Assembly: GCA_009602735.1 (NCBI GenBank)
Contig: WELA01000963.1
Span: forward strand, 124,025 to 188,024
Reading direction: 5' to 3'
DNA from: Mesotaenium endlicherianum
Lineage: Eukaryota
Length of the DNA: 64,000 nucleotides
Shown: in pieces, positions 1 to 64,000 of the stretch
Layout of the letters: each line of letters begins with the position of its first letter
How positions within the stretch are numbered: position 1 is the stretch's first letter
Program-made: the position numbers and the translations under genes
The notes under the pieces: generated by a model
What the model was told of the DNA's origin: nothing
The model's database searches: none
What the model saw: only the letters and a program-made list of their open reading frames with translations

Positions 1-3000
1 CATCCCCTCCCCCCTCCACAAACAACACACGGGGCCCACAACCCCCCTCAAATCCACCCCCTCCCCCCTCTTCTCCCTGCCCTTGGACAAAGACACCGCG
101 CTCGCCAACGGAGCGCTCACCAGAATGAGGTTGTTAATGGCGTCCGTCGGCGGGCGTCCACCTGTCAGCACCACTGCTGCCACGTTGGACGCCAGCTGGG
201 AGTCATGCAGGTCGATGCACGCCATCAGCACGTCGGGCCGCGTGTGGTGCGAGATCACCACGGCGCCCTCGCTGGGGCGCGTGTGTGTGGGGATGTACGC
301 CAGCAGGTCTGCCGTCTGCATGGTGCACACGATGTGCTGCATCACCTCCGTGGACATGGCGTCGCCCGCCACGTGGGGCGCCCCCGTGCCGTACAGCACC
401 TCGGCCCCCAGCGCCCGCTGGATGTCCTGCACCTGCACCCGCTCGCCGCCAGACACACGCATGCAAGTATGCGCACGCGCACATGCGCGCGCGGGCGCAG
501 CAGGTAAGAGCCAGAAGCGCCTTGCGTCCAGGTGGCGCACGCCGCACGCATCCACGGATGAGCTCTCAGCATCCCTTGATGTGTTTGGGGCAAGCACCTT
601 ACCAGCTGGCAGATGCCGAACGCGCCAGCGCATGCACGCGCGCACGTCACACGCAGAGGCACGCACAGATGGTGCAAGGGGAAGGCGCACCACAAGGAGG
701 GAGTGGAAGGTTTGCAGAGGCAATCAGAAAAGCAAACAAGCAAACCGCTTCAAGAGCTGTAAGGGCCGGGATCCTCACGCACTCATGAAGGAGAGGCAGG
801 ATCTGCTGCCGCTCTGCCAGAGGCGGATGCGTGCACTAGCTGATGTACGTGTATCGCGCCCAAAAGAGGAGGCAAAGGCCATGTCGCGAGCCTCAAGAAC
901 CACCCACCGACACCGCTGGGGTTGGCAGCAAGAAGCAGGCGCAAGCCCCCCCCCCTGAATGGGCGAAAAATTCACGCCTGAAACCAAAGTGGCAAAGCAG
1001 TTTCAAGCTGGTGCAGAAGCAAGGGGAGGGAGCCAGGGAGGGCGAGAGACTTCTTCCCAGCGCAAGAAGTAGCCTCCTGTGCCTTCCTTGGTGCTCCGGT
1101 GGCTAGTGCTATGCAGGGGCGAGGAGGGGGGGGGGGGGCGGATGTGATTTTGCACGGGAGGAAAGGGAGCATGCCTCTAGAGCCTCCAGAACGGCGTCCT
1201 GCGGGAGGCACCCCACGAGCGCCATCCCCGCCGCCTGCAGCTTCTGCTTCAGGGGCAAGTGCTGCTCCGGCAGCACGCCCCCCCCCTGCGCCGCCACTTG
1301 TTGCGCTTCTGTGGCGTCGGCGGCTGGTGCTACGGGCGGCGGCGGCACTGTGTAGACCAGGGAGCCCACGACGTCGACGCTGCCGCGGCGCAGGACGCGC
1401 GCGTGGTCCTGCAGAGCCTGCGCTACCTCCTGCTGCCAATCCACTGCAGCGATGTTCCTGGCACCCTGCAGCCGCCGCCACAGCAGCAGAGCAGCAGCAG
1501 GAGCAGGCAACAGGGAAGGACGTGTAAGAGCAGGAGCAGGAGCAGAGAGCATGAGGGGGGGGGGGAAGGAGGGAGTGGAGCTCCCAAAAAGGGGCAAGGA
1601 ATTGTGGACGATGCAAGTGGCTCTCTCGTGTAGTAGGCAAGTGATGTGTAGAAGTAGTACATCCTTTGCGTGTGCACGTGTGTGCCAGCTCGAGGTGAAA
1701 TGCTTGGCTGATGCTCCCCCCCCCCTGCCAAATAAGGGTGTGCCCGGTGCGTGCCTATTCCCTGGTGATCATTGCCCCACATGGGGCGCACGGCAGAGCA
1801 GAGCGTCCGCAGGCTGCAAAAGAGCGATGACATCTGGCACGCCATGACACCGGCGGCGCGGGTGGGCTGCAGCCCGAAGAGGGAGGGGGAAGCCTCGCCG
1901 CTCCCGCTGCCTGGGGCTGGGGCTAGCACCGGCGCTGCCACTGGTGCTGGAGTTGGGGCTGGGGGCTGGTGCTGGGGCACATGGGCGTCGAGCTCTCTTG
2001 CCGAGTTGCACCACGCACGTGCCCTCGCGTCTCACGACAGGGCAGCATGAGGCCAATCGGAGCAGATGCTCCTCAAGTTGCAGCTCTACCTGTAGCCCCG
2101 GCACAATTTGTGGCTGGTTCGAAGCAGCTGAAGGGCGGAGAAGGCGGGGGGAGGGGGGGGGGGGGTTTGCTTTTCTCCCCGCTGCTGAGCATTCCTTTTC
2201 CGTATTCTGTCCGAACGGAAAGGGGGAACGATGACTGGAGCATGACGGGCACGTTGGGCAGTCCAACCCTCTGATTATCTGCAAGGCCCGGTGGGTGCTT
2301 TCCCACCCACGTGTCACCAACTAGCTCCTCGGAGCTGACACCTGTCACCGACTCCTGGAATGGACGACGGCCTGGACACGTTGCAGCACATCAGCACATC
2401 CTCCGACTCTCCCTCCCCTCCCCCTCCCCCCTCTCTCTCTCACAAACACACAGGCACACGCACACGTGCACACAAGCCACCAAGGGCGCAGTGAATGCCC
2501 CGGGCACACGCCAGGAGCAGGAGGAACCAGGGGGCGCGGCGAGAGGAGAGGCTGACCGCGCTCCCGCCGCTGCCGGAGAGCACCAGGGGCGCGGCGGCGG
2601 CGCGCACGTCGGCCAGCAGGAGCGCGNNNNNNNNNNNNNNNNNNNNNNNNNNNNNNNNNNNNNNNNNNNNNNNNNNNNNNNNNNNNNNNNNNNNNNNNNN
2701 NNNNNNNNNNNNNNNNNNNNNNNNNNNNNNNNNNNNNNNNNNNNNNNNNNNNNNNNNNNNNNNNNNNNNNNNNNNNNNNNNNNNNNNNNNNNNNNNNNNN
2801 NNNNNNNNNNNNNNNNNNNNNNNNNNNNNNNNNNNNNNNNNNNNNNNNNNNNNNNNNNNNNNNNNNNNNNNNNNNNNNNNNNNNNNNNNNNNNNNNNNNN
2901 NNNNNNNNNNNNNNNNNNNNNNNNNNNNNNNNNNNNNNNNNNNNNNNNNNNNNNNNNNNNNNNNNNNNNNNNNNNNNNNNNNNNNNNNNNNNNNNNNNNN

Positions 3001-6000
3001 NNNNNNNNNNNNNNNNNNNNNNNNNNNNNNNNNNNNNNNNNNNNNNNNNNNNNNNNNNNNNNNNNNNNNNNNNNNNNNNNNNNNNNNNNNNNNNNNNNNN
3101 NNNNNNNNNNNNNNNNNNNNNNNNNNNNNNNNNNNNNNNNNNNNNNNNNNNNNNNNNNNNNNNNNNNNNNNNNNNNNNNNNNNNNNNNNNNNNNNNNNNN
3201 NNNNNNNNNNNNNNNNNNNNNNNNNNNNNNNNNNNNNNNNNNNNNNNNNNNNNNNNNNNNNNNNNNNNNNNNNNNNNNNNNNNNNNNNNNNNNNNNNNNN
3301 NNNNNNNNNNNNNNNNNNNNNNNNNNNNNNNNNNNNNNNNNNNNNNNNNNNNNNNNNNNNNNNNNNNNNNNNNNNNNNNNNNNNNNNNNNNNNNNNNNNN
3401 NNNNNNNNNNNNNNNNNNNNNNNNNNNNNNNNNNNNNNNNNNNNNNNNNNNNNNNNNNNNNNNNNNNNGGGGGGGGGGGGCGGATGTGATTTTGCACGGG
3501 AGGAAAGGGAGCATGCCTCTAGAGCCTCCAGAACGGCGTCCTGCGGGAGGCACCCCACGAGCGCCATCCCCGCCGCCTGCAGCTTCTGCTTCAGGGGCAA
3601 GTGCTGCTCCGGCAGCACGCCCCCCCCCTGCGCCGCCACTTGTTGCGCTTCTGTGGCGTCGGCGGCTGGTGCTACGGGCGGCGGCGGCACTGTGTAGACC
3701 AGGGAGCCCACGACGTCGACGCTGCCGCGGCGCAGGACGCGCGCGTGGTCCTGCAGAGCCTGCGCTACCTCCTGCTGCCAATCCACTGCAGCGATGTTCC
3801 TGGCACCCTGCAGCCGCCGCCACAGCAGCAGAGCAGCAGCAGGAGCAGGCAACAGGGAAGGACGTGTAAGAGCAGGAGCAGGAGCAGAGAGCATGAGGGG
3901 GGGGGGGAAGGAGGGAGTGGAGCTCCCAAAAAGGGGCAAGGAATTGTGGACGATGCAAGTGGCTCTCTCGTGTAGTAGGCAAGTGATGTGTAGAAGTAGT
4001 ACATCCTTTGCGTGTGCACGTGTGTGCCAGCTCGAGGTGAAATGCTTGGCTGATGCTCCCCCCCCCCTGCCAAATAAGGGTGTGCCCGGTGCGTGCCTAT
4101 TCCCTGGTGATCATTGCCCCACATGGGGCGCACGGCAGAGCAGAGCGTCCGCAGGCTGCAAAAGAGCGATGACATCTGGCACGCCATGACACCGGCGGCG
4201 CGGGTGGGCTGCAGCCCGAAGAGGGAGGGGGAAGCCTCGCCGCTCCCGCTGCCTGGGGCTGGGGCTAGCACCGGCGCTGCCACTGGTGCTGGAGTTGGGG
4301 CTGGGGGCTGGTGCTGGGGCACATGGGCGTCGAGCTCTCTTGCCGAGTTGCACCACGCACGTGCCCTCGCGTCTCACGACAGGGCAGCATGAGGCCAATC
4401 GGAGCAGATGCTCCTCAAGTTGCAGCTCTACCTGTAGCCCCGGCACAATTTGTGGCTGGTTCGAAGCAGCTGAAGGGCGGAGAAGGCGGGGGGAGGGGGG
4501 GGGGGGGTTTGCTTTTCTCCCCGCTGCTGAGCATTCCTTTTCCGTATTCTGTCCGAACGGAAAGGGGGAACGATGACTGGAGCATGACGGGCACGTTGGG
4601 CAGTCCAACCCTCTGATTATCTGCAAGGCCCGGTGGGTGCTTTCCCACCCACGTGTCACCAACTAGCTCCTCGGAGCTGACACCTGTCACCGACTCCTGG
4701 AATGGACGACGGCCTGGACACGTTGCAGCACATCAGCACATCCTCCGACTCTCCCTCCCCTCCCCCTCCCCCCTCTCTCTCTCACAAACACACAGGCACA
4801 CGCACACGTGCACACAAGCCACCAAGGGCGCAGTGAATGCCCCGGGCACACGCCAGGAGCAGGAGGAACCAGGGGGCGCGGCGAGAGGAGAGGCTGACCG
4901 CGCTCCCGCCGCTGCCGGAGAGCACCAGGGGCGCGGCGGCGGCGCGCACGTCGGCCAGCAGGAGCGCGGGGCAGCCGAGCGCGGCGGCGATGGCGGCGTT
5001 GAGCGGCGCCGCGTTGAAGCCGTCCTTGAGGCTGCTGCCCTCCACCACCACAAAGTCGTGCCGCGCCTTGTACTGCTCGTACGCTGCCAGCCTCCCTCTC
5101 CCATGGGGCGGCCGTGGAATCAGCATATGGGTAGGCACACGTGCGCGCATGCGCAGTCTCAACAGTTTGCTGCCATTACATGTTTGTACGCGCATTTGCT
5201 GCACCCCTCACTGCTCGGACTGGGCAGATACAGCTTGCACACACGTCCATTTGCTCCATCGCATGAAGCGTGGACATCAGAATCATACTCAGGCGGCGGA
5301 GATGGCTGAGAATGGGCCGGAGTTGGCAGCTCATCAAGCGCGACTTCCAAACCCGGCACGCCTATCCCCCAGAGCGCGCGCTTTAAGCAGATCTGTTTTA
5401 CAGCGACAGTACGCTTCGCCTCCTTGCGTTGCCAGTCCCTCTGGCAGAGGGAGAGAGAGCGAGCGTGCAAGCAGGGAGAAAAGGGGGGAAGGGTAGGAGG
5501 GAGAGGGAGTGAGAGAGGGAGGGCCTGCGCGCGCTGGCTCGCTGAGTGCTTGCCTTTCAGGATGGTCTCGATGAGATCGTCGGTGTTGTCGGACGCCAGG
5601 TACCTGTAGGCCTCCACCTGAGAGCAGCCCTTCATGTCCTCCAGGGGCCCCGGCAGGCCATACACCTCCTTCACGAGCTTCGTCCGGTCGCCGCCATGTG
5701 TCGTGCTGTCGATCGGCCTGAAGTAGCCCAGGCCGGGGCGCAGGACCGAGAGCGAGTGGATGACGCCAAGTGTCACCGCGGCGGAGTTGATGGAGCTTCC
5801 GAGGCTGGATGCACGCCAAAAGGACAGCAGAGCAGGCAGGTCAGCAGTCGTGCATGAGAGAAGGCCGCATATTTTAAGTGTGCCCCTTTTTGTGCAGGTG
5901 TAGCAGCTGTTACGAGCACGAGGTCGTAGTCTGGGAGCCTTTGACAGTAATGAATTAAAACACAAGTCCTCGTAGGGATTGCAGGCAGTGAGAACAGCGG

Positions 6001-6575
6001 TACCTATTATCCCCGTCAACTGACAGATGCATACATCACATTAAGCAGCGTGCATGGGCTGCAGCTACGGCTGGTTCGCAACTTGCGCGAAGGATGCTGA
6101 GCCTCAGCAAGCCACATAGTGTAAGCTGAAAACTGATTCTCAAAGTGCTCCATGAGACCCCTCTTGACCATGACTATGCAAGTTTCGGTCACCCAAATTC
6201 TCTTGCTGTGTAGTCAGCTTTGACTGCAAGTATACGAATGTCCAGTGTTATGACCTCTTCCTCACCTTCGTTGGTTCCTCTCTATATAACATGTAGTAGA
6301 CAAACATGATATAAAAGCTGCGAGACGGAGAGAGAAGCAGTTTAAGGAGCTACTCTTAGCTCCCCACAAGTCGGAACTGTGAGGCTTCATGGCGCTTACG
6401 TTGCGTGATGCATGTATATACTTTCACTCTTATGTAGTCTGCTGGCACTTTCTGCTTCCTTTCCCTGAACGGCTCCATGAAGGACCCGTGACAAGGAGAC
6501 ATAATGCCTGCTGAGCTGAGCTCTCGGCGAACTCTGCTCTCCACGAAGAATCTTATGGCACAAGTGACGCAGCAT
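1..6575 (-). CDS. pta: Phosphate acetyltransferase, long type II (BioD-like N-terminal domain + DRTGG domain), with probable mitochondrial presequence; 3' part lies off the left edge
   Basis: Hand-spliced exons, all phase-compatible: 6575-6400 (MLRHLCHKILR...SIYMHHAT), 5804-5554 (LGSSINSAAVTLGVIHSL...GYFRPI...DDLIETILK), 5083-4899 (AYEQYKARHDFVVVEGS...LNAAIAAALGCPALLL), 3807-3517 (duplicated at 1465-1175; ...LVGCLPQDAVLEALE), 432-121 (VQDIQRALGAEVLYG...RPDVLMAC...VVLTGG). These match the N-terminal domains of long Pta enzymes, and the gene is adjacent to an acetate kinase. Confidence 0.88.
1127..4968. repeat. Apparently identical ~1.5-kb direct duplication (about 1127-2626 and 3469-4968) flanking an N gap; probable scaffolding artefact
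   Basis: Constant 2342-bp offset and identical ORF translations in both copies. The copies abut the gap at 2627-3468 and start at a poly-G run. Confidence 0.85.
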
Positions 6576-7988
6576 TCTTCAAAATGTGAGATGTTTCTCT
6601 GCTTATTATGTGTTCAGCATAGCGCTACGAGGCGCGGGTCAGCGCATGACTCGAGAACGAAGTCGTGGGCAAGCTTATATATACGGAGTCTCTTGCAAGC
6701 TTCACGAGACACGACTCACAACATTATAAGTTGAGTGTTCAAGCTCGGGCAGCCCGTGAAGAGCATGGTACACTCGGGTTCCGAGAGCTCAGCAAGAGCA
6801 ATGCAAAATATAGGATGTCTCGTGCAGTCTTCATACTAAATTTCAACCATTTTGATTGTTGCAAACATCATAATTTGCCAATTGGCAATGCCAGTTTTGA
6901 GTTGTATGGTCTCTGACGAGCATGCTGACGCGCAGTGGTTCAAGTTCATCCAAGACCATGCCTCGCTGTTTGACTAGAATCGACGAGAACGATGTATCAC
7001 TCTCGTACCTCTCCAAGCATCTCCAAGCATTTCCAAGAATCAACTCTTGTAGTAACATCCTCCGAGCCCTCGTCATTTGTCGGTTATCACTTCTTGCAGT
7101 GCCGAAGGCCCCTCACTGCCCTAGACCTGCCCAGACTGCTCCGGACGCACCACTCATAGACCGAATAAATTGTTATAAAGAACCATAAAGAACTACTTCT
7201 TTTGAAAATGTTTTCATAATAAAATTCAACATTGCTTAGCTGGCACTGCAGTCTCAACGGCAGCTGACTGCTGTCGACCACTGTCGACGAAGGACTTCAA
7301 CCTGCTCTTGCCAGATCGGATGCCCTTTGCCTGAGCACTGAAAACAAATTTGACTCGATTTTCTCGCCTATAGGTTCACATGCATCCCTCCTATGGCTTC
7401 CTGTCATAACCTCATGGTCGACTGCCCACTCCTACCCTCGCCTTTCAACCTTGACTCAACCCTGATGCCGTTTCATCACGTATGGAATGTGCATCTCAAA
7501 GTTATCCCCTGATTGTCAAATTGAGCGTACCTGTCGAAGCAGAGGTCTTACCCCTTGGGCGGAAATTCTTTTGACGCTTGTAGGTGTCCTATTCTTTCAA
7601 ATCGTGTGCAGTCAGCAGCAAGCCTTCTTGACGCCTTTCTCGGCTTGCTGTAGTCTCGGATTGTTGCGTTTGGTTCCCGAAGTGTGAGTAGAAGGAAACT
7701 TGAAGAAAATTTGCCTACTTCTTATGCAGTGCACTCCTTGAACACGCATTACAAAGGAAGGGCTTTTCTTGGTTTCCGTTTCGTGTCGGTACTGGCCGCA
7801 TGGTAGTTATTCCACGATGTCTTTTCAAGTCCCGTAATATATGATATGTAAGCTTATCTAAAGCCCGTACGAGTGATGCCATGCAGCTGTGCGTGAGGAG
7901 GATATCTTCTCGCCTTAGAGGTCCCGTGTGACCTCTGCAGTCAGGAAAATAGTGCTGAACTTTTCTCGCCTGACGGACATGTCACAGT

Positions 7989-10900
7989 ATGGCCGGACGA
8001 TCCATACTGGTGCTTAACGCTGGCAGTTCATCCCTCAAGTGAGTTTCTTGAAACAAAAGTTTTTCATCGCCAGCTTTTTTTTAAAACGGAAAAATCTTCC
8101 GTGTCAGCCAACGACCAGTGCTTTACAAGTTCAAGCATGTCTGTCATTCACTACTATAGTAGTATTGGTATCTATGCAGTCTCTGAGCAAGAGAAGTTTG
8201 ACATGCTTTGTAAACAACTAGGACCCGTCAATGTTTTCACTCTTGGAGAGCATGCACCACCTGTGCTAGGATAATGAGGAACTTGTAATCTTGAGATAAG
8301 TCCACACTTATTCTTTTTGTGTCAAGTTCTTACTCACCAGGTCATCGTTTTCCGCGCATTGGCGGTTCAATCTCAGTCTCAGAGTGCTTGTTATGAATGT
8401 GGCTTCCCCAAGCACAGTATATCTTCTCTTCGACGGTAAATGCTTCTTGTTCGATGGGGCCCTTCGGACTTCGATCCTTGATTTGCATGCCCAAATAAGA
8501 TGCAACGTCTTTGGTTCTGCTTCGTCTGGAATGAAGTGGAGGCTCTCTGACGTCCTCCTCATTCGTATCTACATGCTTCTCAATCCTCCGCAGGTACTCA
8601 CTCTTCAAGGTGAGCAAGTCTCTTCAATTATCGGTGCAAGGACTGGTGGAGCAGATTGGCACATCTCATGGCTCCATCACGCATCGCGTGCTCAACGACG
8701 AGGACAAGCGTCTGTCCGAGGTGACAACAGAACTGGTCATTCAAGGCAGATAGCGCTGCGTGTGTTGCCCCAATGGCGGGTGCGTGTGGGGACGCACTGC
8801 TGCTCTTACTGTGCTGATGCTGATCTGTACACGGTGAAGCCGAAGGCCTGTGAATGTGCCGAACCGCCGCTGCCAAACCAGCATGCGAAACCGAAGAGGG
8901 CTGCTGTAGCTGTATGTATCCAGCACGGCAGCTGTTTGATGCGGCCATAACCTTCTCTCCATCAATGATTTGGTAATGCACGTCACAGGACGGTGATGTA
9001 GTTGCGGCACTGATAACACTTCCAGTGTCATCGCATCCGTTTCTTCCATCCGTGTATATGCGTGCGTGCGTGCGTGCGTGTGTCTCTTAGAGAGGGGAGT
9101 TTGAGGACCACAAGGCCGCCCTCTCCAAAGTTGTGAGCTTGCTCCACTTCACGAGGGCCGAGTCGAAGAGCATAATGGCCGTCGGGCACAGAGTGGTGCA
9201 CGGAGGCGAGGCAATCAGTGCCCCCAAGATCATCACGGACGAAGTCAAGGCCGCCATCGAGCACTCCATTCCCCTCGCCCCCCTGCACAATCCTGCAAAT
9301 CTGCAGGTAGGTGTGCTTCGTCTTGGGCTGGAAAGATAGCCCTTCATCTGTTGCGCGCACGCTCTCGCTTTAGTGGGGGGGCCATAGGTGTGGGGCAATA
9401 TTCCTTGATGACACCAGGAATCAATGATGTACACATTTATCTGTATACATGTATATAAACGCAGAACTACATACACATTTGTATATATACCTCCTATATA
9501 CATGTGGAGTTGAGGGCAATCGCCATGAATTAAAGGCCCGGTACACCCTGTCACCAATGTACCCCCACCCCTTGGAGTGGACATGTGGATCGCTCAAGCG
9601 ACTGTGCTGCGTTGCACTTTTCAGCTGCGAGTGCGATTTCTCACGCCCGCATGCCGCTCATAGAACCTGAATCACTGCCCCTGCCTCCTTCATCATTCAT
9701 GTGCATCAGCACCTTGACGAGTACCTCTTCGCACCCCATGGAGCAGCTCTGAACAGAATCCGCCGCCCACGGCACGTGTCTCGTGCTCTGCCTCTCTCGC
9801 CGTGCCCTCGTCGCTCGCCTGCGACGCTCTGCGTGCAGGGCATAAGGGTGGCCGAGGAGCTTTTCGACTGCCCTCAAGTGGCCGTCTTCGACACGGCCTT
9901 CCACTCCACCATCCGCCCCCACGCCTACATCTACGGCCTGCCCTACAAGTTCTACGAGGAGAACAAGATCCGGCGGTACGGGTTCCACGGCACGAGCTAC
10001 CTGTACTTGCTGAAGGAGACCGCGCGCATGCTGAGGAAGCCGGTGGAGAGTGTGAACATGATCGCGCTGCACCTGGGGGCTGGGGCCAGCATGGCCGCCA
10101 TCCAAGAGGTGCGTGGGCTCTCTCTCCTGTGGTTGCACTGTGCCGGTGGGGTGGTAGTGTAGAGCCAAAGTAGGACTGTTTACTTTCTGGGTCTCTTTTG
10201 CTTTCGCCGGGTTTCACCATTGAGCACAGACAACCCTCTCTCTCCTTGTATATCATTCAATAGGGGACGACGAGGGGACAATCATTTTAAAATCTCACAA
10301 GAATGCAGCCTGGATGAGCGAGACTTGACAATGTGAGAAGAGCTTCACGACAATATTCCTGCATTTGTTTTTGCTATTGAGATTCGATGCGGGCTGTTGG
10401 TCATGCCGCCCATCGTTGTCGTCACTGGTCGAGCTCAAGCACCTTGGATGTTGAAAAGTTCAGCAATAGTAATTTGTTGCACTTGCTTCGCGACTTAGGA
10501 GCTTGTCACGCTGTCCGATGGTGCGGTCAGCCACATGCGTGCGAGTGCAAGGGAGGGCCTCCCCGAGGCATGTCCAAGAGTCTGCCACACGATCGTGTGA
10601 AGTAGGTGCATTTGTCAGCATATTCTTTCTGTGCTACGTGCTACATGCTCCTTGCGAATCGTGTAGGGAAAGTGCATCGACACAACCATGGGAGTGACTC
10701 CGCTGGAGGGCCTCGTGATGGCCACGCGGAGCGGCGACGTCGATCCGGCCGTGGTTGGCCTCCTGGCGAGACTGAGGGGCCTCTCGGTCGACGAGATAGA
10801 CTCCGTCTTGAACAAGCAGAGCGGCATGTACGGCGTGTGCGGCGACAAGGACATGAAGTCGGTCGTGGAGCGGGCTGTCGCGGGGGAGCCGCGGTGCCAG

Positions 10901-11233
10901 CTCGCGCTCGACGTGTACGTGCACAGGCTGAGGAAGTACGTCGGGGCGTACCTGGTGCACCTGCGGGGAGAAGTGGACGCCATCGTGTTCAGCGGGGGAG
11001 TGGGAGAACGCTCGGCGTACATCCGAGCTCTCGCCTGCGAGGGCTTGGAGCGGTTCGGGTTCGCGGTAGATGCGTCGAAGAACGAGCGCGTGAAGCGGGA
11101 CGGCGGGCAGATCCAGAGCGACGAATCCCGGGTGAGAGTCCTGATGATCCCCACCGACGAGGAGCTGTCGATAGCGCAGCAGACGTTTGACGAGGTGCAC
11201 TCGTTGCAACCTGGTTGTGCGCGGGAAGAGTGA
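7989..11233 (+). CDS. ackA: Acetate kinase (5 coding exons)
   Basis: Exons 7989-8038, 8594-8720, 9091-9306, 9839-10108, 10667-11233 with GT-AG sites in phase. Motifs: ILVLNAGSSSLKYSLF, GHRVVHGG, APLHNPANL, VAVFDTAFH, RRYGFHGTSY, LHLGAGAS, DTTMGVTPLEGLVMATRSGDVDP, FSGGVGE, IPTDEEL. Confidence 0.96.
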
Positions 11234-13910
11234 ACATAGATGCGCCTTGTGCGCAAGAGCTCGGGAGTCGCTAGCTAGCTTTCACGTACAGTTGCGCGGA
11301 GAAATCAGCGAGCTAGCTAGCTAGGTGGTAGGCATCGAAGGGCTATCATTGCAGAACATCTTTTAGAACATCATTATGCTACAACGTACGGCTCGGGAAT
11401 GGAATCTGCGACCATTGCAGGTCTGGACGTACACATCAGCCTTTGCGCCGTCTCGGGTTGCTTCTTGGAGTGTTAGAAGCCTCTATCCCCATTGTCATCT
11501 CGCGATTTGCAATTTTGTGCTTTGTTCTCCACTGCTATGACGGCCTGATTAAGACGATCAAGAAAAGGCAGAACGATGCCCAAGAACAAAATGACGTCGT
11601 CGTCTGTCGACGTGAGAGAACAAGAAGAGTCATGTTTTGTCATAGGCAACCGGCCGGGTTGAGGAAAAGCAAACCTTGCCATGGCTGTTGCGGACGAACG
11701 CAACACCTAGGAGAGGGGGGCCTCGCCTTGCGCGCGCTTCCGCGCCGACAAGGTCAGTGTGCATGAGCGACGTTCATCGTCGCAACGCACCCACTAGGCC
11801 TGCCTCCCCTCCCCCCCCCNNNNNNNNNNNNNNNNNNNNNNNNNNNNNNNNNNNNNNNNNNNNNNNNNNNNNNNNNNNNNNNNNNNNNNNNNNNNNNNNN
11901 NNNNNNNNCCCCAAAAAAAAAGAAAAGATTGACAATTTGAGCACGCGCTCAAACTTAAGTTTGAAAAGGAGGAAATGTATGAAGTAAAATATCCACCTTC
12001 CTCGGCTTCAAACGAACAGTAGTGTTGACCGTCTCTACCGACCAGGTTCCGCGACTTCCGGGCGGGCCCGTCTTATTTCTTTTTTCTCAATTTCGTTTCA
12101 CCGGCGAGTGTTTTGTCCACGGACTCCGAATCCCCGTTATGTTTTGCCCCCACCGACGTTCCACATCCATGAGGCCCATGTATGGCAATGCATGCCGATG
12201 CATGCATGATTGCGCGTCCCCTCCTGTCACCGCCATCTCCTTCAGACTGACCCGGCATCATCGGTTTCGCTTCCATGTTGCGAGCGGGGCCAAGCCGGCT
12301 CTAGGCATGTCGAAATTGCACCCTGCTCAGTTTGTTGATGGTTATTGCTTGCAGAGCCCGACCGGGCGACGATCCTTTAGTGTGTCCCGCCAATTTGCTT
12401 CCTTCCGCATTAGCTACAATTTTGCGAGAAGGGCTAGCATGAGCTAAATGATCGTGAACATTTCACCAGAACGGTGAAGCATGACAGACACATTCCCCGT
12501 ACACGCCCGAGAGAGAGCGACGAGGGCCCCGTCAAGATGCAAATTGACGAGGGAGGCTAGCTTCCTGCACATCGTAGGGCGTCGCGAGAAGGGGTGTCAT
12601 TCTTTGCACCACCACATCAACCATGCACACCACCCATCAGCTCGTCCAAATGAAGTCTTCAAGGCACGACGAGAGCATGTCTATACCTGCACGTAGCTGA
12701 GGCCGAGAATGAAGCTGTTGACGAGAACAGAAGGCCCATGCAGCAGCTCTTCGCCTCAATCCACGCCTCTGCTCCCATGCAGCTGCTGCTCATACCGCCA
12801 ACCACAACGTCAGTTGCTACTTGGGGTTGATTGAGACTGCTCCCAACCAAATTGAAACAGCCCGCGAGGCCATACATCACATCAGACATCAATGGTCAGG
12901 TCTGTTCCCGGACCACATTCCCTCCCGACCACCCCCTCTCTCTTCCCCATGCACCTAGCTTCTCACGCAGTCCTGTTTGCACCCAGCTTCAGCCATCTTG
13001 TCTCAGACGCTTATGATTCACACAGCTCTGCTGTCTGATTGCCAAGCTTCAGCCACGTTCGCTCTCACCCTCTTTCTTGGGCTCCAACTTCACGCTCCTC
13101 CCTGGCCTTCGTGGACCGACATTTAGCTCCTCCTCTCTTCACTTGCTGTCCCCCTGGCTGTACCTGTTTGGTTTTTCCCTGGAGTCCCACCCACCAACCC
13201 ACCCACCCACCCACCCACGGCAGCACTCTCCACTCCATTACCATGCATCTCGTTCCGCACAGCACAGCACATGCATCTCTTGACTGCTGCTTCCAGTGCT
13301 CCTGAGAACATGCTAGCTTGCTGGGTGCTCATATACTAGACACTGTCCAGTACCAAATGCTGCCCCCTCTCCCTCTCCCTGCCTCTCTCTCCCCCTCTCC
13401 ATGCCTACAGCAGAGTCCCTTACTGCTCCTTCCACCCATCACGTCCGTCCGTCACATCCTCTTGCACATCAATCCACACACAAGTCCCCCACGTACATTG
13501 CTCGCTCGTCCTTCGGCTTCGTGCAATATTTTTGTTTAGCGTCAGATCCGTCTTTGCATGACATACGGCCAGGTCACATATATATATTTCTCTCCCTCCC
13601 TCTCCCTCCCTCCCACCCTCCCTCTCCCTCCCTCCNNNNNNNNNNNNNNNNNNNNNNNNNNNNNNNNNNNNNNNNNNNNNNNNNNNNNNNNNNNNNNNNN
13701 NNNNNNNNNNNNNNNNNNNNNNNNNNNNNNNNNNNNNNNNNNNNNNNNNNNNNNNNNNNNNNNNNNNNNNNNNNNNNNNTCTCTCCCTCCCTCCCTCCCT
13801 CCCTCTCTCTCTCACTCTCCCACCCTCTGCCTCTCTTCCTTCCTCCCTCCCCATCTCCCTCCCTCACTCTGCCTCCCCCTCCCTCTCCCCTTGTTCTGGC
13901 GCGCACGCAG

Positions 13911-16900
13911 GGTAGCCAACCTAGCTCCAATGGCCGCCCTCCCCCCCCGGCGCGGGCAGACGGCCAGGGATGCCGAGCGCCTCGGGCTTCTGCGGCCCGT
14001 CCGGGCGCCTTCTTCTTCGCGGATCTGCGGGTGGAACAGGAGAAGAGCCAGCAGAAGCGGCAGTTTGGCTTCTTCCGCTTCCTGCTGGAGTACTTCAAGT
14101 CGATGGTCACCTTCCTCCGGCGGGAGGTGGGCTTCACCGGCGAGACGCTGGAGACCTACCCCGAGAGGGCCACGCGGGACGGGCACAAGGAATGGATGTT
14201 CTGGATGCGCAGCGGGGGCAAGTATGACGGCGCTGGCCACTCGCACGGCACTCTTGTCAAATACGAAGGCGCGTTCCGCTTATTCGCCAAGGACCACCCC
14301 TCCATGGTGGAGGGCGGCGACGTGGAGGGATTCAGCCAGGAGGCCGTCCAGATGTGGTACCAGTGCGCGCTTCGCTTCGGCGTGGAGCACCCCAAGCGGC
14401 GGGAGCCCATCCTGCGCGCCTACGCGCACCTCATGCTGGCCTCCCTTGACCGCCGCCTCCCCCGCGACGTCGTCAACGGGGCCATGGTCACCCTGGCCAT
14501 GCTGGCCGGCCCGCGCTCTTTGGACCTGGCGAAGGCCACCCTGAGGGAGGTGCGTCTCACGTGGACGCCAAGGGGCGACGGGAGGCCGCCGGCCAGGAAG
14601 CTTGTGTGGGCGGTGAGCTCCCTCCCTTCATCTCCGCAGCCAGCATCCTGTCTGCCCAGCACATCCACCGCTTGCCTCCCCTTGCCCCACGCCAAAGGGC
14701 TCCCTTTGCACCCTCGCCCTGCTCACGCCCCTGCTGCCGCTGCAATTTTTTTGGCTCGCAGTTCTCGCCTAGCAAGAACAGGGCGGAGGTGAACAACAAG
14801 GTGACCGTGACCTACTGGGGCACCGAGTTCCCCCGCTGCGCGTTCGAGTGGGTCGCCCTGATGCTGGAGGAGAGGGGCGTGTTCAAGGCGCCCCTCCTGC
14901 GAGACGCCGGCGGCCGCGCTCTGCCGCGCACAAACTTTACCATCAGGGAGGACTGCTTGGACAAGCCCCTGATTGTGCTCGTGAGGGGCACGACGTACAC
15001 GGAGGAGCCGGTGAGTGGAACACGTGTCTGTGTTGTTCTGCTTGCCCGCGCGTCCCACACACTATGCCCTGACCCCTTGCTTGGCCGTGCGTCCGTAGTG
15101 CCCGCTTGAGTACATGAACAGCGAGGTGAAGGCCATGCTCGTGTACGCCGACATCGATCCTGACAAGAGAAGCCTCAGGAGCTTCCGCTCCGGCAAGCAT
15201 GTCCAGGTGAGCCTCCCACTGTGCGTTTGCATGCGCGTCAGCTCTCTGTCCTCACACCCGCGTCAGTCCGCTGCACCTCGCCCGCACACCCCCCCCCCCC
15301 TTAACACCTTCTCACGGGGCGTCGTCCATCTCGTGGCGGTGTGCGCGCAGAACTCTCTGGACGCTATGGAGAAGAGGCTGGGAGAAACCGGCTACAGCAA
15401 GCTGCCCACCATCAACGCCGACAGCGGGCGGGCTGCCAACTCCGCGTCCGTACCCGCTTCCACCCGCCCCTCCCTTGCCCCCTTCTCTATTCATGTTCAA
15501 TTTAATTCCTCGCATTCGCGTGCACCCGCCCACGTGAACAAGGAGGGAGAGTGTAAGAGACTTGCAGACTTNGAGGGAGAGTGTAAGAGACTTGCAGACT
15601 TGCTCGCTCTTGCATGCCCTGCTCTCAGTAGTAAACCAAAGTGTCTGCATGACATGCTCACCTCACGCGCGTGACTGTTGCTACAATCTACAGAGTGGGG
15701 TTAAACGTGTACACGACGAGAATCGTCGATCAAACCAGACCCAATCTTTAGCTGTACATGGGAGGTATGGCGTGATTGCTAAAGCTTATTTTAAATCTGC
15801 CGCCTGAAGGAAAACATGCAGAAAAAAAGCAGCCCTAATTTGGAATGAAAAAATGAAGTAGTGTCTTTGGGAGAAAAAGAAAGAACGGGGCGGGAGCATG
15901 TGAGAATAAAGGGGTGGGGGGGTGGGAGGGGTGGTGGTCCTGCAAAGCTTCCCTCCCCCTCTTCTACCCCTTTTCCCCACCTCCCCCCATGAGGGACAAG
16001 TCTGTCACTGCTCACTCCGTGCTTGTTCCTGGCTGCCCTGCCGTGACCACGCGCCACGGGGGAGTCGCGGCGCGCGCGCACAGACGACGCCCTTGCTGGC
16101 GGCGCCAACGTGCCCAAGTACCTCGTCCCCAACCCGAAGACGCCCGAGGAGATCGCGGCCAAGGGCCGCCGCCCGCTGTCCCACGCCCCCGAGCTGGGCG
16201 AGAGGTTCTGCGTGCCGCCCCTCTACCAGGCCGCCATGGACCTCGCGTCGCGCCTGGTCGCGGAGCGCGTGTGGTCGCTGGCGCGAGCGCGCGGCCTGGA
16301 GGCCGTCGTGCGCCAGGCGCCGGGGGAGCCCCGCAACGCGACGGCACTTACCACGCCGGAGCTGGAGCGCAAGGCTCGACTCCTCAAGGGGTTGCACAAG
16401 GCCGTCACCCAGGCGGTCGACAACCACTTTGTCGGCAAGGCGCTCGCGCAAGGTGGGCACCCGTCTGCTGCCCTCTTGTCCCTCGCATGCTGCTCCGTCT
16501 CTCCTCCATGTGCGCCTTCTTCCTAGCCCGCCCGCACGCGCGCGCGCCCCAGTCGCCGATGCTCAAGCCGCTGCGAACGGTGGCCCTTTTTCTTTTTGCT
16601 GCGCTCGCCGAATCGCGAGTCAGGACCGAGGGCCGACGCCCCCCTTGATCGCCTGGCTGCGACGCCGCTGCCTCGCAGACGAGGAGTACCTGCACACTGC
16701 GGTCTCCATCCTGGAGGGCATCCCCGGCGAGAGTGACAAGATCTCCGACATGCGCGAGGCCGAGGCGGCCTTTGCCACGTTCCGTCAGCCCTACGTGGTC
16801 GACAAGGAGGGAGGCGTCAAGTACCCTACCCCCGAGCTGGCAAAGAGGGCCAGGTGGTTGCGGAACAGGTCGGTCCACAATCCCACGTTTCTCAATGTGT

Positions 16901-19900
16901 GCGTAATATCTGCAAACCTGTGCATGCTAGTTGAATGCTTTTCTCAGCCAACGCCGCCCTCCCCCTTACCTCTCACAGCTTATCTCTCTCGCCTCCACTC
17001 TCTCTCCACAACATCTCATTTGGTAAATACGGGGGGAAGGCGAGGGGNNNNNNNNNNNNNNNNNNNNNNNNNNNNNNNNNNNNNNNNNNNNNNNNNNNNN
17101 NNNNNNNNNNNNNNGGGGGGGGGGGGGGGGGGGGGGAGGGGGTGTTGATGTCGCTCCATGTACCATCACCGGAAGGACGTCGTCATGAGGCGAGCCACGC
17201 GGTTCGACCCCGGCTTTGAGGCCGAGATGAAAACTATCCCAAAGCAGGGCAAGGACGTGCCCCTGGTGGTCGGCAAGAAGCGGGTGACTTTGACAGAGTG
17301 CGTGAACCGCGCCATGGGTATTATGGAAGAAGGTACGCCCACCCCCTCCCTTTCCCCCAGCCCCCCCACTTAAAATGCAGCCCCGTCATCCTCTGCCGTA
17401 TTTTAGCGTCTGTGTGTGTGCCCGTCCCGCGTGCGTGAGCTTCCCTTGCGACGTCCTTGCCATGGCGCCACGACTCGTGCAATGGAGGCCCGCCTGGCAC
17501 AATGTCACTCACCGTTGGTTGCGCTGGCGCTGCGCTGCGCGCAAGTGTGGGAGAGCCACTCGACCCCGACTTGGAGGGCGCACCGCCGGAGGTGGCGGCG
17601 ACGGGGCGTGACGCGGACCTGGAGAACGCCATCACGGCCATCAATGACGAGTACGGGGCCGAGGTGTCCGGCACAGGGGTGGCGGCGTCGCTGGTGAAGA
17701 AGGTACGCCGACATCGGGACGACCAGGCGGAGCCTGCAGAGACTCGCGGCAGGGGCTTCGACAAGGAGCAATGGGCAAAGTGTAGGAAGCGCCCGCGCGC
17801 ATTGTGAGTGTCCCCCCATCGGTCCACCCTCTCCTCCCCTTTTCAAGCCGGTCCCACCAGGCCCCCACCACACCCTCAACCTCCCCCGGACAGAGCACAT
17901 TTTGCTGATGTGCATTCCTCGTGGCTGCCTATCATCCTGCGTGCGTGCGTGCAGCCTCCACGCATCGAGGCTGTCCATCATCGACGCGGCCCGCAAGGTC
18001 AAGGAGGGCACGTACGGGAAGAGGCAGAGGCATGAAGCCGCCGCCCCGTGCGCCGATGAAATCACGAGGGACGTCGAGACTCCCGTGGCCGCGCGCGCAG
18101 AGGCCCGGGGCGCAGGTGAGCAAGTCGCGCGTGCCTGAGCCTGCCCTCTCTGGGGCCCCAGACAATCTGTTGCCTCCTGCGTGGAAATCTTTTTGCTCCC
18201 CCCTCTCTTTTCCCATGCTTGTATCGTGTCTTGTGCCGCCTACACACACGCTCTGCAGCAGTTTTCCGGCTGCCTAATAACGACGTCTCTCTCGTCGGTG
18301 CATGCTGCAGGAAAGAAGGGGTGGGCCGCCGGCGCCAAGGACCACAACACGGAGCTGGCCATTCAGCGCATGCAGGCCCACGAGGGGACGGAGAAGGAGA
18401 TGCAGGACTTTGCGGCAAGGGTGGAAACCTATCGTGAGAGGGAACAAGCCTACGACGAGGTCTTGGAGCGGGAGAAGCAGTGGGAGGATGACCAGAGGGA
18501 GAAAGAACTCCCGCAGACCAAAGACAAGGTCCTGGAGGAGGAGAAGTCGCGGGTCCGCGCCAGGTGAGACACGCCTCTCCACCCCCGCACCCTCCTTCGC
18601 TTGCCAACTTCCTGCCCCGCCCTCTCCTCGTGTCGTTCTAGCCTCATCCAGCGCCGCCCGCAGTTGCAGTTCCCTCACGCCAAGACCATTGCCCGTCTTC
18701 TCCGTGCGCAGCCTGCACAACTACAGGAAGCAGATCAAGAGCACCGCCGCGCTGCTGGAGACAGGCACTTACGGGAGAGGGCGGCGCAAGAAGCCCGTTG
18801 AAGAGGCCGCGCAGGACAAACACGAGATGGGGAGCGGCCGCGGCGGCGGCGGCGGGGACGCTGGCGAGAGGCCCCCGCACCCGCAGCCCCAGGTTCCCGC
18901 CGGCGCCGTTCACGGGCTGCCGGCACAGTTGGACGACGAGGCCGAGGACGTGAAGCTGGCCGTCCGACGCCTGCTGGAGCACAAGGGGACTGAGAAGGAG
19001 GCGGCAAACTTCGCGAAGAGGATCGAGGAGCTCTGCAAGAGAAAGGGCGAGTACAAGGCATCGCTGGCGGGAGGAGATCACGACGAGAAGAAGAGGCGTT
19101 CGGCCAGGTGGAACTTCGAATTCCCCCCCCCNNNNNNNNNNNNNNNNNNNNNNNNNNNNNNNNNNNNNNNNNNNNNNNNNNNNNNNNNNNNNNNNNNNNN
19201 NNNNNNNNNNNNNNNNNNNNNNNNNNNNNNNNNNNNNNNNNNNNNNNNNNNNNNNNNNNNNNNNNNNNNNNNNNNNNNNNNNNNNNNNNNNNNNNNNNNN
19301 NNNNNNNNNNNNNCCCCCCCTCGTGGCACTTTACATTCCAAACCAGCACTTACATTCGTAGCCAGGTTTTGGTCCTCACGCTGGAATCTTTGGCCGACGA
19401 TGTGCGTGCAGCCTCTCCGGATCCAGGAAGTGCATCAAGACCACGGCGGGTCTCCTGGCGGCAGACAAGTACAGCAGAGCCGGGAAGAAGCGAGCCAAGG
19501 AGGCTGCCGGCCAGCCCCCCTCGGCTCCAGGTGAGCGCGTCATATTTTGCTCGACAAGGGGAAGGGGGCAAGGGGGGGGGGGTGGGGTGGGGTGGCGGTG
19601 TGTGAGAAGGGACCCGTGTGCGAGGGGTTGAGATTGCGGGTGGGAGTGATTGTGGGAAATATTGTGGGACAGGCCAGGCCGCCAAGACTCGGCCCCCTCC
19701 TCAGCCAGATCAGGCCCCAGTGTCACGCCAGCCCCGGACTTGCAGCTTCTGCCGCCTGCGCCGCCGCCTGCTGCGCCTGCAGCTGGTGCAGCTGGGGCAG
19801 ACCAGGCGCTGCGAGGTCTTCGCCAGTCGTCTCCAGACCCGGGTGAGGGCGCGCTGCAGGCAACATAACATTTTGGGCTGTGCATACGCAATCAAGCACG

Positions 19901-22900
19901 AGGCAAACTAAACAGCGCGTGCTGCTGTCTTTGCTCGCTTGCGTGCGTGCGATCGTGTCTGGCAGGTGACTCAGCACACCCCGCCTTTGGGCCACCCCTG
20001 CCCCCAACGTGGCCTACGTCTGCGGACCTGGCCCCCATGCTCGACGGCTCCTTTGCCGGCAATCAGCAGGCCACACTCGCGGCGTAGGCCAGGAGGAACG
20101 AGTCGACACCGTTCGGGCTGGCGAACCCCACCTAGGAGATGTGTCTGCGATATGCCGACGAGATGATGCTGCGGAGAGAGGCACGCGACGCTCCAGCAAC
20201 CAAGTCCGTAGCTGCAACGTGTGCGACGTTGTCAAAGCTGGAGGCCGAGAGGGAGATCGAGGTGCAGCTCTTGCGCGAGACCGCGCAAGTGACGGCCGAG
20301 CGCAGCAGGCTGTCAAGGGAGCTGAAAGAACGCTCCTCTTTTGACTTGTACATGGAATGGCGCAAGTGTCAAGATAAGCTGGGCTCCTCCATCCTGCCCG
20401 TAACCACAGAGCACTTTGCAGACTGGATGGATTCGTTGGTCACTTATCACGAGATGACGTACTCCACCGCCGTCAAGCACACCTTCTACGTCGAGTCCTT
20501 CCTCGTCCGGGGAGAGGAGCGAGAGCCCGGAAAGTTCATCCAGGGGACATTTGATGGCTTCAAGAGGCATTGCAAGGAGCATCTTGGTCGGCATGTGCAG
20601 TGCGTTCTTCACAACTCTCCCCTACCTCATGTGACACCAGAAGCACCGTGTGCCCAGGTTCCAAGGGTTACCTTCAATATGCTTGAAGAACCATCGAGTG
20701 CATTCTGGTTTGCATGTGTTCTGGAATTTCTATATATTTGCGCACGCTGGCGGGTGGTGGGTGTTGGGTGCTGGGGGGGGCGTCAGGAGATTTGACACCG
20801 AATTTCCGTATGAGACGCGGCCTCTGACGGTCGACATGTTCCGCACGCTCATGTCCTCTCTGGACACGAGCCGCCTTAGGGACCTGGTGATGAAGCAGAT
20901 GGTGCAGGTGTTCTGCTTTGCTGCCCTGCGTCCCAATTGTGTGGAGAGCTTGCGGTTGCGTCACGTGGAGTTTGCTCTCACCGAGGGGCCGGACGGAGTG
21001 ACATCTCTCAATGTCATCCTCCTCGTGCCCGACTCAAAGGCAGCCAACTACGCCGAGACGATGGAGTGCGGCTTGGGGGTGGTGCGCCTGGCTGAGTATC
21101 GGCAAGACCCCGAGTGCGTGTCCTTCGTCCCCACCCACGCCTATAAATTAGCTGGTGCCCAGGTGCCACTTTGAAATCATGATTGTAAGAGTTTGTTCAT
21201 GCCCCACATATTTATGAACCATCACGCTTTTTCTGCGTATTGTGTGGCGTTGGCAGCCATTGCGTGGTGAGGACCATCGCGGCCTTTGTCAGCTCCATGG
21301 GAGCATGGTCCCAGGGGTCCATGGCCAAAGCCCTGGAGAGCGGCGACTTGTCCATCGCCGAAGACAAGCTGGATTACGCACTCTTCCCAGTTGTGCACAA
21401 CGAGTGCGTCAAGCCGTTCCAACCGGTATAATTGATTGCCGGCCCCTCTCCCGATAGGAGTTGTTGCATTGAAGGGGGGGGAGGGGGGGGGGGGCACAAA
21501 TTTTTCCGCTGCTTTCTCGCCAAGTAGTGCCTGCATTGTGCCGATCTCTGGCATTTGTTGAATCTGTACAAACTCATGTGTTGGCAGATGTCTCGTGGTG
21601 ACGCAACTGACCGCTTTTGCGATCAACTCATCCACATAGGGCTCCTCGCGGGGGTGGCCAAGTTCTTCACCCTGCAAAGTTGCCGGAACGGCATGGCGAC
21701 CACACTAGCTATCCATCTGTGCGGTGGAAATGGAGGCTTTCCACCTGCAGCCTTGATGGAAGCCATTGCGAGGATCTTGCGCAGATTCGTGGCCACACCA
21801 AAGACTATGGGTGCGTACATGCAGAGCCGTGTCATCAAAGAGGTCCTGGATTGCGACAATGGGTCCGAGGTGAGTTCTCTGTGACTCCCGCACTATTTTT
21901 ATTTTTCTTACGGTTTGGCGACGCGTGACTTGGTTTGCCTTCCTACCCAGCGGTCTGACTTTGTTCTTTGCGCGTCGTGGTTGCTCCAGATTCTTTTGGC
22001 AGAGCGCTTTGCCTTGCACTCGGACAAGTACTTCGCTCAGCCATCGCTGGACGGTGTCAGGCCCTTGCCTGAGGCCCCTAAGGAGATCAAGGAGGCGGGC
22101 ACGTGCGCCTCGGTGATTGCCGTCCGTGACGCGATGGCCAGGCGCTTCCCAGAGGACCTTGAAGAGATCGAGCGTCTCAAAGCCGTGGATAGGAACAAGC
22201 GTATGAAGGGCAGGCTCGAGTTCCTAGGGGACCCCTCGAAGATGTACGACGTCGATGCCGCCTCGAAGGTGAGCGAGCCGGCAAGCACCTCAATGCCCTG
22301 GGAAAAGCGGAGGTACAAGCACGCAAAGTTGTTCGAGCTGAAGGTGGCTCAGGCTGAATTCAAAGCGAAAGTGAAAGAGCTCACGAAGGTGGGTGCACGA
22401 GCGTACGGCCCCCCTTCCTCCCCTCCCTCTCTCGCCCTTCTCACGGTTTTTTTGAGTTGACGTATTTGCTTGCGCACCAGTGCCGACCTCCCCTCTGGCT
22501 GCCTTGACACCGGCTGCCACATGTGCTTGCAAGCAGAGCAGTCAAGGCTGTCGACGGACGACGTCAGCATACGGACAGCGCTCAGGCAAAGCCCCGACCT
22601 TGCAGCCAAGGCAGCAAGGCGGCTGCGCGACCTGAAGAAGGCCAGTTGCGAGCACGACGACTCCGAGGTCGCTTCCCTCGTGAGCGGGTGAGACATTGGC
22701 TGGTGACGCTGGCACGCTATGACGGCGCTGTGAAGCATTTTGTGCCTGTTTCCAAGAGACCATCTTTTGATCCGCTGCAGCCTACACGACCTTGAACACC
22801 GCTCTGTGCAAGGCTTCGCACCTCACGTTTGCCTGCCATGCTTGCAGGATCCGCCAAACGGTGTTAGCGGCCAAGATCCGCGTGCTCAACGCCGGGTTCA

Positions 22901-24268
22901 TCGGGATGGAGGAGCTCCGACCGGGCTGCTGCATCATCAAGCAATTCGACATCGTGCCCTTGCTGAGAGGAGCGCAGGCTGCCACAGGTGGGCCCCTGAT
23001 GAGCCGGGCCAGGTGGACGACGGGAGGGTGGTGGCTCAGCTGGACGGGGCGGAGGTGGTCGTAGACCTGGACAGGCTGGCCAGCTGCTTCGCGCAGCCGG
23101 TCGCAGGGAGGACGCACGCGGTGTTCGAGGAGCACGAATGGAGCGACGACGAGGAGGAGGGGGAGGAGGAGGAGGAGGAGGAGGAGGTGTGTGGCCTCGT
23201 CAACGAGCTGCTCGAGGACGTGAGGGGCCGCACGGGGGAGGGAGCTGGTTGCAGCGACTTCTGCAGCGAGGCCCGCTTGAAAGAGTTGATGATGAACGAG
23301 GCCAGCTCGCAGCCTGGTAAATGGCAGGGGGTTTGGTCATGCATTTCTCACGCTCTCACTCTCAGCTGCACTTTATTGCACGAGAAATGCACAGTAGGCA
23401 TCAGCGATTGCTGAATGAATCTGTTGTGCTCTCGAACTGGCTGGGTGGGGGGGNNNNNNNNNNNNNNNNNNNNNNNNNNNNNNNNNNNNNNNNNNNNNNN
23501 NNNNNNNNNNNNNNNNNNNNNNNNNNNNNNNNNNNGGGGGGGGGGGGGGGGGGGAGGGGGGGGTCCTTGTCCGGCCCCGCACATGTAGTCAAAGGCGATG
23601 GCTGCGCTGCAAACTACGGCTTGGAGGAGGACGTCGACGATGACGATGTCGAGTGGCACTTACCCCGTCAGACCGAGGGTGAGTTCTCTCCATGCGCTGC
23701 CATAACTATGCACCGAGGTCCTAGCATTGTTTCTCCATCGAAGAGGCAAGCGCTGACTACGATGCTTTCCTTCTCGATGGGGGGCTTCACAGAAACAAAA
23801 GGGGAGAGCAGCCTGCTCCACGACAGCGAGGAATGAGCCACGGCAGTCACTACAGCCGACAAGGTCGGTCCACCCTCTCGCAATCTCTCGCCCCCTTCAC
23901 CGGGTAGCGTGTGGTGACTGTAGGCCACCTGTCATGGCGACGTGTGGCAGCACTTGGGTGCGGGGGAGGGAGTGGGATGTAGTCATGATTGTCGCGCCTG
24001 CTGCAACCCGTCCGAGGCGGCGGTGCCGCGCTCTGTGCTGGAGGCTGCCTTGGGCAAGTGTCCGTATGTTGTGCTAGATGGGCAGCGGCGTGACTTTTAT
24101 GCTCTCCCTTCTGTTCACCCGGGCCACAAGCAGAGCCCGGATATGAGTGATGAAAGCTGCAGTGGGCTGAATCAATATTTGTTTGTGTGCGCAGGTTGGG
24201 AGCGCGAAAGGTCCCCCCCTCAAGTCGGAGCTGTGTTGATTTCCCCGTTCCCGTATGCACGGAAGTGA
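13911..24268 (+). pseudogene. Multi-exon gene encoding two tyrosine-recombinase domains (YR-A about 13911-15764; YR-B about 20139-21869), a repeated helical linker and an acidic C-terminal tail; disrupted
   Basis: Exons include 13911-14612, 14762-15010, 15099-15206, 15351-15445, 15694-15764, 16084-16452, 16679-16853, ~17158-17332, ~17550-17803, 17955-18115, 18311-18563, 18712-19107, 19412-19530, 19678-19842, 19966-20590, 20787-21113, 21257-21425, 21588-21869, 21990-22388, ~22542-22687, 22848-23316, 23589-23678. YR-A residues: R(GPR) 14514, K(SKN) 14774, RSFR 15177-15188, Y 15710. YR-B residues: R(ALR) 20929, K(DSK) 21037, QSCR 21675-21686, Y 21816. Lesions: 1-nt deletion near 13990, TAG stops at 15749, 20085 and 20133, and a frameshift near 23000. 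The 3' end is uncertain. Confidence 0.75.
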
Positions 24269-24718
24269 GCCGACGTTCTTTCGTATACAATGTAGTGAAC
24301 AAGATCGCCGTATTGGCCCCCATATTCTTTGTAGCAGGCACGTTAGGGCTAGCGTACTCAGTCATTAGAGGCGCTTACCCACATGGGGTTTCCGACCATG
24401 GACCATGGCACATGTAAATTTGTGATTCATTGGTGATTATTTTGATTTGTATGAGCACCGACTGCATGTATTGAAATCCCCTCCCCCTACCCTTCCTCTG
24501 GCACCCGACTTTTAAGCACAGACGTGTTGTGGCGGTGATCCCCCGCCCACCCAGCTTCATTGGCGAATGTTTCGCCTGGTGACCGTCTCCACCGACCAAG
24601 TTCCGCGACCCCCGGGCGGGTCCGTTTTCGTTCGGTTTTTTTTTCGCTTCATTGGTGGATGTTTTGTCCACAGACTCCAAATCCCCGTTATGTTTTGCCC
24701 GCACCGACGTTCCACCTA

Positions 24719-25057
24719 GCTAGCTTCATTGGCGAATGTTTCGCGTGGTGGTCCTGCCTACGTACCCGGCAGGTGGATGAGGTCTCTTATTCAATTTTTG
24801 ACAAGCTAGCTTCATCAGCGAATGTTTCGCCTGGTGGTCCTGCCTATGTACCCGGCGGGTGGATGAGGCCTCTTATTTAATTTTTGACAAGCTAGCTTTA
24901 TCGGCGAATGCTTGGCCTGGTGGTCCTGCCTATGTACCCGGCAGGTGGATGAGGCCTCTTATTTAATTTTTGACAAGCTAGCTTCACTAGCGAATGTTCC
25001 GCCTGGTGGTCCTTGCCTTGATGCCTGGCAGGTAGATGGGGCCTCTCATTCAATTTT
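24719..25057. repeat. Tandem array of four ~86-bp units (starts 24719, 24805, 24891, 24977); further copies at about 24553-24581 (partial) and 28773-28850
   Basis: Unit consensus GCTAGCTTCATCGGCGAATGTTTCGCCTGGTGGTCCTGCCTATGTACCCGGCAGGTGGATGAGGCCTCTTATTTAATTTTTGACAA, read directly. Units differ by point changes only. Confidence 0.93.
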
Positions 25058-27410
25058 CCTTGTTTCATTATTTTGACGACAGGACCACGGCGCCACTTGC
25101 AAACGGGGGCTTCGACACCTCAAAGGGGAACCAGCCAGAACGAGCAGCAGCATCGATCACGAATGCGCAGCGGCAGCAACATCATGCATACACTTCTCGC
25201 TCGAATTCCTGCAGGCATGCAACAGTCATTGCACGTCCCGCCATTTCCTTCACTCCGCATTAGTCACTTTTATTTTGCGATCGAGGCTACATACGGCTAG
25301 CTAATACTATTGCATCCCGAACACTCTAATACGATAATGCTGCACCGAGACGGAGCACGCAGCATGACGACGCATTCCTTGCACGCGCCCCTACTAACAG
25401 TGCACACCACTGGCATGGTCGGGCGTCGCGAGAAGGGGTGCTGTTTGTTGTACCAGCATCATGCACCCATGCGTCCAGCAGTCCGGGAAGATCAAGAGTA
25501 CAGCGTGAAGCTCCCCTCCTCTCACTGCAACAATGCCACCACAAAAAAAAAAGAGACATGTGACAAGACTTTCGACGGGCTAGGTATAGGGAGAGCCACT
25601 GTCATGTATTAGCACAGACGAGTTCTGCTCGAATGTCTTCCCCGCACCCTCCCGTTTCTGGCCGTCCTTGCTGAAGCTGTGGTCAGACACAAGGGACATG
25701 GGGACATGGCAGGCAAGAGAGAATGCTGCTGGAACTCCGGTCGGACCGTTCTGCTCCTGGCCAGTTCACGCTGCATGCATGAGCCAGACGCAGGAGACAT
25801 GACAGGCTAGGGAGAGGGAGAGTCTACGCCATGCTCGTCATGCTCGTCAGTGCCGCTGGAAGCACCACTCTGATCCAGGCACTTTTCACGCAGAAGCAAG
25901 CAAGAGATATGACAGGCTAGCTCCTTCTTTTGACCTTTGCTTTTTAACTTCATTGCTGTTAGCAGGGAGTGTGCCTTCCTCTTCTCGCACACCAGCCCAC
26001 CACACTAGATCTGCCCTGCCTCGATTCCCCTAGCCGAGGAGCCTGGCGCCTGGCGTCCATTGACGTCCCACTAGCTGCATGTGACCACCACGCACCACGA
26101 GCTTCACACGCAGGTACACACTGCAGGCTCAGGTTCGTGCTCCTCACGACGCCCTCTCTCCTCCCGGGTGATATCTCGATGCCGCTGTTTGCACGATCTC
26201 ATCTGCAGCGAGCAAATTAATTGCAACCAGCTGCTGTTCACGTCAGCCGTGTCCACACCAAGGATAGGGATGCTGCTTGCAGAACCAGTTTCAGCCAGCA
26301 GCCCATGGGCTTCTACATTATGCAAGCCTGCTGACACAACAGGGCCGTGATGCACGCGCATCTGCGCTTGCAGATCACACCACATGGCAGTGCAGTGGTG
26401 CAGGTGCAGGGCAGGCCACATTCTTTGCCAGTTCCTCATGCACCGTCTACCCCTTCCTCTTGATGTGTCCTTGCCGTCACATGCATGCCGCTCTCGCTCT
26501 CTCCCCCTCACCAGCCTCAAATGCAAGTTTGCAGTCTTTGTTTGGTGCGGTAAAAGAGTGCTTAATTGTTGCTGATGTTGCTGTGGCATGCAACATCCTG
26601 GTGAGCGCACTGTAGCCGTTGTGTGTGCATAAAGCAAGTCTTATATCTCCTCTCGTCTCCGCGTGCGGGACCTGACTTGTGGAGGTGGTCGGGGTTTCTC
26701 CGCACATTTTGCAATTGTCCTTTGGAAAAACACAGAGAGTTTGAATCTTTTAAGTCTAATGCAACAATGTCAGGGTGGCCGAACGCGAGTCTGCAGAAAT
26801 CTGTCCTTTGAATACCCAGAAGGCAAATGCATACAGCTGTGTGGATGCAGTGCCCGCACTGTGACCTTCAGCTCGGCAGCCAGTCTTTGTTGCAACTTCA
26901 ATGATTACCACCCCTAGCTGGCGTGCGTCGCACAAGTGCCTCCTTGAAGCAGTTTCCTGACTGATCACAAAACGTTTTCTTGCACATGCAGGCTTCACGT
27001 CACACACACAAGCCCCCCCCCCTTCTTTCACGCTTGATTGGCGGCTGCATCATCTGACGTCAACCCAGATCCTACTCGCGCAACAGGCTTGCCAGGTTGG
27101 TGCTTCTCGCATGGCCCTCTTCTAGCACGAAGCTCTCTGGTTTGCCATTGCAATCTCTGCCTGAGCATATTGCACATGACTCTGCTCGACGCAGTGAGGC
27201 TCATCATGCGGTCTGCCATTCTCGCAGCCGAGCCCTGCTGTCCCCATCAACTGTCCCTCAATTCGTTGCCTCCTCTAGGCAATGATTTGGTCTCCCTCAC
27301 TATCTCCCTCTCTCCCCTCTCCATGTGTCCATCACACCCTCTCCCTCCCTCCTCTCCCTTTCCATTGCTCTAACTCCCTCCTTCTCCCCCTGGTTTCGCC
27401 GCTCTCGCAG

Positions 27411-27831
27411 GGTGGCCGCCCTCCCTCCGATGTCCGCCCTCCCCACACGGCGCGGGCGGGCGGCCAGTGCTGCCGAGCGCCTCGGGGGCCCCGAGGCCCG
27501 TTCGGGCGCCTTCGTCATCGGGGAGCTGCAGGAGGGACTGGAGAGGAGCAAGCAGAAGCGGCAGTGTGGCTTCTTCGGCTTCCTGCTGGAGTAGTTCAAG
27601 TCAAAGGTTGCCTTACTCCGGCGGGAGGTGGGCTTCACGGGGGAGCCGCTGGGGTCCTGCGCCAAGCGGGAACGCCACAATGAGTGGATGTTTTGGATGC
27701 GCAGCGGCAGCAAGTACGGTGGCGCGGGCCACACGAACGGGACTCTCGTCAAGTACAAAGGCGCGTTCCGCCGCTTTGCCCACGACCACCCCTCCATGGT
27801 GGAGGGCGGCGACGTCGAGGGGTTCGGCCAG
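27411..27831 (+). pseudogene. Truncated paralogous copy of the first YR-A exon
   Basis: Translates to MSALPTRRG...KQKRQCGFFGFLLE*FKS...EWMFWMRSGSKYGGAGHTNGTLVKYKGAFRRFAHDHPSMVEGGDVEGF, collinear with 13911-14340. It has the same cgcag|ggt acceptor and a TAG at 27592-27594. Confidence 0.92.
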
Positions 27832-28867
27832 GTTTTGACCGTCGTCTTTCCATCGTTTTTTTTCCTCTTTTTTTCGCCTCCCCTCCCTATTGTCACAACT
27901 GAGCGACTTTCAGGTCATGCAACGGGACCCAGGCGGGACCCGGCGCCACTTTGTAACGGGAACCCTCAACACCAGCCCAACTGAGCCCAACCCAGCCCAG
28001 CAGCTGCAAAGTGCTGCAAAGCTACATGACGCGAACATCCTTTGCATATGCATGTCCCGCCATTTCCTTCTCTCCACATTGCAGTCACTTAATTGCGAGC
28101 GGGGCCACATGCATATACAACTAGCCAATATTATTGCATCTCGAACACGCTGATACACTAATGTTTTACCCCAACGGAGCTTGCAGCATGACGACGACGC
28201 ATCCCTTGTGCGCGCCAGTATCACTGATTGAGCACACCACACACATCCTCGGGCGTCGCGAGAAGGAGTGCCACTCTCATGGCACCGTCGTCATGCACCC
28301 GTGCACCCGTCTGTCCAGGAGGATAGAGAGTGCAATGCCGCCATAAAGAGCAGACACAAGAAGAGTCACGACAGGCTAGATGAGGATGTGGCGTTCTAGG
28401 GAAGGAGAGAGAGAAATAGAGTCTCTTCCATGCTCGTGATTGCTGCTGGAATCTCTTCCTGCACCCGGCATTTTTTCGCTGAAGCAAGCCAGACACGGTA
28501 AGCTAGCTCCCTCCTTCCCCTCCCGATGATGTCTCGATGCTGCCGTCTGTTTGATCCGCAGCGAGCAGATCAATCACAGCCACCGCCATGCAGCTAACAT
28601 GTTCCCTGCTACCGCGCCTACAGAGCACACCACATACATGGCACTGCAGTGGTGCAGATTGCAGTGCAGGTAGGCACACATTCTCTGCCACTACCTCATT
28701 TGTTCTGACCGTCTCCACCGACCAAGTTCCGCGAATTTCGGGCGGATCCGTCTTATTTCTTTTTTAGATTTCGCTTCATCGGCGAATAATTCGCCTGGTG
28801 GTCCTGCCTATGTGTACCTGGCAGGTGGATGAGGCCTCTTATTTAATTTTCTTTGTTTTTTTTTTCC

Positions 28868-29080
28868 GACGACAGGACCACGTCGCCACTTGTGAACGGG
28901 GGCTTCGACACCTCAAAGGGGGAACCAGCCAGAACCAGCAGCAGCATCGATCATGAATGCGCAGCAGCAGTCGTCGACCACGGCCCCACTTGTGGTTGGG
29001 GGCTTCGACACCTCGAAGGGGGAACCAGCCAGAACCAGCAGCAGCATCGATCACGAATGCGCAGTAGCAGCAGCAGCATC
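28868..29080. repeat. Two tandem ~100-bp units within the element end module; a single copy at about 25075-25185 and a diverged one near 27940
   Basis: The sequence GACCACG..CCACTTG..GGGGGCTTCGACACCTC.AAGGGGGAACCAGCCAGAACCAGCAGCAGCATCGATCA.GAATGCGCAG recurs. Confidence 0.88.
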
Positions 29081-29906
29081 ATGCATTCACTTCTCGCTCG
29101 AAGTCCTGCAGGCATGCAACAGTCATTGCATGTCCCGCCATTTCCTTCACTCCGCATTAGTCACTTTATTTTGCGAGCGAGGCTACATACGGCTAGCTAA
29201 TATTTGGCTACGTGTTCTGACTTTATTGGCTGGTACGTACTTGAAGTACGTCTTTTCATTCAACGATTGGCTGTTTCGTACTCATTGTACCACACCTCCA
29301 CTTTGATTGGTGATTTGCCGCACCCACTCATCAGAAATTTACGAACATGGTACGGTTGAGTACGAACATTTACCAAGGTCAACAGTCGTTCTCTGGTGGG
29401 CGTCAACTGAAATGTGAGTGCTCTCAACTCCGCTCACGCTTAACCAACTTTTGAACCATCCTTATTGAGCTAGTCCTCTCGCTTTGCTTCGGCCCGGGAG
29501 GGACCCGAACCCATCGAGCATGCAGTGTGACAGCCCTCTCGTCCATGAAAGAGCATCATCACCTTGGTCGATTCCGGCAGAATCGTTCGTTCGTCCTTCG
29601 AATTCTTCGAACTGCCATGCATTTCCTGTTGCTTAATTCTCAAACACCGCCATTAAGATCGTGGGCTCACCCACGTCTCCCATGCTTCAATGCCCACCGT
29701 TACTTTCACGATCCAAATATAAAACAAACTCCACTACGTCTCTGCTTTCAGAACGGGACAATCTTCTAGTGTCAGGACAAGGTAAATCCTATGAAAAACT
29801 TTTTATCGTCGAAGAGTGTCTAACATTGTTCACAACAGGACCGCGATTAGTAAGTTCGTAAAAGTCCTGTTTAGCACGTCTCTTGGTCCGACTTACACAC
29901 GCGACT

Positions 29907-32900
29907 CTACTTCTTAGCACAGGCTGCCCCTGGGAAGGAGAGAAAAACTGCACCAAATGCAGCAGCCAGCGCTGTGATGCAAGAAACCCAATACGCATGT
30001 GCCATCCGTCCCGCAGGGATGTTCCAAATGGGCCCCACATCGTCAGATGTATGAGCCCACACAGCTTTCAACCACATGAATTCTACATTCTTCATACTTT
30101 TGTGTTCTAGGCCGCATCCACACCCACGAGCAGATAAGTCTGGGCACTGTGGATGAGTCCTGCAGCTACGACTGGCAAAGACGTGGGGCAGCGCAAAGTG
30201 CACAAGACCCGCACCTGCTCGTGCTTTGCCTCCGTGGCAGCTCTGGGGAACCACAGCCTGCGCATACACAGGAGCAAATTAGACAGGGACAGAAGGGCCC
30301 GAAGAATTCTATGGCGGATGTCACGAAGCAAGTGCTGTGCATGCTGCTGGAGCTGCTTCTTATGCCTGCATTCGGCTTGCACCCTGTGGCAAGACACTCT
30401 CCATGCAGGCGCAGCTTGCAGCAAAGGAAGACCGGCGAGCTCTTTCGCCACACCATCCCCCTTGTGTCCCTCCCGCTTTCACCTTCTCAACAAATGCCCA
30501 CACATTTGCGCGTGCATACAAGCACACGGAAACATTCGAAAGGCACGAGCGCATGCACGCTCAGACAGTGCACTCATCCCCACATCTCAGGCAACAACTG
30601 CTTCTAGTCGGCAAAGTAAGAACACAAGTGAGTGAAATGGAGTGGAGGGGAGCAGGAGGGGGAGGGGGCGACCGAAAGAGAGGAAGACACGTACAGGATA
30701 TCTGGCGTGCAGCGGCAGCGCCACCTGCACGTCCCCCTTGAGGAGGCACTTGCCAGCTCGGCAAGGCTCTGCCAAGGCAAGCTCCACGCGAGTCTGCAGC
30801 GTGACTAGGGACTGCCGGCTCTGAGGAGACGGACGCTCCAGATCCGTACATCCATAGACTTGGACGTCCACACCTGCAGTGAACGACACCATCACACATC
30901 CGCTTTTGTTCGTACTTGAAGTCAAAACTGTATCTGAAAGAGACAATAAGTACCTGCATATGAAAACTAATCATATTATATCGTGGACATATGTCAGTGA
31001 CTACTACCAACACGCATAGTGGGTAAATTCTGTAAAGAGTCGTCCACAGTAACAACTTGCGCACAAGAACGCGTGCGCATGTATGTGAAAATGTGCCGTA
31101 AGCGTTCGTGACCTAGTTTGCACGTCGGGCAAGTGGGCACACCGTCATGGAGCCGTGACATATGGGTGCATGCGCTAGCTCGATTATGTGAGGGGGCTCG
31201 CTGTCTTAAACAAGAAGAGCGAGCGGCACATTCCTGTCTGGTGTACTTGGTGGTGGAGTTGACAATGACCTGTTCTATGACTCCACCCTCGTCTGGGGAC
31301 CACAGCATGCTCCAGTGCAGCAGCAGTCTGGCGTGCCAGCAGACGTCCAGAGGAGCATCAGAGGCCCCAAAAGTGCTAAAACGCTTTAAAAGAAACCCGA
31401 CCCTCCAGAACAACATCTCTACATGGTAGGTGAAGTCACCGTTGCGCCGCACTTCCATTTACAGCATCAAGCTCACTCACCTTCAAGTTGCTGGAGCTCA
31501 AAGGTGTCTGCAAACACGCCACTTGGCAGATGCTCAACGAGCATGACTGTCACAGGCAGCGTCAAATTGGCCCCGACTGGTCCCCCACTATGCTCGCTCG
31601 CAGCTTCACCTCCCTCCTGCTGAAGCGGCATCTCCACGTCGCACCACTTGTACAGCTCAAAGAACGTGCGCAGCTCCCGATGGCTGCCTTGGCCAATCAG
31701 AGTCCTCCTGAGGCCCATGACCAGCCATTCCTCGCCGCCCGTCCTGTTTGATGCTGAGGACGACGGTACGTGCTTCAAAAACTGCCATGTGTCACCACCT
31801 TCTGCATCTCCTGGCCTGTCGTGTGGTTGTCCACGAGGGCTCCACCTGGCATCTGCCATCAACTCCGTCTCCGTCTCCGACGCCGGCCGCTCACAATCAC
31901 GCTGTGAATGTGAATGCGGCGGCTGCTTGTCACAAGCTCCAGGAAGAGTCGCATCAGGAGCTCTTGCATGGGTGCTCGAGCTGTCGACGGCACTCGAGGG
32001 GGGGCCGAGGTCGCTGGGAGCAGCAGCCTCATCGTGGCCAGAGGGGAAGTGACGACTGCGAGGAGGCTTCTGGGCGTGCTGCGATGCAGGGGAGGCGCGT
32101 GCGACCTCGCTGAAAGTCACCGTCACTCCCCCTCCTCTTCCTTCTGCTCGTCCTGTTCCTCTGCGTGGTCCCCTCTCAAGCAACAAGCTGCTGCGCTGCA
32201 CCTGCAATCCAATCGTGCACGCCACCGCCCCCAACCCCCACCCGCCTCTCAAGGACCCACACACCCGCACACAAAGACCTCAGTGGCAGGCCTGTCATAG
32301 GCAAGCTCGCAGGTGAGTGCTGAGGCGTGCGCAGCATGAGCGCCTGGAGGATTTTGCGCCGGGCAGGCTCGATCTGCCAGGGCCAGCAGCAGCAGCCCTC
32401 TGCACGCCAGGCGGCCACGTTCCCCTGCGGCCCCATTTTGGCAGACTTCTCCTCCTCCTCCTCCTCCTCCGCCTCAGAGGATTGTGACGTCACGCCAGCA
32501 CCCCCTTCGTATTGACCAAGTCAACAGAAGCAGGCCCAGCCCAGCAAGACCGCGAGAGGGTCTGCTCGTGAAATTGACAAGTCCCTGCGCTTGTTATTCA
32601 GACCCTGTATCTACCATGCCACTCAGGATTGCAGAACTAAATCCATTCTAACGAGGAGCCAACCAGGAGTGGCATAGCTCACAGGATTGCTACACGTCGT
32701 TAGACCCGTAAACTGTAATTTGTCAATACGTACTGCCCTTTGCATCCACCCGCGAAGGACAAGGGGCGGAGGAGGAGGAGAAGGTAGGAGCATGCTGCAA
32801 GGGTGGGGGTGATTGGCCAGCCACCCGATGCATTCATGAACTTCAGTTGAATTTCTGCAGAAGGGAGCACAAGCGCAAGGAGGTTGGCAAGGACTGCACC

Positions 32901-34683
32901 ACCTGCCTGCCAGAGTGGCCCTGCCAGGTGTCCTGCAAGCAGAGCACGCCTCTCCTGCAGCCACGCCTGCAGTAGCGATCCGCTGCCACCCGTATCTTGG
33001 TCCCTGGACCAGCTGAAGAAGCTGAGGGCCGTGCGATCCAGAGTCATCTGAGGCGCTGATTGCCACAAGCCCACGTCTGGTGCCAGGTGGCAGGCTTCAC
33101 CCCCCTCCCCAGTCCTCTTGGTGTAGATGCCACCCTTCATTTGCTGCCGCGATGTGGGCTCTTTGTGCGCACCGTCACTCTCACCCTCCTCCTCCTCCAC
33201 CACCACTGTTGCTGTTCTCATCAGCTCAATGGGAACAGGGTCCTGGAGCCACATCATGTCGGAAAAGATAGACTTCTCGCCTAGTGCCATGTGGCAGCTG
33301 GCCATGCATTCGTTCATTGTCTGCGCTCCGGACGAAGTACCTTCATCACTGCAGACTGGCTTGGTGGGAGTTTTGGGGAGACCAACATCACCTGCCAGGT
33401 CATCTGCTGAGGTGGCACGTGCTGTGCACTCCTTGAGATCGCGTTGGCTTTCGGAGCCATCGGCCACTGGAGGGGGGACCAGTGCGTCTAAGCATGCTGA
33501 CCAGGCAGCATCTTCACCCTGGAAGCCATGCATCCAGCTGGCGCCCTTGGGTGGGCTGCACTGCTCCAGTTTACTGGCGGACCTCCAGGCAAAGGTGGGG
33601 CCCACAATGCGGCAGACTGCCTCCATCAGTGAATCCCACTCTTTTCTAGTAAGCCTGCCACCTGGACACACCCCAGCGGCCTCCCTATGGGAACCGCTGA
33701 TTGCCTGCCTGCTGGGGTGCATGGAGAGAGACAGCTGGACACCTGTAGGCCCCACATCCCAACCCTGCGACAACTGTGTGAGCAAAAGTGGTTGCCACTA
33801 TTGAGGCAGGCTGATGGTAACCGTAGAAATCTTCAATCAGGTCTGTCTTAGCGGAGAAAGCACAGAGATCGTGCACTTGCTGAATGAGCTAGGCCCTGGT
33901 AACCCTGCACTACCCTTCACGTGGAGTAGCGATGAAAGCAACAAAGTAAAGAATCTCGCTGGCTACCACTCCACATCTTACGAAGGTGCCAACTCTAGCA
34001 GCCCTCGCTCGCCTGTGAAAGCCCCACTTCCGTGGAGGAGAGTGGTCCTCTTTTCCTGGCATGCATATGTGGCGGATCTGGTGATGAGGTACAATAACAG
34101 CATGTCTCCCAAGATCCGGCTGACGAGGTAGACAAGTCATTATCTGAATGTCCGAGGGAGGGCCGTGAGCATATCTGAGCGAGAAGTCGGCGTTTTCGGG
34201 TTTCGGACTCACATGTGAGGCAGGTGACTCAAATGTCAGACCAAGTGACGCCATGCTAGGTGGAAAGTAAAGGTTGGTCAACAGCCTCTCCAAATTGGTC
34301 TGAGTAGATTCAGCATTTGAACTTGCAACATTCTCTTTCTCTTCACCTAATCTAAAGACGGCGACATATTCAGCAGTATGAGGGAAATTTGGCTTATCGC
34401 TAGGGGGCCCTTGAGTGCCCCCTGCATCCGGTACTGCATGCCCCAGAACATTGCGTAAGTTACCACTTTCCTTCTCACATGGGCGGCTAGAAGGTACATT
34501 TGTGAGGGAATCATGAATTTTCGAGGTGTATACTGGCAGAGAATTGATCCATAGCCTTTCATCCCTGTGAATAAGGGCCTGTCCGATTACAATGTCCAGA
34601 GAAATAAGTAATGGCAAAAGGAAGATGGAGGATAAAACCCAAATACGCTTACTGATTGATATCCTACTCATTTCACTAGGCAT
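29907..34683 (-). CDS. PIG-X/PBN1-domain protein (GPI mannosyltransferase I subunit) with a long N-terminal extension
   Basis: 3' exons ~32200-31481 (GQGSHREL...LVEHLPSGVFADTFELQQL), 30933-30695 (VYGCTDLERPS...LPLHARYP) and 30257-29907 (WNIPAG..AH..WVSCIT plus C-terminal hydrophobic segment) carry PIG-X motifs. 5' exons 34683-33982 (signal-peptide-like start) and 33797-~32730 join in phase 0, but their link to the 3' exons is less certain. Confidence 0.75.
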
Positions 34684-35839
34684 GTCGTCACTAGAATGGA
34701 AGGAGAGAATCTTGTTTTTCCTTGTAGTTAGTCGAGTATGTTATTCTTTTCTCTTTTAGTTCTTAAACGAAGCGAAAGTGCAATGCAACTGTCATGGTCT
34801 CAAACCAATTAGGGGGAGCTGAGGGGGAGTACTTCCGCGCTTGCACTGAAGCAGCACTGAAGGCACTCTAAGGTGCTCTGAGGACTTGCCTATCATCCCT
34901 AGTCTCCACTGGTCTCCATTGACGGAGACCGTCGTCAACCTATAGGCGTATAATTGTGTGCATCAAATCTGCATCAAATGCTGCGGTCGTTGGGCGCGGT
35001 CGGTGGTGGTCGGCCATGAAATGTATCTGCATGCCACTGTTCGTTGGTAGGCCAATTCTCGCGTCACTACTAAGGATAAATTCGCGTATCAACCAGCGTA
35101 GGGGAAGTGGCATACCATTTCTCCTGGTGAATGCTTGTGAAGTTTTGAATAATCATACGGACCTCTAGTTTTTGCAAAGCACTGTTTTCTGTACCACTCA
35201 CCTTTGCAAAATATAATTTTGAATTTGGCTTCCCAATATTATTTGGCGTCTTTTAGCGTTCTCACAAGTAGACCACAAGCAACGAGTTGGCTCCTTCTGT
35301 GACATATTCATGCATCTATAGTAGTACTAACAAAAAGAAGATTTAAGAAAGGAAAATAATGAAAGGAAACTGGTATTTTTCTTCAACGCTATTTTTATCT
35401 ACTCTATTGTATCTTGTTCCATTTTCATTTTAATGCATCTTTCCTCATTTGTTTCTATCACGAAAAAGCAATCTTAGAAATTCCTATCTTAGTTTGCCCC
35501 ATCATTTGCCTTATTGAAAAAGAGAAATGAGATGTACTAGCACTAGTTTGCTCTTGTGAAATGAGTCTACGTCGACAAGGTCTGACACCTAAGATGACTT
35601 CCATCGATTGGATTGAATGGCCGCGGACAGACAATTTTTATAGACAAAAATTACACGCGGTACTACACTTATTTAGGTGGGTGCAACGGGGCTTTAACCT
35701 TGCAACTTATAATTTGGGTGAGCTCAAAGGGAGTTACACGTTGCCAAGTTTAAAAAAAAACTCAGAGTTGTATCATCCTCAAGGAATGATTGTTCTGAAA
35801 CAAGGAGAGAACGCGATTGAGTAAAAAGTGAGAAGGTTT

Positions 35840-36342
35840 TGTAGTGATTTGAGCTATAATATATTAGTTTGCATATATTTTAATGATTTTGAATATATTT
35901 GGAGTAGTATTGTGTGGAGTCAAGTGTGAATAGATACTCTAGTGACTTGGTTTATGTTCTTTGAACCTTCTAAGGCATTTTCGAAGTTAGAGGAAGGACC
36001 TAGAAAAAGTCCACGTGGCAAAAGGCAAATGTGCCAGTTTTAGGTCAAAATGACATGTGTACATTATTCTAGAAAGATGTGGCAAGTTTTGGGATGTGTT
36101 GGGTGCCAACACATCAACATGCACCTTCCTAGAAATTACTTATGTAGCAAGTATATAAACAAGAGCTAGAACATAGAAAGACATTCGAGAATCAATATTG
36201 TACATGCCAAATTCCAGAAATATATTAACTTTCAAGAAGTCATCTCTCTTTCAAGAAGCTACTACTTGTGTTCAAAGATCCTTGTCTTGAATAGATAAAG
36301 TATTGTACTTTACTAAGTACTCAATCTATCTGTTTCACTACA
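35840..36342 (+). mobile_element. Solo LTR of an LTR retrotransposon (503 bp)
   Basis: Starts TGTAGTGA and ends TCACTACA, an 8-bp terminal inverted repeat with TG...CA ends. A perfect 5-bp target-site duplication GGTTT lies at 35835-35839 and 36343-36347. An internal TATATAAA lies near 36153. Confidence 0.9.
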
Positions 36343-37661
36343 GGTTTGATGAAAGACGATGCTACATCTACAAGATGTGATTTTATAAGGTGTGCACTTG
36401 GTGCACAGTACCGAGTGCAACGTTTTTTGCTCTCAATATTATTAACATTGACTTTGAAGTGGTCATCATTTTGGAAGCATTGGGAAGGCAATTTAATTCT
36501 CCTTTATCTTTGGCCTTCCCCAGCCGTGGTGGTGGTAGCTTCGCGGCCTTGGTGTGTACTATTTTGTTTCTTTTTCATATGTTCGGATTCTACTCTGCGC
36601 GTGCACGAAGATCATAGTACATACGAGGAAGCAATAAAAGGAGCAAATTGGTTTGAAAATTTTGGAATAGTTCATGTACAATATTTGTACAATATTGCAA
36701 CTTCGACTTCGTAGAATAACACGAGGAAGAAGAAACACACTTGCTCTATCTTCAACATGTTTTTGATACGATTTGCTTGTATCCATTTGAATTTGTAGTA
36801 AGAGCTAACGTGACAGCGTATTTGTTTTGAATTTCTATGAAGTTGTGGATAAAGTATTATGTGTTGATATATTTCATATTTTCTTATTATTTTATCGCAA
36901 TCAAGCTAGAATCTTTGTTGATTCCTTTTGTGTAATGCTGATTGAATTGAATTTGCAAGCAAAAAAAAAAAAGACAGCACGGAGAAAGAAAGAGAGACCC
37001 AAGAACAACAGAAGATAGCTACAACTTCGAAATATAACAAGTAGCCGCTATCAGGAAGCAGGTAGTCGCAGGCAAGCGCATACTTACATAACTTGAAGAC
37101 TTCGAGAAGACCTTGAGCAATACCTAAAGTATATAATCATGTATCACAAATCTCAGTTTGGAACGTGTCTTCTATACGACATGTTTTACACATGGTTTCA
37201 AACCTTAAATTAGGTAGATGCTCAACTACGCACAACATTCTGATATCCAAGTGTCGAGGACGGTCGAGGATGATATGGAGAATGTCGAACCAAGTCGATA
37301 TTATTCGGAAGGGGAAGTGAAGCAAGACGCCTTGGCTAGACTCGCGTCGGATGGGGACTCGGGAGTCGGGCGTCGGGACTCTCGGGACAGGCCCTCCAGG
37401 CTTCCAGCTCTTCTGCAGCGACCACTTGTGACGTCAGAAAGCGTCAAGAGTATAGGCCAGTCATTGCCTGGTCATGACATGTGACTCCCAGAAAATGACT
37501 AGACCTTTTTAGAAGAACGACTCCTCCTCGAGCCTCCAAGAAGCACCAAGAAAAGTGAAAAAGAGCACCAAAGCTGTGCGTCAAGCGTTAAATTTGAGCT
37601 CACTTCTTGAGTGGGAAAGTTTAAAGATGTGGAGGTGAAGTATATATGGAACAGGCCTTAC

Positions 37662-37725
37662 TTGACCTTTTTATAGTTTGGCTGGATTGACCTTTTTATA
37701 GTTTGGCTCGTGTCAGCTCGTGTCA
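37662..37725. repeat. Short direct repeats upstream of DGAT2
   Basis: TTGACCTTTTTATAGTTTGGCT occurs at 37662 and 37687, followed by GCTCGTGTCA twice. Confidence 0.7.
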
Positions 37726-38049
37726 TTGAAATCTAGCTAGTACTCTTTTGGGACGGGTCGTGGTGCCTCGCGTCAGCTGGGGTAATATAGCACATACTCT
37801 CAACGAGGTGTGATTTTCTTTTTTTCGGAAGTCTTGATAATCTGGCTATCGCGAAGTAGTCCAAGCACTTGATGCTTCTGTTCCTGCTGGTTACTCTACT
37901 TGGTCAACCATCAACGGTGGTCTCACCTCAGGCAGAGGAAAAGGAAAGTGATAAGATTGGTCTTTCTCAGGGAACTTTGATGTCCTATCGAGGAGACTGA
38001 TTTGAGAATCTTGCAGACAGTGTGTATCTCCGAGACTTTTTGCGTCAAC

Positions 38050-40363
38050 ATGGGCGATGACACAAAACATGCTAGTTCCTTAGGTCCTCATCTCCGGAAC
38101 AAAATGGAAAGTGTTGAACCAGACAGTCTTCCTGCTCAGGAGTCAGCATCCGATGTTGGCCCAAGTAAATTCTTTAACCGCCAGGAGAGCCTTGTTGGTC
38201 ATGGTCATGGAAAGGCCGTTGTTTCTGCCCCTAAAGTTGACAATAGCTTCCTTGCAAAGGTGAGAAGTTGATGCTTCACTTTGTATGCGCAGCTGGAGTC
38301 TAGTAAGCAGAGGGAGGTCTTTCACACTCCGAGATACACACTTACAGACCTATACACGCATCTGTATGCATATACTTAGATCTTAGAGCTGTATACTGTA
38401 TGTTGATATAAGTAATGCAGTCACGAAACTCTTTCCCTGCCTGTGTGTGTGAAAGTACATAGTCATGTATATAGTTATACCAAACAGCTACCTATATGTG
38501 TGTGCGTGTGTGCAAATTTACATGTTAGTGGCACTGCTCCCCTTGAGTAGTCTCACAGTTTACTAGATGGTGAGTGAGCTATACATGAAGAATTTGCAAA
38601 GCTTGATTCATTACTGCTGCATAATCTTTGACTAGCATTTAACACAATTGTTGTCCTTGACTGTCTTATACCAGCTCAAACTGGGAATTTGCCTCGTCCT
38701 GTGGATGGGCATTTTTCATTTCAATACTGTGGTTATTGTCACATCCCTGCTTTGTCTGCCCAACATTTATGCCATCACAGCACTTGCCATATACACGACA
38801 ATCACTGTCATACCTGTTGATGAAAAGTCTGCATGGGGTACCAGACTGGCACGTTTTGTATCATCGACTGTCCCAGCTCATTTTCCGCTCAAGGTAAGTC
38901 ACACTTGAAACCGAGATATCTATATGTATTCTCTGAGGCAAGTATACTGGAAACTTGACACCACTTATAGTTTGCATATGGGAGGGCTTATGACTAGCTT
39001 CTGTTAGGTCATGATGCTTACTATGATTTGGTCTTCATGACAAGGACAACAAACTCTGAGGGCCAATATTCTGTTCTTTGGGTTCTTTTGTCCAGATTGA
39101 AGTACTGTGTCAGTATATGTACTTCATGTATGTTGCTAGCAAGCCAGAGAGCTATACATGTATACATAAGCTCATCTGATGAGGTCCCTAGAAGGTGAAG
39201 ATGGTTACCTCTAACCAGTCTATACTGGATCAAGCGTGTAGCAGAGTAAGGATGTGCAGCAAAAAGTACCAACAAGTAGTCGGGTATATGGTCTATATCT
39301 TGTACACCAACATGACCTTGGTCATCTCCTGCTCTATCTTGGCCTCTTTATCTTCGGTGTCGCCCTTCTAATGGAAGGCCTCATGTTCTGGGCAGCTGTA
39401 AACTATCACTTGCAGTGTTGGCATAGAAGCTCTACTTTGTCTGGGTGTTTCAATATTATGGTGGTAAGTGATGGAGCAGGTCTTTATGCTGAATTGGCGT
39501 GCTAAAAATTGCCCAAGCATTGGCTGCAGGTTATATATGAGGACAAGGATGCTCTCAATCCTGATCGCTCATATGTGATTGCCCTTGAGCCCCATTCTGT
39601 CCTACCTATCTCGGTGGTAGCCTTTTGCAATGGTGCCAATCTTTGCCCTTTGACAAACATAAAGACCCTCGCAAGCTCCGTATTGGATTATGTTCCCCTC
39701 TGCCGGCATTTGTGGAGGTGGATGGGCATGGCTGGCGTATCTCGAGACACATTTGCTAAATTACTGCAAACAGGGACAACTTGCATCCTTATACCTGGTG
39801 GTGTGCAAGAATGCACCTTCATGCGGAGCGATCAGGAGGTGACTTTTCTTTGACTCACTCTTTCTGTGCACCCTTCATTTCCCTCTTTTAAGTACCGTGC
39901 AAGTATTTATGACCAGCAAGAGGCAGAAGATTACTGTAGGAAGGAGGAGGCCATGTGTGACTCATGGTGGTACTTGTGGAGGGTGCAGGTTCTCTTCTTG
40001 AAGAAACGACGTGGTTTCATAAAAATGGCCATGTCTCAAGGGACGCCGCTCATACCAGCATTTGCTTTTGGCCAGAGAAATGTATTCAAGTTCTGGTTTC
40101 CAAGAGCTAAGTGGTACCAGACCATGTCTAGGCGTATAAGATTTGCTCCCATGGTGTACTGGGGAATGTTTGGCTGTCCCATTCCTCTGCCAGTGCCCAT
40201 GACTATTGTTGTCGGAAAGCCTATTGAGGTTACTCAGGTGCAAACGCCATCAGAGGATGAGGTCACTGCAGTACAGAACACATTTTTGTCTTCTTTAACG
40301 TCTATGTACGACAGGTATAAGGAAGAGCTTGGGGCTAAAGACATCGAACTAATCATTTTGTAG
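38050..40363 (+). CDS. DGAT2: Diacylglycerol O-acyltransferase type 2 (plant-type)
   Basis: Exons 38050-38259, 38675-38893, 39530-39838, 39989-40363, all phase 0. It has an N-terminal hydrophobic segment, HFP (YFP-block equivalent), EPHS, PGGVQE, RRGFIKMA..G.PLIPAFAFGQ and VVGKPI. Confidence 0.93.
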
Positions 40364-40977
40364 AAATACGTGATGCAATAATGGAGAGTAGCCTTGATAT
40401 TGGCTTCAAAGTGCATTGTTCCTTGTGAGTTAGCTAATTTCTTTACCTCTGCTGCACAGACATGTCATCACAAGTGCCAAGTGGATTACGCGTTTGTGCT
40501 AAGTTTGTCGCAAGTCTGCATACTAGTCCGCAGGATGATTGAGGCAGTGTTTACCCTTTATCTGAAATACTGCCATGCTGTCATTGAGATTTTAGTGGGA
40601 TGCCTAACTTTCGACAGCCACGATGTGAGATGCGTGGTCTATCAATTGGCACATTTTCTTGCTACAGACAACGAAGTCTTTATAGTCCACAATTATAATG
40701 TACAATTTACATACTTGATTTAGGACCTCTTACTTCCAACATGCACTACAAATGGGCCGCGTACCTCTCCTCATGCTGACATCGTTCGTCTTTGTGCATT
40801 ACCTGTACGATAAAGTGAGCTACCATACAACAGATGTGGACGGCCAGTCAAGGTTGCCAATAGTTGAGTTGAGTTCAATCTAAAAATTAATATGTACACT
40901 TCGGCCGGCATGATAGCTCAACAGTAAGCTGCAGTAAGAAATGAACGTCCTACATATAGATTGCATCGTGGGTTTGT

Positions 40978-43604
40978 CTAATTCCGCCTGAGACGCCATG
41001 AAACTAGTACAACTGTAAGGGCCACCCCGCAAGCTCCTAACATCCATCGTTTCGTAGAGAGTGATACCCACGCTGGATCCTCCATGGGCATCGTCAGCAA
41101 AGACCTCACCTGCTCGAGCCATAGCCAAACTAGAAAGAAGTTGAGCGACACTTGAGTCTTCCCAACAGCAGCGGCAGGGGTGATGGCATGGCAGAAACTT
41201 TAGCGCATCCTCACATAAGTGTTTCCACAATTGTGAACAAAAAAAGAAGAAAGAGCACAACCTTGTACAGCTCAGAGCAAGCTGTAACTAGACGCGCATC
41301 TTGCAGCATCTGACTCTCTGTCGCATAGACAGAAAACAGCAGGCAGACGCAGCAAGCAAACTTTTGCATTGCTGACTGCCTCCCAGCTATAACACACAAC
41401 ACTTAAACCACCCCGCCAGCCCTGTACCAGACACTCATGTCATACTATTCTGTATCTGACGCGAAATCACTCCACATAGCCTGTCAACATTGCATGCAGT
41501 GCATTAGAAAACAGCAGGAAGTGAAAGAAAGTAGCAGTCCAGAGAGGACGCGATGGATGGCGGGCAACGAGGTGGCAGCAGCAGCCATAGCAGAAGGAGG
41601 AGAAGAGGAGAAGTGGAGGAGGGTACGTCAATGTCGCGCTTGTCCCAGTTGGCGGAGATGCCGCCCAGGTGGCCCTTGCCCACCACGGCCACCACCGCGC
41701 CAGATCGCTCCGTCACGTGCCTGAGCATTACCGACATGTACCTGCAAACAGACACGCACGCACGCATGCACGCACGCACGCACGCACACACATGGACATA
41801 TAAGGTCGCCATCACCAGCCATCAGCACCACCAACATGAGAGCTCTGCATATTCATCACAGCTTAAGCATGCCCCTCGGCACTGCTTGCCTTCCATGAAT
41901 CACATGAGAAGAGGGGAAGCAGGATGTCAAGCCAGCACTGCATTGTGAGCCCCTCATGCTCCCCGCCTTCATATAACACACAAGCGGTACACGCGCATCA
42001 AGATATGGTTGCAAGGAACACATCAGGCAATGGAAACAGACAGGCTCCACGAGGCTGCTGCTGATTCCTGCAATACAACAACCTAGACTGAGTACAGGCA
42101 CACGTACATGAAGACACTCTTGATACATCCCCTGAAACCACGCACCTCACAACGATCACACACTTTGCTGTCAAGCCCCCTCCCCCCCACAACAAACCCA
42201 AAACACAACACACACACACACACACACACACACGCATGCACGCGCCGGCACACACATGGGATGTCAACGCTGCAGCCAGCATGGGGCAACCACACGAGGA
42301 CATCTGCAAGTGCTTTGCTGCGAATGTCACAACCCAGCGAGCTCAACAAGTGGGAGCCGGGTACCTCGGGCAAGAAAGCGGAGCGGACAGGGTGACGTGT
42401 GACTACGGTTGCTGCAGGACAGCGAGCGAGCGAGCGAGCGAGGGAGGAAGGACGAGGGCGCGCTCTCACATGTCACGCTCGGTGATGAGCGTCTCCAGCA
42501 GCGTGGGGAATGTGCGCCCCATGTCCTTGATGGCCAGCGTCAGCATGTCCGAGTCCTTCAGCTCCTCCATCTGCCTCCCGTCACGCCACAAAGGCACGCC
42601 GCGACGAATGAGGCTAACTAGGGCCCCTGCACTGCAGGGCTCGAGCCAGGGACGTCGCCCTCCCCCTCGGAAAGACAGCAAGACGCACAGGAAGACAGGC
42701 AGCAACAATGTGTTCTGCATGGAGGCGGAGCCGTGAAAAAATGCCGCGGATCCTAAAACTGCACGTGAGAATTGGCGAGTTTGACAAGTGCTGCAAGGTA
42801 ATGCGATGTCAAGAGTCCCACCATATTGACCGCGAGATACACAGACCAAAATACCAGTGATAATGTCAAATCAGGAATAACCAACACCACAGGCTTTCTC
42901 CCGGTCCTGCTTGCGTACCCTTCAGGCTCCTTCGGGCTGCTTCGAGCTGCAGGGCTGTGGGGTGTGCCTGCGTGCGTGTGGGGGTGGGGGCTGGAAGGAG
43001 CGGGTAGGCCGTAGGCTAAGTCTCACATCATCCCAGGGGGCCCCTAACAAATTGCCTCAGAATGCCCTGCCTGCCTTCCTGAGACGTGGAAACGAACGTC
43101 CAAGAGCAGGTGGATACGTGCGCGCGCGCACGTGCGTGTGTGCGTGCATGTGCGTGTGTGTATGTATGTGTGTATGTGCGAGTGTGCACGCGCGCGCGTG
43201 TGCCTGTGAGGTAGCGGGTGAAGACTGACCAGGTCCTGCAGCTGCTGAGCGGACGGCAGCCACAGGGCCTGCAGCAGGAGCGACCCCACCAGCTTCACGC
43301 GGTGCCACGTGGACAGCCGGGCCCACGCCCTCTTCAGCGTCACCTGCGCCCCCCGCCATCATCCCCATCACCACCATGGACCTTAGCTTGCTCACACGCA
43401 CGAGGCCCATGGCCGCCCGCCGCCCGTTCCAGGTGGCGCAAAGGCTGCTCTCTCCGTCGGTGGTGGAGGAAAAGCATAAGCACCCTGTGACCTCGTGCCA
43501 GGAGAATCAGACCATCACTCTCCATCGAACACAAGCAGCGTGTGGAGAAAAAGATGATGGGAGCCCAATGAAGGGCGAGTACAGGGTCAGACACACACAC
43601 ACAC

Positions 43605-43680
<76 letters not shown>

Positions 43681-43712
43681 NNNNNNNNNNNNNNNNNNNN
43701 NNNNNNNNNNNN

Positions 43713-43774
<62 letters not shown>

Positions 43775-46700
43775 AACAGACACACTCATGACGGACCCCT
43801 CCGCACACTATTTCCCCCTCCACTGCAGCAAAGCAACAGCAGCTGGAAGCAAGCCGCCCCGTGTAGCCCCACCAACAGCGTAAAAGTGTGGGGGTCGAGA
43901 TGCGAGGGCAGTGGGGGCCGAGCACGAGTGCTTGCTGTAGCAGTGAGAGGGCGCGTGTGTATATGAGCGTGCGCATGCGTGCATGTGCGGGGGTGAGTAC
44001 CTGCACGGGGCGGTCCCCCAGCTTGACCATGGCCCCGCAGGCCACGGCCTCAGAGTAGGCCACGCGGAACTCCTCCCCCGGGTACACCTCCATTTTCTCG
44101 CCGATCTGCGCACCGCACGCACGCACGCACAGGCCGGACAGCAACACTGAGAGAGAAGTGCTCTTGCGCGCTGCACTGGCGGCGATCGGATGGTTGGGGC
44201 AGGGAATGCCCCTGCTTCAGGCAGCACACAGACTGAGACAGGCTCTGCTAGGGCCTCATCCTGCCTGTCTGTCCGCCCGCCCACTGCTCTTCAGCCTTGC
44301 TCCTACTGCCAGGTGGCAGAAGGCACGCCACCCTCGCTGCAGAGAGCCCGCTTCGGTCGGCACACACTGCTTGCAACTCTCCTCTTGAAGTTAAACGATG
44401 CGCGAGCGCGCCTGCGCGCACGTGTATGTGTGCGTGTGCGTGATGGAATTGTGTGTGGACGTTTTGGGCAGGAAGCAGGAGGAGGGAGGAGGGAGGAGGA
44501 GGGGCACCTTGGCCAGCAGCCAGGCGTAGGCGACGGCAAACGCATTCGTCTTCTTGCTCCGCCACACCGCCAGGAGCTCCTGCATGGACGCCACCTGGAG
44601 GTCTTGCGCGGGAAGCAGCATGGCGATCCTGTCGGAGCACACCTCCACAAACACCACCTGCCCGCCCGCCCAGCACATGAGGGTGGAAGATGAGGAGGAG
44701 GAGGAGAACGAAGAGGAGAAACACTTCCCCTCCCCCCCCCTTGCTCCGTCTCTCCCTCTGCTACTCCTCCATCCCTGCGGCAGCTTGTGGACCCGCTGGA
44801 GCAAGTGACAAGTTCCTTTCGTGTCGTCCTGTTGCTACGATAGCCAACAAGAACCTAGTGGCGGCTACATACCCAAAACCCCCCCCCCCCAATTTGAACC
44901 AGAGGCGCTCGCAGCAGTATATTTCACGGTGCAGTCGTGATGGCTTACTGCAATGCTTCCTCTTCAAGCGCAAGGGTGGGCTGGCTGGGGCACTGGGGGG
45001 CCCAGGCACACGCGAAGCATAATAAGTCCACCCAATCATCGAGCATCTCCGACACCCTCACCCTCCACCCCCAGTCGCCCGAGAGCGTTCAGCATCAGCA
45101 CGCCAGCCAGCCAGCCAGCTTGCCTGGGGCGCAGCTGGTCCTGTAAAAATTTGGGGCAGGGGCGTGAGCACTCGAGTGAGCTCCACAGGCCCACCCACCC
45201 ACCTACCCTCACGAGCTCCTCAAGAGGACCGCATAAACGGAGGAAAACAGGGAAGCTCTCATCTGCCGCCGACCTCCCCCTAGGAGGAGGAGGAGGAGGA
45301 GGAGGAGGAGGAAGAGCATCAGAAAGAGAGAGGGACGGAGTTTGGCACGCGAGCCTCCTGTCACGTGGTGTTAGAGGCAGGCACGCAGGTAGTTACCCTT
45401 TCCTCTTCCAGATCAGCTGAGGGCCGAGGGACGAGGGGGGAGGGGGGATGGGTGAGGGCTGAGCTGCAACATTGACGCCGTTGGGCTGAAAAGCCCCAGA
45501 GCCTCAGACAGGCATGCATGAGGGGTCGACACTAGAGGTGGTCGATCGGCACCCGGCACTCCGCAGGCAGATAGATATTGCCACAGCAGCAGCAGCTCCA
45601 CCTCTTCCTCCAACCTGCCTGCGTGTTCTGCCCCGCACTCCCTCACAGAATGTTGCATGAAACAACGATGGCTCATCCCCGAAACTTCTTGGTCACGACG
45701 CGGGATGGGGCAAGCTACCGGGAAGGGGGGGTCGGCTGAGCAAAAGGTGGGGTGGGGGGGAGCAGGACGGGGCTCACATCCGGCTGGACGGCCTGGATGA
45801 GCGCGCGCACGTCGTCGCACGAGTCGCGCGACACGTGCGCCGTGCCCAGCACGTATGCGACGCTCGTGGCGCCCTCCGCCACCTTGGACTCGCACGTCAG
45901 CACCGTGATGTTGCCCGCCGTCTGGTTGGACAGCGCCGCCAGCTGGCGCGCCCTCTGCTCCGTCGCACAGGCAGACAGGGCAGAGGAGGACGGTTAGGCG
46001 CAGGTGCTCCGACCCAAACTGCCCCCCACCCCCGTGTCGTTGCCCTCTGCCTCCCATCCCTCCTCCTCATCCTCTTCCTCAATAGCTGCAGCTGACGACA
46101 GCTGGCAAACGCGAGAGACTGCTCATCGGTCGTACAATGCACGACTGGCGGCGGGCATGGACGGGCGTGGCCAATCAAAGGAAGGCACGTATTGGCAGCA
46201 TCTCACGACTGCCTGCTGACCTAACCCACTGGCCGCCTGCGAGGCCTGCTCCCTGAGCCAGAGAAGGACTGCTCCAAAAAAGAGACTCCACGGACGACCG
46301 CCAGCCTGGCAGCCTGGCAGCCTGGCCAAACAACAGCCTGGCAGCCTGGCAGGCAGGCACACTGATTTGACAGGCTGACTTCAGCGACCGGCACCATGCC
46401 TGGGCCGCAGCCCCAAAACAAAGCATGAGGCAAGGGGGCGTGTCTGCTGACTGGTGCATTATGCTATCCCCTACCAACCCACAGCTCACAAACACGGAGG
46501 CCTGAGGAACGGGAGAGGGGGAGGAGGAGGGGGAAGGAGAGAAAGAGCGGGGGCGAGTGGGTATGAAGTCAGAGCGAGGGTGAGAGAGGGGAAGGGTGGG
46601 AGGGGAAGGGGGAGGGAGAAGGGTCACAAAGGAAGCGCCAGAGAACAAGTGACTGCAATGCCCCCTGCCCCACCCTGCCCTGCCCGGGCCCCAGCTGGCT

Positions 46701-49301
46701 TGCTACCCCTCACTAGAGATACAGGGGCAGCTGCCAGCCCTGTCATTCAAGAAGCGCATGCTCATCACGACTATACCTTTCCCCGATATACGCATGTACC
46801 CCTCTCCTCGCAGCCCCAAAGTCAACGAAAAAAGCGCAGACGGTGCGTGCCCAAACGCGCTATAAGACGAGCCCTTCGACCCCGGGGCCGGGGGCGTATG
46901 CGCACCCACACGCCCACGCACCCCGTGCAAGGCGGCGGCACCACAGGACCAGCAGGAGCGCAAGGAGGGCGAGGGGCATGCCATGCGGCAGCACACCTTG
47001 CGCTTGGACAGCTGGCGCCGGCCGCTGCTGGGCGTGCGCGGCGTGCTGCTGCCGCTGCTAGAGGCGTACTCCGCCTCAGCCTCGCCGCCCTCCCGCCGCT
47101 CCCCCGCGCGCGCGCTCTTGCTGCTGCTCCTGCCGCTGCCGCTGCCGCTGCCGCCGGTGGGCACCATCCGCGAATTGCGCAAGGGCAGCAGCAGCTCCTG
47201 CTGCTCCGCCCGCCCCTCTGCTGACCCGGGCGGCGGCGCCGGCTGCCGACTGCCGGGGCGCTGGAGCGAAGAGGTGGAGCTCCCGGACCTGCCGCCGCCC
47301 GACGCCTGGCCACCGCCAAAAAAGGAGGGGGGGAGGGGGGGGACAGCTCAGGATGCCCTCCATGTCCAGCACGAGCAGCAGCAGGACAGGGCATGACGCT
47401 GGCAGTTTCAAATGCTCAGCCGGCCGGCCGGCCAGACGGAGCAGGGCCATCGAGGAAGAGGGGAGAAGAGGGAGGGGAGGGGACACGCCGCAGAGAGAGC
47501 GTGAGTGCCCCACGTGGCCTGCCCCCCCACGGCCACAAGACTAGCTCCAGCGGAGGAGGGGTGCCCCTACGCCTAACCCTAACCCTAAACCTAACCTGGA
47601 CCCTGCACCTCACCTTAACCCTAACCCCGCCCTCTACGAGAAGGCCCTACCTGGCACCAACTGTGCCTCACCGGGAGCACAGCTTCCAGCGGAGCGTGCC
47701 CCTGACGTCACTGGAGGGGGGCCCCTTTCACACTGCGCTTTATGCGAGGCTTGTGGAGCCGGCGAGGGCGTCGCCAGATGCAGCTGTCCCCTCAGGACCG
47801 TGCCTTTGCAAAGCAATGCAGCACAAGCGTAATCGTGGCCCCTCCTGATGCGTCGACCCCAAGAACACGCGTCCCGCTCGCACTGTGACCAGCTGCCGCC
47901 AGTATCGATGTAGCCTAAGCCGCATGGTCGTAGCCTGCGCGAATGTTCCCAAATGGATAAGGAGCAAGTGCACGGCCTACCTGAGAACTCTAAACCCCTG
48001 ACGGAGCACCTACCCCCCCCCCCNNNNNNNNNNNNNNNNNNNNNNCCCCCCTTTCGTGTTTGAAGGTCTGTTGGTTCACCTGATCTTGAGCAAGTGGTTG
48101 CAAGTGACAACCTTCATGCAACTATCGCTGCTCACAAGGCAAGCTGACTATGAAGAAGCAAGAGAGGGCCAGGAGGGGCGGGGGGAGGGGGGAGGGAGGA
48201 AGAAGAGGATTCGGGTCTGTCACCCACCACATGTGCATTTGGATGCGCACTCTCCCTCTCCCTCTCTCTCCCTCACACTCCTCCCTTGCATGGAACCACC
48301 CCTTATCAATTGCTTGCACACGACGGGCATGGCTGCCATGTGTACAAAGCAAGCCCCCGCCTCCAGCCAGCAGGAGGCACTCGCATTTGACGTGCAAGAA
48401 TGGAAACACGCCCGTGTAAGACCATGATGCAGCCCTCCAGGTGAAATACCCAGGTGTCATCTTGTCCAAGAGGCACACGCCCACGTGGCATGCGCCCGCC
48501 AGCACCCACAGCAGGCATGCTTACCTGCGTCTCTGTGTGAGCTGACGACTTTGACAAGGGAATCATCAAAGGAGGAACTTCAGTGCTCCCATTTGCCGTG
48601 CTTGGGCTCTCTCTCACAGAACTTGTCTCAGAACGCAGCCGACTGCCGTCCACCCTCGCCCCTCTGGAGGTGCCAGCGGCCGCAGCTTCGGAAGTCTGTT
48701 GTGCTGCGTTCACATGAAGTCCACTTGGGTCTTGCACAACCTGCTCCTTCACTCTCATGAGGGGATAGCTATTGGGCTGAGGATGGTCACTGGAGACCTC
48801 ATCATCGCCCTTTTCTATCTCAACACCATTCGAGGAGTGCATGAGGGCATCTTTGTAGGAGGCTGTTGGCACAGCGTGCGCGCCTTTTTCATTCTCATCA
48901 TTTCGCCCCCTCCCCGCTCCTCCCAGGCCAGTATTCGAGCTTGCCTCATCTCCAGCGCTAGGGATGCCTTGAGAAATACCAGCTTGTCGCTCTTCATTGT
49001 CTGCACGAGCACCAGATAGACGTTCTTCACTTACTTCTGTCGCGTTCTCATCGGCCTCCTCTCTCGACGAGGCTGACGTAGGAACTTCCTCGCCAGACCA
49101 TCCCATCGCATTTTCCCCCATCGTCTCCAAACCCCCGCCATGACCCAGATACCCGATTGACAATTCACGTAATATTTTAGCCTTTTCCTCCTCCGTTAAG
49201 GTATTATTGTAAGGATTTGCACTATTACCAGAGCTAAGCTCACCGGGCGTGGATGTGTTTGCCTTATTACTTTCTCCAACCGGTTCCTCAGCATAAGGCA
49301 T
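40978..49301 (-). CDS. TraB/TRABD-family protein with C-terminal tail anchor and long acidic N-terminal extension
   Basis: Exons 49301-48525, 47305-46997, 45954-45778 (YVLGTAHVSRDSCDDV), 44657-44508 (VVFVEVCSDR), 44105-44001 (PGEEFRVA..LGDRPVQ), 43343-43230 (VTLKRAW), 42570-42470 (LITERD), 41741-41627 (VVAVVGKGHLGGI), 41109-40978 (transmembrane segment + WRLRRN*). Phases are consistent. Confidence 0.88.
43607..43772. repeat. (AG)n microsatellite interrupted by an N gap, in a TraB intron
   Basis: Directly visible in the sequence. Confidence 0.95.
47571..47627. repeat. Short degenerate telomere-like (CCCTAA)n tract in a TraB intron
   Basis: Sequence reads cctaaccctaaccctaaacctaacc...ccttaaccctaaccc. 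Confidence 0.5.
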
Positions 49302-50326
49302 CACTGATCTCTCCCCCTTTCCGCAATTGCCGACCAGCCAACTTCAACCGAAGATGCTTAGCCTCTGCAGATCACTATGGACTCTATATTAGCCTTCTAT
49401 CAAATTCCTTCACAAGCGCCCGGCAGAAAGGGCACATGGTAACTTGCACCTATCGATAACAATCCTCCTCTCAGCTGTGAGAACCAAAAGAGCGTCGTCA
49501 TGTGGTCATCAGTCGTCGCTGTTGGGCCCTAAACAATCTCGAACTGCGGTTGGTGTCGGTGCTTCATCGAGAGAAGAAGCTCGTACTGGCTCGTACTCTG
49601 TCGTACCAAATCGTAACGGCCTCGGGTTGCCAGCGGGCCGCTATCCTTGTCGTTCCCGTAGAGACGAGCGGAAGGAGATCCAACATTCTGCAGTCCTGTC
49701 GACCGACAAACACCTCTTTGTTTGTGTGCTCGTGTGTTCTACGAGATGCTCGTGGGACGCTCGTGGGATAAAGCCGAATATGGTCCTCGAAGCTGCTCGA
49801 AGCCGCCTCAATTGATCACCGGGACTCACCAAGGGAATGCATGCTAGAAGCTGCTAGGAGCAGTTTGGATGCAGCGCGATGGAGGCGCATGCCAAGGCCT
49901 TCAGACTCGTGCCAATTACCGTGTGCTTGCATGAAGACTGGTGAAGACCAGCTGAAAACGATATAAACAGTTTCCTTACACCAAGACTTAACCTCGTATA
50001 TTTATTTTAACACTATCATTTGCAAAAACAAGAGCTGTAATCTGGGTTGTATGTAAAGAATTCCTACACCTTTTTAACAAAATTGTACAGCCTACAATCC
50101 CCATAAGAATGTAGCTGAGCTGCATTTTCAAGACGTTATGTCGGCACATACTAAGAGAATTTTGGGCGTGTTGATGTGCCGTAATGCTGTGTATAAGAGC
50201 AAAACACCTTGCTTGAATGGGCAGGTTACTGGAATGAAGAATCACTTAGCCTCTAGCTCTCTCGCCTTCTTAATGGTTTACCAGAAGCCACAGGCCCATG
50301 TATGCAATCACAACGATGAACACACA

Positions 50327-53300
50327 TCACTCTTCAGGCACGTAGCGGTCCTTTCGTGCTTTGAATAGCACTCTCTGCACAAAACACACAATGCCAAATA
50401 CTCACTGTCATTGTCAGATTAGTCCCCTCCACAGCCCTGCTTGTTCATCACATGGCATGAAATGAAAGTACTTCTCTCAGTCTGCTACTGTTGCGAGCAC
50501 TCATCGTTGGACTTGCACACCAAATGGAAAGGGCGCCACTCACCGCTAGTATTTGGGAGTAGGCTTTTGGGCCTGTCAAGAACCGGATGTACGTCGACCG
50601 GCTGCCTCCACCTGGCACCAGTCGCATCCGCGGCACCAGATACTCCGCCACCTGCACAAGAAAAGAACGAGAATCAGCTATTGTTGCAATAGATCATGAT
50701 GTAAAGCCCGCTCTTTGGTCAGCGCCTGAGCTCACCAGACGAAGAGCGTCGCCCTTGACAAGCTGCTAGGCACCCTCATCGCGGCATGTGTACAGAAACG
50801 GGGGGGAGAACAGGCGGGAGCGTAGTTCTGCTCGTAACATTGCAATTGCACCAGGACCTCGACCCGGCAAGGAGAGCTAGGCGAGGGCGAGAGGCGTGAG
50901 GGCTCACAGTGTTGGCGGACTCCGCCAGAGCGTTGATGAAGAACTTGGCCTGCATGCATGGCAAGCGAGCACGCGCGAGTGTACAGCTGCATCAGCTGTA
51001 GCGCAACAGCCGCAAGGCCCGTGCAGTACAGGGTCGAAGACGCTGATCTACTGTTAAAAAGACCCCCGAAAGGACGCGGAGGCTGGCGCTCGCAATGGGG
51101 CCTCAGCTGGCGAGATTGACCCGGCGCGTAATATCAACATCAGAAGCACAACAGTCTTGGGACCAAGCAGGGATGTGCCACATGGCAATGCGGCATGCCT
51201 AGTGTGGTGCAGGAAAGATGGGATACTGAGGGGGACACGGGGAAAGGAGGAAGGAGAAGGAGGCACTGACCACGCGCGTGTCACTGCCGGACATGAGCAG
51301 GTCCGTCGTCACCATGCCCGGCTGTTGTCCGCACCCCAGACATCAAAACGCGTGACTGGAGTCAAGCAGCAGCTACACAGAACTGTTGTGCTCACCGGGA
51401 CTGCATACATATGTTTTCGGGCATTGGCGTGTTTCTTGTGCTTATGCCTGTGCCTTCTCATTTCGGAGGTCAAATTTGAGGGAATGCCCACCAAGTGGGG
51501 TGCCCACCATGGGGATTGCTAAGTATAGTGGGACGGCTCTACAGCGTTTACCCTCCAGTACCAACATGCATGCACACGCTTACACTCACAAGTCGGCTCA
51601 TGAAGGTCCATCACCAGATTTTAACGAGGTACGACGTGAGCACCCATCCAGCCAACTGATACACGGCGAGCCATAAGAGCACAGTGAGCAGTGCAGCGAC
51701 CAGCGTGCGTGCATGTGAGAGAGAGGGAGAGAGAGGGAGAGAACCAGAGAGAGGGAGAGAACCAGGGAGAGGGATAGGGAGAGGGAGAGGGAGAGGGAGA
51801 GGGAGGCTCACTGAGAGGTTGTGCACCGTCACGTTCTTGACCTGCAGCATCTTCAGCTCCGCCTGCACCCTCCCCTCCCGCCCGCCCGCCCGCATGCCTT
51901 GAATAATGTTGCAGCCGAGCACACGTCCACAAATGCATGCAGCCTCAAGGACGCTGGCTGATGCACCCCCCCTCACACCCCAGAGAGTTGAAGCAGAGCT
52001 GGGGCCAAAGAACCAGCAAGCGCGGGCGAGCAGGCACACGCACACACACACGCAACACACGCATGCACGCGCGCAAGCACACACCTGCAGGGACTTGGTG
52101 AACTGCGCCAGGCTCCTCTTGGTGGCTCCATACGCCGCGAACCTGCACTACCATTGCCAATCACGCACACACACGCACCCACGCGCACACACGCACGTAC
52201 ACAGGAGTTACAACTGCAACGGGACTCCGCAATACGTCCGCCCGCGTGGTTGGCGCTGCATCCTCTGCGCACCTTTTTTGCGCAAGAGGTCGTGCTTTCC
52301 CTGCACATCGTCTACCGCCAACAACATGGTTCAGCACCGCAAACGACGCGTGCCAAACCCCAAGTCTCTCATGGAAGACGCCAGGAGTGACAACGCCCAC
52401 ACCCCCACACTCTTTCCCCCCGTCCTTCGCATGGCCTGTCTAATCCTGGGCCCCTGAACTCAGGGCCCCTCCATTCAACCCTTCACCTGGGTCTGTCCCA
52501 GCACGGCCCCCCTAAGCCCAAGCCCTGGGCTCAGCTACACAGGACACGGTGAAGTGGCATGATGCCCCAAAGCTCAAAGCATCTCAGGACACAGAAAAGC
52601 CTGCATGCTGCGTGGGCCGCAGGGGGGGAACCCGCAGCAAGCCTCGGCACGCTCTTGCTTCGCGCTGGAGGGCGCCTCAGAGCCAGGGACCGACCTCACT
52701 TTTAAAAAAGCCTAGGAAGAGGGGAGCCCGTCCTTTTGTCACACACAATCGTGGGAGGCAGCTGGCCTCTTGCCCCACAGGCCTTCTGGCCAACCCCGAA
52801 AGTGCAGCTGCCTGGAAGGAGGTCGGGGCTCCCCCTGCCAACTCCCCCGAGCTTTCTTGCGTTCCCAAATTTCTTCAAGGGCTGGTGGTGCAGCGCCCCA
52901 GAAGAGAAGCCCAGACCCCTTCCTCTGCCGGGGACAGGGCTCAGGGCATCAGGGCTTCTGTACACTCCACTGTCCCTTGAGATGGAGGGGTTGGGGTTTA
53001 AGGGCCATGCACAGGGAAGGCACTGACCGGGGCGTGGCATTGCCGTCAGCGCCCGCGCCGTCCATGTTGAAGATGTGGCCCCCTCTGCTCTGCTCTCGCA
53101 TCAGAATGATGGCCTGCCGTGCCCGCCCCGCCCCCCCTGCCTGGACATGAGAGCAAGGTGAAGCGGCCCCTGTTGCACGCTGTCCCCAACCTGCCCGCTG
53201 AGCGCCCCTCCTGAAGGGGTATACAGGAGCGGGTACGATGCCTCCAGCATTGACTGTCTTTGGTTCAACTCCACGTCTTCAATTCCCCGCCCCCCCTGTC

Positions 53301-54447
53301 CTCTCTCTCTCTTCCACTCTTAAGCTGCAGTGTGAATGTCCCAGCATGTGGAACTGCTTGAGAAGATGCTGCAGCCCTTGCTAGACCTAGCGCAGCAAAA
53401 TAGGCCGAAAAAAGAAAAAGAAAGAGAACACGCATAGAAGCAACCACGTCCTAGGAGAGGAGAGAGAAAGCGGGGGAGGGGGGGGNNNNNNNNNNNNNNN
53501 NNNNNNNNNNNNNNNNNNNNNNNNNNNNNNNNNNNNNNNNNNNNNNNNNNNNNNNNNNNNNNNNNNNNNNNNNNNNNNNNNNNNNNNNNNNNNNNNNNNN
53601 NNNNNNNNNNNNNNNNNNNNNNNNNNNNNNNNNNNNNNNNNNNNNNNNNNNNNNNNNNNNNNNNNNNNNNNNNNNNNNNNNNNNNNNNNNNNNNNNNNNN
53701 NNNNNNNNNNNNNNNNNNNNNNNNNNNNNNNNNNNNNNNNNNNNNNNNNNNNNNNNNNNNNNNNNNNNNNNNNNNNNNNNNNNNNNNNNNNNNNNNNNNN
53801 NNNNNNNNNNNNNNNNNNNNNNNNNNNNNNNNNNNNNNNNNNNNNNNNNNNNNNNNNNNNNNNNNNNNNNNNNNNNNNNNNNNNNNNNNNNNNNNNNNNN
53901 NNNNNNNNNNNNNNNNNNNNNNNNNNNNNNNNNNNNNNNNNNNNNNNNNNNNNNNNNNNNNNNNNNNNNNNNNNNNNNNNNNNNNNNNNNNNNNNNNNNN
54001 NNNNNNNNNNNNNNNNNNNNNNNNNNNNNNNNNNNNNNNNNNNNNNNNNNNNNNNNNNNNNNNNNNNNNNNNNNNNNNNNNNNNNNNNNNNNNNNNNNNN
54101 NNNNNNNNNNNNNNNNNNNNNNNNNNNNNNNNNNNNNNNNNNNNNNNNNNNNNNNNNNNNNNNNNNNNNNNNNNNNNNNNNNNNNNNNNNNNNNNNNNNN
54201 NNNNNNNNNNNNNNNNNNNNNNNNNNNNNNNNNNNNNNNNNNNNNNNNNNNNNNNNNNNNNNNNNNNNNNNNNNNNNNNNNNNNNNNNNNNNNNNNNNNN
54301 NNNNNNNNNNNNNNNNNNNNNNNNNNNNNNNNNNNNNNNNNNNNNNNNNNNNNNNNNNNNNNNNNNNNNNNNNNNNNNNNNNNNNNNNNNNNNNNNNNNN
54401 NNNNNNNNNNNNNNNNNNNNNNNNNNNNNNNNNNNNNNNNNNNNNNN

Positions 54448-54488
<41 letters not shown>

Positions 54489-56557
54489 GAGTGGGGAGGC
54501 TGTATGCGGGAGTGGGTTTTGTAATTACGGTGAGTTGCGTGCGACAAGTCAATCACATGGGACGAGACTGCTTACGAATGGCATACCCAGAGGTCAACGT
54601 GGCCGAAGCTGGTCTTGGCGAAGTCGGCGAGCTCCTTGACACTCTTGGCGTCGGCAACGTTGCACACCGTGCCCTGGCCCAGGCACAGACAGGCGTACCG
54701 TACAGAGGGAGGTCAGTGGACGCCTACTTACTCCCGAGTGCGTCTCTCTCCTGAGCTCCGAGCCGTGCCAATTTGTGTGAGCAGCGCGAGCGGAAGGGGA
54801 CGAAACACTGCACCGAGCACTCAGACTACAAGGACCTACAGAGACCTGCCCTGTGTGGAGCCGGAAACAGCGTTTCAGCTAATGTTTCCGGCGAGAGGAT
54901 AAAGACGGGCTTCATGAGGCGCACGGGCCAGCCATGCATTCAGGCTCTTCTTGCGACAGCTGCCTCCCTTCACAGGGGTGTTGGCAGGTGCTGCTCCTTG
55001 TTTGCTCTGGCTCCTAGTCCGCAGTAGTGCGAGAATGGAACGGTTTTGGGGCGCATAAAGGATAGGGGAGTGCTGTGGTGCGTAAGAAATGGGAGGGTAC
55101 TAAGGTGCAAGAAGCAATCGAGAGTGAGTGCCTGCCCTGCATGATGCCGGCGGACTGAGCCGCCTCACCAGAAGCACAAGATCCACAAGGAAACAAAACA
55201 AGGGTGTCAGTGCCGAGCTGTCCGCGCAGAACGAGAGTTGGCAGTAATCAGGTCATTCACCAAGGAAGAGTAAGGGGAGGGGAGGTGTTCCTCAGCATTG
55301 CAACAAAGCTTGCAGAAGTGGAGAGGGTGTAGGAGAGAAAGGGGACATACGGCAACTTTGTCTTTTCCGTACGTCTCGCCGAGCTCCTTCACTGTCTGGT
55401 CCACTCTCTCCCCTGCCCGTGCTCCCACCCACCCACAACAAGGGACCAAGATAAGAAGAGCAGCTTTTGACGCCCCATCCACTGGACACTCTCTCAAAAA
55501 AAGCATGATGCCTCAGAAAGGTGTCGCCCCCAGCAGGCGCAAGGGAAGCGAGGTAGTAACTATCGCTGCAGTACTTCAAACATGCATGATTTAAATTCTC
55601 TTCTAAGGAACCTAAACTGAGATGTAGAGGGAGCTCAAGAATGACTGACCTGTCCGAGAGCAGATGAGTACTCTATCACCTGCCTTCAGAAATTCGCGTG
55701 CAAGTGCCAAGCCTATTCCTGGAGACATAGGAACAACCCACCGTATGAGCAGCAGTGAGTTGACTACAGTGTGAAAGTGGTTACAACGCCTAGCAACATA
55801 CCCTTAGGTATTGCTTCAGAACAGAGCGACCAGCAGCTACGGACCGGGTACTCTGCAAAACTTTGTAGGATGTCTAAGCAACGTACTCCTTGATACCGCT
55901 TCAGGAGAGGGACCTTAGGCTTGCTGCAAGAGGCCCTTCCTCACTTGAGAAGCCAAACATGTACTCTTACTTTGTGGAATTCTTCGGTCCCTTTTAACTG
56001 GACTGAAGTGGACCCCGCCCGAGCTTTCCAGGATATGTGTGAAAATATATATCCAGCTGCTAGATTCTATTCCTGCTTGGATTCCTAGAAGGCCGTTCCC
56101 CGCTTAATTCAGAGCAGGCATGTGAACGCCGCAGCCTACCTTTTGTTGAACCAGTGATAAGCACATTATAAGGGGCAGTCATCTCCTGAACTCTTTCTGG
56201 TGCCGCATATGTGCTACTGCTAGCCGTTTCTGCAGAAGCTTTAATAACATGACTTCCTTTACTTGAATACTTTCCACCGAGTTGGGTGACCATTAAGTTG
56301 TCAGCTGCAGCACGTCGTGCCACACTACTGAGCCTTCGGGACGTACATTTCAAAGAATCAACCACTCTACATTCACAAGTCCTTCTGTTCGAGAAAATGC
56401 CGTTTGTGCAGATTGAGCGAGAAGTAATTGATTTTTGTACAGGAAGAACTGATACTGATGGAACATGGCCGATACTATCTTTCAGGTGACGCTGTTGAAA
56501 GTGTGTATTCACTGTCAGAGTGCCTAGACTCGCAAAAGGGACAAGAACACCGGCCAT
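50327..56557 (-). CDS. NOL: Chlorophyll b reductase NOL (NYC1-like short-chain dehydrogenase), with plastid transit peptide; some exons fall in the gap at 53486-54447
   Basis: Exons encode PYNVLITGSTKG|IGLALAREFLKAGDRVLICSR, CNVADAKSVKELADFAK, GGHIFNMDGAGADGNATPR|FAAYGATKRSLAQFTKSLQ|AELKM..NVTVHNLS|PGMVTTDLLMSG, AKFFINALAE, VAEYLVPRMR..YIRFLTGPKAYSQI and RKDRYVPEE*. Confidence 0.92.
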
Positions 56558-57732
56558 TTTGCGAGTTCAACTGGAAAAGAACGCAGAGTGAAAGAGAAGA
56601 AACAGTTGAGCAGGGTGAGCCAAGAAATGTGGTCACTTAGCTCCGGTTAATTCCGCAAGTCCTCGATAAACTTAAAGCCCTCCTTAGCCGGACATATATA
56701 AATTGAGCATCACTGCATGCGCATGCACAATCATATACGGATATGCATAAATTTGGTCAATCACATAACCGGCAGAGAACCTCACAGAGACCTCATATGG
56801 CGAAGGTCTTCGCTAGCAACAGCTCGCAATCATGCTCGCAATCACTCGCAAAACTGCTCAGTGTTCGTTGACCAATTTGTTGACGCGGGGGTGACTGGGG
56901 ACCATATAAATGGGCTCCATGAGGCTCCACCAGGCACCACTTGGTTCAGGTGGACCAAATTGGACCAAAAGGCCAAACCGTCTCACATGGCCCTGATGTC
57001 AGGCTTAATGTAGGATACTGGCAAAGCGAATCAAAAGCTGGTCAAACCATTATGTTTTCATGCAACTGTTCCTTGTTACGAAACTGGTACGAACTGAAAA
57101 TACAAAATGCTTGATCATTTTTCCAAGATCCATCTGACGTGTCGCATTGGGAGGTATAAAGCTCATGACCGACCTCACGAGCAGCTCTCATACAACCACG
57201 TAAGAACATTCAATGCAAAATTACGAGTGCATCAAAGTAGCCGGGAGTGCACGATGAATCTAATTTCTTGCTGGTGTCCGACTGTTTGTTTTTGATCTAT
57301 GTTGCGCATGGTTTGCGCTAGCTTGAGAGAACTGTAACGCAGTGCTCGCTCTCATATGAACGAAAGGGGGAGACCCTGCTGTCAAATCCATTCTTGGACT
57401 TGCTAAACTGACTGAACTTTCTGTCAGGTGATAGGTCCCTATACAGACGAGATTTTTGCGTCCCTCTCTATTGCGCCACTGATAACTGATTTACGAATCC
57501 GCCATTTGTGTCAAAATGTCTCCTTCCAAGCTGTCGTGATCGCGGAGTGCAAGCCACCTGCAATCGAAGTTCTTAGTGATTGCCCACGATATCTACTCTA
57601 GCCGCGTCTTTTCTTCTTGGTACAGGTCTACTAAAATAGAAAGACGCGCTTCAATCAGATGCCTTTTCGGTTAGACGACTTCACATTCTCTCAAGTAAAT
57701 TGAACGGCCTATTCTAGCTCGTTGACTAAATT

Positions 57733-60700
57733 ATGGCCTCCATAGCCCCTGCTCTCCAGTTTCTTGGAGCTACAAGCCTACATCCTGCTGCCTCACCCCC
57801 TTCCAACGACAATCAGAGGTTGTCGACCAAGGCTTGCTTCGTTGTAGCAGCTGACAACCAGAGGGAGCAGGGCCGCATTTTAAAGCAACAATTGGTATCG
57901 CATCATCCTAAGCGAGGGAGAATAGTTGAGGCTGTTAGGACAAGAACCAGATCGGTGACTGCGTCTGTTGCTGTCAGCGAAGGTGCCACAAGTGAGGGGC
58001 TGAAGGGTCGACCGGTTGTCATCCTACCCGTAAGCGCGCAATTTCTGTGTCCTGTCATTTTACGGTGGTATTGCCTCCGTGCGGCCATCATATGCTTGGG
58101 CAAACGAGTGATCTGGCCCTTTCACCAGTGCTATACTCACACACTAATTATGAATCCTGGTGGGAAACCTGGTTTTTGAAGACCGGCCAGGAGCTGGAGG
58201 CTGAGAACGAAACAGGGTACTAAGAAGTGCCACAAAGTTGGCAGATATCAAGCCACTAAATTACTCGCACTATCCACAAAACAAAGGCAGCAGGCAATCC
58301 ATCAATCCTGGGAGTTTCTATTATCGTACTTCAAGACTCTACAACTGATGGCTTGGTGTTGCATGCCTCAAACACTCACTAGTCTCGAATTTCGTCCAGG
58401 TCAGATCAGATCAGATTAGATCAGGTCCGAGCCATTCCCGCCCCACAAGTGACCTCACTCTCTGACTGGCACAGCTCCTCTCCCAAGTGTTCATCACATA
58501 GCTTCTGAGGCTGCGGGGCTCGTGGGGACGCAGGGACTTGGGAACAACACCGGAGACTACGACCAGCTGACGCAAGACCTGCAGGCGCACGGGCTGCCGA
58601 CAGCTGTCGCCAGGGTGTCGAGGCCCGACTGGCTGCGGAACGCCGCAGGCCTGGTGGACCCCAACTACTGGAAGGGCACTCTGCAGCCGCGCCCGGTGCT
58701 CGATTGGTCAGTTGGGACGCAGCCCTCACGTTTTGCGAGCTTGACTGATTGTGTGCTTCTTTCTCGGCCCAACACTTGGGTCCACTTCTTCCCTCCTGCT
58801 CTCCTGCTTCTTGGCAACGAGAAGTATCCAACGGGAACGAGTGTTATGATGGGCTCAGCTGCGACGGGCTCTTTGTAATCTTCAGACCGAGAGCAGCACC
58901 CATCTTCAAACGTCAGACATTTCTGGCCCTTGCTGGATTTGACTACACTGTGTGCAACCGCACCAATACTCCAGCCGCTCCCTTTGGTGCTGGACCAGAG
59001 GGGGGCGGAGGGGGGAGGGGCGGAGCGTGGTGGGGGGTGAGGCAACACTTCTTGTCTTATCAGGTCATGGGGAGAGTAGACATGGGGTGTGTCACAACTC
59101 TGGAGAAACTTTGGCGAGGTTGATTTCTTCACCTTGTGCTGAGGAGGGCGGGCGCGTTTATCGGGTTTCAGGTACTTGGAGAGGATAGAGGCGGCCATTG
59201 AGGAGGCCAAGAAGGCGGCAGCTGCTTCTTCCGCCTCGGGAGGTGCGCCTTGCCTTCTCTCCGCTCCTCCCCGTGCATGCATGCATGCACGCGCGCACAT
59301 GCATGCTTGCGAGGCACACGTAGATGTGGCTCTCTTTTGTCATGATTGGGCTCTGGGCTGCCAGGCTCACGCCAGTTGCAAGCGATGGAGGACGAGCGTG
59401 TCCAGTGTCTTTCTGCTCACAGTGGGCGCGGGCTGCTGGTGCCAATGACCCCAGCATACCGCCGTGGGCTGCGCTCATGTGCGTGTGCATGTGCGCGTGT
59501 GTGCGTGTGTTCATGTGTCTATGTGTGTGTGCGCCCGGGGGGTGGGGGCGACGGGCGGACGAACGCGTGCATCAGCAGGCGTCAGCTCGAAGGTGGCGCT
59601 GATTGGGCACTCTGCGGGCGGCTGGCTGGCGCGCCTCTACCTGGCGGAGATCGGCTTCCACGACGTGGACCTCCTGCTCACGCTGGGGACGCCCCACCTG
59701 TGAGTGCGCTGCTGTGCGCGAGCGCCCGCTCCCGACCCAGACTCGCCTCCGCTCTGCCCTCCTCCCGTCGAGCAGCCCTCCCTGTCTCTAGGAGGGAAGG
59801 GAAGGCCTGCACTCTTTTGGAAAAATTGGGACGTGGCTTCTGGCTTCTCGCTTCTCGCTGCTGGGTCGCTGTGGGATCAAATCCCGGGGGGAGGCCCAGC
59901 CAGCTGTCAACTACGTGGCAGCTGCAGGAGCAGATAGTTCTACTTCCATCGTTGCACCTCTTCCTCAACCTCCAGTGATACATACCTCCCCCCTCCCCCC
60001 TTCTCCCGCTTCCCCTCTCTCCTCCCCCTCCACCTGGACAGGCCCCAAAGCTTTAGAACCGGGCTAGTGCAGACTCGTGCTGAGCTCATCTGTTTTTGCG
60101 CTGAAACAAGCAGGCTCTTCTCATAGAGCCTGGCAAGTATGCCAAGTTGCTGGCACATACTCTCGCTCTCTGATGACTCGCGCTGCTGTTGGCACACGCT
60201 GCATCCACTCCCTGCCACGTGTACCCGCATCCAGAATTTTAGAATGCTTGCAAGAAGGAACAGCCAAGTTCATTTAGATGGCAGCGAGGCCTGTGCTGAG
60301 TCAGACTTGGCTGCAGGAGCCGACTGCCTCGGCGCTGCCACGAGAAAGAACATCTCCTTTCCCCCAACCCCTCCCCACCCTCCCGGGAGGCGTAATATGG
60401 GCGTGGTGTATGCACACAGATAAAAAAAAATTGGACACCTTGAAACCTTGCGGAACACAGATACTTTATAAGCTTGCTCATATGTGTGTGCGTGTGTGTG
60501 CCCATTGCTCTGGTGCGCGCTGCCAGGGCGCCGCCGCGGGGGATCCCGGGGGTGGTGGATCAGACGCGCGGCCTGCTGCACTACGTCAACGACAACTTCC
60601 CCGGCGCCTTCCACCAGCCGGATGTCAAGTACGTCTGCGTGGCCGGCAGGTGCGTGCTTCTTCCCGCCTCTGCCTCTCTGTCACAGCAGCACCGGGCACC

Positions 60701-62158
60701 CGCTGTCCCTGCCCTGCCCTGCCCTGCCCTGCTCTGCTCTGCTGAACTCTGCTCTTTGCTCTCTCACATCCCCCCCCCCCTCTCCCCCCCGGCCTTGTTG
60801 ATGAGTGGGAAACGGGGGAGGGTACTACATTCGTGCCGTTGCGTTCCGTCATCTGTATTCTTCTTTGAGGTCCCGGTACTGCGTCGCTGGCGGTGGGGGG
60901 CACCCTTTTCTGTGTCCGAGAGAGGGTGGCATGGGCGTGAGCATCTGGCGCAGATTGAGGCGGCAGCGCGGCGGATGTGGCGGACGGCACTGGCGAGCCT
61001 GGCAGGGATGGAGTGTCTGCTGTGGTCCCTGTCAGCCCCAGAAAGGAGGGAGAAGGCAAGAGCGCGGACCAGCGTGCTTGCAGGCTCCTGCTTGCTGGAT
61101 TGCGGGATGGCGGTTTCAGACTCCAATTTACTTGCCGTTTTGCAATGTGGACACTCCAAGGCCCTCGCCTTTTTTTTTATTTGAACAGTCTCCAACCATA
61201 TGAGCATCCGCTTCTCTTCTCCCTCTATCTTTCCCTCTCTCTTCCGCTCTTCCTCACACACGCACGCGCGCTCACACCCACACCCGCACCCGCCCACTCG
61301 ACTCCCTCCCTCCTCTTTATGGCCGTCCGACAGGTACTTGAAGGGAAGCCCGCTCTTCAACAAGACTCCTGAAATTCCAGAGGTGCTGACAACCGGCGTC
61401 GGCGCCGTGGCCGGGGCAGCAGCGTCCGTGACGCCATCCCCTGAGGCATTGTTGCCAGTCCTGGCAGCAGCCGAGGCAGGACAGCTGGCACCTGAGGATG
61501 CATCAGTGCTTGTGGCCGGCGGCGATGCAAAGGAGGCCCCCGTGTCCTTCCAGAACCGCATTGTGGGCCAAGGTTACAAGCAGGTACGTGCGTCATACTC
61601 CATTCTGATGCTGCTTGATGCTATGAATGGATGGTTGAGCCTTGTGAGTCGTGCATCTGGAAAGGGGTAGGAGTCCCCAGCCGCTGCCGAGCTGCTGCTG
61701 ACCTACTTGCACCTGCTCCGGGCGTACGTTCGTTCATTCACCCGTTGTCAAGCCGTGCAGCTGAGAAAGTCATTGCTTCGATATTTGCGCGCTAGCAGTT
61801 ACAAGGGTGCCACATCTGGAGGTAGCGTTCTTCAGCAGACCCTATGCTGCTGCTGCTGCCTCTGCTCCTGCTGCTGCTCCTGCTAGTGGAGGTGGTGGGA
61901 AGTCCAGTTGCGCACCATGTGTAACGACTGTGAGGTGGACTCGCCTGTGGCTGACGTGCGCGCGTGTGGCAGGTGTGCGGGCATGCGGAGGTGTGGGGTG
62001 ACGGCGTGGTGCCGGAGGTCTCGGCGCTGCTGGAGGGCGCGCATAACGTGGTGCTTCACGGCGTCTACCACTCGCCCGTGGGCGCGCAGGAGGGCGGCCG
62101 GCCCTGGTACGGCTCCAGGGGAGTGCTGGACCAGTGGGTGCACCATCTCCTGGAGTAG
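57733..62158 (+). CDS. PGAP1-like alpha/beta hydrolase (plant/cyanobacterial type) with putative plastid transit peptide
   Basis: Exons encode RPVVILP|GLGNNTGDY...VSRPDWLRNAAGLVDPNYWKGTLQPRPVLDW|YLERI...LIGHSAGGWLARLYL (GxSxG) ...LLTLGTPH, VVDQTRGLL.YV, GQGYKQ|VCG.AEVWGDGVVPEVSA..EGA..VYHSP..WYGS. Confidence 0.88.
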
Positions 62159-62958
62159 TCTCGGCCTGCCAACCTGCCGCTGCTGCTGCTGGGCTGGTGC
62201 CGCTGCAGCTTCTGCAAAACGCTTACCAGCACATTGCTGGCTGGCTGACTGACTTGATCTGCCTGCCTTGCTCTCGAGAGCGGGCATCTCGCCCTCGATG
62301 GCCCACATCGGAGCCTCAGCGACGCACAAGAGATGGGAGTACATTGATACGGGCTGTACTTTTGTTGATGTTAGGCTATGTAGTGTCATTCTTGAAATGC
62401 TGCACACAGTTGGTTGGGCAGAATATGGGAGCCCCCACTCGATTGTGACGTATCCGCATCTTTCACTGATACAAGCCAGGCGCTGTAGATATGGACAGTT
62501 CCGGTGCATCACCTCCTCAAGTATGTATTCCTAGTCATTGTAACCTTAGGGCGCAAGCATATATGTATCATTAAGCGAGGGGCCTGGAAGAGGCTGTTGC
62601 TGAGACTATCCTGCCATGCACTAATCCGGTGTGAATTGATACTCCAGTGAAAAAGATACCAGCAAGCTCAAAAAGGACATAGAGGATACTGGAATGGCAA
62701 CCCCTCCCATGCCCTGTGGTAATTGCAGGTCATATTCAGAACGATGATACAGAGATTTGCCAATTGCCTGGCCGTTGGACTTGTGTGGTCCACAAGCGTA
62801 TAACAAAGGAGCCATCTACCCCCCTTGTATTTTTTAGCTTCATGATTCTTGCGCTACACAACATGCCGTACGCGGTCAACAGACGTATGTACAGTGGTGT
62901 TGGTGACAGTCAACGCGCGGGCCACTGGTTTTCAACACGTGGTGCGCCAAGGACCGGG

Positions 62959-64000
62959 TCACTGGAGCTCGCCAATTGGCGCTTCGGAGAGCCAAAGATC
63001 GTGGATGTAGGAGTAGAGGTTGGCAGTCACGCTGACCTGCTCTCCTCGCACACCAACAAGCCGACTTTGAATCAGGTCAAAGTATGCCATCTTTGTACAT
63101 ACACATACTACTGACAGCCTATTTACACACACACATCACTCTGGAAGCTCACTTGGAACCCCCCACATGCACACTCCTTCACAAGCACAACCTGCCCCGA
63201 TCTGACCAACAATTGAGGGCACACCTGAGACTGAGCCTAGCACCAGTCTCCCCATCATGGAGCCACGCACACCCCACCCGCACCCCCACAAGCACGCGCA
63301 CGCCCAGTTTGAAAGGCCGTCCACAGAGCTCAACCTGAGACTTCAATTGCGTGGAACACAGTACGCGGCCACATGAAGTGCCAGAGGCACTGCATTGCAC
63401 GCACGCATGCCATAAGCTCGAACATGTTAGTGGAGTTGGAGTCCTAGGAAGGTGCACGTGCGCATGCACGCGTGCCTACAAGGCGGACGGCAGGGGAGCC
63501 CGGCCCACCTTGTAGGGGGTGGGATTGACGCTGCTGCGGATGTGGTCGGGCCGCATGGCCTTGAGCTGCGCCGCGCAGTGCTGCTTCAGATCTTTCAGGC
63601 TCGGCAGCGGCGCCTCCTCCTCGCCTGCCCCACACACCCGCACCACGCAACCGAGCGGCCGCCGCTCGATTCACTCGTGACCGCATGCACCCGAAGGCAA
63701 TCAGGAAAAGCACGCGCTACCTTCATGTAGACATGCACGTAGCCGCTCGTACTTTCGTATACACGCGCAGATTGCGCAGATTCATGCATACATGCATGCA
63801 CACGTGGCGCGAGCACGCGGATGTACCCGAGTTGCCGGCCCAGTAGCAGCGGTAGAGCGGCTCCACGCGGTGCGGGACCACGTGCGCGCGCTTGGACTCA
63901 CTGAAGGGGTGCCGGCACAGTATTCTCTGCCCCGCCTGCTCTCCCTCGCCGGCCACACCACCAGCAGGTGTGAGCGTGCGACAGCTGCATGCATCTGGCC
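62959..64000 (-). CDS. NAPRT: Nicotinate phosphoribosyltransferase, last three exons (5' part lies off the right edge)
   Basis: Exons ~63935-63827 ([27 protein letters not shown]), 63624-63509 ([26 protein letters not shown]) and 63036-62959 ([25 protein letters not shown]) match the plant NAPRT C-terminus. Confidence 0.9.

Follow-up and report, generated by a model that had tools for sequence, protein, structure and literature searches.

Two tyrosine-recombinase-like domains in a broken copy of a repeated, likely mobile element of Mesotaenium endlicherianum

Recombination by tyrosine recombinases (YRs) takes four subunits, and its known asymmetry comes from separate proteins or from engineered fusions. 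XerC/XerD and Tn554 TnpA/TnpB employ different YRs in one recombination system as separate proteins. A GRW- or GRA-like motif is attributed to the YRs of DIRS elements. RIT elements also encode separate YR proteins, and RitA, as outlined by Smyshlyaev et al. (2021, PMC8138268), possesses two core-binding domains, not two whole recombinases. The Cryptons presented in the survey used for comparison here (classes CryptonF, S, A and I; PMC3212892) carry one YR, to which GCR1_C, C48 peptidase, HTH or DDE is added in some cases. Cryptons are active in a green alga, as reported for CryptonF-1_cRei in Chlamydomonas (PMC9977147). RecF8 is an engineered fused heterodimer of two Cre-type monomers in one chain, which recombines an asymmetric site, with a loss of activity on symmetric sites (Lansing et al. 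2022, PMC8776779). Its activity indicates that a two-monomer single-chain architecture can work.

The window analyzed here (64,000 nucleotides of contig WELA01000963.1) contains a spliced gene region with two YR-like domains, YR-A and YR-B (Table 1). It shares with Cryptons, as these are characterized by Kojima and Jurka (2011, PMC3212892), eukaryotic origin, repetition, a coded YR, the lack of reverse transcriptase (RT) and the lack of obvious long terminal inverted repeats. The window family is multi-copy (163 contigs of one sequencing run and a second copy in the window), but it departs from the single-YR definition in that its two YR domains are divergent and stand on either side of a linker of 750 residues. 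By analogy, the element likely works like a Crypton. GCR1_C of CryptonF gave no Pfam match in the single exons after YR-B, short pieces that limit sensitivity.

The likeness to the bacterial multi-YR systems consists in two or more different YRs serving one system. With DIRS/Ngaro elements and the Starship captain (DUF3435) the element shares a YR with a GRW- or GRA-like C-terminal motif; it differs from both groups in having no RT motif (11900-29300), a non-fungal host and two YRs. The RT-less nature supposed in the preliminary description agrees with the absence of a [YF]xDD-hydrophobic motif from the called bases of 11900-29300 in six frames and of any RT ORF from the coding scan, which leaves it without the RT and RNase H of DIRS/Ngaro. 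Likewise, no Pfam DUF3435 match was obtained and 12023-29202 contains no cargo genes, as distinct from a Starship. In RecF8, an engineered protein, the linker is short and GGS-based and the monomers are near-identical, whereas the window family is natural, has 23% identical domains and a very long linker, and is known from sequence alone. A phrase search for a two-YR-domain protein returned only papers on rve domains and SCCmec; subscription journals, Repbase and theses lay outside its scope.

Table 1. Layout of the gene and adjoining family pieces in the window.
Feature	Position	Strand	Composition and remarks
5' non-coding part	12023..13910	+	left boundary undefined; acceptor at 13910 just before start codon
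YR-A	13930..15764	+	exons 13911-14612, 14762-15010, 15099-15206, 15351-15445, 15694-15764
YR-A residues	R 14514, K 14774, RSFR 15177, Y 15710	+	motif positions
YR-A C-terminal extension	16084..16853	+	exons 16084-16452 and 16679-16853; 16452/16679 spliced in X9, X10
Putative intron, candidate junction	16854..17153	+	67-N gap (17048-17114) and poly-G run; 3' end without AG
Linker exons, first five	17154-17332, 17545-17803, 17955-18115, 18311-18563, 18712-19107	+	model and spliced joints
Linker exons, last three	19412-19530, 19673-19842, 19966-20135	+	model and spliced joints
YR-B	20136..21869	+	exons to 20599, 20787-21113, 21257-21425, 21588-21869
YR-B residues	R 20929, K 21037, QSCR 21675, Y 21816	+	motif positions
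C-terminal tail	21990..23836	+	exons 21990-22388, 22542-22687, 22848-23316, 23589-23678, 23793-; stop TGA near 23834
Last exon	24195..24417	+	joint 23863/24195; TGTAA at 24413
Further family fragments, same orientation	24543..29202	+	86-bp tandem array, decayed second YR-A first exon, more 5' pieces

All eight motif residues quoted in the preliminary description are found at its coordinates on the + strand, and the presence of two YR-like domains is borne out by Atlas matches, mutual homology and matching residue spacing. Atlas feature scores reach 0.95-0.97 to YR clusters, whose share of members with YR families ranges from a minority to half. YR-A matches Phage_int_SAM_1/Phage_integrase clusters (0.95-0.96; PF02899 in 12% and 52% of members), and YR-B matches DUF3435, DUF3504 and Phage_integrase clusters (0.95-0.97 for the catalytic exon), with a lead from exon 20797-21111 to a cluster with 11% DUF3435. 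Aligned with each other, the domains are 23% identical and give a Smith-Waterman score of 88 (maximum 59 in 1000 shuffles). The catalytic R, K, R and Y follow in order in both, the second R and Y being assigned by motif alone; the R-K spacing is 37 in YR-A and 36 in YR-B, and the distance from the second R to Y is 44 in both.

Profile and structure comparisons, which were to reveal two recombinase folds, gave weak hhalign and VIA matches on one side and a Foldseek null and poor AF2 models (pLDDT 45 and 52) on the other. By hhalign the match is colinear with Cre 62-202, with R on R173 and K on or beside K201 (P 0.0014 and 0.005; low probability); the YR-B N-domain is colinear with Cre 62-130, also at low probability. 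YR-A includes a core-binding helical domain, according to its Atlas match and a model match to Ndc10/Cre N-domains (Z 5.5-6.1, weak alone). The VIA search of the homolog model against 48,161 chains placed Ndc10 at the top (Z 6.1, rmsd 3.4, 88 aligned; Z 5.9, 3.6, 84) and Cre at rank 7 (Z 5.5, rmsd 4.6, 88 aligned), every VIA Z being below 8. For the YR-B N-domain, the VIA top 50 of a low-confidence single-sequence model (pLDDT 52) contained no YR, and Foldseek on the low-confidence model of the database homolog P0002 returned nothing at E <= 0.001. Searches of Pfam, PHROGs, NCBIfam and PDB gave no YR sequence match, and with a Cre-family HMM the model's score did not exceed that of shuffles. 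We infer a Cre/lambda-Int fold for both domains.

Neither domain has the canonical HxxR His or the His/Trp that precedes Tyr; R and A stand at these positions in YR-A, Q and F in YR-B. The H289Q and W315F mutants of Cre are active, H289R is not, and W315A is without in vitro activity (PMC2943603). With the canonical residues missing from both, the active sites point to unequal domains.

The transcript evidence comes from public sequencing runs (X-numbers), of which X1, X9, X10, X13 and X14 are treated as RNA solely on their GT..AG joints, and X6 is a DNA run. Six of the eight junctions claimed between the domains are seen spliced in contigs (16452/16679, 17803/17955, 18115/18311, 18563/18712, 19107/19412 and 19842/19966), the last of them, which leads into the YR-B exon, in X10 and X14. 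The claimed acceptor 19678 is wrong: spliced contigs of X1, X9 and X14 use 19673 instead, with the result that the reading of the window copy shifts out of the YR-B frame and ends at TGA 20164-20166. The remaining claimed junction, 15764/16084, is crossed by no RNA joint among those listed, nor are 16853/17154 and 17332/17545. A 3477-nt X1 contig, whose listed pieces span 17154 to 21113 with zero mismatches, runs from the linker into YR-B, and intron 17333-17544 is retained in X1. The YR-B joints 20599/20787, 21113/21257 and 21869/21990 are spliced, and the C-terminal tail exons also have joints in the list. None of the four YR-A introns is among the RNA joints listed; donor 15445 and acceptor 15694 have weak splice-site scores. 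Raw RNA run X17 (6% of reads examined) yielded 35 partial reads, none informative.

The claim that donor and acceptor phases match nearly throughout was checked with the frame of each exon chosen by codon score alone. Between exon 14762 and exon 19412 it holds at all 11 consecutive junctions, which count as 9 of 9 because two acceptors without AG were placed by hand. It fails around exon 19673-19842, where three junctions or segments of the window copy are out of phase. A possible zinc finger in an alternative frame of exon 19741-19842 (GC3 0.94, best codon score) is likely an off-frame reading of Ala/Pro-rich sequence.

The reading frame of the window copy is broken at eight points, six of which lie between YR-A and YR-B, and so this copy cannot make one protein; in the literal sense the fusion claimed for this gene is untrue here, although it is likely for intact copies. 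Several breaks are unmentioned in the preliminary description: the in-frame TAG stops between the domains at 15749, 20085 and 20133, a frameshift at 13983, by which ATG 13930 loses the frame, and another at 22991 in the C-terminal tail; YR-B itself is unbroken. Sister sequences are intact at five of the eight (13983, 15749, 19708, 20085 and 22991). TAG 15749 is CAG in X1, and TAG 20085 is TGG in an X9 contig that keeps TAG 20133. An extra base occurs at 13983 in X1 and in the window's second copy, at 22991 in X13, and at 19708 in three X6 contigs (268 of 358 depth), where it restores the YR-B frame; one of the three also misses a base at 19751 and has an unplaced third gap. Between the domains the sisters are thus intact at three of six breaks, the others being TAG 20133, acceptor 17544 and the 16853-17154 junction. 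Recoding of TAG as the source of the three stops was rejected, since two of the three positions read CAG and TGG in sisters, a TAG of the second copy replaces the Tyr of the first, and no in-frame TAG occurs in three acetate kinase exons.

An ancestral fused ORF of ~1,950 codons in intact copies is the best reading and a reasonably probable one, because sisters are intact at five of eight breaks, six of eight junctions are spliced and one contig joins the linker to YR-B. The linker (17154..20135) consists of three or four charged-module copies, each split by a phase-2 intron, followed by a Pro/Ala-rich stretch (module alignment). The candidate junction 16853/17154 gives the best fit to this repeated module, its score being equalled at none of 1791 other positions.

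The strongest alternative, though an improbable one, is that of two genes: YR-A of ~600 codons would end after exon 16679-16853, and the linker with YR-B would start near ATG 17158, the separate chains acting together as in the XerC/XerD or Tn554 pairs. The RNA contigs of two studies (X1 and X10) do terminate at 16866, past which DNA run X6 continues; the long X1 contig starts near 17117-17154, at the poly-G run beside 17154; 17153 is without AG, and the 67-N gap may conceal signals. The extent of P0002, a 609-aa homolog with a single YR-A-like domain, equals YR-A plus its extension, its end-to-Tyr distance being about as for exon 16853. Against this, exon 16679-16853 closes at a good donor (score 6.5) without a stop, and both read-through and alternative terminal exons score negative by the codon measure. 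Exon 17154 opens with the second half of the repeated module, an intron of the same phase interrupts the three remaining copies, and the 17154 site is one base off an ordinary acceptor. The last exon has TGTAA, the green-algal poly(A) signal, at 24413; the other such words in 13911-24420 (15552, 15582 and 21184) are all intronic, and the called bases between 15749 and 20139 contain none.

Still less probable is a YR-B ORF of its own that starts at ATG 20139 or ATG 20163, TAG 20133 being a true stop and the transcript either bicistronic or begun separately. GAG ATG comes directly after TAG 20133, which is present in all three readable contigs listed (X1, X9 and X10 record 6); these, however, represent the window copy or differ from it within a 24-nt patch only, and the more distant sisters (X10 record 7 and X15 record 19) span 20133 without gaps. 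An unbroken 667-codon ORF stands in the window copy's transcript behind 1,150 codons with seven breaks, but the YR-B-frame coding bias continues up to the stop: the 15 codons before TAG 20133 have GC3 14/15 in that frame, a value reached by 20 of 2118 intron windows. At TAG 15749, which an ATG likewise follows, a sister has a sense codon. Polycistronic mRNAs occur in green algae (PMC7896298), and leaky scanning is described in PMC11291117. Over the 3460 nt that precede ATG 20139 the modelled mRNA has 34 ATGs, not the few start codons expected ahead of ORF 2 at a green-algal bicistronic locus, which argues against leaky scanning.

It is very improbable that the family is an amplified or domesticated DNA-binding gene with two inactive YR folds, like the Crypton-derived Ndc10/DUF3504 genes: the HxxR His and the His/Trp are missing from both domains, the top structural rows are Ndc10, introns are many and no ends were found, but R, K, R and Y are retained in both domains, the copies are many, divergent, truncated and nested, the window copy decays in a repeat-like manner, and the cluster is intergenic, beside an acetate kinase gene.

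The repeated family with an intron-rich gene, assumed in the preliminary description, is supported. In X6, 163 contigs span the YR-A 3' part, the linker and the YR-B 5' part, 39 of them at 99+, 44 at 95-99, 32 at 90-95 and 48 below 90% identity (one run). The region is a broken copy, in part still transcribed, of a DNA element that is multi-copy and likely mobile; neither element ends nor an empty site turned up, so that mobility is suggested by copy number alone.

Database homologs of YR-A number two, P0001 and the longer P0002, among 1.84 billion representatives. P0002 is also homologous to YR-B, and its colinearity with YR-A continues beyond TAG 15749 and reaches exon 16084 (23 of 5000 shuffles, with anchors set by eye); the unanchored comparison of the YR-A C-terminal part is not significant (117 of 2000 shuffles). 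Among longer proteins, word-based searches with YR-A exon 1, YR-B exon 20788 and alignment A3 were negative (weak evidence), the pieces scanned of the C-terminal tail gave no Pfam match and belong to no known family, viral sequence scans gave no locus and plasmid tblastn no match. Metagenome loci L001-L003 were rejected as chance matches on one 8-residue word; L003 lies within an ORF that we take, from its motifs, to be Hsp70-like. As Pfam, PHROGs and NCBIfam do not detect the family from single exons and it has two relatives only, similar elements have probably been missed in algal annotations.

With the fused ORF as the preferred reading, intact members would splice ~24 exons into one frame encoding YR-A, the charged Pro/Ala-rich linker, YR-B and the tail. 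By analogy with Cryptons, the element could excise as a circle and integrate at a short word by site-specific recombination. Two fused chains would supply the four synapse subunits in obligate A-B pairs. YR-B is predicted to do most of the cutting, Gln and Phe at the His and Trp positions both being tolerated in Cre, and YR-A, with Arg and Ala there (residues that leave Cre with little or no activity), to be mainly a binding or gating partner. We tentatively suggest an undescribed lineage of eukaryotic DNA transposons, moved by a natural single-chain asymmetric YR pair in which each domain may read a different half-site or end. If true, such a chain would show one eukaryotic gene fixing partner, strand order or direction, and would offer a natural template for recombinases on asymmetric sites and a natural counterpart of engineered fused pairs.

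Decay is visible as T/A in the window against C/G in sisters at 26 of 40 sites listed, with the reverse at 4; the whole X6 tally is 176 against 119. In self-comparison, 12023-12164, 12570-12626 and 13795-13928 are colinear with 24577-24715, 25414-25472 and 27292-27428 (70-83% identity), and the second YR-A first exon (27410-27832, 79% identical) is decayed, TAG replacing Tyr. With regard to the 4-6 bp terminal direct repeats or defined target word of Cryptons, the word TGACCGTC recurs at 12026, 24580, 27836 and 28706, and similarity seems to extend upstream of each.

The gene was rebuilt from the window. Its first model comprised 21 exons from 13911 to 22987 (GC3 0.81), and, with exon frames chosen by codon score alone for the phase test, 11/11 consecutive junctions from 14762 to 19530 were phase-matched, nine of them with canonical GT..AG borders. 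The gene structure is real, and all eight motif residues quoted in the preliminary description lie in it where they had been placed.

Two tyrosine recombinase (YR) domains had been claimed, and this claim is borne out by cluster matches, homology between the domains and agreeing catalytic spacings: although the positive evidence is indirect, it is consistent, and both domains can be assigned the YR fold with high confidence. By Atlas features, where 0.95 is reached by 1/100 shuffled proteins, exon 1 of the upstream domain (YR-A) scores 0.95–0.96 to clusters bearing Phage_int_SAM_1 and Phage_integrase, and the catalytic exon of the downstream domain (YR-B) 0.95–0.97 to clusters with DUF3435 (11%), DUF3504 (31%) and Phage_integrase (22%). 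Over 220 residues the two domains are 23% identical, and their alignment score of 88 exceeds the highest seen in 1000 shuffles (59); by sequence comparison they are homologous to each other. Their R-K spacings are 37 and 36 and their R-Y spacings 44 and 44. Shallow profiles that have rows in common are colinear with Cre 62–202 at low probability; R and K fall at R173 and K201 or beside them. No YR match came from searches of Pfam, PHROGs, NCBIfam and PDB sequences with single exons and homologs as queries, and with a small Cre-family HMM the model scored no higher than 200 shuffles.

Among 1.84 billion proteins, a full HMMER search detected two YR-A relatives, P0001 and P0002 (609 aa), both singletons. 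Of 48,161 chains compared with the low-confidence model of P0002 (pLDDT 45), the seven best include two Ndc10 entries and Cre, each at Z < 8; Ndc10 is described as Crypton-derived (PMC3212892). P0002 lacks the stretch matching exon 15099–15206, which carries the HxxR-equivalent motif. The C-terminus of P0001 reads SSP-VSGGL where YR-A reads EEP-VSGTR into its intron at 15010, which suggests an intron position common to YR-A and this distant relative.

The window copy of the gene is broken at eight positions (see the table). The single polypeptide proposed earlier thus fails for this copy, with its TAGs, dead acceptors and shifts, and is retained for the family, in whose intact copies one frame through YR-A, linker and YR-B, all junctions taken together, is likely but not proven.

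Features of the element, lesions of the window copy and neighboring genes
Feature	Coordinates	Remark
YR-A	13930..15764	+ strand
Linker exons	17154..20135	between YR-A and YR-B
YR-B	20136..21869	+ strand
Tail exons	21990..23836	3' of YR-B
In-frame stop TAG	15749, 20085, 20133	window copy
Missing AG at expected acceptor	17153, 17544	window copy
Single-base shift	13983, 19708, 22991	window copy
Acetate kinase gene (PF00871)	9097-11233	upstream of element
DRTGG/AAA_26 phosphotransacetylase-like gene		head to head with acetate kinase gene

In the window copy's own transcript, spliced over 20139–23064, YR-B forms an unbroken 667-codon ORF with all catalytic residues present; the part before this ORF carries seven breaks. 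A 30-nt duplication (15543–15602) at a single N (15572), within an intron, is missing from contigs of runs X1 and X6 and is an assembly artefact.

Sixteen public runs of five studies match part of the stretch; seven of these and one raw RNA run were compared. Introns are skipped at GT..AG in contigs of X1, X9, X10, X13 and X14, and at none of the joints listed for the DNA-like run X6. Spliced contigs confirmed six of the eight junctions proposed earlier, including 19842/19966 (X10 and X14); the acceptor after 19530 had to be moved from 19678 to 19673, because of which the window copy leaves the YR-B frame. In one 3477-nt X1 contig, which does not by itself prove a single molecule, the listed pieces span 17154–21113 free of mismatches, with coordinates fitting exon lengths exactly; intron 17333–17544 is retained, as predicted by the dead acceptor. 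X6 contains many divergent family copies, its 163 contigs falling into four identity classes. Among the variants listed, sister sequences are intact at 5/8 breaks: 13983 (one X1 contig, depth 3.2; the window's second copy agrees), 15749 (CAG), 19708 (three contigs), 20085 (TGG) and 22991. Where it differs from its sisters, the window copy tends to have A or T, as expected for a decaying copy.

The likelihoods of the individual junctions are judgements, not computed values. YR-A very probably continues into exon 16084: a sister has CAG in place of TAG 15749, one X6 contig is gap-free from 15737 to 16219, and P0002 is colinear past TAG 15749 (23/5000 shuffles, with anchors set by eye; the unanchored comparison is not significant). 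This splice is not among the RNA joints listed. The weakest point is 16853 to 17154, where the exons are probably joined. Exon 16853 ends in a good donor without a stop, read-through is non-coding, and 16853/17154 is the best match to a module of which three further copies are split by an intron of the same phase (0/1791 other positions score as high). Against the join stand an assembly gap, the contigs of two studies ending at 16866, and P0002, which ends about this far past its Tyr. Acceptor 17544 is one base off a high-scoring site (9.7) and is almost certainly functional in intact copies. Splicing of the linker to YR-B was observed, sisters have the frame restored, and coding bias reaches TAG 20133 (14/15); the two probably share one frame, with this TAG putatively sense in intact copies. 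An ATG follows the TAG, and YR-B could be translated separately by leaky scanning, the mechanism given for algal bicistronic mRNAs (PMC11291117), which is disfavoured by the 34 ATGs upstream.

The two-YR element family is real and undescribed; the literature searched, whose scope excluded Repbase, theses and most subscription journals, yielded no natural protein that combines two complete YR domains. RecF8, in which two different monomers are fused, is a precedent: it recombines, but on asymmetric sites only (PMC8776779). RitA duplicates the core-binding domain alone (PMC8138268). By analogy the element would work like a Crypton, yet the single-YR feature fails, and it is therefore not classed as one.

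On the Crypton model (PMC3212892), with which Chlamydomonas data are consistent (PMC9977147), YR recombination at a short word would let the element leave one site and insert at another; fragments in head-to-tail or nested order would be explained as well. R, K, R and Y are retained in both domains, but the HxxR His and the His/Trp are absent from both. At these two positions, assigned by motif and spacing, the residues are Q and F in YR-B, R and A in YR-A. In an all-substitution scan of Cre, H289Q and W315F were active, H289R was inactive and W315A had no in vitro activity (PMC2943603). By analogy with Cre an unequal pair is predicted, in which YR-B would do the cutting; this prediction may fail, since Cre is a distant enzyme and P0002 keeps the Trp.

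The element had been described as RT-less, in agreement with the lack of any reverse-transcriptase motif in 11900–29300. No element ends could be defined in the window. The acetate kinase/phosphotransacetylase-like gene pair, the intron signals and a TGTAA word at 24413, the poly(A) signal of green algae, suggest that the host is a green alga. On the 3' side, 24543–29202 holds same-strand pieces of further family copies, among them a second YR-A exon 1 in decay (79% identical) and repeats of the 5' non-coding block. An 86-bp tandem unit (24554–25057 and 28773–28850) contains the palindrome GGCGAA-n3-TTCGCC, with perfect instances at 24562 and 28781 and near-perfect ones at 24731 and 24903, and is a candidate recombinase-binding array. 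The word TGACCGTC occurs at only four sites in the window, both strands counted (12026, 24580, 27836 and 28706), all within the element cluster; that at 27836 lies four bases past the point where the second YR-A exon breaks off. In the phosphotransacetylase-like gene, a 1500-bp, 100% identical duplication (1127–2626 and 3469–4968) flanks an 842-N gap and is probably an assembly artefact.

In the tail, 22848–23100 holds a short beta-rich stretch, which has no Pfam match and which we take to be Tudor/KOW-like, followed by an acidic run. A Cys/His-rich exon remnant, presumably a PHD-like motif, lies at 23924–24065, its phase matching that of the exon that ends at 23863; it is skipped by RNA, and a TGA stands upstream near 23834. 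Given this remnant, the intact protein may be longer than modelled.
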